Below are positions 1 through 64,000 of a stretch of 64,000 nucleotides of DNA, piece after piece. Both the position numbers and the translations under genes were made by a program. A model generated the notes under the pieces. The model had not been told where the DNA came from, did no database searches, and saw nothing but the letters and a program-made list of their open reading frames with translations. Each line of letters starts with the position of its first letter. Position 1 is the first letter of the stretch. The DNA is from Octopus bimaculoides (Eukaryota): contig NC_068998.1 in the NCBI RefSeq assembly GCF_001194135.2, positions 51,041,887-51,105,886 of the forward strand, read 5' to 3'.

Positions 1-84
1 CATACATACATACATACATACATGCACACATACATATATACATATATGTGTGTGTATATATATATTATATATATATATATATAT

Positions 85-217
85 CTCCGTATTCTTTCTG
101 TTGAAGAGCGTAGCTCGAAACGTCAAAGACTTTCCGTATTCCCGAGCGTCATACTAATATATACTTTTGTTATTTACACCACCTGTCCTCGTCTGTTGTT
201 ATTATTTGTATATTCTC

Positions 218-218
<1 letters not shown>
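85..218. mobile_element. Penelope-like pseudo-LTR fragment
   Basis: TGAAGAG...CTCGAAACGT motif flanked by (TA)n; related sequence at about 8610-8840. Confidence 0.45.
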
Positions 219-265
<47 letters not shown>

Positions 266-456
266 CCAGTGTAAAAACCGTTTGGCTCTCTTAAAATGTT
301 CATGGACATTTCCCTTCATCATAGACAATTACATGTAATTTCCAATCGATAATGATAAAATGATTTCTAACTAAATGTACGTTTTATTTAATGATGCATT
401 TCATATCTTTGCAATGAGGCACAAATATTGATTAGTAGAAATTATCTGATTTGCAG

Positions 457-3179
457 ACATGGAACGTCAGGCTATCGCTGCTAAATGCTCACCCAAACAG
501 TTTTGTCCTGAAGTCATGAATTACATAAATAATAGTCTTGAAAAGGACTGTCAGTACGTAACAATTTATTACCTATATTACTATTCTTGTTACATCAAAT
601 AATTATGCTTTATTTTAATCTTCCTAAAAATTGTTACCACCAACAGTGTATTACAAATAGGTATTTTAACTCAGTTAAAAATTGGTGTTCTCAAATTAAA
701 TTCATTCGAATATTTCAGTGATACATAAGTAAAAGGGTAAAGACCCTCTTCAGGCATGAATGACCATAGGATTGCATCTAGAAAGTTACCCTCCGAGGCA
801 CAAGCCCGATCAAGGTTGTTTATGGAAGACTAGCCATCGTCCATGGATACCAGCCTCCCCTCTCCATGGCACCGATGTTGTCGAAGGGAAAGGCAAAGGG
901 GCTGATACAGCTTGGCACCAGTGATATCGCAACTCATTTCTATAGCTGAGTGAACTGGTGCAACGTGAAGTAAAGTGTATTACTCAAGTAGAAAAACGAA
1001 TAACAAAATCGCTCAAGATTTGATTGCAGGCAGAAAATATCGCTCAAATTAATATGGTCGACGCTCTACACACAATGTTGTCCAGTAATAATGGAAGATT
1101 ACTAAATACAAAGTTAATTTCCAACATAAACATAAATCATATCATTTAAAGAACATAAATAATGCAAACTATTGTCATATTTGAAGAATACTTGCTTCGG
1201 TACAGGGCTCTGATCTTAAAGTTACAGATATAAGCCCTAAATCAGGTAGAGTGTTGCAAATTTGAGAAAAGTAACTATTTTCCTCGTTGAAATGAGTTCA
1301 ACTCTGTCGTCCTGGTGTTATCTTCTTTTCTTTAAATTCTCTCATCCTTGATTTTCCGTTGGGGAATCTTTGGGAAGACAGTAGTTGTCTGCTTTGTTTA
1401 CATCCGATTGCTGTTATATAGGCCCCCAAAATAATTAATGAAACCTTGATGCATGCTTCCATGCCCTATAAACTAGCACGGGTGTATTGTACTTGTTACC
1501 AACTTTATTAAGCCTTCTTTTCTAAGAAATTGTCAACGGAATTGCATTTGCCTTTCAGATTCTATTACGAATATGTATTATGTGCTGCAACGAGACGCAG
1601 GTTGTGTGTTGATATGTACCTTCAAGAATATATAGATTACGACTGTGCTCGTAAGCTATTTTTAAAATAACCTTCCTATCAGAATCCTCGTGTCAACTAT
1701 ATGAACTAAATTTCAAACGATAATTACTTTTGTAAATTTATGTTGTGGGTTTATGTTGTAAATTTATGTTGTGTAAATTTATGTTGTGATATTTATTGAT
1801 ACTGGGAATGAAACGATTGAATGCCGCTGTTTGAATAATGTCGATTTGGCAAATATGATTAAAGATTTGGCCACTTTGGAGACAGTAAGTTTTGGCGAAA
1901 ACGCATGCACACACACAGCCACACACGTGCGCAAAAATGTACTCATACACATAAAATGTGAGAGAAGAGAACGTAGACAGCGACTGAGTTTATTAACTGA
2001 ACACGATTAACATAAACATTTTCCCATTCGACACATACCTAAAATAGAAATTTGTTTTACATATAAACAGAGAGAGCGAATGAAAGTGAGAGAGAAGCGG
2101 AGAGAGGTAGAAATATATTCACACATATATTTATGGTTGTGAACGTATTTCTCCAGAGGGAAAGAACGAAACATTAATACGTCGCTGTGAAATTAGTCAG
2201 CGTCGAATCACTGACACTAAGTGGGTCATGCCAAAAAGGCTATTCCAAAACGGCTCCAGACGTTTCATGCTTGTAAAATCTACAACTAGATATATAGCAA
2301 AATAAAGAAAAATATGTCAAGTGTTAATTTCTTATAGTTCTATTCGGACCCTGTTTGCAGAGACCAAAATTCACTTTATGGACGATTACATTTAAGTACC
2401 AATATAGTAATGGAATATTTTAATTCGGTTTAATTAACAGCGAAATTTAATAGGCGTTTAGTTTTATCACCGGTATCGATGAAGTTGGTGCAATGGAAGC
2501 TTATAAAATGACTCCGAAAATCTTCCAGAGTTAACTTCATCTATATCACGCAAGAATGTTAGATTGAAAAAATTTGCGAAGAATCATAAGTGAAGGCATA
2601 ACTTTGGTTCAGGAGTTTTACACACGCACGCACACAAATACGTATGTTATATACATAAATATATATGCATATATACATCCATATGCATATGTAGATCTAT
2701 ATGTATATACATACATATACAAATGCATGTATATATATATGTTGATGATTATATTTATATATGTCTATTTGTACGTATGTATGTATGTATGTATGTATGT
2801 ATGTATGTATGTATGTATGATTGACTTTGTGTTTGTCACAACACAGCTTGATAACCAGTGTTCGTATTTTACATCTTTGTAACTTGTAACCTCTACACAA
2901 AAGCACCATAAAAGATTTAACAGACTTTAAAAATGAATAAATACTGGGGCTGGTTTGTTCCACTAAAAACCCAAAACATTGCTCACGCATTATTGAAGTT
3001 CAATGAATGCCACAAAAAGACAAAAGGGCTAAAACTTAATTTAAATGTTTTAAACACCATGTCTTTTATTCATTGTAGCTAAAGCGACGCCACCGATTCC
3101 ACCTGAATGCTATGATTCGGCCTCTCTTTCGTCTCCAAAAATCATATTACCAATTCTTATTCTACCGATATTAGTGTGA
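457..3179 (+). CDS. G1 (5'-partial): six-Cys, predicted GPI-anchored small protein of an unnamed tandem family (subfamily A)
   Basis: Exons 457-553 (97 nt), 1559-1650 (92 nt) and 3079-3179, all AG/GT-bounded and splicing in frame: xMERQAIAAKCSPKQFCPEVMNYINNSLEKDCQFYYEYVLCAATRRRLCVDMYLQEYIDYDCAPKATPPIPPECYDSASLSSPKIILPILILPILV*. The 97 and 92 nt exon sizes and all intron phases match G2-G4. The upstream exons lie before the window. Confidence 0.88.
733..988 (-). mobile_element. SINE inserted in a G1 intron
   Basis: Common octopus-type SINE body. The G4 paralogous intron (about 37085-37110) shows the empty site. Confidence 0.75.
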
Positions 3180-3437
3180 TGGAATTCAAAGTCAACGGAA
3201 GAGAATATATTTGACGTGAGAATATTTCAAATTTAACCAACTTATGTTTTCTCTGGCTAAATCATCTTCAGAATATCTTTAACAGAATTTATATTCCTGT
3301 AGCATTATCTTTGCATTATTGATATTTTGTAACGACAGCGTAAATTAATGTTTATCCCCTTTAATTACAATGCAATATATTACGGTAATAAATGTTGGGA
3401 TGACAGGTTAATAGTGCTTGTAATATCACATTCATAT

Positions 3438-3869
3438 TAAGGCAGCGAGCTGGCAGGAGCGTCACCACGCCAGGCGAAATGCTTAGCGGTATTTCGTCTG
3501 CCGTTACGTTCTGAGTTCAAATTCCGCCGAGGTCGACTTTGCCTTTCATCCTTTCGGGGTCGATAAATTAAGTACCAGTTACACACTGGGGTCGATGTAA
3601 TCGACTTAATCCCTTTGTCTGTCCTTGTTTGTCCCCTCTATGTTTAGCCCCTTGTGGGCAATAAAGAAATAAGAAACGTAAGCACGCCGGGCGAAATACT
3701 TAACGTTATTTCGCCTGGCTTTACATTCTGAGTTCAAATTCCGCCGAGGTCTACTTTGCCTTCCATCCTTTCGGCTCGATAAATTAAGTATCAGTTGTGT
3801 ACTGAGGTCGATCTAAACGACTGACCGAACACCAAAATTTCAGGCCTTGTGCCAAGTGTAGAAAAGAAG
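3438..3869 (+). mobile_element. Two tandem tRNA-derived SINEs downstream of the G1 stop
   Basis: Head GGCAGCGAGCTGGCAG...TTCTGAGTTCAAATTCCGCC, with the body repeated from about 3675. The pair is flanked by direct repeats ATCACATTCAT at 3425-3435 and 3870-3880 (putative TSD). Confidence 0.8.
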
Positions 3870-4339
3870 ATCACATTCATGTTGTGATGAGTATTATTCT
3901 AGCATTATCAATATATTGTGATGTATTTATTCCCTGAGTTACAACGTTATATATCCTGATAATAACTGTTATGATGACTCGTTAATAGCAATCGTCATAT
4001 AACATTTATCTTATGACAATGGTACTGGTTGCCAATACCATTACGAACTGTTCACCAATTATGAATTTGAACTTATCTATAAGGAATTCACTTTGGCTAA
4101 TTCTCTTCCAAATTCACTTCATTAAAGATATATGAATAAAGATTTTTTTCTTTTGCTGTCATTGCAGTTCATATTCTACACAGTATTCAGTTCTTGAACT
4201 GTGTTTTGACTACGGCGAACATTTTAATAAATATACTTTAATAAATATATGTGCGTTGTTTTTAGTTTTGCTTGATTGTGTAATAAGACACTGAACAAAA
4301 TAAGATATTACTTAGATAATTACATGAACAACAGAGAGT

Positions 4340-4900
4340 GGAAAGCAGATCATACATAAAAAATTGTTACAAAGTGTGGTGGCGTTAAAGACCAAATTGA
4401 TAATATATGATGCTAAATGCGAAGATCTTGACTAGAATAGATTATTTTAATCGAACAAAATACGTCGTTTGGGGGAAATAAAACGAGAACAACATCAGGA
4501 ATTAATTCCTATTGTGGGAGAAATTAAAGCAGTTGCTGGTTAGAATTTTGGAAGAGGCAAGCGAGACGTAACAAAAGTGTCGAGTGGCTAATACAGGTGG
4601 AAAGACAACTTGCAAATGCGTCAACACGAACGGAGGTCAGAGTTTATCTGCACTCAGTGAGACTGAAGGTGGGAAGATACCAAACTGGAAAGAATCAGGA
4701 TCTAATAGGATGCAAGGTTATTTACTAAAGAATCTTACCCAGTTGCATGAAAGGATCGTAGCGCACTTTGATGAATAACTGCAGCATGGAAACGTTCCAA
4801 CTTGGATGACAATTAGACGAAAGTTGTTGCCTCTTAAGGATACATTCAATGATAAATTGCAGCCACTTAAGTGGACGCTCATGGCGGTGTCTTTTCGGAA
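4340..4900 (+). mobile_element. Decayed R4/Dong-like non-LTR retrotransposon, RT N-terminal region
   Basis: Translates to KIPNWKESGSNRMQGYLLKNLTQLHERIVAHFDE*LQHGNVPTWM, resembling the NWKxPGPD..QGxWLK..LHER motif; contains stops and frameshifts. Confidence 0.65.
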
Positions 4901-5985
4901 AAGTTATATTATCATCTGGAATGAAGCAATTTACTTCCAGTAGAACAGAAGGGGTACAGGAAGCAAAGTAAGATAACTAACGTTATATATCATATCTCAG
5001 TAATAATTGGCAATGGTGACATGTTAAATCAGTTGTTATATCACATTTACCTTGTTGCTATTCATCAGTTGCCAATACCATTGTCAAATGCAGACTGTCA
5101 ATATGGACTTGTCTATAGCGCTTTCACCTTGACTATATGTCATCAAAATTGATTCCACGAAAGCTAGCTGTATGAATAACGTGTTTTTCTTCTGTTCTCG
5201 TTGCAGTTCATATATTACTCAACAAGCAATTCTTAAACTACGGCGAATACAAAGAGGAAAACTTGTATCAATAGACAAAATATTATCATGAATTATTATT
5301 AATAGCAATAATTCCTTCTACTAAAGGCATTAATGCCTGAAATTTGTACTTAATTTATCGACCTCGAAATGCAAAGTCCACCACGGTTGAACCTGAACTC
5401 AGAACGTAGTGACGGGCGAAGTTCCACCAAGCATTTTCCTCCAGCGTACTCACGATTCTGCCAGGCTGCTGGCTTTTTATTAACAAGAATAACAATTCTT
5501 ATAACATTGAAGAATAACAAACATTTTTCTTTCGTATTTTATTTGGGCCGTTATTCACGTTTTTCTCTTCTGTTTTCTACGCTTTAACTTCTCGAATATT
5601 TACATCAAGCGCATGACTTATGTTCTTCAGTTTGTGACAAAGACGCTATATATTTCTTCGTTTTCAACATTTGTGTAGATTTCTATTGCCGAGAAAATGA
5701 TAGGTATTTATTTTAAAATATTGATTTTTTAAAAAGTATTTTTCAAGTATCAATGATGGAAATATATGCACAAGATTTATCTAAACAAATCCTTTTATTA
5801 GCATAATAGTATATAATTATATTACTACATTACTATATGGATTCTTTTTACCACATTAACTGATTTCCTTGTAAGTAAAATAGTTGATTCATTAACCACG
5901 CCGTTTCCATAGTGAGTTTCTAAGTTTTCGGTTTATTTTTTTGTATCTTTTGACATTTTCATGTTTATTTCTTTGAGACTTAACG

Positions 5986-6104
<119 letters not shown>

Positions 6105-6595
6105 ATACAGATAAGCACCCCACCACGAAAACTCTGCATGTATCCGTTTGTTTGGGCGTGTGTGTATATTTATATGTCGTGGCACTCCATCGGTTAAGAC
6201 GACGAGGGTTCCAGTTGATCCGATCAACGGAACAGCCTGCTCGTGCAATTAACGTGCAAGTGGCTGGGACGGTGAAAAGTTTAACAGGTCAGCAAATATG
6301 GAACTAAATTTAGCTGTTGTTCGTTATAGCTGTTATTAATTAGGATTTCACCAGTTTGTTTTGGCAATGTGAAGGTTGTATTCCATACTTCAGTGCAAGC
6401 TTTGTAATTAGGTAAATTTATTTCGATGTATCAGCTCTCGGTCATGCATCTTTTAAGGGTTCACTGAAGCATGTGTGACCTTGGAATCTAGTGTCTTTTT
6501 GTTTTTGTTTTGGGGCGGGGGTATAAGTACAGAAATATGTTTATGTTGTGATTGAAGATGAGGAAAAGGATGAAAGTAGGTAGAAATGATACTTG

Positions 6596-6669
<74 letters not shown>

Positions 6670-7255
6670 CCAAATATATGGTACCCTAGGCATAACACCT
6701 ACATGGACTTCTAACTTGTTGTCTCTTGAGGTCTCTGGGTGAGACTTGGATCCAACTTGCACAAATGCAAAGCAAAGGCCAAACATAAAATAATAATAAT
6801 AACCACCACAAGAATCACTCCAACTGAAGTTTTCTGCTGCTCAAACTGACAGAAAGATAAATGCAAAGAGGCCAGATATTGTTATGATGAATTTCAGACG
6901 AAACTCATGCTTCCTTATATGACTGTCCCGACTGATATAAATTCGTCACTCAGTACCCATCGAAAGTTGAACAAGTACAAAGATCTTGATACAGGTATTA
7001 GAAAAAATGTAAAATCCAAGAACAATACCCCTGGCTGAAGATATTGTTGAATGCTTGCAACCTAGGAAAGACTGGTTGTAGGTGCCTTAAAAATAGTAGC
7101 AAAGGAGCCTGATGATTGCTGAACTCAGATACCTGGGAATCCAAAATACTGATGCATCTCAAAAATATTCATTTCTACAGACACAAAACAAAATCCAAAC
7201 CCTGAGACATCTGACAACAGGTTGCTGTCCGCTCTGAGAGAATCACCCAGAGCAA
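6670..7255 (+). mobile_element. R4/Dong-like LINE pieces: a 3' tail ending in (AAT)n and a restriction-like endonuclease remnant
   Basis: DRKINAKRPDIV...KLNKYKDL resembles the RPD..D..K RLE motif; degenerate. Confidence 0.6.
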
Positions 7256-7848
7256 GTAAGAACGAGTGCTCTGAAAAGTAGAATATTAATGATGATGATG
7301 ATGATGATTGTATGTGAAATTGTGTGAAAAGCAGACGTTAGAGAGCGGTAAGACATGGTACGGCAATAAATCAAGTGGAGCGAATGAGTCGTGAATTTGC
7401 AAAATCCTGTAGGATTTCTCAATTCAAACAGAAGTTTTGCTTCAGCGCAAGAGATCGCACATTGTGATGGTGGACAAAGTATCAATTATAAGCCTTCTGG
7501 TCTTTGAAAGAGCATATTATGCTAACAAGAATATTTCAATTCTATTACTATATTATGAAACAGCATAGCGTAATTTAACAGAGATAAATATTTACTTCCT
7601 CGATAAATATTTACTCACGAGGAATTACGTCTCGAAAATAGCACATTAACTAAACACACGCCTCATCCATCCATAGACATATATGCATTTCTTTTCAGAA
7701 CTAGAAAAAAATTCCGCACCCACAGCTTCATAGCAAAGTACACACCTTGTTTCAAATAAATGCATTGAAATTATGGAATTGAAATACTTCTCAATACATA
7801 AACAGTGGATACATTTTCTCAAGTAAATGCAAAACTAATATATCGACA

Positions 7849-8040
7849 AGAGGGTGCTGAGAAGTTCATGGCTTTAAGGGTGTCGCGAAAGGCCTGGCTA
7901 GAGGTTCTTTTACAGGACTTAGAAAAACTGAAGGACCGCTGCAATGAGTGTCTGAATATGAGAGCAGAATACGTTGAATAAAATCATAAATAACTAACCT
8001 TCCTCTATTTTCTTTTACCCCATGTCAAGAGCTTTAGGGA
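7849..8040 (+). mobile_element. Short mariner-derived non-autonomous element
   Basis: Begins GAGGGTGCTGAGAAGTTC (mariner-type TIR) and carries the transposase tail EKLKDRCNECLNMRAEYVE*. Confidence 0.55.
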
Positions 8041-8538
8041 TAATAGCTGTTACGTGGTAACACGTACCAAACATTTCTTTTCCTAGAGAAATGAGCCGTT
8101 TACGCGTGTTTCGATGTCACATTCGTTGAAAGCATGTGGAATAAGCTGGGAAAGAAAAAAAAAACACCCACAAAGCAAAACTCTTGGTGGGAAGCTCGGA
8201 GTTTCCCGGGAAACTCCGAGGTTCCTACCGCCCAAAATGCAGAAGATATTGATCATAATCGAAATGTTATAATTTCTTCCCTTTCAGCGTTATATTGTTT
8301 TCAGAGTATTTTCCCATGATGCACCGTTTTGGGCATTAACGAATACCTACAAAAACTCTATATCTGAGGAATGCTTGGTCCGATTTATGCAAGACTTATT
8401 TTACTCCGTTTATATTCACATTTCAGGGTCACCTCAATTCATAATATTTTGCCACTATGCGCCAGTTTGGCTGTATTATAAGCAAGCAAGCAATCAATCA
8501 GTTTTAATAGTACATAAATACAAATTAACATGAATTAG

Positions 8539-8577
<39 letters not shown>

Positions 8578-8609
8578 ATATATATATAAAGAACTTTTCT
8601 TCACCAGTT

Positions 8610-8840
8610 ACCTTCCGGTCAATTCAAAATGGAACCACGTGTGTATCGTTGGCGATTTTCTTCCTCCGTCTTCCTTTCATTTGGACTTACCCCTATTTCT
8701 GAAGAAGAGCTTTACTCGAAACGTTAAATCCTCTTTCTTTACTTTCCCGAGCGTCTGATAATAAAGTACCTGTACCATATCCTCACGATGTTGTTTTTCT
8801 TGTTCTTCTTTGTTTGGATTCACTATATATACATATATCC
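8610..8840. mobile_element. Penelope-like pseudo-LTR fragment
   Basis: CTGAAGAAGAGCTTTACTCGAAACGT motif, related to 85-218. Confidence 0.45.
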
Positions 8841-9149
8841 TGAGTCATGTTAATTTCGATTTATGATCGCACTGGCGTGAAACTTGAAGTCCAAAAGCCT
8901 CTCACCTTCAGATTGAACATACACACACAAACACGCACATATATTTGTTGACATATGCACATGATTTTTCCGATGTGTGTGCGTTTATAAAGGGGGCTAA
9001 ATATGAATTATGATAATCACTAAATATGTCAGATAAAATGCCATACTCTATTCTATGCAGCGAATACATATATTCTTTCAGTGAGGACAAACAGCTTTCA
9101 CATCATTTCAAGTATATGAGATATATTCACTTCAATACGAATATTCAGA

Positions 9150-9419
9150 ATGGAATATTTCCAATGCTGGTATCTAGTCATTGTTCGTAAGTAGCTACAA
9201 AACATTTTTCTTTGTCTTAAGTATTTGTATCAAATCTGTTAATCTGTGTATAAAGTTCGATGTATCTATCTAAACTCTACTACTACCTTCCCTTTATTAA
9301 TTTAAATCATGTGTCTATGCCGTATCGAAACATATGTAGTACTTATTAAATAGCTGTCTAAACGTACTCCTTCCTGTTGACACTTTTTATTCAATTTATA
9401 TATATATATATATATATAG

Positions 9420-9451
<32 letters not shown>

Positions 9452-9573
9452 NNNNNNNNNNNNNNNNNNNNNNNNNNNNNNNNNNNNNNNNNNNNNNNNN
9501 NNNNNNNNNNNNNNNNNNNNNNNNNNNNNNNNNNNNNNNNNNNNNNNNNNNNNNNNNNNNNNNNNNNNNNNNN

Positions 9574-9613
<40 letters not shown>

Positions 9614-11718
9614 AGTGTGTGTGTGTATTTGTGTGTGCGTGCGTGCGTGTACATATACAGGGTACGTAAGGTATTTTGAGGGCATACATGATTTTCGTCA
9701 TTGCTGCAGTTTTTGTTAACTCTTTATAATCATTGTTTCAGAAAATAATAATGGTAGACCCTCAATTTACTCAAGAAATGGTGAGGCATGCTGTTGTTTT
9801 GGCTACAAAGGCTGAGCACAGCGATTTAACAATATCTCGATTTTTAAATAGTCGCCGGATATTTCTTCTACAAAGTTCGTAAGAAATTTGAGAGCAAAGG
9901 TTGAAACGTGTCACCACTATCAAAGCGAAGAAAACATTCTAATCGCTCTGAAGTCATCAGAGCACATGAATATATCCACCAGGTTAAACAGATCATTGAT
10001 TACAATCCCAGAAAATCCATGACGTCAATTGCAAAAGATTTCCATGTGTCACATGGAAGAATCAGAAATGTCCAAAAACATAGATGTAAGTCTTTATAAA
10101 GAGGAAAGGTCAACTTATGTTAGAAAAAGCAAAAAGAAATCACTACATCAGATCAAAAGGGCTCTTGAACAAATTGAAAAATCCAGCATCGAGAACTTGC
10201 TTGCCTTATGCCAAACTTTGAAGTTACCATTCTTTCTTACATTACACGATACCCATAATGAAGTCAACTGGATTTTTTATTTATTGACGACAAAATAAAG
10301 AAATTTTTTAACAAAAAAATTTATCAGAAATAATTCCACTCTGTCAAATTTCTATCAAATGTAAAGATACCATAAACAATGATAGTCATATTCGTCTTAA
10401 TCTAAATAATTTTGTTCAGTGTGTCTTTTATTATTTTTAACACTGACTCATCTTATTAAATATATTCACTATCTGTTTATTCTTCTCCGTATTTCAGATA
10501 TTAGTTTGTGGTCATGCTGGAATGCTCACTGGCCAAGTAAGTCTATCATAGTAAAAAAACAATTTTTGAATTCGAGTACTTGATTTAACGTTCTGTAACT
10601 TGTTGAACTGGAAGGGCGCGCGACAAGTACACATTGCAGAGACAATTACAAATAGCTCCCCCACTCCCCAAGGAAATGAGAAGGGGGAAGAGGAGATTAA
10701 GGGAGAGAGAAAGAGAGAGATGGAAAGAGAGGAGAAGGGTCCATTATTCTGCATTTGTGTGTTTAAATAGCAGTCACTGTTGAAATTCGTAATATAGTTG
10801 AAACAATGTCATGTAGATTTATAAAGGTATGGATTTAAAAATACATCGATAGGTAGTTAAATCAAAATGAAATGACCTTAACAAATAGCTTTGGATGTTA
10901 GAATTTCCATCTCTTACATGTCTTAGGCCAAAGACCGTAGCCAGACTGGAGCACCGCTGTTTTGTTATTACCGATATTATGAGAGTAGAGAGACAGCGAA
11001 GGGAATGCAGATATGATAACTAATTGGCTAAGTAGGTAGGTAGGTTAATTGGCTAGGTACGTAACTAGGTAGGTACGTACGTACGTAGGTGACTCTACAG
11101 ATATATCGACAGATATGCAAATAGAGAGATATGTTTCGGCTGATGTACTCTCCAGTCTTCATTAGGTGTTCTGATGGAATTTCGAACCCAACCCTTTATT
11201 TAACTAATGGGTTTCTCTGTTCTCATTCCTAAGGCACTCTTATTCTTATTTTTTTCTGCTGAAATTATGTCCTTGCCTGGGTTTGAACTCAGCCACGCTA
11301 TACGCCCGTAGAAAATTAAACAGTGAATTTTGGCGCTTATAAACCTAATGTTTTATTTTTTTCTTCATACCGATTCCCATATTACAATTATAACACTCGG
11401 ATTCTGAGTTCGATACCAGGCAGGGGATATATACACACATACATATATGTATATATATAAATATGTTTAATGTTTTGAATATATTTGTGCAATGCCTTTC
11501 ATTTCAATGTATTTTCTGCTTTTCACAGGGCTACAGGAGGAGACTGGTTAGTAAACTTTCCCTGAAATAAATAGGATATGGTTTGTTCTATATATTTTAC
11601 TGCAAACCTAATAATATGTCGTTTCGTATTATAATTTAACTTCCTAATTTGTTTTGCTAAATCTAATTTATAAATTGTAATTCATAAATTCATTAAATTT
11701 ATTTTTGCGAAGAATAAT

Positions 11719-11794
<76 letters not shown>

Positions 11795-12017
11795 NNNNNN
11801 NNNNNNNNNNNNNNNNNNNNNNNNNNNNNNNNNNNNNNNNNNNNNNNNNNNNNNNNNNNNNNNNNNNNNNNNNNNNNNNNNNNNNNNNNNNNNNNNNNNN
11901 NNNNNNNNNNNNNNNNNNNNNNNNNNNNNNNNNNNNNNNNNNNNNNNNNNNNNNNNNNNNNNNNNNNNNNNNNNNNNNNNNNNNNNNNNNNNNNNNNNNN
12001 NNNNNNNNNNNNNNNNN

Positions 12018-12049
<32 letters not shown>

Positions 12050-13075
12050 CATATAGGATATATATTTATTCCTTTCCTTTAAATTATAGCTAGAAAGATC
12101 GAGGAACAACGACAGTACTACAAAGGTATGTACCTTTCTCTGCATATCATAATTTGTATGTAGCTTATTTTACTTCTTGCGTTTTATCATATATATATAT
12201 CTATCTATATATGTATGTATATATAAGTGTGTGTGTGTGTTTGTGTGTGTGTCTGTATGTCTGTGTGTGTCTGTGTATACACGTGTGCAGTGTCGTATGG
12301 ATATTTATATTTATACATATGTATATATATATTTATATATATATATACATATATATGTGCATATATAAATACGTAGATATTTATACATATAACTTATGTG
12401 TTCTCACGTATGTATGTATGAATGTATGTATGTATATATGTATGTATGTATGTATGTATATGTATATATATATATNNNNNNNNNNNNNNNNNNNNNNNNN
12501 NNNNNNNNNNNNNNNNNNNNNNNNNNNNNNNNNNNNNNNNNNNNNNNNNNNNNNNNNNNNNNNNNNNNNNNNNNNNNNNNNNNNNNNNNNNNNNNNNNNN
12601 NNNNNNNNNNNNNNNNNNNNNNNNNNNNNNNNNNNNNNNNNNNNNNNNNNNNNNNNNNNNNNNNNNNNNNNNNNNNNNNNNNNNNNNNNNNNNNNNNNNN
12701 NNNNNNNNNNNNNNNNNNNNNNNNNNNNNNNNNNNNNNNNNNNNNNNNNNNNNNNNNNNNNNNNNNNNNNNNNNNNNNNNNNNNNNNNNNNNNNNNNNNN
12801 NNNNNNNNNNNNNNNNNNNNNNNNNNNNNNNNNNNNNNNNNNNNNNNNNNNNNNNNNNNNNNNNNNNNNNNNNNNNNNNNNNNNNNNNNNNNNNNNNNNN
12901 NNNNNNNNNNNNNNNNNNNNNNNNNNNNNNNNNNNNNNNNNNNNNNNNNNNNNNNNNNNNNNNNNNNNNNNNNNNNNNNNNNNNNNNNNNNNNNNNNNNN
13001 NNNNNNNNNNNNNNNNNNNNNNNNNNNNNNNNNNNNNNNNNNNNNNNNNNNNNNNNNNNNNNNNNNNNNNNNNNN

Positions 13076-13114
<39 letters not shown>

Positions 13115-16085
13115 CTATGCATGTATATGTATATGTCTGAATAACTAAACATCACGAACAATCTGAATATAATAGATTTTTTAGATGTTTTCTTCATCAT
13201 ATTCAATTAGACATTATAATTTCCAGTCGATAATGATAACCTCGTTTCTAACAAAATATACATTTTTTAAAACTTTACATCTATTTTATAATATTTTTTC
13301 AATGTGACATTAATATTGATACTAAAATTATTTAATTTTCAGCATTAAATGAAATATTTCAGGTTCACTCATGTGAGCCAAAATTACTTTGCCCTGAAAC
13401 CTTGCAATATTACACAGGTAGTCGTGCAGACAACTGTCGGTACATAATATTTTATTAACTTTTTTACTATTTATACCTCTTCTAATAATTATATTTGATT
13501 TTAATTTCCATAAACAATGATACCATCAAACGCTAATCATAAATATTTTTCTCTGACAGTGGAACTCGACTAAAAATTGTTTGGTAGTGTGTCTTCAAAA
13601 CTAAATCCACCAGATTAATTTCAGTGAGATATTAAAGGCGGAATCGATAAAAGACATACTAGTTAAGCAGAGTGATTGCTCTAATCGGTTCTATCCCGCC
13701 ACTTTAGCCAACATTTTTAATTAATATTTCGGTGACAAATGTCACAATAAGATTATATCGGAGAAAGTATTGTAATAAGGCTATCGCTGTACATATAATG
13801 TCCTCCACTGTCATGCTCCATAATTATTTAATACAACGTTAATTCCCAGCATAGGTATAAATCAAATAATTTAAAGCAGTAGTCCTTAAACTTTTCCCCT
13901 CAGGCCCACATTTGCTACGATCACACACTGAAATTGAAAATGTCGATGAGAAATAAAATATTTACAAAATCTGGCAGAAAATAGAAAATATGTTTAATGA
14001 TTACAATGCTATTGATGTCTTACTATCAGCTTGTCTAACTCAACTTTCAAATCTTGGTTCAATTTCAGGCGCAAATCTTCTCTTTTTCATTTTGTAAAAC
14101 ATTTCACTTATTTGTCAGCATATCATTTACAGCAGAAAGTCCTGCCTCAACCAGCCAGATGGTAGGAAACCATACTACGAATAGAACAGCTTTTCAAAGG
14201 GCAGGGATAGAATGATTTTACTTCCAGCCATTCCATCAATCCTTCCTTTTCAAGTCTCCCCATCAATGGATTGCTTTCTGACAGCTAAACACCCTCAAAC
14301 GGAGCCCATCTTCCTTGAGAAAAAGTACTTCATTTTCAGGCTGTAATGAGTACAACTCGATGCTGGTGCGACCTTCTATTGGTCCATCTGTCTCATCCTT
14401 TGTTTTCTGTTGAGGGATCTTTGGGAAGGCCATGATTATCTGCTTTGTTTACATCCGACTGTAATTATGTAGGCACCAAACGTAAATTAATGAAAGCATG
14501 ATACATATTTCTATGCCATATAAAGTAGCACGTGACAGCTGGATGCGTTATATTTATTACCAACTTTATTAAGTCTTCTTTTCTAAAATATTATTTACTG
14601 CTTTGCATTTACCTTTCAGATTCTATTACGAATATGAATTATGTGCTGTAAAAAAACGTTGGATTTGTGCTCAAAAGTATCTTGAAGAATATAAGACCTA
14701 TAACTGCGCTCGTAAGACATTTTGAGTATAACACTGTGGAAGGCGAATTTTGGCCTTGGGTGGCGACTGCTATTTCGTATTTGCTTACTCTTAGAATGTT
14801 TGAAAATGGGCTAATATTTCCTTCAAACTTTGCTTTTCTTAAGATATTTATTCAAACCCCAAAGAATCTGTCTCAAGACATGGCGATCTCCAACTACTCA
14901 TGTTCATGTAACAAGTTACCCTGCTCGAGTCGCGACGTCAAAAGCTCGGTTTTGGAATTTGGCAGACAATGACCTCTCAACAGGTCACTGAGGCCTTCTT
15001 GGTTGGGTGTAATATGGGTTTATCGCTTCAGCTGCAACTCTGTAATCTGGATTAAAGACTTCATCCTCTTTTATATGTGCTGCTCTCTTCTGAAGATTGC
15101 TGCTCTCTCTCTTTTTGCAGGAATGGGAACGAGGAGCTCAGGGAAGTGTGACACTGGAGTGATGGTTGAGAGAAGGTTTCGATATATGATAGCAATTGCA
15201 TTCTAGTTAGATCAATATTTGGAAGGGTCCGCCATGCAAATGATGCAATCGCTTAGGTGTTCAGTTAGTTCCCTCCAAATTCCTAGGATTGTTAGTTTCA
15301 TGACTATTTCACACTCTGCACCATCCTGCAACATAGCGAAAAAAACAAAAACCCAAGAAGAATGTGCATAAAAATACAAATACATTTCACCTAGTGTGGG
15401 TTTGGTCAGTAAGTGTTTCAATAACACTGGTTAAAAAATAATAAAACTAAAAATACATCAAAATTAGAAAAATTCCAAAACTTTTACACTTAAGAATTCC
15501 ACCATCAGAATATGTAGAATTTCCATCCGACCTTCTACAGTTCTTTTGCATAGTTCGCAGGTGAAATGAGGCGCCCAGGGTTTGCCTTGATCCTCAACAA
15601 GTATTCCGAAATATGCCTCACACATTTTAGCAGATGATGCCAGAGAGCAGATTATTGTTTTTGCATTGATAGATTCGCCACAGACAAAGCAAAATGCGTC
15701 TGTCGGATGTTTACAGCTACTTGATGCCATCTGTAACGAATGTATTTATCAATGACGATTTGTGTTCACGTGGACACGTTTTGTTTACGACTCCGCACCT
15801 TAGTAGAACGGCAAAAGAGGTTGAACGACTATCAGCCACTGAAAAATAATATGTACTGGAGTCGATTTCTCCTGCTAAATCCTAAAGGTAGTGCTGAAGC
15901 ATGACTGCAATTCAATGCCTGAAACAAAATAATTTTATTATTTTAAAATGAATCTAATTTTCTAAACACGCTCTTTTATATCTATTCTAGCTACAGCTTC
16001 GCCGCAACCCAAATATCATTCTTCAGCCTGTTTTACATCGCCTTACAGCATTTTACCAATTCTCATTCTACCAATATTGGTGTGA
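9150..16085 (+). CDS. G2: 137 aa secreted, predicted GPI-anchored six-Cys protein with 7 coding exons
   Basis: Exons 9150-9186, 10498-10536, 11529-11546, 12090-12125, 13343-13439, 14620-14711 and 15991-16085; canonical GT-AG, 414 nt, no internal stop: [137 protein letters not shown]. Each exon has a positional homologue in G3. Confidence 0.88.
9658..10200 (+). mobile_element. Decayed Tc1/mariner (maT/DD37D-like), 5' half, in G2 intron 1
   Basis: TA + CAGGGTACG terminus; a frameshifted HTH region ...SKRRKHSNRSEVIR...VKQIIDYNPRKSMTSIAKDFHVSHG. Confidence 0.65.
11128..11430. mobile_element. Penelope-pLTR/SINE composite repeat, same family as 43231-43623
   Basis: Shares ATGTTTCGGCTGAT...CCAG..TTCAT.AGGTGT...ATTTCGAAC...TTCTCATTCCTAAGG with the 43.2 kb copy and has an internal inverted repeat. 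Confidence 0.5.
13877..14140 (-). mobile_element. hAT (Charlie/Buster-like) transposon 3' fragment
   Basis: Terminus CAGTAGTCCTTAAACTTTT; the minus strand gives EAGLSAVNDMLTNK..., resembling the hAT dimerisation-domain end. Confidence 0.55.
15212..15770 (-). mobile_element. CMC/Chapaev3-like transposase N-terminal remnant in the last G2 intron
   Basis: MASSSCKHPTDAFCFVCGE...KMCEAYFGILVEDQGKPWAPHFTCELC...IWRELTEHLSDCIIC shows the Cys-rich Chapaev-type N-terminus; broken. Confidence 0.65.
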
Positions 16086-16218
16086 AGCAATTCGAAGTCA
16101 GCTGAAAAAAAATGTATCTATTGTGAGACTATTTATAAAAAAATAACCAATTAATGTTTTCTCTGACTAAATCATTTTCAGAATGAATATATGACGCAGA
16201 ATTTACATTTATATGGCA

Positions 16219-17101
16219 CTAGCTAAAACACCCATCATTGACTGGGTTGAAAAAACAAAAACTACCAAAGTTTACTATGAATATTGAAAGTTATTCACTT
16301 ATTGAGCATATATAAGAATTGGCTATTAACTTATTTATTGAACTTAAGTATTACAACAAACAAAAATACAAATAGCTTTTCTTAGGCGAATAGCCTGGTG
16401 GCTCGAAGATATAAATATAAAACGAATAAAAACAATATGATAATGCTATTAAACTTCACACGAATTTAATAGGATGTCTCTGTGAGTAGCATACATCTTC
16501 GTACACATAGAATAATGAAGGAGAGAACTGAAGATCAAACATCGTAAAACGTGAAAAATAGACCATAAATGAATTTCTGATTTTACTTGTTTTCCCAGAA
16601 CTTTCCTTTAGTTTTGTTGTGTCTGGGGTGCGTCATTCCGTTTTGATGCATTATTCACACTCACCATTTCTATTTCCACTCATTTATTATTTTTTCTTCT
16701 AAAATTTTCGTTGCTTCTCGCAACGTCTTTAACAATTGCTGGCACTCTCCGTTATCGGAGCTGCGTTTCTTTTTGTTTGATTGTTTCGTTTGTGTACAAG
16801 TGTCAGCGTGCATGTATACACACACATGCATGTATGTATGTAATTATGCAAGTATGTATCTATGTGTGGGTGTATGGGTGTTTTTGTACATATGTATGTA
16901 TGCATTTTGCATATTCATGTGTCTGTGTGTATGTATGTAAACCCCCCTTAGGCCGGGCATTTTTTTGTGGGGACAACGTTACGTGCAATATTTTGGAAAA
17001 GGCCCACAACTTCCTCAGAGAAGTACTTAGAGACTCGGGACCACTTCCCTTGTCTTCTACGGAATATTTTACACAAGAATTAACTTTTACTTTTTATGTA
17101 G
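16219..17101 (-). mobile_element. Non-autonomous Helitron downstream of the G2 stop
   Basis: The minus strand starts TCTACATAAAAAG and ends with a CCCA-gtcaatga-TGGG hairpin followed by CTAG; inserted between A and T with no TSD. Confidence 0.7.
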
Positions 17102-18149
17102 ATGCTGTAGCCTTTCTTCCTAAAAATCGACAAATACACACAAATGTTCATCTTTATTATATAAAGTATCTCTGCATCACTAATATTCTGTAGTGACAGT
17201 GTAAAATAATGTTCATCTCCTTTAGTTACGATGTAATATATCATTGTAATAAATGTTAAGATGACAGATTAATACTGACTTTACTATCACATTCATGTTA
17301 TGACCTTTATTATTCTATCACTAATACGTCTCTGCGTTATGAATATCAGTGAAAAAAGTAATATTTAATCTCTAAGTAGAAACGTTATATATCTCCATAA
17401 CAAGTCTTATGACATGTTAAGAACAATCTTACTATCATATTTGTCGTATGACAATGGAATTGGTTGCCAATAGCTTTGACAAATGTGAAGTAATTGTCAG
17501 TTTAAACTTGTCTGTAGCGATTTCACCATCAAAATTAATTTCGCGAAAGCTATATAAAATAACGTTTTTATTCTTTAGTTCTCGTTGCAGTTCATATACT
17601 ACACAGTAATCAATTCTTAAATTACGGCGAACATAAAGTGAAAAACTTGTACCGATAAAGAAAATTCTAACTTGAATTATTAATTGTAATAACAATTCTT
17701 ATAGCATTGAAAAATAACAAACTTGTACGAGGACGAACTAATGTCCATTTAAAGGATATTGTCTTAGTATCATGAAAATATACCTACGTGTCTGTGTTTA
17801 TGTGTGTGCTTGTATGTGTATGTGTAGGCGTACGATTTAGCGTGTAAAGACAAAATATCGGAATAATATTTAGGTTTGAGTAGTGCAATGAAAAGGAAAT
17901 GAAAAAGCTAGATGAGGGGAAATTTAACGTGTAAAAAGAGTTGGTCGTTCTCGACTGAAAAGAATTATAGGAAAAAGGTAGGCTAGCGTAGAAAGAAGAT
18001 TAGGTATATTAATTACTTATTGATAATGTGGGTTGGGGTACGCTAGCGTAGGACAATGTTTTTTGAATAAAAAAGACAGAACATGCATGATAATCGACAA
18101 ATCATGTTCCAGTGACAACAGGATCAAAGAGAAGGAAGAAAAACTGAAC

Positions 18150-18452
<303 letters not shown>

Positions 18453-18598
18453 TACTGAGGTAAGAAATGTAAAATGAAAAGAGACAGATTAAATTATAAA
18501 CACATAAAATTGATATTGGGATATCTATCTACCAACAATAAAATATAACAGAAGCATAGAAAAAACATTTATATATATATATATATATNNNNNNNNNN

Positions 18599-18635
<37 letters not shown>

Positions 18636-18841
18636 TTATACACTTTAAAATAATTTCACATTTGTTTTTCTTCTCTAAAAACATATTGGGCGGATAAAAG
18701 GCCGTACAATATTCTATGCAGCGAATAACACGTAGAGTGGAGTTTTGTCGTGACATCGTTAATGATCCAATGACCTTGAGAAACGTTTTGTTAATTTATA
18801 TGACAAATTGTAATGTGTTTTAAATGCATAGTTGTTTGTGC

Positions 18842-18874
<33 letters not shown>

Positions 18875-19741
18875 TCTCTCCCTGTCTTGAGATTCACACA
18901 CACTCTCTCTCTCCCTCAATGTAGTGTATAATCTGCTAATGTTCACCCTTCAGACATTCTGTACCGCGTAGGTATCCTCAACGTTTGTGCTCACTCGTTT
19001 GATTTCTTCATTTCCTTTTTCTTTCGATTTCAACTTTTATTTATATCTTGTCTTTAAGCTTCTCGCATTCAGTGATTTTTCCTTTTGTTTTTTTTTTGCT
19101 ATTTCATTTCCTCGGTTACAATCCATAGAGTAGGATTGAAATCTGAGGTGAAAATATTTGAAGACATGAAAAGAATCTCTAAAATATGAATAAACATTGT
19201 AATGCAAACAATTTCAAAATTGAATAAATATTGAAAGCTATCGGATTTATTATATAACATAAAAATAACGATAATAATGGGCAATTATTGAAACCATATA
19301 AAACATGAATATTATTTATTTATTCATTTTTTTACTTTGCATTTTTATTTCAATTTTTAAAAATAAAAATTTGGTGTACTTATATTTTTTGATGTGCTAT
19401 ATATTTAAAGTTTGGTGGAGAACTAAATGCCTAACTACATTAATTTTAATTTAGGGTATATTACCTTGATAAATATATTCAGTTGTGTTGCTAATGAGAT
19501 AACCTAACATAATTTAGCGGAGATAAGTATTTTCAGATGAGAAAACAGACTCCTTCCTATGAAAAATCAAAAGCAAATATATAAAGCATTTTTAATAGAC
19601 TAACTATGCAACTAAAACATACCATGACATGTTAAATCATTAAGATAATTTTATAATCACCTAAATCATTAAACGTCAGATAAAAGGCTATACTGTATTT
19701 TGTGCAGCGAATGTATATATACTTTCAGTGAGAACAGACGA

Positions 19742-19769
19742 CAGCTGTTACGTCATTTTTCTATATAAG
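19742..19769 (+). promoter_or_regulatory. Putative core promoter of G3: E-box CAGCTG, CRE-like TTACGTCA and TATA-like TATATAAG
   Basis: The same ordered motif recurs upstream of the ATG in G2 (9092-9117), G4 (33469-33495) and G6 (53577-53598). The function is inferred and the TSS is unknown. Confidence 0.45.
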
Positions 19770-19800
19770 AAATATAGACACTTGAATACGAATGTTCAGG

Positions 19801-21375
19801 ATGAAATGTTTTCTGTGCTGGTATCTTGTCATTGTTTGTAAGTAGCTACAATATGAAGCATTTTTCATCGTCATAAGTATTTCTATTAAATCTTTAATCT
19901 CTGTATAAGTTTCAATGTGTCTCTGTTACTTACCTCCCTTTATATATATGCTTTCCTATATTTTGGTTCGTCAGTAAAAAGCGATGCTAAACTCGACAAG
20001 GAAGTCCAAACTCGTATAAGAAAGGCCACTACAGTTTTTGGGAAGCCTTATGATCGATTTTCGAATGGCCACGATGTTTTAGTAAAGACAAAAATAGACG
20101 CGTATAAGTCAGTTGTCCTAAGAATTCATTTATATGAAGCAAAGTCTGAATAGCTTATCGTAAGAGCATCAGTCAGTTATCTTAGGCAATTATGCAAGGT
20201 TAAATAAAAGGATAGAGTAAAGAAGAGTACTATCCTGAAAATGTGCGGAATATCCGGGATATTAAATTCCATACTGAGATTATGTAAGTTAGACAGATTT
20301 GAAATCATTGCAAGCAGCACCTATGTAAACGTATCTACTCTTATTGGCAGTATCTACACTTTGACATACAATGTTGTTCCTAAAAAACTTGTAATCCAAT
20401 GGACGTGTGAAATGACATTTACAATTACACAATCTACTAGAAGTCCGCGAAGGGTGAAGCGGAGGTTACTGCGCCCGGGGTAGTTTTCCCCTTCAATATA
20501 TATATACCCCCAGTCTTATCAGCAACATGTTCGATAGGTTTACCGAAATTGTGGTTAGTTTCAATGATGTGGTTTCCTGGACACGCTAACATTATTCAAA
20601 AGTACGTGATGAGGTTGTCTCTACAGAGTTTCAGTAGAAATTGTTACCAGCACTGATTCTATTACGTCGTTTTATATCTGAGACGTCAAATGTAAACAAA
20701 CAATGTGATCGAAGATAAAAAGATGAGTAATGGGCGTATATGTCATATTTCGGGAGTTTTTTCTTCTTCATCAGCACCCATCTAACCCATTAATCATTCA
20801 CGAACTCATTGCTTAATTAGCTGCTACATATATCGGTGTATCGTTACTGGGTATACCAATTTACATATCAAACATATTCTTGGAACAACTTTCATAAAAT
20901 TTTTATACGAAATAATCTCACCCTGTTATATTTCTCATGTAAAGATACCATAAACAATAAAGTCGTATTCACATTAATCTAGATAATTGTGTTCGGTGTG
21001 TCATTTATAATTTTAAACTTTGACTCATCTTATTAAATATATTAATTATGCCTTTATTCTTTTTACACATTTCAGATATTAGTTTGTGGCCATGTTGGGA
21101 TGCACACTGGCTTAGTAAGTCTATCATAGTGAACACAGATATTGTCTAAAGCTGAGTATTTGTTTTAAAGTTCTGTAATTTGTGGAACCGGTTGAATGCG
21201 TGATAGATACACATTGCAGAGACAAACACCCACACTATAATATATATNNNNNNNNNNNNNNNNNNNNNNNNNNNNNNNNNNNNNNNNNNNNNNNNNNNNN
21301 NNNNNNNNNNNNNNNNNNNNNNNNNNNNNNNNNNNNNNNNNNNNNNNNNNNNNNNNNNNNNNNNNNNNNNNNNNN

Positions 21376-21416
<41 letters not shown>

Positions 21417-24133
21417 ATGTATATCTCTCTGTATATGAGAGCGAGAGAGAAATAAGAATACATACGATCAATAGAAAACTCGTGAAGTATGGAAAAGAAT
21501 AGGATTTATAATACAGTAAACCCAAATGAGGCATTAAATGATACACAGTGCAAATATGAAAACTAAGTCAACAGTGTGAATAAATGTCGTAAATTTATAT
21601 TATCGATACGTAATTATAAGACCTAAGTGTAGGAAGTCGGTACGTTTCGAGCAGTCCATTGTGGGTATTAAAAGCAACGATCAGGAAAAATAATAATTTA
21701 TTAATGTCGAAGGTTGTAGGTTTTTTCCATATCGTAGTTTGATAATCTAAAACATTTTATAGCTCACGGTTAGCAACTTGAGTTGCTATGAATGCGAATA
21801 GATATTCGACTTGAGGGATTGAAGAGTGTAAAATTCTCTGATGTAATAATTATTCAGCGAGGGGCACTCAGCTAGCAATTTATCAGGCCGAAGATACCTT
21901 AAGATTAATAAGATACTATGGAGGTTGCATTGTCGTTAAGGTAACTCGCCGAAAAAGATTGAGTAATTATTAAATTAGAGGATCGTCTAGCTAGGGAACA
22001 CATGTAGCCTGGATTTTTCCTGCTCTACTCCCTCGGTTTGGATATATATATATATATAATTCAAACTCAATATATTATAAATTAACTACCATCAAAAATA
22101 ATTGGTAAGCTAACTCAAAAAATCATCACCAAAATAGCAGAAAAAAAAACGACAGTGAAGGTATGCAGAATCTTCAAGAATCGATCCTTTTGGTTATATT
22201 AATAATAATAAAGGAGTTACGACGCAAAAACGTATATATTCAAACGTATATAAGCACTCACGCACGCACACAATACGTACGGTGCTACATAAAGAATTGA
22301 AAGTTCGTCCGTGGAAATCCCATTATGGGATGACGTAAACCTCTTGAATAGCTTCCAAGAAGGACAGATCTCACTCCATATGATTTTTACCTGTGGGTTT
22401 ACACAAAAGAGGAGGCGTATAAGACTAAACCTCACATACTGGAGGACTATATATATATATATATATAATGCATATATATATATGGGTAAAAGGCGAGCAG
22501 GTATTAAAAATTGGTTATGAAATCCATATTCCTTTTAGAAATCTATTGAAACAAATGATACGTGTTCTTTATTACATGAGAAAATGAAAGTAAATCTTCA
22601 TATTTCAAGGTAAGAACCGGCGGCGTCAGCCAGTTTCTTCAAACGGCCAGGGATGGAATGAACAACCTTTTGAAGGACGTCGTCTGGGATATCATTGAGA
22701 AGATCCCCGAAACGTGTCTCCTAGTCCTCCAGTGTGTGAGGTTTAGTCTTGTACACCCCTTCTTTTGTGTAAACCCACAGGTAAAAATCATATGGAGTGA
22801 GATCTGTCCTTCTTGGAAGCCATTCAAGAGGTTCACGTCGTCCCATAAGATCTTAGCCCCAGCACGTAATGGGGTTTCCACGGACGAACATTCAATTCTT
22901 TATGCAGCACCGTACGTATTGTGTGTCTTGTTAGTTCACCTTTACGTACTACTTGAACTGTTGATTTTTTTCTGGCTGCAATTAAACATTCCCTGCGCTG
23001 TTGCCACGTTCTCCGCTGACCGGGACGTGCTTGGACGGCCACTTCTTGCATCCTTCACAGAGCCAGTGATCATCAGCTTTGCATGACAACTTTTTCATTA
23101 TCTCCGGAAATAGTGTTGCATGCTTACCTTTCCATGCATGCCACCATCTCTGAACCAAAACAATGTGATTTCACACTTCATAGCGTGCTGCTATCTTAAC
23201 TCGCTCCTGAACAGTCAAGCGACTGGCCATCTGGAAAATACGAAAAATAAGAAATAAGACAAGAAAAAAATAAAAAGTCCCCATTAGTGTTGTATATATA
23301 TATATATATATATNNNNNNNNNNNNNNNNNNNNNNNNNNNNNNNNNNNNNNNNNNNNNNNNNNNNNNNNNNNNNNNNNNNNNNNNNNNNNNNNNNNNNNN
23401 NNNNNNNNNNNNNNNNNNNNNNNNNNNNNNNNNNNNNNNNNNNNNNNNNNNNNNNNNNNNNNNNNNNNNNNNNNNNNNNNNNNNNNNNNNNNNNNNNNNN
23501 NNNNNNNNNNNNNNNNNNNNNNNNNNNNNNNNNNNNNNNNNNNNNNNNNNNNNNNNNNNNNNNNNNNNNNNNNNNNNNNNNNNNNNNNNNNNNNNNNNNN
23601 NNNNNNNNNNNNNNNNNNNNNNNNNNNNNNNNNNNNNNNNNNNNNNNNNNNNNNNNNNNNNNNNNNNNNNNNNNNNNNNNNNNNNNNNNNNNNNNNNNNN
23701 NNNNNNNNNNNNNNNNNNNNNNNNNNNNNNNNNNNNNNNNNNNNNNNNNNNNNNNNNNNNNNNNNNNNNNNNNNNNNNNNNNNNNNNNNNNNNNNNNNNN
23801 NNNNNNNNNNNNNNNNNNNNNNNNNNNNNNNNNNNNNNNNNNNNNNNNNNNNNNNNNNNNNNNNNNNNNNNNNNNNNNNNNNNNNNNNNNNNNNNNNNNN
23901 NNNNNNNNNNNNNNNNNNNNNNNNNNNNNNNNNNNNNNNNNNNNNNNNNNNNNNNNNNNNNNNNNNNNNNNNNNNNNNNNNNNNNNNNNNNNNNNNNNNN
24001 NNNNNNNNNNNNNNNNNNNNNNNNNNNNNNNNNNNNNNNNNNNNNNNNNNNNNNNNNNNNNNNNNNNNNNNNNNNNNNNNNNNNNNNNNNNNNNNNNNNN
24101 NNNNNNNNNNNNNNNNNNNNNNNNNNNNNNNNN

Positions 24134-24170
<37 letters not shown>

Positions 24171-24674
24171 ATTTATTAATTTGTATATTATGCATTTTTC
24201 AAATTGTTGCACTTTCTTGTTTTCCACAGCGAAAAGCGAGTTACGTCGTGGTTAGTAAACTTTTCCTTACAATAAATAATGGGATACGGTATATACTCTT
24301 GTTATTAATAATATATAGTTTTGTATTATATTTTAACTTGTTAATTTGTGTTCAGTTACATTTATATATTATAATTCATAAATTCATTCCATCACTTATA
24401 AACATTCACACAACCCCTCCATACACACACATGCACGCACGCACACACACACACACACACACATACATATATATAACAACCTTCTCCAACTACAGTTCTC
24501 ATATTCGGTTAAAATGTCTTACGTTTAAGCTGGTTCCCATGCATTTCCCTGAAGAGAAGATTACATTCTTATCAACATCATCTATTCTTATGGAATGTAT
24601 AATTTGTAATCTTCGAAACATATGTTGGAAATAAAAGTATTCAGTTAACATATGCGTTTTACTCTGTTTACTAA

Positions 24675-24710
<36 letters not shown>

Positions 24711-25506
24711 TTACCGTATAGAAAATAGTCTAATATTGGAACACAGAAACATACGACGTAAAAAAATAGCCGCTAGTACATGTGGAATACTAACGCACAC
24801 CTGTTCATTTCGCGATAAGTATGCAGACATCCAGTCCTCCACAAAATGTAAAAGGAAGGATATTTAGTGAGCTTAAAATATATTTGTTCCATTCCATATT
24901 CATGCCGTATATTTGATTTCTGTTAAGCCACATCAAAATAAGCCATTAAGGTCAGTTTCTCCGAAAATATAGAAACGAACATTTTTCGAACAACGAAAAC
25001 AACAAACAGAGAAACGAGACATGCAGCATAAAGAGTATGCCCCTTCGTCAGTTGTCGCTGTTTCATTTACTCCTTGCCTTTGAAACGCGGAGTAAATGAA
25101 AAGGGGACAACTGACGAAGAGTATACTCTTTATGTTGCATGTCTCGTTTCTCTGTTTGTTTTCTTCGTTGTTCGAAAAAAGTTTGTTTTCTATGTTTTCG
25201 TTTCTCATTATGTTTAACGTTTTTTTTTACATCCTGTACCCATATATGCATGTATGTATACATATAAATGTAGGTATGTACATATATGTTTGGATATATA
25301 CATATATTTTTTCCTTTCTTTTAAATTGTAGCCAAAGCGATTAGAGACGAACGGCAGCGCTACGAAAGTATGTGGCCTTTTCTTCCTGTATATAACTTGT
25401 GCTGAATGATTTATTTATATATAAGTATATATATGTGTGTATATATACATGCGTACAAATTTATATATGTATATGTGTATGCACACACATACATATACAC
25501 GCACAC

Positions 25507-25583
<77 letters not shown>

Positions 25584-28500
25584 TAGGAGAGTATTGTTGT
25601 TCGCTTGCAGCATTGTGTATTGTTTGTAAAGAATAAAATGTTTTGAATGACACAGCAACGGACTATAATACAAACAATGGACTATAATATCTGTTGTAAT
25701 TTAATCATCCATAGTCTTTAACTTATGATTAAATTACAACAATTATAGTCCAGAATATATTTATTTATTTACCTCTTATTTACATTTTTAGCGCTTTCTT
25801 CCATTATCGTATTTATCGAACAATGGTTCAAATTTAGATTTCTTAGCACTTTTATAAAGAATTTTTTGGGGTTTGCCAAGCAAGGAAGAGGAAAGAAGAA
25901 AAAAAAAGGTATCATCACTCATATCGATACCCAGGTCCCTCACTGATTTAGGCTCTGGGATTGAAATTCCTTGTGGACCAGTGTACCCTGTAAGTTTCAT
26001 ATTCAGTTTTGGACGCTGGTAGCGCAGGGCTTGGATTTTTCAGCATTAAACTGCATATTATTATCCTCAGCCCATCTGTAAATTGAGTCCAACTCCTGCT
26101 GCAGAATCGCCGCCTTACTGCCTAAATATATTAGAAGATACGTAAATTTCTTTCTTCATCATATCCAATTCCACATTATAATTTCTAATCGACAATGATA
26201 AATAAAATATGCCTGCTTTCTTTTACATTCTCTTTCATATGTTTTCAATGTGGCAATAATATTGATACTAAATTATTTAATTCAGTGTTGTATCCAAATT
26301 TGAAGGTCAGAGATTGTTCGGCCAGAACAATTTGCCCTCACATCGTGAAATATAACAAAGGTACTGGTGCTGCAAACTGTCGGTACATAATATTTCATTT
26401 ATCTTATAGCTAATTTTATTAATGTAATGATTATGTTCTAATTTTAATTCTAATTTTATTAATCTAATAATTATGTTTAATTCTAATTTTTATAAAGATC
26501 CATAGAATTCAATGTTAATTACAAATATTTTTTCACATCGGTACTCAAAGAAAGATTGCTTGGTGGTGTGACTGAAACTAAATACTCTAGAATTTTTCAG
26601 TGATACATAAGTATAAAAATGAGTAACAATGTAAACCACAATAAGATTTGTTTGCAAACCGGACAAACAAGGTCGATGATCTGCGTGTAATGTCATCCTA
26701 TGTCATTCCCGAAGATTACCAAATACACAGATAACTTCCAGCATAAACATAAATCAATTTATTTAAAGTATATTTTGAACGCAAAATATTTCTAAAATTG
26801 AAGGATAGTAGTTTTAAGTGAAGTGTTTCGTCCTTGAGTAAAGTACTTCATTTGCAGGCTTCAATGAGTACAAATCGATACTGATGCAATCTACACTTCC
26901 TCCAGCTGTCTTGTCTTTGATTTTTACCTTGAGGGATCGTTGGGAAGGGAGTGATTGTCGGCCTTGTTTTTTTTTTTACATCCGATTGCAATTATGTAGG
27001 CACCAAAAATAATTCATGAAAACATGATACATATTTCCATGCCATATATGCTAGCAAGTGACAGCCGATGGATGTATTGTACTTATTACTAGCTATATTA
27101 AATCTTCTCTCCTAGAACATAATCCACTGATTTGTACTTGCATTTCAGATTTTATTACGAATATGAATTATGTGCTGCCAAAACAAACTGGTATTGTGTT
27201 GATGAGTACCTTTATGAATATGTGAACTATAACTGCGGTCGTAAGATATAAATATATAATCTTATTATCTGATTCCATGCATCGACTAAATCCTAAGCGA
27301 TAATTACTTCTGTCAATTTAAGATAAGAGTTTATACCCAACTGGCATTAACTTTATATTTAGATGACATTAAGTACCTACATAAAAATTTCTGAACGAAA
27401 CCGATAGACGCCGCTGTTTCGACGGTGTCGATTCATCACAGCTGGCTGGACATTTAACAAAGTTTGGCGACAATACATTTAGACATTGGAGACAAATATA
27501 ATATTCAGACACACATATGCACATGCAGATCTTAAATACGCATAATCAGAAATATATACTTACAGATAGGAAGCTCGAAAGAAGGGTTGGGATAGAGACG
27601 TTACAATTAACAATTGAACACGACTGATGTAAACACCTTCCCACACGCCATGAATAAAGAAAAATATTCTCACGCACCCACATGCACCCACATGCACTCA
27701 CACACACACACACACACATGTGAGCATATCTTTACAGATAGAGAGATAGAACGAAAGAAAGATTAAAACGTCGGTTGTCAAATTAGTTAGTGTCGAATTA
27801 ACGATGGCAAATGCGTCGCACCATAACGGCTGTTCCAAAATCTGTGATACTCATAAAGTCTACAACATAATATCCACAAAATACCCACAAAATAGATATT
27901 AAAATATCTGTCTAGTATTAACATCTTATCGTTCTATTCATTCTCATTATGTACAGACCTAAATTCATTATATGAATGGTTATATTTAAGTACCAATACA
28001 GTAATGGAATATTTTAATTCGGCTTAATCAACACCGGAATTGAATTGGTAATTAATTTCATCGCTGAACACGACAAAGGTGGTAGAATGGAAACTGGAAA
28101 AGTGACTCCGAAAAATTTTCAGAGTCAACTTCTTCATCTTTATCAAGCGAGAACATTAGATTGAAATACTTTGTGAAGACTCCTAGACGCTTGCATGACC
28201 CGTGTCAGTCTCACAACATGACACCTTGGATATGTACCCTTTACTGTAGCTCCGTATCAAATTATGTGTTGTGAATCAATTTGATGGACGGAAACTGTAT
28301 GTGTATGTGCGTGCGCGTGAATGCATGAGCGTATCTACATATGTATATGCGTATGAGCGTGCGTGTCTTGTGCATCTCCTTGAACGCCTTGAAAATCAGT
28401 CTCGTTTTGTTTATGTCTCTTTAAGGAAAGGAGACTGATGGAATATTTACCAGACTTTGAAAAATAATAAATAGTGGAGTCTATTTCTTGGACTAAAGTT

Positions 28501-28692
28501 TCAAGATAATGCTGAAGCACGACTCCGATCCAACACCAGAACCAAAATAACTTTGTTATTCCACAATAAACACCATATTTCATATTTATTCCAGCTACAG
28601 CCCCACCACCACTATCCATGAATGGTGCTTTGGCCTGTTTTACATCTCCACACAGTATATTACCAGTTCTTATTCTACTGATATTGGTGTGA
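19801..28692 (+). CDS. G3: 139 aa secreted, predicted GPI-anchored six-Cys protein with 7 coding exons
   Basis: Exons 19801-19837, 21076-21114, 24230-24250, 25332-25367, 26286-26382, 27149-27240 and 28595-28692; 420 nt in frame: [142 protein letters not shown]-track entry 26195..26413 contains the 97-nt exon. Confidence 0.88.
19960..20300 (+). mobile_element. RTE/BovB-like LINE post-RT fragment in G3 intron 1
   Basis: [28 protein letters not shown]...[12 protein letters not shown] resembles the YLGS...EIxxRIxKAxxAFG motif. Confidence 0.65.
22268..23200. mobile_element. Internally deleted Tc1/mariner remnant (minus strand, about 22600-23200) plus an inverted partial copy (+, 22268-22448)
   Basis: [19 protein letters not shown] (WPPRSPDL-type) segment is fused to [19 protein letters not shown]; present in both orientations. 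Confidence 0.7.
25850..26120 (-). mobile_element. CR1-like LINE RT fragment
   Basis: [21 protein letters not shown]...[15 protein letters not shown] (RT domains 6-7). Confidence 0.7.
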
Positions 28693-28899
28693 TGGATTCA
28701 AAGTCAACTGAAAGAAATATATCTGATGTGAGACTTTTTATACAAATAAAATCAATATTATATCCGTTACAAATTCACTTTCAGAATATATAACAAAGAA
28801 TTTATTGATGTTTTTGTAATGACAGCGTAAAATAATGCTCGTCCCCCTTTAGTTATAATGTAATATATTACTATAATGAGTGCTAAGATGACAGGTTAA

Positions 28900-29654
28900 C
28901 ACGTTGACTACCAACTACGCGTTATCTCGTAGTTGGCAATCTATACAATTTTGCCAGGTACGAGCATACCCGTAGAGGTCTATTTTATTGTAATGCACTT
29001 AAAATGAACTGGCGTCTGGAACTAACATTGTGAGTGTGTTGTAGAAACGCTAAAGACACCTTTTATTTGCCCAATGATACGAATTAACTCGTATCATACC
29101 ACCTGGCAGGAAATATATTTGGTAAAACATCTATATATATCAGGTATAAGTATTAGATGTTGATGCAGTTGGTGCCGGAGAACTTAGTGCAGTTGGTGCA
29201 GGAGGACTGCGTTGTCTCTTACGACGTCGAGCAACTAATTGTTCATCTACGTATGTAGAACTGGCGTCACTGGTATTACTTCCACTGGTATTTGCTTCAT
29301 AACTTTTATCCAAAGCATCTGAGTATTCTTCCGATAGTTCATTTTCCGTGAGTTCTTGAAGCATTCCAGCAATTTATAGTTCTTTATAAATCTGAAAAAA
29401 TAAAGAATATATTATACAGTGAAGAGACAGTCAAATAATGAATAACATCCCTTCAAAGCCTTTATAGCAAACCAATCTGAGCATTTTGCATTACTATGAG
29501 ATAACTCCTATTACGTCATTGGTGTGTAATTACATGTATTAAGAACCTATATACCACCACACATAATATTTCAGTTTTCTGATTTGAGAGAGTTAATTAA
29601 GCTCTTTTGGCAAATAGAAGCAGATCATATCGATGTCTTGTGACAGGCAACGTG
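28900..29654 (-). mobile_element. Internally deleted piggyBac-like element with TTAA target duplication
   Basis: TTAA at 28896-28899 and 29655-29658, CACGTTG inverted termini and an acidic N-terminal ORF remnant (29140-29364). The G2 paralogue (about 17258-17300) shows the empty site GATGACAGATTAATACTGAC. Confidence 0.8.
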
Positions 29655-29999
29655 TTAATACTGACTTGCATATCACATTCATGTTATGAGATGTATTATT
29701 CTAGCACTAATACATTTCATATTATATCTGAATTATCAATATTTTGTAATATCAGTACAAAATAATATTTATTCTCTTAGTATGGAATTCATTTAGATTA
29801 ATTGTTATTAAATACATTTAATTAAAGTAAATAAATAGAAAATTCCTTTTCTTTTTCATTGCAGTTCATATACTATGCAGTAATTTGTTCTTAAACTGTT
29901 TTGACTATGGCGACCAGGAATACTTGTGCAAATAAAAACCTGTGTAAATTTAATTAATATATATGCGTTGTTTTATAGTTTCGCTTGACTGTGGAAAGG

Positions 30000-30730
30000 T
30001 GGTGCCCTTCATCGTCTATAAAGTTGGTATTTGTAGCGTCACATTTAGCAACCGCGTCATCTCTTGTCAGTACTGAGTTCACTGTAGTAGGTTTACCGTG
30101 TATCATTTCAGTTGGATTACCACGTAGAGTCGGTGCAATTAATGATCATATATCTTTGCATTCGTTATATGGTTGCTTTTAAGCAATCGGTGGTAGATTA
30201 CTCCTTTCCAATCCCACCACACGCCAATGACTGCCTTGCTTGTATGCTACTCCCAATTAGCTTGAGGTTTTGATAGCTTGCCGAGACTTAGCCATACTTT
30301 ATTCCACCTCATATAGATATACAGACAGCAGTTTTCATCGCTGGTGACGATGCACTAAGAAAATGTCTGTTCGTGTCCCCGAGTAACCTGTTGTCGAGCG
30401 AACAAACGAGGAAACCCGTGACCTTAGAGGTGTACTGAAGTATGTGTCTTTCGTTTAGAATGTGTTACTCGTATACTGCGTTTTGGAGATGGACCCATAA
30501 AGTGAAAATGACTCCCGACGGTAACAGTAGAGTATGCCACCTGCCGAATATTTCCTTTGTGGAATGGCGCCGAGCGTCGTGGTTGACTCGCTGGACAGAG
30601 CTTGATTGAACTGAACAGGTTGGTAGGAATGCAGAGAATCGGAGAAGCTGAATTTCCTCCTCTTGAAATGTGGAAATCATTTCTGTGCATTTGTTTTTTT
30701 CCAATCGCTGGCTCTCCGTCGGTTAAAACA
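30000..30730 (-). mobile_element. Decayed mariner (DD34D) transposase remnant downstream of G3
   Basis: Homologous to 38790-39570; a degenerate CVWWDWKGVIY-type motif on the minus strand; truncated by a SINE at about 30735-31037. Confidence 0.6.
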
Positions 30731-30734
30731 ATGA

Positions 30735-31037
30735 CGGTTCCAGTTGCTACGAACAACGGAGCAACCTGCTCGTGGGATTAATGTGAAAATGGCTGAACTC
30801 TCCACAGACACGCGTACCCTTAATGTAGCTCTCAGGGAGATTCAGCATTACACAGAATGGGACAAGGGCAGCACTTTGAATTACAGGTACAGCTCATTTT
30901 TGTTAGCTGAGTAGTCTGGAGCAACGGGAAATAAAATGTTTTGCTCAAGGACACACAACGCACAGCACGGAATCGAACTCACAAACTTAACTATCGCGAG
31001 CCGATTACCGTAATTGCGAAGCCACGCGCCTTCACAT
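30735..31037 (-). mobile_element. tRNA-derived SINE
   Basis: Reverse complement of the family at 61266-61550. Confidence 0.7.
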
Positions 31038-31368
31038 TGTCAGTACATAGCACAAATATCTCGGACGGACGGCTTTGAAAGCGTTATAACCTTGAAAGAA
31101 AACGAAGAGAAACGAATGACGCAAATGATCATTTTTGTACATTTTGCTCTGTCGTTAGATTAAAAACAGCTAAAATGTATTACAGTTTCAAAAAACGATA
31201 ATAAAACGTAGATGAAAGATAACGCTACAAATCCGCCCATAAGTCTCAATGATAAACATACGTTTATATCAAATTTGCACTATTTACATAAATACACACA
31301 CACACACATCCACCCCCTGACACACAGTCATGTGTGTGTATATATATATATATTATAAATATAATAAC

Positions 31369-31418
<50 letters not shown>

Positions 31419-31447
31419 TGATGATGATAATAATAATAATAATAATG

Positions 31448-31495
<48 letters not shown>

Positions 31496-32599
31496 TGTAT
31501 GACAGCAAAAGAATGAGCCCTCGATATTTGTTGAAATAGAGAAGTATTTTATGTTACAAAATTAGATTAAAGAGTACACAGTTGTCATTGTAGTACTCAG
31601 AGTTTCGAATCTCGGAGCGAGGAGCTACGATATATTCTCGCTGGCTATTAATGGTAAGAGACGCTACGAAAAACCGTTAAATATAAGGGAAGTAAATCTA
31701 ATAGATAGAAAAAAGAGCAAAAGATAAAAAATATGCTAAAAATATATTTAAAAATATATTAAAATATACGCACAATCATATTCTCACTACGAATAACATA
31801 CATACACACACACACACACACATATATTCCACCCACCACACACATACACCCGCACACCACACACGTACACCCGCACATATACAAACATATCCATATCCAT
31901 ATAAATGAAGGGGCGTGTGCGCATGAAAATCGCATACATGCACCGGACACAATCTTACACTCATATGTGTGTGTGGGATGGTGTGTGTGAGTGTATATAT
32001 GTGTGTGTGTGTGTATACCTAAAGTATTTGTTTTAAAAACACATATGTGCGTATAGTTACGTGTGTATATATATATATATATATACCTACACACACACAC
32101 ACACACACATATATANNNNNNNNNNNNNNNNNNNNNNNNNNNNNNNNNNNNNNNNNNNNNNNNNNNNNNNNNNNNNNNNNNNNNNNNNNNNNNNNNNNNN
32201 NNNNNNNNNNNNNNNNNNNNNNNNNNNNNNNNNNNNNNNNNNNNNNNNNNNNNNNNNNNNNNNNNNNNNNNNNNNNNNNNNNNNNNNNNNNNNNNNNNNN
32301 NNNNNNNNNNNNNNNNNNNNNNNNNNNNNNNNNNNNNNNNNNNNNNNNNNNNNNNNNNNNNNNNNNNNNNNNNNNNNNNNNNNNNNNNNNNNNNNNNNNN
32401 NNNNNNNNNNNNNNNNNNNNNNNNNNNNNNNNNNNNNNNNNNNNNNNNNNNNNNNNNNNNNNNNNNNNNNNNNNNNAAGATCAATATTTTAAATGCCGAT
32501 CTTATCCTTATATATATATATATATATACAGACTGACAAATAGATAGATAGATAGACAGATATGCACACATATCTACATAAACACACACACACATATAT

Positions 32600-32985
32600 T
32601 CATGATTATCATAAGGTCTACAATATGATACCCCATTCTTAGATCATGGAATGCGTGAATCTATGGATATTGCATTTGTTGGATAGGTAGCAGGCAGAAT
32701 TGAAAACAGATGGAAAAATCTTAAGGGCCATAGACATCAAAGTAAGCGTATTTCAAGGGTTCTGTTTGTCCTCACTGATTTTTGCATTGTGCATGGTATC
32801 ACTAAGAAGGATTCTGAGGAAAACTAAGTCTGGTTATGAATTTATAAGTCTTCAACAAAAAATTAACCACTTGTTACTTAAGGATGACCTCAAACTTTAC
32901 GGTAAAAATGAATCCCAGGTCATTCCCATCGTTGATAAGGTGTAAGCATTCAGTGTTTATATCAGAATGGAGTTTGGATTGAATT
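32600..32985 (+). mobile_element. R4/Dong-like LINE RT core fragment
   Basis: VFQGFCLSSLIF...KINHLLLKDDLKLYGK...MEFGL corresponds to degenerate FQGDSLSP and FMDDLKLY motifs. Confidence 0.7.
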
Positions 32986-33164
32986 TTAAACATCTGTAAC
33001 ATTTAACAAAAATTATCTGGAATAAATGAATAACAAATTCGGATTTAGCAGGTAAAAATTATATCAATATACCAAATTTGAAAATTTTCAATTAATTTTA
33101 TAATTTCAAAACCTGTAACAGCTTCAGAAAACATCCCCTCTCTCAGTCCCCCTCTCTCCGAGAA

Positions 33165-33365
33165 TAAGATGCATCGATTAGATGGTGAGCATACAAGAGC
33201 CTCCCTCCACTTCACAGATTCAGAAGACGATGTCCCATCCCAGTTCAAACGACTTCAGTTCTCTACGAGTTTTAATTTTGCCATGCTCATCAACAAATCG
33301 CAAAATGAGGCATTTTCAGTTACTGGTTTACACCTTGAAGAGTCTTGCTGCACTTATGTTAAATA
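33165..33365 (+). mobile_element. Helitron PIF1-helicase C-terminal fragment
   Basis: DVPSQFKRLQFSTSFNFAMLINKSQNEAFSVTGLHLEESC resembles FKRLQFPVRLSFAMTINKSQGQ. Confidence 0.7.
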
Positions 33366-33559
33366 AATCATTAAAATAGTTTCCGTAGTGAGGAAAAACA
33401 GTAAAAATGTCTAATAAACTATGCCGTACTTTATGCAGCAATTGTACATATTCTTTCAATGATGGGAACAGATGTTACGTCATATTAAGTATACAAGAGG
33501 AGGTTACTGTAATGCGACAATTTCTCAACAAGATGTTCTCTTTAATACGAATATACAGG

Positions 33560-34039
33560 ATGAAATATTTTCTATGCTGGTTTCTTGTCATGGTTCGTAA
33601 GTATCTCAAATATAAGCAATTTTCGTCGTTGTAAACTTGCAATTTAATTTGTTAGTTTGTGTATATGATTCAATACTACAAATTCACTCTGTTCTTATAC
33701 ATGTGTATGTGTATGCATATAATCTCGTGTATATAATATAAAACATATGGATATGACAACTCGATAGAGATTGAATGTTTTCAAAAAATTTAGGCAAATC
33801 TTACAGCATTTTGATAAATCATTTATGAAGCTTTCGATATCATATTTGCTTTTTCTAAAATCATTTTTATGGTCTCTTTAGGTGTAGCGGTAGCTAATTC
33901 GTAAGTAGTTTTCTTCCCAACCACATGGTTCCTGCTTCAGTCCCACGTGGCAAATTGGGCGAGTGTCTTCTACTATAGTTTCAAGCCGGCCAAATACTTG
34001 TGAGTCGATTTGGTAGAGGGAAACTGAAAGAAGCCCTTC

Positions 34040-34070
<31 letters not shown>

Positions 34071-35478
34071 NNNNNNNNNNNNNNNNNNNNNNNNNNNNNN
34101 NNNNNNNNNNNNNNNNNNNNNNNNNNNNNNNNNNNNNNNNNNNNNNNNNNNNNNNNNNNNNNNNNNNNNNNNNNNNNNNNNNNNNNNNNNNNNNNNNNNN
34201 NNNNNNNNNNNNNNNNNNNNNNNNNNNNNNNNNNNNNNNNNNNNNNNNNNNNNNNNNNNNNNNNNNNNNNNNNNNNNNNNNNNNNNNNNNNNNNNNNNNN
34301 NNNNNNNNNNNNNNNNNNNNNNNNNNNNNNNNNNNNNNNNNNNNNNNNNNNNNNNNNNNNNNNNNNNNNNNNNNNNNNNNNNNNNNNNNNNNNNNNNNNN
34401 NNNNNNNNNNNNNNNNNNNNNNNNNNNNNNNNNNNNNNNNNNNNNNNNNNNNNNNNNNNNNNNNNNNNNNNNNNNNNNNNNNNNNNNNNNNNNNNNNNNN
34501 NNNNNNNNNNNNNNNNNNNNNNNNNNNNNNNNNNNNNNNNNNNNNNNNNNNNNNNNNNNNNNNNNNNNNNNNNNNNNNNNNNNNNNNNNNNTACATATAA
34601 TACTTATTTCATTTTACTCTCCCTTATGTTTTTTACAGAGGGAAATGTAGCTTTTGATGGTGAGTAAATTCTCTCTTACGATATAAATTGTTATGATTTG
34701 TGTCGTAAATTTTACTACATACATTATGTTATAGATTAAAAAAATTCGTGAACGGGAATTAATTCGTTTTTCTAACGATGATTCTCGGAGAAGTTAAATC
34801 TACAAATAATAGCATGTAAATTCGGGTTAAAAAACAACTAGAAGGCTGCTCGTCGGACTCAAACGTATATCTCCTGTAAGAATACACACACACACACCAT
34901 CTATATATCTTCACACGCACACATATCTTATCTGTTGTTGTGTAAAGTTCTGGAGAAGTCAGTATAAACGTATTGTGCAGTTATTAACCGCTGTACTATT
35001 CTGGATGGTATACCGATTTATTTAAATATCTATTCCAATTTCCCTTCAAATGATTACAAAAATAATTTCATATATTTAAATTTCAGTTACTATATTTACG
35101 TATGTTGGGTTCTACTTTTGTCGCCATCGCAGCTTCTAATTCTGCGTACATATTATTCAAAGGAAATTAAAATCCTTTAATTGGAATTTCGTTTTTTATA
35201 TTTTGTGGAAAGTTACGAGGGCGTTTGTGGAACAAAATATGAAGTATATTTGACCATTGTGTACCCACTTCAGAACTATTAAGGTTTCTCCATTCTTTCT
35301 TAAACGTTTACAAGTTGTATTATGTATGTCTGCATGTTTTAAATATGGTTTATGAATATATCTACGCAAATGCTCAATTTAAATCGTATGAGTAAAAAAA
35401 TTAAGGAAAATTTCCTTATCGCTTTGACTGGCTGTTCATTAAATGTGTCAGTTACATTTCATATATATACTTTGGTGA

Positions 35479-35567
<89 letters not shown>

Positions 35568-38205
35568 TGCGTGTGTGTGTAAGTTTGCCTGTGCAGATGG
35601 TGTGTGAGTGCTTGAATGTGTATGTGTGTGTATAAATGCATAGGTATGTAAGGTTATATATATGTATATACACATACGCATAACAATTTCTCTCTATATA
35701 TGTGTATATTATTTATGATATATTTTTAAAACTAATACCTTTTTATGTAAAAGATATCGTTTCCTTTAAATTATAGTCAAACGCATCAAGCAGAAAAAGG
35801 AGTTATTTGAACGTATGTAACATTTTATACTAAACTTAACTTGTAAATAGCTTATCTTAAATGTCTATTTTTCACCTTATATCTTATATATACACGTACA
35901 TACATTCATACATACACACACAATTTTACCATTACGCTTCATCTACAATTTTAATTATATTTAATTCCAAAATTACTGCAGAGCTTAATGACCACCACCA
36001 GGACCCGGTTTCCACAAAAACTAATCGACTGACCTCCTCCCCTAAAATTTCGGGCCTTATACCTAGAGTAAGAAAGAATATTTCTACTTTATCTGTGTCT
36101 AAGATAGAATTGGAATGTCTGTGTAAAAGAATGATGTATTTATGTAATAGAATGTAAAAGAATGATGTATTTACGTAACTTTCAATATTCTTCTTCATAT
36201 ATTATATTCAAAAATGAATTAAAGGATCGCCCAACAATTTCCATTTGTATTTTGCTTATAGAAGAGAAAGGCTGACAGCGTACCTAAAGCGATACTGACA
36301 ACTGTTTGCATGAAACACGTATATGTGTACATATATACGTACACTTGCGTCTGCACACACATCTGTATAGAGTGAGTCAGAGAGACAGATACAGAGGGAT
36401 GTGTGTGCGTGTGTGTGTGCGCGTGTGTGTGTGCGTGTGCGTGCGTGTGTTTGTATACGTCTGTAGATATATGTGCAATTTCACATCACTAACAACCACA
36501 TGATCTCGTAAAATACTTTTCGAAAGTAGAAGATTAAACTATCATGGCGTTGATTGTATAACCTGCACTCGATATAGCTGCACTCGATATAGCTAAACTC
36601 TGATCTCTTAAGATATATTTCCCTAAAGCACTGTAAACAATGAAAACTGCCTGAATATATAAAGAGATTCCTTTTATCATATTCTATAGCACATTATATT
36701 TTCCAATCGATATTAATGAAATGGTTTCTAACTAAACGTACAAGTATTACTTTACGATCTAATGCAAGATATGTTTTCAATGTTGCAATAATATTGAGTT
36801 AAACAATTATCTAATTTACAGAAATAGATAAAAAATTTAATGCTAATTCATGCTCGCCCGAAATCATTTGCCCTAATATCCTGGAGCATTTGAAAATGAA
36901 GCCTGAAGAGAACTGTCGGTATATATAATTTTATCAAACTTATTACTGTTTTTATCCCATCTAGTAAATACATTTTATTTTAATTTTCATAAATATTGAT
37001 TCCCTAAAATGTTAATTACAAATGTACTTGTTTCACGGTCAGAAACCTTTTGGTGTTGCCAAACTAAAGTCACTAGAATATTTCAATGATACATAAGCAA
37101 AGAAACGAATAACAAATACCAACTAAAATGAGATTTGATTGCAGACATTAAATATGGAAGAGAGCAATATGGCCGACGCTCTTCATATAATACTATCCAC
37201 TGTCATTATGGAGGATTACTAAACACAGAGTTAACGTGAAACATAGACATAAGTAATATAAGTTAAAGAACATAAAGCAAAATATTGTCAGATTTGAAGG
37301 ATAGTTGGTTCGGTATAGGACTCTGGTCATACAATCACATGTATAAATCCTAAACCTTGTAGAGCGTTGCTCGTTTGAGAAAATAACTAATTTCTCGTTG
37401 AAATGAGCGCAACCTGATGCTGATGTTAATTTTCTTCTTTCACCTGTGTCAGTACCTGAGGGATATTTGGCAAGGCAGTGATTGATTGCTTTGTTTACAT
37501 CCAATTGCAATTATGTAGGTGAAAAAAAAAAGAACATGAAAACATGATACATGTTTCCGTGCTATATAAAGTAGCACGTGACAGCTGGATGTGTTTATTT
37601 ATTATCAACTTTATCGAGTCTTCTCTTCTAAAATAATATCTAGTGATTTGTATTTGCCTTTCAGATACTATTACGAATATGAATTATGTGCTATAAAAAT
37701 CCGTCCGTCTTGTACTGGTGCGTACACTGAAGAATATGTGAAACATAAGTGTGCTGGTAAAAAAGTTTTAATGTAATCTTCAGATGAGAATCCATGTGCC
37801 CACTAAGTTCTAAACGATAATTACCGTTGTCGATTTACGATGCTAATTTATATATAACTAACATAGATTTCATATTTAGAGGACATCTAATATACGTAAA
37901 CATTATACAGAAATCTTGGAATGAGATGAATAGACGCCGCTGATGCGACGGTGTCAATTTATCCCCACTGATCGGACATTTTCTCAGTTTAGCAGCAATA
38001 AATTTTGGCACTGGTGTCAAATACGTACACATACGCATACATATACATAGTTATGTAAATACGCCAATGCAGAAATGTACACATTCACGAGAATATTAAT
38101 TTATCTATTGCAGAGAAATCAATACACAATAAATCCCATGCTTTGACGTATTGTATGTCTTCATATACCACACTACCACTTCTTATTCTCCCGTTATTGG
38201 TGTGA
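33560..38205 (+). CDS. G4: about 124 aa secreted, predicted GPI-anchored six-Cys protein; 39-nt exon 2 not seen (absent or in the N gap)
   Basis: Exons 33560-33596, 34639-34659, 35777-35812, 36822-36918, 37665-37756 and 38114-38205; in frame without exon 2: [124 protein letters not shown]. An N gap at 34071-34591 could hide exon 2. Confidence 0.85.
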
Positions 38206-38789
38206 TGGAATTCAAAAACAACTGAAAAGAATATATTTGATGTGAGAATATTTATACAAATATAATCAATTTATGATTTCTTTTGCTAGTTCACTTTCAG
38301 AATATATGACACAGAATTTATATCTATCGTGTATTATCTCTGGATTATTAATATTTTTAATGACAACATAAAATAATTTTCATCTTCTTTACTTACAATG
38401 TTATATATCACTGTAATGTTTTGGTTAATAGTGACTGTCATATGACATTCATGTTATGAAATCTATTATCCTAACACTAATATATCTCATATTATCTCTG
38501 CATTATCAATAACGTGCAATATTAGTGCAAAATAATCTTTATTCTCTTAGTAGTGAATTTACCTTGATTAATTGTCATCAGTTTCACGAAAGGCATGCAA
38601 ATAACAATTCTGTTTTGTTTTTCTCATTGCAGCTCATATTCTACTCAGTAATCAGTTCTCGAATTGTGTTTTGACTACAGTGAGCACGAAGAGAAATACT
38701 AACATAGATAAATAAAAGAAATTTATGTATCTTTGATAAATATATCTGCGTTGCTCTATATAGTTTTGCTAGACTGAGAAGTTTCTCTT

Positions 38790-39570
38790 CATCGTTTATT
38801 TAAGTTGGTCATTGTAGCGTCGCATTAGTCAGCTATGTGATCTCTTGACCAGATGGATTATCTTGTAGAGCCGATGCAACTGCTGAACGTAAAACGCTGC
38901 TTTGATCATGTGCTTGTTTTCAAGCATTTCGTAGTGGATTATGCAATCCTAATCTACCACACGCAATCTAGCTCCTCGCCTGTATGCAGCTCTGCGTTGT
39001 CTCGGAGATTTGGTTGCTTTCTACTGTTTCATATTCACGAAATGATATTATTGTTAATCGCTGGCGAGCATGCGGTAAAAAATCTTTGTTTGTGTCCACG
39101 AAAAACCCGTTGCCGAGCAAACATGTGGTGGTTAAGTGTATCTCTTTCCTTCAGAGCATGTTTTGGATATTCACTGTCGAATGACGATAACGGGTGCTGG
39201 TATCATGAGAGGATGCCATCTGCTGGGCATTTCCCTTTTGGGCTGGCGGAGATTTTCGTGGATGGATTGTTCAATCGACCTTTGTTGAACTGAAAAGGTT
39301 AGTGGGAATATGGAATGTCATTACGGTCGAATCTTCCTTTCTTAAAGCGTGCGAAATCCGTTCTCTGCTGTTATTTCTGTAATAGCATAGCATCCGTACG
39401 CACCACAAATGGTACAAGTGTTTTCGACAGCTTTGGAAACTGCACTCAGGTATGCCACACGGGTCTCTACACTCACACCGGATACTGAAATGTCAACAAA
39501 ACTGAAGAATTTCCGGACGGAACTTCTAACCACAGTCTCACAAAATAGCAGATGTCGCAATAATACGCGC
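38790..39570 (-). mobile_element. Decayed mariner (DD34D) transposase remnant downstream of G4
   Basis: The minus strand gives RHLLF..., TICGAYG..., FARQRVFRGHKQRF and HYEMLENKHMIKAAFYVQQLHRL, with many stops. Confidence 0.7.
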
Positions 39571-41096
39571 GCGCGCGCGCACACACACACACATACACAC
39601 ACACACACACACACACATACACACACNNNNNNNNNNATACACACACACACACACACACACATACACACACACACACAAACACACACACACACGTACATAT
39701 AACAAGAGACACTATCAGCGATATCAGCTATATAACAAAAATTAACTTCCTGCAGATCTTTCAAGAACTATAACATAACTGTAAAACAAACTTTGTTATA
39801 TTAAAATAAAATATGATGTATTGTATATTGCAGTTAGACAATATGCAATATAATCACCATAGGTAATTTTGATTATTTGGACCGCTTTAAAACTCTATTC
39901 TCTTCAACGACGCTGTGAACGTTACATCAGTTGCAGAATGTGAAAGATAAAGAACTGGAATTACCCAAACGAAAACAAATTCAGAATTCATCCAGGGATG
40001 GATTCCCGTACCATACACCTTCCAGAATATTCAGGCTCACAATATATAAACACACTGTTGCACAATTTCTTTTGCTTAATAAGCTATAAACCATATAAAT
40101 CATTTGCTTAATAAACTATAAACCATATAAATCATTTCATAAAGTTAAAGAGTGCTTAATGTATGTCAATAAAAATTTTAACCATTCTAGAAATATCACA
40201 AATTCTATCGTTAAAATTATATCAACTTGTATTTCGAAGCTTTTGGCTTGTGAGGAGGTATTTGCAGAAAATGAAACTTACTACGCATAATTTGAAGCTG
40301 GGTATAAGGAGAAAATTTACTGGAGAAAATTTACTATATCCAGAATCAAAACACTAATGAAATTCCCGGAAATGATAGAATATTGAATGTGAGGAAATTT
40401 GATAGTGAGTGCAATAAAAATTAAAACAAATACAGCAGGAAATTTTATTTATCTTAAGATTCATAATAGTAACAACGATACAAATAAGGTTAGTAAAAAA
40501 CGAAATATTGAACATAAATATTTTATTATGATTAAGAATAGATTCAACACTGTAGATACAAAATATATGTTTGGTATATACATTATTATTATTATTATTA
40601 TTATTATTAGTAGTAGTAGTAGTAGTAGTGGTAGTAGTAGTAGTATATATTATATATATCAGGGAAGATTGTGTGGTAAGAATTTACTTCCCGGGGGACA
40701 TTCTGGGAGGGATTGTGTGTGTGTAAGCATATATACACCCATAACGCAAACAATCGTGTGTGAATACTCCGATACTGTATTTGTATCGGAATGAGATTGC
40801 CTGATAGATTCATAGCGAATATATATACATTTATATATATTTTAATTTAATATACATGCAAGAATTGCTTAAGAAAATCCCAAATAAAAATGAAAATCAT
40901 TTCCCAATGACCAGAACGTAGGTTTTAATCGTATTTCGACATCTTAACCGAATCACTAAAATTGGTTTTATAGTCAACCAAATTCTTCACTACGTCACAA
41001 TATATCTAATTACATTGTCAACGACGTATGAGCAAAGAGCTGCTAAATCATATTTAAACCTATAGAACACACTCAAACAAACCCGTGCACACTCAT

Positions 41097-41174
<78 letters not shown>

Positions 41175-41242
41175 ATGTGTCTAGGTATGTATGTATGTAT
41201 GGCTATTTCATGATAAAGATATTGCGTTTAGAAATGTCGAAG

Positions 41243-42221
41243 ATGACACCTTTTCTATGTTTTTCTCTTTTCATTGTTGGTAAGTATCCTTGGAAATGTT
41301 CGTATTTAATCTGTGTATTTAATCTACAAATCGAAATGGATCCTGATTCTCTTTTTCTTGTCGGTGTTTCGGAACAAAGTGATTCTGATACAATTCTTCA
41401 GCAGAGGTTTGAAAGGGATACAAAGTTTTAAATATTAGATTCAGATTCTTTTATTTTTCACTCTTTTGAGTCATTGGTTTGTTACAATGCAGGTTCAGTT
41501 TCTTGAAGGATTTGGGGGGAAAATGGATCCCAATACTTCTTTTGTTTAATTTGGGCACTTATTGTATCGGTCCCGTTGTCGGACTGCTATGTTACCGAGC
41601 TATANNNNNNNNNNNNNNNNNNNNNNNNNNNNNNNNNNNNNNNNNNNNNNNNNNNNNNNNNNNNNNNNNNNNNNNNNNNNNNNNNNNNNNNNNNNNNNNN
41701 NNNNNNNNNNNNNNNNNNNNNNNNNNNNNNNNNNNNNNNNNNNNNNNNNNNNNNNNNNNNNNNNNNNNNNNNNNNNNNNNNNNNNNNNNNNNNNNNNNNN
41801 NNNNNNNNNNNNNNNNNNNNNNNNNNNNNNNNNNNNNNNNNNNNNNNNNNNNNNNNNNNNNNNNNNNNNNNNNNNNNNNNNNNNNNNNNNNNNNNNNNNN
41901 NNNNNNNNNNNNNNNNNNNNNNNNNNNNNNNNNNNNNNNNNNNNNNNNNNNNNNNNNNNNNNNNNNNNNNNNNNNNNNNNNNNNNNNNNNNNNNNNNNNN
42001 NNNNNGTGTTACATACTGATTGTCACACATTCTCTGATATTAAGGTGAAATTGTTAAAAACAGTGTTAAAAACAGTGTATGAAAATACACATATGGAAAA
42101 ATACATATACATATTCTTATACATATTCTTTGACAATCGAATAAAATTGAGAAGGAACTGACCTGGCCTTTTTCTCTTGTGTATATTGAAGGAATGTTTT
42201 ACTGTCTTAAGAGACAGTATG

Positions 42222-42309
<88 letters not shown>

Positions 42310-43382
42310 TGTGTATCTGTGTTTGTCACCCCAACATCGCTTGACAACCGATCGTGGTGTGTTTAGGTCCCCGTAAATTAGCGGTTCGGCAAAAGTAACC
42401 TATAGAATAAGTGCTAGGCTAACAAAGAATAAGTCCTGGGGTCGATTTGATTCGACTAAAGGCGGTGCTCCAGCATGGCCGTAGTCAAATGACTGAAACA
42501 AATAAAAGAAAGAAAGAAAGAAAGAAAGAAAAAAAGAAAGGAAGGAAGGAAGGAAGATCAATCTATTCGACTGTTAATGTAGTGCCTCAGCATGGTCGCA
42601 GTCCATTGGCTGAAACACGTTAAAGTTGAAAGATAAAAGATAACAGTTGCATTAAGAAGCAACATTATAATAATCATAATAAGGTGTATGGTTATCATAA
42701 TAATTATAATACGTCTATGATTATAATGATTATAATACAATCTATAATTATTATAATAATTATAATACGGTCTATAATTATTATAATGAATAATAGTCTT
42801 CAAAAAGTACGAAAAGAAGCTCTACAGAAAACTACTTCCTCTGCACACAAACTCACAAGATGTAAACAAAAGTCTTAGCTCCAACAATGCCCGATCACGA
42901 TAGTTTTCAGTTAATTTTAACATGGCTTCAGACTAGAGTAACATGTTTTACTTATATGGCAATTCGTAATATTTTTTCAATGTGATAAAAAACAGTGAAT
43001 AACTTCACGAAATATATTTTAAAGTTGCAGGCGCTGCTAAGAATATAACGTGCTTGTCTAAAGAATTATGTCCTGAATCTTGGATAAGGTTCCCGGAATC
43101 GAAAAATGACGAGCATCACTGCAAGTAAGTTTCTCTTACTTACGGCTATTACTATATTATCACAGCAGTCATTTACATATCAATTAATCTTTAAAAGCAA
43201 TCATATAAACTACATATTACCATTGTTTATATTATTTACATTTGACGGATATTTGTTCTCATCTTGTTTGTTGTTAGCACAATGTTTCGGCTGATATACC
43301 CTCCAGCCTTCATCAGGTGTCTTGGGGAAATTTCGAACTTGGGTTCTCATTCCTAAGGTAGTTTTCGATGTTGTTGTTGTTG

Positions 43383-43454
<72 letters not shown>

Positions 43455-45765
43455 TCACTGCCTAGAATCGAACACGGAATCTTGGGGTTAATAGCCCGCA
43501 CTCTTAACCTCTACGCCATATGCCCGTGGGCTACTAACCCCAAGATTCCGAGTTCGATTCCAGTCGAAACATTGTGTTAACAACAAACAAGATGAGGACA
43601 AATATCCGTCAAATGTAAATAATGTACATAATTCTTCATCTCTTAAATATAGAACTGTACATATTACCACTAAAAAATTGTTCGATGGAGTGCAGTTAAT
43701 TAAAGCCAAACTGATACTTGAATGATGTATATTATATAAAACATGCAACTGAAATGTTCATTGAATAGGATTTGGGAAAAAAATTATCCTCTCTAAACAT
43801 TACTGCTTAAGTAGATAACACACCACCCGGTCCGTGAATTGAAACAACGCTCTTCAGATTGTAAGTGCAACATCGTAACCATTAGGCCACCTCCTCTACA
43901 GGATTTGTGACGAGAAAGAAAATATATCCCCGAATATTATGTTTAGTGCTCTACAGATTATGACATTCAATGGTTAGTTTTACAGATTACTAAATATAAC
44001 GACCGTTTTTAACATTGACACGAATTAACACAGATTTAGATAAATTAAATCCTACTCTCGGTGAGTACTATTGCAATCAATATTGGAACTCCGAATGAGA
44101 AATGAGACCAAGAAGAGATCCGCTATCACAGCTTCAAAAAGGAAAGTAATATTATTAATTTTATAAAAGTTTGTCTACTTCAGCAGGTTTCAACACTTTA
44201 ACTATGAATTTATTTGTTATGGTTATTACAGTGATGATGTTAAATGCCAAAACAGATTTGCTGTATTTTGTAAGTCACGTTTCCTCAGTCTGCTCGACAA
44301 CAAAACTAGTTTCAGACGTAACAATCATCAAGAAACGATAGATTGTTATACAAAGCGACTCTCCATAATGAAATGTAATGAAGTTTTGAGTGGATGTATC
44401 TGAACATGATACATTCACAATGCAAGAGTTTGCAAATAGTGCAAAATACTTAAAAATAAGCTAGCCACTGTTTTCTAAAATACTTATAAACTGATATCTG
44501 ATGTTTGTTTCCAGGAGAACGAAAATGCATATTGAGTGTATTGAGAAAGTTAAACCGTCGTGTCTTCATTTCTTCATTGATACCTTTAAGACATTTTGCA
44601 CTGGTAAGATGGCTTTACAATTATCTAATTTTAATGATTAACACCATGTATAACTGAACAATTTTCCAAACATGAATTACGGTTGTAAATTTTGGCTCCT
44701 GCCAAACACGCTATAGCATGTCTTTCGCAACATTCTCTGTATGAGGTTCAGGTGAACGTGGTGGCCATTTTAACGGCACATTATCCTTGTCATTAGCACG
44801 CCCGATCCATCTCATTGAGATAAGCCCGCACAGTCAGCTTCCACTGAGATGGATCCCTATCCTGTTGTGAGATGACGAGCAGTGAGACTGAACCCTGAGC
44901 CAAGCGAGTTTAAGCAGACAGCCATGCTTGCGTCTATATTGTTATTTACACAATCAAACTTTAAGTAGCGGCTGCATTACATTACACATGCGGCATTTAG
45001 CTATAGCTCTCCAAATATTCAATCCGTTCTATCCCTCCATGTTTATCACCTGCGATGACACAGTCATTATCTGATGTGTGTTAATGTAATTCAGGAATAC
45101 CTGCCATTTACGTGTATCAATGAATACGATGAACTTGTGCAGGAATGCAAATTTGGAAACCAAAAGTTACTTAGAACAATCCTAAGGATATAAATTTGTA
45201 ACTCTAAAATACAAGGTGTAATTACTTTCTGAAGTATCACTCTAAATATGTGGTAAGTAGCTTGCTTACCAACCACATGGTTCCGGGTTCAGTCCCTCTG
45301 CGTGGCACCTTGAACATGTGTCTTCTACTATAGCCTCGAGCCGACCAAAGCCTTGTGAGTGAATTTGGTGGCGGAAACTGAAAGAAGCCCGTCGTATATA
45401 CATACACATATATGTGTGTGTGTGTCTGTGTTTGTCCCCCCGACATCGCTTGACAACCGATGTCTTCGTAACATTAGCGGTTCGGCAAAAGAGACCGATA
45501 GAATAAGTACTAGGCTAACAAAGAATAATTCCTTGGGTCGATTTGTTCGACTAAAGGCTGTGCTCCAGTATGGCCGCAGTCAAATGACTGAAGCAAGTAA
45601 AAGAATAAAAGAATACATGTTTTGTTTATATCTATTCCAGATATAAGTGTGACACAACCTCAACTGTCGAGTTCTGTCTGCATTTCGACTTCCTTAAGCA
45701 TATTACCAATATATCTCATTTCGGTATGGTGGTGCTGGAATTCAGAAACCATTGAAAGAGTGTGA
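41243..45765 (+). CDS. G5: 114 aa six-Cys paralogue (subfamily B) with 4 coding exons and an extended C-terminus (possible TM form)
   Basis: Exons 41243-41279 (37 nt, as in all paralogues; an in-frame ATG also at 41234), 43031-43124, 44515-44603 and 45641-45765: MTPFLCFSLFIVGAAKNITCLSKELCPESWIRFPESKNDEHHCKRTKMHIECIEKVKPSCLHFFIDTFKTFCTDISVTQPQLSSSVCISTSLSILPIYLISVWWCWNSETIERV*. Intron phases are 1, 2, 1, as in the family. The gap at 41605-42005 lies in intron 1. Confidence 0.82.
43231..43623. mobile_element. Penelope-pLTR/SINE foldback with nested inverted repeats in a G5 intron
   Basis: Outer arms 43231-43289 and 43565-43623 (57/59); inner arms 43465-43497 and 43528-43560 (31/33). Confidence 0.75.
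45247..45612 (+). mobile_element. tRNA-derived SINE ending about 30 nt before the last G5 acceptor
   Basis: Box B-like GGTTCAGTCCC and an AAAGAAT-type tail; related partial copies at about 33885-34045 and 42310-42530. Confidence 0.75.
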
Positions 45766-46014
45766 ATTTATGTGAGAATTTTTTTATAAACATACAATAA
45801 ATTTATATTCTGTATCTTTACATTACAACTATATATTGGTTTCAAATTTTGGCTCAAGGCCAGCAATTTAAGGAAACGAGGTAAGTCGATTACCTCAACC
45901 CCATAGTTGAACTGGTATTGATCTTATTGATCTCGAAAGGATGATGACAGGCAAGGTTGACCTTGGAGGCATTGAAACTCAGAACGTAAGTTCTGACGAA
46001 ATGCCGCTAAGCAT

Positions 46015-46341
46015 TTTGCCACCTGAATACACAAACTGTAATCACATTGATTATTATGTGTGGGTCGCAGTTGAGCGAGGGACCAAGAAAACTCTTTGTA
46101 ACACCAAAGATGAACTGAAGGCAAGGATTATGGCAGCATTCACCAACTTAATCAGGAAGATCATCCAGAAGAGTTACAGGAGAAGTTGTCTGAAGGCTGT
46201 GGTTGAAGCCAATGGTGATTTTATTTTATAACTTTGAAGATATATTTATGTAATATGTGGTAAATAAATCTGCTACAATGAAATGTCAGTACTATTTTCA
46301 TTTTTACGTAATTGAAACGACAGTTTATTCACCGCACCCTG
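46015..46341 (+). mobile_element. maT/DD37D-like mariner, 3' end
   Basis: PPEYTNCNHIDYYVWVAVERGT...NTKDELKARIMAAF...AVVEANGDF, then a terminus CACCCTG followed by TA. Confidence 0.7.
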
Positions 46342-46747
46342 TATATGAGCGTATATATATGTATATGTGTTTGTGTGTCTGTGTGTATATATATATGTAT
46401 ATATATTTGTGTGTTTGTGTGTGCATGTGTATATATAAAAAGCAGCAAAAATATCACAAAAACTGCTACAAAGGTCAGCAAATATACTGGAGCGGCACTT
46501 ATTTTATGGACCCCAAAAGATGACAGTTAACGTTAACCTTGACGGAATTTGAATTCAGAAGATAAGGACGGACGAAATGCCGCTAAACTTTTCGTCCGGA
46601 GTGATCGCCATTCTCTGAGAATTTGCCAAACCTAATAGATTATGTTATTAATAATGACGTGCAGTATTCTCTTTAGTAAATGGATCGTGTAAAACCAGAG
46701 AAGAATTTGGTTCTTTTCCATTATGAAAGGCCATAGAAGTTTCTTTC

Positions 46748-46781
<34 letters not shown>

Positions 46782-47199
46782 NNNNNNNNNNNNNNNNNNN
46801 NNNNNNNNNNNNNNNNNNNNNNNNNNNNNNNNNNNNNNNNNNNNNNNNNNNNNNNNNNNNNNNNNNNNNNNNNNNNNNNNNNNNNNNNNNNNNNNNNNNN
46901 NNNNNNNNNNNNNNNNNNNNACAAGCGCACAGACACGCATCATGCTTATATTGTTGATGAATAACATCGTTAATAGACGTAGAAATTAACGTTTTTACAA
47001 CACTTTTATTAATATTCATCTTTAAGAAAGCAACAAATGCTTGTCGTACCAAATACTGTGAGCATAAAGCGAACCAGATCGTAAGCCTGTAAAGAAATGT
47101 TGAATCATTCGGAAACACATGATATCAATTATTAAACCGTTGTTGTACGGTCAGAATATCGGAATGCAGAGATCTTCCTTATTGTAGTTATCAAAAGAG

Positions 47200-47520
47200 A
47201 GAGAGAGAAAAAAAGACACTCGAGATTCGTACAAAACTGAAGATGCCATACTATTTAATGGATAGGTATCAATTGTTGTCGGTTAGGTGATCAAGAATAA
47301 ATTTTACTTGAATTTTCTGAGGCGCTGAAAAGAGGCTGTGCGAATATCGAGGCGAGATATATAAGCAAGTAAAGAGAGGACGCTGCCTCACGATAAAGTA
47401 GGGCTGAATGTGTCCCTTCTTCATGGAAATATTTTGGTAAAGTTGAATGAGTTTCTTTAGCCGCTCTAGATCACGATTTTAGTCACTGTTATACTTTTGT
47501 CTTCCCAAAATGCATTTTCA
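47200..47520 (+). mobile_element. Highly decayed mariner remnant
   Basis: ...NKFYLNFLRR*KEAVR...TLPHD..., resembling the YYLEVLRRLREAVR..LHHDNA region. Confidence 0.45.
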
Positions 47521-47980
47521 TAAATATTCATAAATCGAATATTTTCTTTTAAGCCGTATTTGAATTTCACCAGACAAACATCCATGTCGTAGGTAAGAAT
47601 ATTATGTTGTACAAAGACGTAAAGTGGGGCGCAGAGTTACAGTAAGGTGTATTTCCTGAAAGAGAAACAAGACATCTCGTTTAATTAGGTTCATATTGAT
47701 ACGTCACAAATTAGTTCATTGCAACAACAGTTCATTCTTATGATTCTTATAATTTTTGTCGATTAATTTTGCATTCCTACATGTTTGTTGCATTCATGGA
47801 TAAAAGTAAATGCCAGGCCTTTATTAAACTGACTCAGTGTACTGGAGCATTTAATTGGGATTCTTTGCATCAGTGCATAATACGATTTAGTGGGGACAGA
47901 GCGTTAGAATAAAAAGAGACAGCTAAATGCCGTACGGCATTATTTCAGTCATACATCGCATATTTAAGATTATATATATA

Positions 47981-48011
<31 letters not shown>

Positions 48012-48401
48012 NNNNNNNNNNNNNNNNNNNNNNNNNNNNNNNNNNNNNNNNNNNNNNNNNNNNNNNNNNNNNNNNNNNNNNNNNNNNNNNNNNNNNNNNN
48101 NNNNNNNNNNNNNNNNNNNNNNNNNNNNNNNNNNNNNNNNNNNNNNNNNNNNNNNNNNAACAGTACTGTAGTGTATATTTTTTAAAATTACTTTTATGTG
48201 CCTCTGATTTCTAATGAGGCTGATTCTTGCAAGGAAGCGTCTATTGCAATGTTCATAAGGCATCCGTATGCATGTATGTATGCATGTATGTATGCATGTA
48301 TGTATGTATGTATGTATAGATGGATGGATGGATGGATGGATGGATGTACACACACGCACACGCAAATATGCATACATACATACGTACATACATACATACA
48401 T

Positions 48402-48464
<63 letters not shown>

Positions 48465-48508
48465 NNNNNNNNNNNNNNNNNNNNNNNNNNNNNNNNNNNN
48501 NNNNNNNN

Positions 48509-48551
<43 letters not shown>

Positions 48552-49299
48552 AGAATAATACAATACATATATATTTTAATGTTTATATGTTTTAAAAATG
48601 TTAATTCTAGATAATCGATATCATTGAGATATGACACCCTCATATAAATCAATTAAATGTAAATATCGGTTAGAATTTGATTACAACATATTTTCTGGTA
48701 TTAAAGTCACATAATCAAAATATCTTACCAAAGCAATCTACCTGATAACGATTAAAGTAGATGTGATAACACCCCGGGTATGCATTCAAAGTACAATTTT
48801 TTAAGAAGTTAAGTCGTCTGCAAAAAAAGCATCATACATTTATAGAATGTAGTTTAGAAGAAAATGGCTCTTATATTACGAAACAAATCTTATTATTAAG
48901 CATTAGGCAGGTCTGTGAAACGGAAATTTTGAAAATTGTTTTGATAAATATATGTTAATTTATATATCTCTGTGTTGTTAATTTGAAATATCAAAAACGA
49001 CTCTTTCCTAATGCCAAAAGTTTACTCACAATTTAACGGTAATATATATAATAATTTGTAGATAAATCTATATGAGGTAAGATAAAATGAAACTAATTAA
49101 TGAAACTACTTTATTTAGTAAAATAAAACGCACAAATGCGATTGAGAGGTGAGGAAATAGATGTTTACAAGTGTTCCATTCCTTTTTTTTATAACTTCAT
49201 TGCCTCAAAATCTCTTCTTTTTTTCACTTGTTGGTTACGTCTGGAACATTTTCTTTTCTGAGAATTAATGGACACTGGCAATTCAACGTAATGCAGTGG

Positions 49300-49720
49300 T
49301 CGGCCATTTTATTGACATTCCCTCTTCCCTGTTATCTTCTTTTTATATTCCTTATGTCTTGCTGGAAATTTATCCTCATCCACATTCACCTGAATTTCCA
49401 GGAAGAAATTCCAGTGAGCATTTACAAAATGGACTTCAATGCTTATTTTACAAGGATCTCTCCCTCTCCATATCACTAGGACCCCAGGACGGAAAGATTG
49501 CTAAACACATTTTTTCCATTGTTTTACTTATTCAACATGAACTAAGCAGGCCTTATGAGGAGCCCACAACTTATATTGGCCTCCTAATTTCACGCCAAAA
49601 TGGGCATAGTAAGATTTTTCGAAAAGTTTGGTAATATTCCTCTGTTATGTATGAGTCATATACCCGACCCAAATATAATAAAGGCTAACCGGGCTTGTTG
49701 CACATCTTGTAGGAAACGGA
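49300..49720 (-). mobile_element. Second Chapaev3-like remnant
   Basis: QRNITKLFEKSYYAHFGVKLGGQYKLWAPHKAC...IWRE on the minus strand. Confidence 0.6.
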
Positions 49721-50474
49721 AAGAGGGAGAACGATTTTTAACATCATCTATGGGATTTACCATCTAAAAGTATTCACATCATCAAAGAAGTATCGGAAAG
49801 TAACATGTGATACAATAAAATAATATACGTAGCATATATACATTGAGAAAGGCATGAAGAATTAAGTGAAATATAAAAGGAGGCATGCTGTAGGATTGAA
49901 CCCAGAACCGTGTGGTTGGTAAGCAAGATACTTACCATATAGCTACTCCTGCTCTTATGTTAGAAAATAATTTTTATATTTAGTAATATGAAACTAGCGT
50001 AGGAGGATGTTACCGGTAAAGAACAGAACATTATGCTTTGTGATCTATTTTGGTTTTAAATTCTAATATTATATTGCGTATCTTTACCTTCAGTTCGTTC
50101 TATATAACGTGCAGCACATAAATATTTGTTTGTCTTTAACTGACTACAATCTTTCTAAAATTTTCTAGACATCGCGCCAATATAAAATATTCCACTAATC
50201 AAATTTGATGAATTGCCTGCTTATTAAAATCAATTAATATGCAAATATTAGATGTGAAAATTTTAATAATATCCACAATTAAGAGAAACGTACCTGCAGT
50301 AATTCTTATCAGGATTCAAACGTGGGTATTTTGCCCAAACATGTGGACACATAACTGTTGATCTACATGTGATTTTCGTAGCAACACCTGCACATTTTAA
50401 ATTTTAAGTTCTTCAACATTCTGGCAATATTCAAGGAATATAATGTAAGACATCTTAACTATAATATGAATTCA

Positions 50475-50655
50475 TGTAGTAAAGATTGTTTGCCAACATA
50501 ACATGGCAGTCCTGGTTTAGGACGAATGTTGCTGTAATTCAGCCCAAGATCGTGTCGTATAGCCAGCTGGAGACGATGTCTCTTGGAGCTAAATTACAGC
50601 AACCTTCGTACTAAACCAGGACTGCCATGTATGTTGGCAAACAATCTTTACTACA
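50475..50655. mobile_element. About 180 bp palindromic MITE-like element
   Basis: Arms of about 75 bp, near-perfect; TA-GTAAAGATTG...CAATCTTTAC-TA. Confidence 0.75.
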
Positions 50656-52095
50656 AAGCACTGTTGCTGAATATCTCTCATTGTGAGATTTAAAAATGAT
50701 AATTTTCTAATATGAATTATTGTCTAAAACTATGTTAACATTTAGAGACTATCATATGAATGTGAATATTATCATTGATGAGAATTTTTCTTATAATAAT
50801 ACTGTTTGTAGGAAGAAATGTTTTATGTGATGCACTTGATTGGTTAGATATTTTAAGAATTTATAATTATTGTAATATTGCGGTTATAGGAAATTGAATA
50901 TGTTTAAGTATCTAATGATAAATTAAACTGATATGATCCGAGTGTATATTCTGTGATTATAACAAGTAAAGATTTTATAATTGTGGTGCCTCGAGGATGT
51001 CCAAAGTAAAGGTATGTGTTGAGAATTAGGAGTGTATTCTTCTGTCAGACAATGATGTCTTTATTGAGTAAGTTTGTGGTGGAAAGAGAATCTAATAAGG
51101 GAGTATGTCTGTTATCCATATATAGTTATGATGCGCCAGGCTGAGATAATAATGTGTGGAATGAGATAATCTTTTGTAGTGTTATTCATATTACTAAGCT
51201 TCTTATATATTACTTTAACTATTATGTTGCATTCAATATAGATACGAACATTCCATTATATGAACATTCCTCCTTCATATATAAATAGTAAATACCAAGG
51301 AGAGAGAAACCTCGCTCCCACAAAAATCGACATCTAAGGAAATGATTTAAAACCAATCGCTTGTATCCGACAGTAATTATCTCATCATGCAAACGTCTCC
51401 CACGATCATATATCTGTGTCTCTCTGTGGAAGGAGTTCTTTTTTAACGAAGATAAAACGCTCCATCGTTGAAATATAAATAACAAAAACGATGTCACATT
51501 TTAAACTTAAGACAAGCCTTGCATATGTTTGCTCTTTCACTCACAGATTTTATTTGTAATGTGCGAGTTGTTTGAAGCCTTTTCCTCAAAACCCTAGCTT
51601 ATCCAGATTACCATATGCAACAATGATTTTGATATAAATGTGAATTTATATTATAGTTAAGATATAGAAACCGGATGTTTCGAAGCAGTTGTCCATAGCT
51701 ATCCCCGTTCCCTTTGATATTTATGTATGTATGTATGTATGTACGTGTGTGTGTTTATTGTTGTCTTGCTGTATAATTTTCATGAACCTTCTTATTTCTT
51801 AAGGTCTTTCACTGTCATTCGGTTTTGAGAATTGCGTTGTGATATAAATTATACAAGAGACAGTGGAACGCGTATTCTACTCTGTATCCATACGTATATG
51901 CATACACCCTCTCACACATACATATCACTATAAGTATATATCCAAATCTCCATATAACTATGTACATATATGTGTATATATCTATGTATGTAAGCATACG
52001 TATATAAGTTTGTATATGTGTGCGTAAATGTAGATAGATAGATAGATAAATAGATAGATAGACTGTTGGATGTATGGACAGATAGACAGACAGAC

Positions 52096-52165
<70 letters not shown>

Positions 52166-53105
52166 AGTGTGAGATAGACAAAGTGAGAGATAGAGATAGA
52201 GAGAGATAGGGTAGGTAACAGAGAAGACAAAAAGATAAATCTAATCATACACATAAACTATGCATACATAACTAAAACAAGTTTTAAAAACAAACTTTCA
52301 TTGCTTACCGACAATGAAAAAAGAGAGGCAGAAAATATATTTCATTGTATATATTCAGCTTGCATGAGTGGTCGCGTAATGGTCACCTACGTTCTTATAT
52401 TCATTCAAAGACGCAATAAATGTTGTTTACATTAAAACATGTTATATATTTTCTACGTGTAGTATTTTATTGTGACGTTTTTAATGATCTGTATGGCGTT
52501 TAAAATTATATTTATGTTCAGTTTGCGAACACTGAAATATAAGATGTATTTTAAATGCGAATTTCAGCGGCGGATTTTCATTATAAGTACTTCACACATG
52601 CACACAATAACATGTTTATGCATATATGAATTTCTCGTCTATATAAGTGATGTTTTTTTTTATTATTAATTGAAGGCGACTGAGTATATAATTAGTCCTT
52701 GGGCTAAACAAGAAACGCACATACATACTATAATATTACTAATTGATTAATGGAGGCATTAATGTCTCATTAATCAATTCAAAATTAGTTGGAAACAGCT
52801 GCAGTGAATTGACACATTATCCATATGTATATATATATATATATATTTGAAGAAAAAGAAAGCAGTTGGGATTCTGGATAATTCTTTATTAAAGCCTTGT
52901 TCATTTAATCGAACACTTCGAGACAGAAATTTTAACCGAAATGATGAACGTTACCTGTTTTTTTATGCGAATCAGATGTTTTTTTATTATTTCTTTAGAA
53001 AGGGAGATTATTTCTTTGTTTTTTGGGGGAAGAAAAGGAGAAAGAGACAAAATGAGAGGGGGCAGAAATGTATATATATGTACATGTAAGTATACATGCA
53101 TATAT

Positions 53106-53179
<74 letters not shown>

Positions 53180-53185
53180 ATATCA

Positions 53186-53229
<44 letters not shown>

Positions 53230-53662
53230 TTTTATACACGCATATATAGTATATTGTTTGCGTTATTAAAAGAGATTATTTCTTAACATGGATTTTTTTC
53301 TAACCCGGTGAGAATGTTCAATGGTTCCATTATTTTAAGTATTATTTATATTAATGCACACAGGTCAATAAACAATTTACTTGTTATAAAATATAATAAA
53401 ATGAATTATCTACGCATGTTTTATTAAGCTGTGAAACAATTGTTTTTATATAAGGATTTCCATTGATTAAATGAATTTTATAATACTGGTATTTTCTCTG
53501 GTTATTTATGACTTTAGTTATATAACACATATTCATACCGTATATACATAAATAAATCAATATGCGTGTAAGCAAGCAGCTGTTACATCGAACTATATGT
53601 GACACACTCTCCTGAAAGTGTCCACCACTTGAGCAGACGTTGCTGGAACACGAAAATCTACG

Positions 53663-56412
53663 ATGAAATGTATTATATACTTGTGTCTTCTCACCGTAGG
53701 TAAGTAGGCAAAAGAAAAATAAAGGTTGACCATCTTTTTCCCTATCAATTTCTGAGACTCAATGTAAATTGATCCTGACTATGTGTCTGTCTCTCTGTCT
53801 TACTATCTATCTATCTATCTAGCTATCTCTCTCAATCCCCTTCTGAATCTCTTCACCTCTGAATCCGTCTGTTTCTCGTTTACTTTTCTTTCTGTTTTCT
53901 CTGCCTTTTCTGCCCACATATATACATGTGTGTATGCGTGTGTACATAGAACGAGAGAAATAGCAATATATAATCTCACTAAACTTTCGACATATTTTAG
54001 TTAAAAAATAAATTTAATCAATGCTTTTTACAAACATTAATGAAATATATTACTAAAAAGTTTTACTTTCGAACATGGCTTCAGCAGCAACGCGATGCCC
54101 TGTGTCCGCTTATACAGAATTGCTCAAGACGTTTATTATATTACTTCAAGAAACTTACTCAATAAATATATAATTGTAAAACAAAAGAATACAGCCTGTC
54201 TTCTCAACACAAGCCTCTACATTGAACAGACTGGAGGCACAAAAATTATAAACTTTATATATTTCATAATTAGGGTAATAATACAAGCAAGTTTCAGATC
54301 AGAAAACTATGAAGATACGTACAAACTATATCAGTTTCTTTAATTATTAACTGTGTAATCCTATTAAATGTTCCCACAACGTCAGTAACGCAAAATAATT
54401 GTATAACAATAATTATAAACTTTTACTGTATCTAACAAAGCAAGCTTTATACATCCTAAATTTCCTCCCACAGAAAGGCAGTTGATATACTTATATACAC
54501 ATATTCATTTATTATATTCATTCAATGTTGTAAGAATTTTAAAGAACTTACCGTTTAAACTTTGTAGGTGCTGCTAAGAATATGTCTTGTAATTCCGAAG
54601 ACCTATGCCCCGATGCCTGGATAAAATATCCAATAACAACGCATGATATAAACTACTGCCCGTACGTTTTTCCCTAGTTTTCGTTCTTACTATGCCTATC
54701 ACGTCTATTATTTAAGTTTTAATTTATTTAATGAGTGATCATATCATCTGTATATATAATAATTAGGTTTTTAATTACCATGGTAACGTCTAGAAATGTT
54801 CAGCTAGATTGCAGTCCATTGAAGCTAAGAAAGTCCTTATATTAGTGTACATGTTACATAGAACGAAAGAACGTTAGTATATGCAATAGGTTTGAATCCA
54901 GAAAGAAAATATATTACAAAGAACAATGTTCAGTGGACTACAGATTATGCCATTCAAAGTTAGTTTTGTCCCTTACAGGACAGCCATATTATGTTGGCAA
55001 TTAAAGTTTATTTTGAATATTATGATTTTGATTAAACTTTGTATAGTATAATTATAGTTAATATCTGAAGTATGAAAGACAAATAAGACAAAGAAATTTT
55101 CTGTCAAACTATAAAATGCAAAATAATGCAACACAGTTTTAAATAGTCTTAAATGGTACTCATTTCATCAGACAGCAGATTTTAAACTTATAGATAATGC
55201 AGGAATGATACTTTTATTTTTCAAAACTGTTTTCTACTGATGTATGATGTTTATTTGCAGACGAATTAAAATGTATGAAGTTTGTACGAAGAATCATCAC
55301 CCAGAGTGTCTCGCTTTCTACATATATCTTTATCGCTTGTTATGTATTGGTAAGATATTTTGATTTTGTAAGATTAATATTACAAACAATATACCAAACA
55401 ATATACATTTAAAAATTTACTTTAGGATTTCACTATGATGTCTATTAACATTCATTTACAAGTAGCATTTTAAATTACGGTATAAAATACGGCCATTAAA
55501 AATTATGTAGTTGCATATATTATTAGCTATTTAATATACGATGCAGCACTGAAAACATACCATACGGTTTGGTTCTTAACATTCCCAAATTTTATCCCTC
55601 TCAATTCGAATTATTCATAAATACTCGCAGTACCAATTATATACTACGGTATTCTATGTGAATTTGATGAACGTCTGATATTTACTTTTATCAATGAATA
55701 TGACGAAAGTGTAGGAATGCAAAGTTAAATTGTGACAAGTACCGTAAATCCTCGAGTATAATCCGCATTTTTTTTCCCAAATTTAAAAGTCAAAAATTCT
55801 TAGTGCGTACTATATACGAGGTTAAAAATGAAAAATATCTTCTAAGCAATGTCCGAGTCTCACTTTGCTGTCCGGCAATGTTTATTCAGACGCATTTTGT
55901 GATGTCGGGCGCGAAAATACTTTAAGCTAAGCCTGAAAGCAATGAAGTCATAAAAGAATCATCCATAACTTGCAGTAAGCAACATTTATCAAAATAAAAG
56001 TATTCAGAACACAGAGTAACATGCAACAAAAACAATTTACAAACATATTTACATTCCCATATAACAGTTAAGAACATCACCATTATTGAATTACGCATAA
56101 GGGGTGCGTATTATACACAAGGTTTAGGTTTTTCAGAGGTACAGCCCCCTAAAAATCCCCTGCCTATTATACTCAAGGGCGGACTATACTCGAGGATTTA
56201 CGGTACTTGGAACAATCCTAAGTATTTACTTGCCCCACCTTTGATTATTACCGGTTTATTATTTGGGGATTAACAACTTCAGTCTAATTATACTGATTTC
56301 TTCGCCTATTCCAGATCCTAAACCATTAGAGAGTCGTGCTTCGCCCTGCTTTATGAGTTCCTACAACATATTACTGATACATATTTTATTGATGTTGATG
56401 TGCTGCAATTGA
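53663..56412 (+). CDS. G6: 105 aa secreted, predicted GPI-anchored six-Cys paralogue (subfamily B) with 4 coding exons
   Basis: Exons 53663-53699, 54568-54661, 55261-55349 and 56315-56412; no gaps, 318 nt: MKCIIYLCLLTVGAAKNMSCNSEDLCPDAWIKYPITTHDINYCPRIKMYEVCTKNHHPECLAFYIYLYRLLCIDPKPLESRASPCFMSSYNILLIHILLMLMCCN*. The first three exon sizes match G5 (37/94/89). Confidence 0.86.
55742..56203. mobile_element. Tc1/pogo-type MITE in the last G6 intron
   Basis: TA-CCGTAAATCCTCGAGTATA...TATACTCGAGGATTTACGG-TA: perfect 19-bp inverted termini with a TA TSD. Confidence 0.85.
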
Positions 56413-56499
56413 AAATCACCCGAAAAGAATATATTTGATGTAATAATGTGTGTAAAAATATAATCAATTTCTATTTTGTTACATTCGATATGCACAATG

Positions 56500-57110
56500 T
56501 ATTTATGTGTTATAGTTTTCAGTTGAACATATGCTTGTAATCTGAAACTGAGGAATTGATGTCAAACACTTTTCCATTAAAGTAAATCTTAGATGTTTTA
56601 CATTCTGTGTCTGGGTAAGTCGCAGGTTCTCATGTCTTAGCCACTGTTCCGATATTTTAACTTTACAAGCATTTCTCACCACCTGTTGTGACATTATCAT
56701 CAGCGTTCAAACAACTGAACATTTCTTGTCAGACTGTGGTAATTCGATGGATCTAAAAAGTTTGTTTTAAAATTAACCTTTTACTAATGCCTATTTCCTG
56801 GAAACATGATGATGAGCAGTCAAGCGACCACTTTCAGGGTTCAATGCACGCAATTTCTCAATATGATCATTGTCCCTTATCGAGGAATTTCGTCCGAATC
56901 AGGATTGGCTGTGATAGATGTGCTTCTCAATTAGAAATAATGGTACCATTTGAGACACTGTGCGACTCAACAAAGCTTCACTTTAGACGCCTAGCAAAAT
57001 TAGGAAGAAGGTGTCCACAAAAGTTTTTCTCAGTTTCAAACAGAATTTCACTCAAACACGTTGCTTATTCAAATTTTGATTCGGCAACCTGTAACAAACC
57101 AAAAGGTGGA
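56500..57110 (-). mobile_element. Decayed mariner transposase remnant just downstream of the G6 stop
   Basis: QRV*VKFCLKLRKTFVDTF...DHIEKLRAL...RLT and NVTTGGEK (VITGDE-like) on the minus strand. Confidence 0.6.
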
Positions 57111-58409
57111 ATCGATATGCATTCATTCTAGCAATTCTAGCGTAGACTAACAAGCGAATTGTGAAGAAGCTATTTATTTAATTGATAGCCAAGATTAATC
57201 ATATAGGGAAATGTGGCTGTCATGGACCAGCAGCAGTTGATTGACGCCCTATTTGAATACAATTATCGGGTTTGAACCAGCCTTAGATGAAGGATTAATT
57301 TCATTTTTGTTAGGTCGTTACGCGGTAGGATCGCAGCGAGTACCGACTAGTATCAGTGAAAAGTGATACATAAGACAGACAGACAGACAAATAAATAGAT
57401 AGAGTGGTAGGTAGGTAGATAGGTAGATGGATAGATAGATAGATTGGTAGGTAGATACAGAGATAGCTACTCCCTATAGTCATATAAATATTAATATCAC
57501 AGTCATGTTATAATACATTATCATTGATAGCTGTTGATTTCCTATCCAAAACCATGACGAAACAATCCACAATAAATCGTCATTCACAAAGTTACAACAA
57601 TTGTCTTCAATTCGGATTTTCAATGATAATTTTATTTTCAATCTCTTAACAGATTATGTCCTTACCACAAATCGAATCTGAAGCTGCAATTGTGAACAAT
57701 ATAAGGAAACCATATATACATACATACATGTGCATATATATNNNNNNNNNNNNNNNNNNNNNNNNNNNNNNNNNNNNNNNNNNNNNNNNNNNNNNNNNNN
57801 NNNNNNNNNNNNNNNNNNNNNNNNNNNNNNNNNNNNNNNNNNNNNNNNNNNNNNNNNNNNNNNNNNNNNNNNNNNNNNNNNNNNNNNNNNNNNNNNNNNN
57901 NNNNNNNNNNNNNNNNNNNNNNNNNNNNNNNNNNNNNNNNNNNNNNNNNNNNNNNNNNNNNNNNNNNNNNNNNNNNNNNNNNNNNNNNNNNNNNNNNNNN
58001 NNNNNNNNNNNNNNNNNNNNNNNNNNNNNNNNNNNNNNNNNNNNNNNNNNNNNNNNNNNNNNNNNNNNNNNNNNNNNNNNNNNNNNNNNNNNNNNNNNNN
58101 NNNNNNNNNNNNNNNNNNNNNNNNNNNNNNNNNNNNNNNNNNNNNNNNNNNNNNNNNNNNNNNNNNNNNNNNNNNNNNNNNNNNNNNNNNNNNNNNNNNN
58201 NNNNNNNNNNNNNNNNNNNNNNNNNNNNNNNNNNNNNNNNNNNNNNNNNNNNNNNNNNNNNNNNNNNNNNNNNNNNNNNNNNNNNNNNNNNNNNNNNNNN
58301 NNNNNNNNNNNNNNNNNNNNNNNNNNNNNNNNNNNNNNNNNNNNNNNNNNNNNNNNNNNNNNNNNNNNNNNNNNNNNNNNNNNNNNNNNNNNNNNTATAT
58401 ATATATATA

Positions 58410-58708
58410 TTGTTTGCGTTATTAAAAGGAATCATTTCTTAACATGGACTTCTTCTAACCCGATGAGATCGCTCAATGTTTGCATTATTTTAAATATATT
58501 AAGGCAGACATGTCAATAAACAATTTACTTGTTATAAAATATAATAAAATAAATTATCTACGCATGTTTTATTAAGCTGTGAAACAATTGTTTTTATATA
58601 AGAATTTCCATTGATTAAATGAATTTTATAATGCTGGTATTTTCTCTGGTTATTTATGACTTTATATATATATAATACATATTCATACCGTACATACATA
58701 TATAAATC
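58410..58708 (+). repeat. About 300 bp direct duplicate of 53251-53560, the G6 upstream region
   Basis: Colinear by eye at about 90% identity (ATATTGTTTGCGTTATTAAAAG...CATACCGTA.ATACATA.ATAAATC). Confidence 0.9.
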
Positions 58709-59129
58709 TATGTATATATTCACATATATATTTCAGTATATCCGAAAAACGAAAGAAAGGGGAATTTGTTCAAAAACATTCAATCTTCACGCATAATTCC
58801 ACAATCAGTACTCAGGAGGCTCCTTTCCTCAAGCCCCAGGCTCATCCGAAATAATCTTTACTCAAAATAGAGATATTTAATAGAAATAGTTTATTCAGGT
58901 TTTCACATTCAATCAAAAACCACAAAACAACACTTAGATATTTGTTATAATTTTATTTACATACATTTGTATTTCGCACATTTGTAATTATCACAGCTTC
59001 AGTACTAAGCGCTGACTGGAATATTAACTGCAATGAGAATAGAATACAACTGTTATTCAAACATTTGTATTGAAAAGATGTTTGATTAAAATTAGACTAA
59101 GGGAGTTTCTCGTAGATAATTTAGTATTG

Positions 59130-59720
59130 CCTGTCGTTAGTTTATGCGACATGTCGAGCGCACTAGCTTCCCACTAACCAGTCTCCGCCATGTTTCAATG
59201 CTACCTATTTATCATTTGTTTCAAGGTTTGCATCCCCCAGCAAAGGTTTCACACATGTTTAATAAGATTTGTTCCTTCTATTGTCATGTACTGGTTCTCA
59301 CAACAATATTTAACAAACAGCTTCATTTTTTCCCTTCGCCACCTGCCCCACAGACTTAAATTCTGCTGCGTTGTTTAATTGTTTTTGTTAATAACAATAA
59401 TTATATATTTCCATTTAATACGCTATTTGATAAATGTTTCGCCCAAAAAACGTTCTTCACTCTCCTTTACATATTCGTAAGTGATCCATTCTATTACTTT
59501 AATAAGTGTCCAGCATTCAGAGCCTTATAACAATGCGCTTTCTACAGCAGTTCTAAACGAAATATATTTTGAAGTCATTTCACTCTCCATATTGTGGACA
59601 GCTTGTTCCTTGCTGTCCATGCTAATTCAATTGTCATTTCATTATCTTCATTTCAGTTTTCTATCCAAACTCCCAGGTCCTTTTCACATTTCAAGATTGC
59701 AACCGTTGATGACATAATTT
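59130..59720 (-). mobile_element. RTE-clade LINE 3' coding remnant
   Basis: LAWTARNKLSTIW...ECWTL..., followed by a degenerate LLWEP..G region. Confidence 0.55.
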
Positions 59721-60965
59721 ATTTTACTTTTCATTGATGCTATTGTCCCACAATTTCAACGAATAAAGAAGACGTGATTTAGTTTGACGTTTTACCACAA
59801 TCTCAGTGATCTAACTAAAACAAATCCGAAAAGCTATTCCAAAACTATTGGAGTTGGTGTGGAAGGAAAAGTCTAAAGAAATATGCTAAGGGATCAATCA
59901 ACCTTTCACCAATTTGCAAACTGACATGTTAAATATTTCCTTGAACTCTCGGAGATAAATCGACAATAGACTTCCCAAAAATAATGCAACAGATTTAGTC
60001 TGATATTACATTGGCACAATTAATGTTACAGTCAAATAATCAATATAGTAATCGTTATATTGCACTAACAGCACGCTAATATTTTAGTAACATTAAGGAT
60101 TATCAAAGCAACATTACAGTATTATGTTATGATTAAGGAACTTGTATATAATATCGTTAGCCTACAGTGTATAATATATTTGTATTAATGGTTATACAGA
60201 TATATCAGTGTATTACCAGAGTTATATCGAAACCGCATTATCGTGTATAATGAAGATACATGGCATATTTTCTGTTAATGATTCGCTGATACATCAGAGA
60301 TTGAGACTTTTAGTTGGAAATAATAATCATTGAGATATTTCTATGATAATTTCTTGTTGATATATTCATGTTAGTATTATATGACCGCATTAATACTGTC
60401 AGATAATTCAATTGCCATTTGTATTTCCTACCGAAGGAAAATAGTTGAAAATATTGTGAAAGTAAAATATCAATATGAAATATCTGGTATTTAATAACTG
60501 TTCTTACATCAAATATATTCTTTTCATTTGATATTTAATTCCTCCATCACAAAAATATCCACAGAATAAGTATTAGTAAGACACAGTGTGAAACCTTAAC
60601 GTGGACTGAAAGGATCCTTGACGTTTTAGTGTTGTTATCATTAGCTGGAATAAAAATGTGCGAAGCTGCTTAATTAGCTTTAAATTAATATTTCGCGAAA
60701 TTATTAAACCTGGACGAGCATGTTAACATGAAATAAACACACAAGTAAATCTGTAGATTAATCGAGGTTATTGTCACATTCTAAGTGTACATTCTTGCAA
60801 GTTTAGTATATTCGTTGATAATATAATTCCCGACTTAGATCATTCAATGTTTTCTTGTTATCTACTTTACTAATCCATAAAAGCAACATGGTGGTATACA
60901 GAATTACAACGGAAACAGTTATGACTAAATACAAGCATACTGATATTTATATTCCCTCGCTTATT

Positions 60966-62290
60966 TTGGGCGGCGAGCTGGCAGAATCGTTAGCACTCCG
61001 GGCGAAAGGCTCAGCGGTATTTCGTCTGCCGTTATGGCCTGAGTTCAAATTCCGCTGACGTCGACTTTGCCTTTCACCCTTTCGGAGTCGATTAAATCAA
61101 GTACTGGGGTCGAGCTAATCGACTGCCCTCTCCCCAGAAATTTCGGGCCTTGTGCCTAGAGTAGAAAAGATTACATCGCTTATTTGAATGTTGATTGAAT
61201 AGAAAAGAATCAGCAATATTAAAGTTTTGATTTTAGTTGAATGAAAAAAATTCAAGTTATTTCTAGTGAAGGCGCGTGGCTAAGTGGTTAGGGCATTCGG
61301 CTCACAATCGTAAGGTCGTGAGTTTGATTCCCGGCGACGCGTTGTGTCCTTGAGCAAGACACTTTATTTCACGTTGCTCCAGTTCACTCAGCTGGGGTTA
61401 CACAGTTAGGAGTACACAGACACGTGTACCCCTAACGTAGTTCTCCCTGAGAACTACGTTAGGAGTACTCGTGTCTGTGGATTGCTCAGTCACTTGCACG
61501 TTAATTTCACGAGCAAGCTGTTCCGTTGATCGGATCAGCTGGGACCCTCAAGTTAGTTCTATAAGAATTTATACGAAAATATCATTTATAATTTAGTTCA
61601 CTGCTTCACGATTTCTAAGAATATGATGTGAAGAAGTTTTTAAGACCATCTTACGAAAACACTCATAAAAATTCATGGCTTCGATGTTCATCGCAATCTC
61701 ACAATACGATAGTCCGTTCTTTCTTGCACAAGTTCTAAGCATTCTTAATCGCCTGGAAAACAAACATAAATCGATTGATACAATTATTGAAAATTATTGC
61801 TTAACATAAATGGTTATATTTTGCATTAATTTTGAACTAAAAAATCTTAGTGAAATTGAAACCTGTACCATTTTAAAATGTATGATATAATTTGTTTATT
61901 TTTTGGTCGTAGGAGGCGCAATGGCCCAGTTGTTAGGGCAGCGGACTCGTGGTCATAGGATCATGGTTTCGATTCCCAGACCGGGCGTTGTGAGTGTTTA
62001 TTGAGCGAAAACATCTAAAGCTCCACGAGGCTCCGGCAGGGGATGGTGGCGAACCCTGCTGTACTCTTTCACCACAACTTTCTCTCACTCTTTCTTCCTG
62101 TTTCTGTTGTACCTGTAATTCAAAGGGTCAGCCTTGTCACACTGTGTCACGCTGAATATCCCCGAGAACTACGTTAAGGGTACACGTGTCTGTGGAGTGC
62201 TCAGCCTTTTGCACGTTAATTTCACGAGCAGGCTGTTCTGTTTATCGAATCGACTGGAACCCTCGACGTCGTAAGCAACAGAGTGCCAAC
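60966..62290 (+). mobile_element. Three tRNA-derived SINEs (about 60966-61172, 61266-61550 and 61912-62290)
   Basis: Pol III box A/B-like heads (TGGCTAAGTGG...GTTTGATTCCC; TGGCCCAGTTG...GTTTCGATTCCC) followed by SINE bodies. Confidence 0.75.
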
Positions 62291-63489
62291 AACATTTTTT
62301 GGTGGTCTAATTTGTTTTTCTCTGTTTTATGATAAATACCTAATAAATTATTTGAGTGTTTTCAATCGTCTGCACTCCGCACAATTTCTAAAAATGTTCT
62401 CATATAAGAAATATCAGTAGTGCTTAACATTAGCTGCTAAATACTGGTACTGATTATTAAACTTAGTTAAATAATATCTTTACTAGATGTGCTAACAAAA
62501 GTAATATTGAAAATAAAAGGATATTTACGGACAGAAATTATAATCTCTTTCTCCTGTATCTATGACAGGATACCTTTTCCAAGCATCAGGACAATGTTTT
62601 TTATTCAGGCAATATTCCATCTTCTGAACATCTACAATTTAAAAATTATCGTTGAAATATAATATAAATTAAAACATTTAATTGCAGCCTAAAACCACAT
62701 TATTAATTGGAAACTTTCATATCTGGATGCTTGTTGTCAGAAACAAGACTTTTCTACACTTGCTGATTTTTTGTGTGAGTAGGAAATTGTATTTTGTGAA
62801 GATTACTTCGTTAGGATTTTTGAAATTATTACATAATTGATAATTTTCTCATTTTTAATACATGAAATAATATATGGTTAGTATATTTCTATAATTTTTC
62901 GCAAATGATGAGGCATTAATGTTTTTGAATTTCGTAATTACTCAAGGTTCCTCGGTAGGACCTAAAATCAAATAGACATGTTTTTGGATATAAACCTAAG
63001 TTAGAAACAATTAGTGAGGTGATCAGAGGAAAGCATTAATAAGAAATCCGTTGGGAATACTGAGAGAGAGATTTATATTACGAAATATCTGTTATATTCT
63101 ATTAACAATCATTTTATATTCATGGTGAAGAAATCTTTAAACGGTTCCTCTTTGCTATTATGACTGAAAATATTCAAAATTATTGACTATTACTATGTAT
63201 TAGCAATGTACTAAGACCTGTTGACATATTGTTTATCTGAAAACACATACAATGTCTGGTGGAATGAATCTCCGTTTGGTACAAATGAGTAAACTTCAAT
63301 AAGAAAATATAATCTGTTAATCATATGATAATGACGAAATATATACAACTCTGACTTTACATAAATACATACATACATACATACATACATACATACATAC
63401 ATACATGCATACATACATACATACATACATGCATACATGCATACATGCATACATGCATACATACATGCATACATGCATACATAGTCCAT

Positions 63490-63930
63490 GCACCCTGCAA
63501 TACCAACTTCACAGCTCTTGCTTTTCTTCTTTTTCCTTCTGGTACCGCACCGCTTCCTGGGTGTTAGCGCGCCTCTGCCTGGTGTCCGCTTTTTCCATTC
63601 CTGGAAATAGGAACAACAAAATGGCCCCTGCATGTAACTCCAGTGATGTCATGTAACTCCAATATCCCTACAGCGTGAGCAACTGCGGCGCAAGCTACCC
63701 ACTTTCGCTAAGACGTTGTAGTAATACCTGTATGTCTGACAAGCTTGTTCTTAGAGTCTCTGTACATCATTACATTACATTTTGCTACTTTAAATTCCTC
63801 TACCACGGATGAAAGGGGAAGTGGTAGCTGCCCTGATCTTATGTACAGGCCTATTGAATTGAGGCTTGGGGGACCGCATCGCTATCTTCGGAGATATTTA
63901 TTTATCTTCTTCTCCACCCTTTCTAAACTT
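63490..63930 (-). mobile_element. RLE-class (Hero/R2-group-like) non-LTR retrotransposon post-RT fragment
   Basis: SLERVEKKINKYLRR*...SIGLYIRSGQLPLPLSSVVEEFKVAKC...RKWVA...; in-frame stops present. Confidence 0.6.
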
Positions 63931-64000
63931 GTCATCGGAACATCATACATACACATACATATATATCATACAAACACACACACACACACACACACACACA

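Follow-up and report, generated by a model that had tools for sequence, protein, structure and literature searches.

Can very short exons placed between a signal-peptide exon and a cysteine-rich domain serve, through selective skipping, to generate a repertoire of secreted proteins? The question is raised by a locus of Octopus bimaculoides, a species whose genome is known for lineage-specific gene expansions. A window of 64,000 nucleotides (the whole stretch of DNA analyzed here), starting at ~51.04 Mb on chromosome CM046618.1, contains six tandem paralogs, G1 to G6. A preliminary description of this DNA had read the short exons of G2, G3 and G4 as a convergent combinatorial device with the architecture of the micro-exon genes (MEGs) of schistosomes. 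In those genes, 10-20 very short exons (mostly 6-36 bp) make up as much as ~75% of the coding sequence (bioRxiv 10.1101/2023.06.21.545858; PMC4015677), and many skip variants have been confirmed experimentally.

Here we re-examine the exons, their phases, their divergence among paralogs and their annotated isoforms. The exons and two skip isoforms are already present in RefSeq, so our contribution is chiefly to read that annotation anew. The best explanation, which we hold to be probable though far from assured, is that G1-G4 are tandem orphan paralogs with a modular, mostly included cassette of small exons, in which variation arises mainly by divergence among paralogs and to a minor extent by splicing.

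A tandem family of orphan cysteine-rich genes

Judged from their sequences, G1-G6 form an orphan family of small cysteine-rich proteins that are putatively secreted, and the RefSeq proteins agree exactly with our models of all six genes (Table 1). Sequence searches of the databases returned O. bimaculoides proteins only: neither word-indexed searches nor an exhaustive profile search over 1.84 billion representatives found a homolog outside this species, and these searches, together with Pfam, gave no relation by sequence to any known MEG family. A Pfam scan of G2-G4 yielded no family, only sub-threshold noise, while Rfam gave no match over 9000-16200, a bacterial-style listing of open reading frames in the G2 region contained only repeat-derived and gap-spanning frames, and a literature search with five LOC identifiers of the family found no paper. 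A second cluster of the family lies at 49.85 Mb, where the signal exon is joined straight to the Cys exon.

Table 1. Exons of the six paralogs and assembly gaps within their introns (positions in the window, except those marked L002, which lie upstream of it)
Gene	Feature	Position	Strand	Phase	Remarks
G1	Exon 1	L002 10049-10085
G1	21-nt micro-exon	L002 11206-11226		1-1
G1	36-nt micro-exon	L002 11721-11756		1-1
G1	3' part	457..3179	+		Cys exons 457-553 and 1559-1650; tail exon 3079-3179
G2	Exon 1	9150..9186	+	ends in 1	ATG + 12 signal-peptide codons (MEYFQCWYLVIV); identical to start of XP_014778060
G2	39-nt micro-exon	10498..10536	+	1-1	(H)ISLWSCWNAHWP, hydrophobic extension of signal region; borders cag/gtaagt; in XP_014778060
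G2	18-nt micro-exon	11529..11546	+	1-1	(R)LQEET; borders cacag/gttagt; in XP_014778060
G2	Gap	11795..12017	.		Intron between 18-nt and 36-nt exons, between (CA)n and (TA)n runs
G2	36-nt micro-exon	12090..12125	+	1-1	(A)RKIEEQRQYYK; borders tatag/gtatgt; in XP_014778060
G2	First Cys exon	13343..13439	+	1 to 2	97 nt; end of predicted N-terminal helix + Cys1-Cys3
G2	Second Cys exon	14620..14711	+		92 nt; Cys4-Cys6; donor read-through gives ...ARKTF, stop at 14725
G2	Last exon	15991..16085	+		PTASPQPKYHSSACFTSPYSILPILILPILV; hydrophobic C-terminal tail, GPI-anchor-signal-like
G3	Exon 1	19801..19837	+		RefSeq start is ATG 9 nt upstream
G3	39-nt micro-exon	21076..21114	+	1-1	In RefSeq isoform X1, absent from X2
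G3	21-nt micro-exon	24230..24250	+	1-1	(T)KSELRR
G3	36-nt micro-exon	25332..25367	+	1-1	Begins (A)
G3	First Cys exon	26286..26382	+		97 nt
G3	Second Cys exon	27149..27240	+		92 nt
G3	Tail exon	28595..28692	+
G4	Exon 1	33560..33596	+		MKYFLCWFLVMV
G4	Gap	34071..34591	.		Intron 1, where 39-nt exon would be expected
G4	21-nt micro-exon	34639..34659	+	1-1	(Q)GNVAFD; in RefSeq isoform X1, absent from X2
G4	36-nt micro-exon	35777..35812	+	1-1	(V)KRIKQKKELFE
G4	First Cys exon	36822..36918	+		97 nt
G4	Second Cys exon	37665..37756	+		92 nt
G4	Tail exon	38114..38205	+
G5	Gene without micro-exons	41243..45765	+		Exon 1 41243-41279; Cys exons 43031-43124 and 44515-44603; tail 45641-45765
G6	Gene without micro-exons	53663..56412	+		Exon 1 53663-53699; Cys exons 54568-54661 and 55261-55349; tail 56315-56412

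The products of G1-G4 are ~125-140 residues long. A predicted signal peptide at the N-terminus is followed by a short helix, also predicted, then by a helical core whose six cysteines are conserved (C-x5-C-x14-C-x8-C-x7-C-x12-C) and finally by a hydrophobic C-terminal tail. Exon 1 encodes M-(K/E/R) followed by a typical hydrophobic core. The tail comes from a separate last exon, which the earlier gene models had overlooked, ending as they did at a read-through stop; all members finish in ...S-S-A-C-F-T-S-P-x-S-ILPILILPILV or similar. The simplest reading of this tail is a GPI-anchor signal. Both this reading and signal-peptide cleavage were judged by eye, the GPI pattern being one of an N-terminal signal peptide plus a C-terminal signal in which an attachment site of small residues and a short polar spacer precede a hydrophobic run to the C-terminus. 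For these proteins we infer secretion, GPI anchoring, helix formation and any biological role.

AlphaFold2 modeled the mature G2 protein from an alignment of 7 sequences as all helical, with a mean pLDDT of 77.9 and a helix over residues 2-24 at pLDDT 82-90. A Foldseek comparison of the full-length and mature models with the PDB returned best E-values of 2.2 and 5.5 and no fold assignment. One weak Foldseek match was to the N-terminal domain of RGM, a GPI-anchored protein (probability 0.18).

Small symmetric exons in a phase-1 intron

The exon sizes given in the preliminary description (39+18+36 nt in G2, 39+21+36 nt in G3 and 21+36 nt in G4, all of phase 1-1) are borne out by splice sites and RefSeq proteins alike. 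Every micro-exon lies between an AG acceptor, preceded by a pyrimidine tract, and a GT donor, and is in phase 1 at both ends; the spliced frames are open and give the very peptides quoted earlier. All three micro-exons are included as called in XP_014778060 (G2) and all three in XP_052830380 (G3 isoform X1), and 21+36 are included in XP_052830378 (G4 isoform X1). G6 carries no micro-exon, XP_014778047 having the signal exon spliced straight to the first Cys exon over the gap-free intron 53700-54567. Micro-exons account for 15-23% of the coding sequence (93/414 nt in G2, 96/420 in G3, 57/375 in G4 and 57/384 in G1). The 39-nt exon of G2 has about 80% identity to its G3 copy, flanks counted. No similarity past microsatellites was found that would derive the micro-exons by duplication from other exons or from each other.

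Short open stretches between AG and GT are frequent in AT-rich sequence, and the micro-exon calls might on that account be chance matches to the splice consensus in AT-rich introns. However, the exons are needed for the exact reproduction of six independent RefSeq protein models, their position, length and phase are kept in four paralogs despite heavy divergence, and the splice regions that flank them are conserved. The chance-match reading is close to refuted, and we give it hardly any credence.

The phases of the surrounding exons put the symmetry of the cassette in a different light. In each of the six genes, exon 1 runs for 37 nt from its ATG to a phase-1 end, and intron 1 is of phase 1 in all family members, including G5 and G6, which carry no micro-exons. 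Micro-exons are 1-1 symmetric because their host is a phase-1 intron; otherwise the gene would be broken. Their symmetry, previously taken as a sign of a combinatorial device, is a constraint and not evidence of design, and it carries little weight. Class 1-1 symmetric exons in phase-1 introns are the subject of Patthy's exon-shuffling rule for secreted and extracellular metazoan proteins, and phase-1 introns occur near signal-peptide cleavage sites. The octopus genes resemble this class in that the intron following the signal exon is of phase 1 and all inserts are 1-1 symmetric, so that the rule explains the multiples of three without invoking design. They differ in scale, since a classical 1-1 module is an entire folded domain (>=100 nt), whereas the octopus units measure 18-39 nt and would be pieces of one helix.

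The phase-1 intron after the signal exon of G1-G4 hosts two or three small cassette exons, and in the mechanism we propose their forced symmetry would permit evolutionary modularity, visible as presence or absence among paralogs and as 18 versus 21 nt, as well as skipping in frame. Within the family alone, a single gain of the cassette in G1-G4 and a single loss in the other members are equally parsimonious.

Some of the introns concerned contain assembly gaps. The 39-nt exon is seen in G2 and G3 only; intron 1 is gapped in G4 and also in G1 (L002 10440-11077), and these gaps could hide such an exon. The public chromosome-level record has the same N runs as the window, including the one at 11795-12017 in G2. 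As that gap is intronic, the continuity of the reading frame across it is not at issue. Its flanks align to G3 at ~24,467 and ~25,275, an interval that is gap-free and has no exon in the RefSeq G3 models, and the matching introns of G1 and G4 are gap-free, with the 21-nt exon spliced directly to the 36-nt exon. Nothing requires an extra G2-specific exon within the gap, although one is formally conceivable.

Skipping and divergence as sources of variation

The proteins of G1-G4 could vary by the choice of exons or by the sequences that the exons encode. Concerning the first, all 24 of the 24 combinations of inclusion and skipping leave the frame intact and create no stop codon at a junction, so that any subset of micro-exons can indeed be skipped in frame, as had been claimed. 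The accompanying figure of up to 8 isoforms per gene is a theoretical count: the annotation, which consists of computed models, holds one skip in G3 (isoform X2, without the 39-nt exon), one in G4 (isoform X2, without the 21-nt exon) and none in G2, whose three RefSeq accessions represent one identical protein. The RefSeq isoforms presumably rest on RNA evidence. An exact look-up of the skip-isoform proteins among transcript-derived contigs gave no record, in an index that covers just the longest product of each gene. The micro-exons would be mostly included, with single-exon skipping at least in G3 and G4, and these models hint only weakly at a mix-and-match use of micro-exons as in schistosome MEGs.

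What each exon encodes bears on what skipping could achieve. The 18/21-nt and 36-nt exons encode about 19 charged residues. These and the ~10 residues that begin the next exon would make up the predicted N-terminal helix before the Cys core. The micro-exons had been said to encode charged helical stretches, an account that fits these two; the 39-nt exon encodes ISLW(S/P)CW(N/D)AHW, a hydrophobic, Trp-rich segment that appears to lengthen the signal-peptide region and to lie outside the helix. Were the cassette a combinatorial device like that of schistosome MEGs, regulated skipping of subsets would produce an N-terminal repertoire (no more than 8 forms in G2 and G3, and 4 in G1 and G4) whose diversity is its function. 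The annotation has isoforms of two paralogs that each omit a different micro-exon, as such a device would have it, but these are single skips and G2 has none; every subset stays in frame, but under a symmetry that the phase-1 intron imposes. Skipping of the 39-nt exon, moreover, changes the signal region and not the helix, and loss of a helix exon would shorten the helix ahead of the Cys core. The tandem, lineage-specific, fast-evolving and putatively secreted nature of the family, with its conserved signal exon, does recall MEGs (PMC3961193; PMC4015677), and yet there are only two or three micro-exons, contributing less than a quarter of the coding sequence. We consider such a device unlikely, if worth keeping in view.

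Divergence, the second source, is concentrated in the helix segment. Between G2 and G3, the helix segment differs at 43/84 nt (51%), against 13/75 nt in the signal exons and 18% of 1,036 nt in alignable introns (Fisher p = 6e-11 for the helix segment), the intron stretches alignable by BLAST being biased to conserved parts. By dN, the Cys core (0.31) stands between the signal (0.12) and the helix segment (0.83). Synonymous divergence is high in this segment too (pS 0.56), so that the excess over introns may come in part from homogenisation of introns by gene conversion, or from doubtful alignment, and not from selection on the protein. Among paralogs, the 36-nt exon is identical at 12-21/36 positions (33-58%) versus 18-27/30 in the adjacent upstream intron, its length is kept in all four paralogs, and the lone length change, in the 18/21-nt exons, amounts to one in-frame codon.

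The helix segment is the fastest-evolving part of the gene and the signal exons are conserved, as in secreted or surface proteins that diversify rapidly; most helix variation would therefore stem from divergence of the paralogs, with splicing a minor addition. Such variation of the helix as can be demonstrated, by comparison of the sequences, comes from paralog divergence.

These rates also bear on a further account, in which the micro-exons are constitutive and encode a spacer or propeptide, possibly cut at basic sites (RK, RR, KR, KK), and the skip isoforms are functionless low-level noise. Low-level skipping is common for very short exons, and full inclusion corresponds to isoform X1 of G3 and of G4 and is the sole form in G2. 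Di-basic or basic-rich sites occur in each helix segment (ARKI in G2, LRRA in G3, VKRIKQKK in G4 and MRHR in G1), but cleavage at them is purely hypothetical. The model, however, gives the segment a confident helix that runs on into the first residues of the Cys exon and shows no disordered pro-region. The segment also diverges faster than introns, which is unusual for a spacer unless unconstrained. A constitutive spacer appears improbable to us, and we retain a mostly included cassette diversified mainly by paralog divergence.

Known systems and biological meaning

The likeness to MEGs extends to a signal-peptide exon followed by symmetric micro-exons with lengths in multiples of three, to small secreted proteins (in the octopus, predicted), a few of them membrane-anchored, whose genes form multi-copy tandem families confined to one lineage, and to fast evolution with some variants by exon skipping (in the octopus, RefSeq models) (PMC3961193; PMC4015677; bioRxiv 10.1101/2023.06.21.545858). 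The octopus genes differ in having 2-3 micro-exons of 18-39 nt that stand before a conventional disulfide-bonded domain, and two annotated single-skip isoforms. G1-G4 lack one mark of MEGs, a coding sequence composed mostly of many very short exons; lengths in multiples of three, another such mark, are present in four paralogs, where the phase-1 intron forces them. The MEG-like architecture first proposed thus survives in the symmetric micro-exons after the signal exon, but exon number and coding share are far lower and the likeness is shallow. Another schistosome parallel may be drawn with SmVAL6 of Schistosoma mansoni, a secreted protein in which a conserved SCP/TAPS domain is followed on the C-terminal side by seven small, alternatively used exons (PMC4015677). 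Both have normal exons that encode a folded domain, next to a series of small exons that varies one end of the protein, whereas the octopus cassette has 2-3 exons, lies on the N-terminal side and accompanies an unrelated orphan domain.

Two other systems share single features with the octopus genes. Conopeptide precursors combine a conserved signal with a hypervariable Cys-rich mature toxin, and their gene clusters yield small disulfide-rich products. The octopus genes are likewise clustered, with a conserved signal and a hypervariable next segment in which synonymous change is raised; unlike in conopeptides, the variable part is a predicted helix before the Cys core, the C-terminal tail is anchor-like, and there is no homology. 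Bilaterian neural microexons (3-27 nt) depend on SRRM4/eMIC, are strongly conserved in sequence and reside in conserved genes. They too are very short in-frame cassette exons that change an element of the protein surface, whereas the octopus exons belong to an orphan gene of which few parts evolve faster, and all but the 18/21-nt exon are longer than 27 nt. Measured against the neural class (<=27 nt, strong conservation), the 36-nt and 39-nt exons exceed the length limit, conservation of the 36-nt exon among paralogs is poor, and no orthologs were found.

A bolder proposal joins several of these elements: an orphan, octopus-lineage family of GPI-anchored, disulfide-bonded, helical surface proteins with a convergent mini-MEG strategy, its hypervariable N-terminal recognition helix assembled from symmetric micro-exons and diversified by paralog divergence and by regulated tissue- or cell-specific skipping into a surface code for cell or chemical recognition. 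We regard it as speculative and quite improbable. If true, it would be without precedent among molluscs and among free-living animals. Regulated skipping, if real, would mean that micro-exons had come to vary secreted proteins a second time, independently, and, as O. bimaculoides is a free-living cephalopod and not a parasite, evasion of host immunity could not explain it. Regardless of these possibilities, the locus is a clean example of small symmetric exons of a phase-1 intron acting as modules of gain and loss among young paralogs, in an orphan, fast-evolving cysteine-rich family whose products are probably anchored at the cell surface.

A tandem family of orphan six-cysteine proteins

The window (33% G+C, rich in TA, GT and CA microsatellites) contains 14 runs of N, and is identical, gaps included, to CM046618.1 of GCA_001194135.2 (100% identity, window position 1 being 51,041,887), so that its gaps cannot be closed from this assembly. 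A tblastn scan, for which the Cys exons and the C-terminal tail served as queries, found six tandem paralogs, G1-G6, whose spliced models have canonical AG/GT borders and open reading frames and match RefSeq proteins at every residue (table). RefSeq treats G1 ('LOC106874739 isoform X1') and G2 as isoforms X1/X2 of one locus, yet each is a tandem gene in its own right and starts with a signal exon of its own; the two have apparently been merged in the annotation. Between G2 and G3 a long (TAG)n run passes straight into (TAA)n. A second cluster of the family, on both strands, lies some 1.2 Mb upstream, at CM046618.1:49,845,975-49,869,760, comprising LOC128249852 and at least 2-3 further copies or fragments, all without micro-exons.

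The proteins share a hydrophobic N-terminus, six invariant cysteines and a hydrophobic C-terminus, the last of these encoded by the final exon (e.g. ...SSACFTSPYSILPILILPILV). This exon had been overlooked in the preliminary description, whose models ran past the donor of the second Cys exon to a stop. In all family members the hydrophobic C-terminus looks like a GPI-anchor signal, and together with the N-terminal signal it is most simply read as marking a putative GPI-anchored protein. When the donor before the last exon is read through in G1-G4, a stop follows within 3-8 codons (CARKTF*, CGRKI*, CAGKKVLM*, CARKLFLK*), so one gene could yield secreted and anchored forms, depending on whether the last intron is retained or spliced. 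Pfam has no family for these proteins, a PDB structural search gave no neighbor for their predicted structure, indexed searches and an exhaustive profile search of 1.84 billion representatives found no homologs beyond O. bimaculoides, and a literature search by gene identifiers returned no paper; the protein is an orphan helical six-cysteine domain.

Genes, exons, assembly gaps and repeats (window coordinates unless marked L002, a separately fetched locus with the 5' part of G1; genes from tblastn and spliced models)
Feature	Position	Strand	RefSeq protein
G1 (3' part only)	1-3179	+	XP_052830396
G1 last exon	3079-3179	+	
G2	9150-16085	+	XP_014778060
G2 39-nt exon	10498-10536		
G2 18-nt exon	11529-11546		
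G2 36-nt exon	12090-12125		
G2 last exon	15991-16085	+	
G3	19801-28692	+	XP_052830380, XP_052830381
G3 39-nt exon	21076-21114		
G3 21-nt exon	24230-24250		
G3 36-nt exon	25332-25367		
G3 last exon	28595-28692	+	
G4	33560-38205	+	XP_052830378, XP_052830379
G4 21-nt exon	34639-34659		
G4 36-nt exon	35777-35812		
G4 last exon	38114-38205	+	
G5	41243-45765	+	XP_052830448, XP_014778051
G5 first Cys exon acceptor	43025-43031		
G5 last exon	45641-45765	+	
G6	53663-56412	+	XP_014778047
G6 last exon	56315-56412	+	
Gap, G2 18-nt to 36-nt exon	11795-12017		
Gap, G4 intron 1	34071-34591		
Gap, G1 intron 1	L002 10440-11077		
gaaactgaaagaagcccgtcgt repeat	33880-34070; 45240-45420; L002 10380-10440		
Palindromic element, G3	24973-25188		
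Transposon remnant, G2 intron 1	9740-10300		
Transposon remnant, G3 intron 2	22300-23240		
(TAG)n/(TAA)n run	18340-18455		

Micro-exons between the signal exon and the cysteine core

The micro-exons proposed from sequence for G2, G3 and G4 proved exact to the base, and all micro-exons of G1-G4 are of phase 1-1, as had been proposed for G2-G4. G1 has micro-exons of 21 and 36 nt, and the 21-nt exon of G1 and G4 is the same exon as the 18/21-nt exon of G2 and G3, as the likeness of their flanks indicates. In G6, said to lack micro-exons, the signal exon is indeed followed at once by the first Cys exon across a gap-free intron 1, and G5 likewise has no exon between the two. At the first Cys exon the RefSeq proteins of G5 differ in two residues (…FIVVAGAAKN versus …FIVGAAKN), consistent with tandem acceptors at a 6-nt spacing (aag|ttgcag|gcg).

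The proposal that these exons encode charged helical stretches holds for the 18/21-nt and 36-nt exons, which form a charged segment, but not for the 39-nt exon. The latter encodes (H/Y)ISLW(S/P)CW(N/D)AHW(P/L), hydrophobic and Trp-rich, directly after the 12-residue hydrophobic exon 1, whose conservation it shares (about 80-85% between G2 and G3); it is part of the signal region, not of the charged helix. The proposed N-terminal helix is supported as a prediction: AlphaFold2 gave an all-helical model of mature G2 (7-sequence alignment, mean pLDDT 77.9) in which residues 2-24 (LQEETARKIEEQRQYYKALNEIF) form a single helix (pLDDT 82-90), and the full-length model agrees at lower confidence.

As had been suggested, any subset can be skipped in frame: all 24 inclusion/skipping combinations in G1-G4 keep the frame without a junction stop. 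RefSeq contains two such products, G3 X2, in which exon 1 is joined to the 21-nt exon (...YLVIV-SKSELRR...) and the 39-nt exon of X1 is skipped, and G4 X2, in which it is joined to the 36-nt exon (...FLVMV-LKRIKQ...) and the 21-nt exon of X1 is skipped; G2 has one protein form under three accessions. We infer that RNA alignments brought the 18-21-nt exons and the isoform pairs into the annotation. An exact-sequence look-up, in an index of the longest product per gene, found no transcript-derived contigs for the skip isoforms. The cassette exists, is modular and is skipped on occasion.

Symmetry is a weak argument for combinatorial function. Counted from the ATG, exon 1 measures 37 nt in each of the six genes, which places intron 1 in phase 1 throughout the family, including members without micro-exons; any resident exon must therefore be in phase 1 at both borders, as the gene would otherwise be destroyed, so that lengths divisible by three in the three ancestral exons are a condition of survival rather than evidence of selection for skippability. 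Class 1-1 exons are a general rule in secreted metazoan proteins. The micro-exon subfamily G1-G4, which has FYYEYELCA in common, may be a sister group of the remaining members (G5, G6 and at least 3-4 copies in the upstream cluster); with no outgroup, a single gain and a single loss of the cassette are equally parsimonious.

Assembly gaps bear on the exon counts. The G2 gap is intronic, with (CA)n to its left and (TA)n to its right, so the frame across it is set by splice sites. Alignment to G3 ends at ~24,467 for the left flank and begins at ~25,275 for the right, and the G3 counterpart (~785 nt) is fully sequenced; it includes a CA/TA microsatellite and a palindromic element but none of the exons of the two RefSeq G3 isoforms. 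G1 and G4 have no gap in the equivalent intron. A G2-specific exon hidden there is possible but not needed. More relevant are the gaps in intron 1 of G1 and G4, which lie where the 39-nt exon sits in G2 and G3, so that a G4 cassette of '21+36' only cannot be told apart from one whose 39-nt exon is unassembled.

Several repeats accompany these introns. Copies of a short interspersed repeat (…gaaactgaaagaagcccgtcgt… then a TA/TG microsatellite) directly precede both intron-1 gaps, which its internal microsatellite probably caused, and another lies in the last intron of G5. The palindromic element, between the 21-nt and 36-nt exons of G3, has arms of 66 nt that are 92% complementary and enclose a further inverted pair of 31 nt, and looks like a miniature inverted-repeat element. 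Degenerate transposon remnants in G2 and G3 include an ORF with a sub-threshold helix-turn-helix match (Pfam E = 0.005) and an inverted pair of ~70-residue ORFs whose shared sequence begins WDDVNLLN(S/G).

Divergence of the helix segment

Divergence was gauged in the closest pair, G2 and G3, against alignable intron, a biased neutral standard in which 18% of 1,036 positions differ. Exon 1 and the 39-nt exon together have 13 differences in 75 positions, the 36-nt exon has 15 in 36 (Fisher p = 0.0015) and the helix segment as a whole 43 in 84 (p = 6e-11), all small counts. By the Nei-Gojobori method dN is 0.12 in the signal region, 0.83 in the helix segment, where synonymous change is also high, and 0.31 in the Cys core (dS 0.26). 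In other paralog pairs identity is 12-17/36 in the 36-nt exon versus 18-22/30 in the 30 nt upstream, and BLAST alignments of one paralog with another break off at the borders of the micro-exons. Diversifying selection on the helix segment is likely on these comparisons, and a conserved signal followed by a hypervariable region is the pattern of rapidly diversifying secreted gene families.

Relation to known micro-exon systems

Schistosome micro-exon genes (MEGs) contain 10-20 very short exons that are for the most part multiples of three and account for up to ~75% of the coding sequence, with extensive, experimentally confirmed skipping (bioRxiv 10.1101/2023.06.21.545858; PMC3961193; PMC4015677). 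The proposed likeness holds for the putative signal exon, the symmetric small exons, the tandem lineage-specific copies, the fast evolution and some annotated skipping. It fails for exon number and coding share, as the octopus genes have only 2-3 micro-exons (15-23% of coding sequence) before a conventional domain. A closer parallel is SmVAL6, an ordinary domain gene to which a cassette of small exons is added (PMC4015677). Neural-type microexons are shorter and highly conserved, a difference that rules out this identity for the octopus exons. Overall, the interpretation first proposed is partly supported, as regards the modular and sometimes skipped cassette, and a combinatorial, MEG-like function is a hypothesis.

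The micro-exons and the G3 and G4 skip isoforms are already present in RefSeq. The new element is the view taken of the entire family, as an orphan and fast-evolving group of proteins, probably anchored at the surface, with an N-terminal helix assembled from modular micro-exons.
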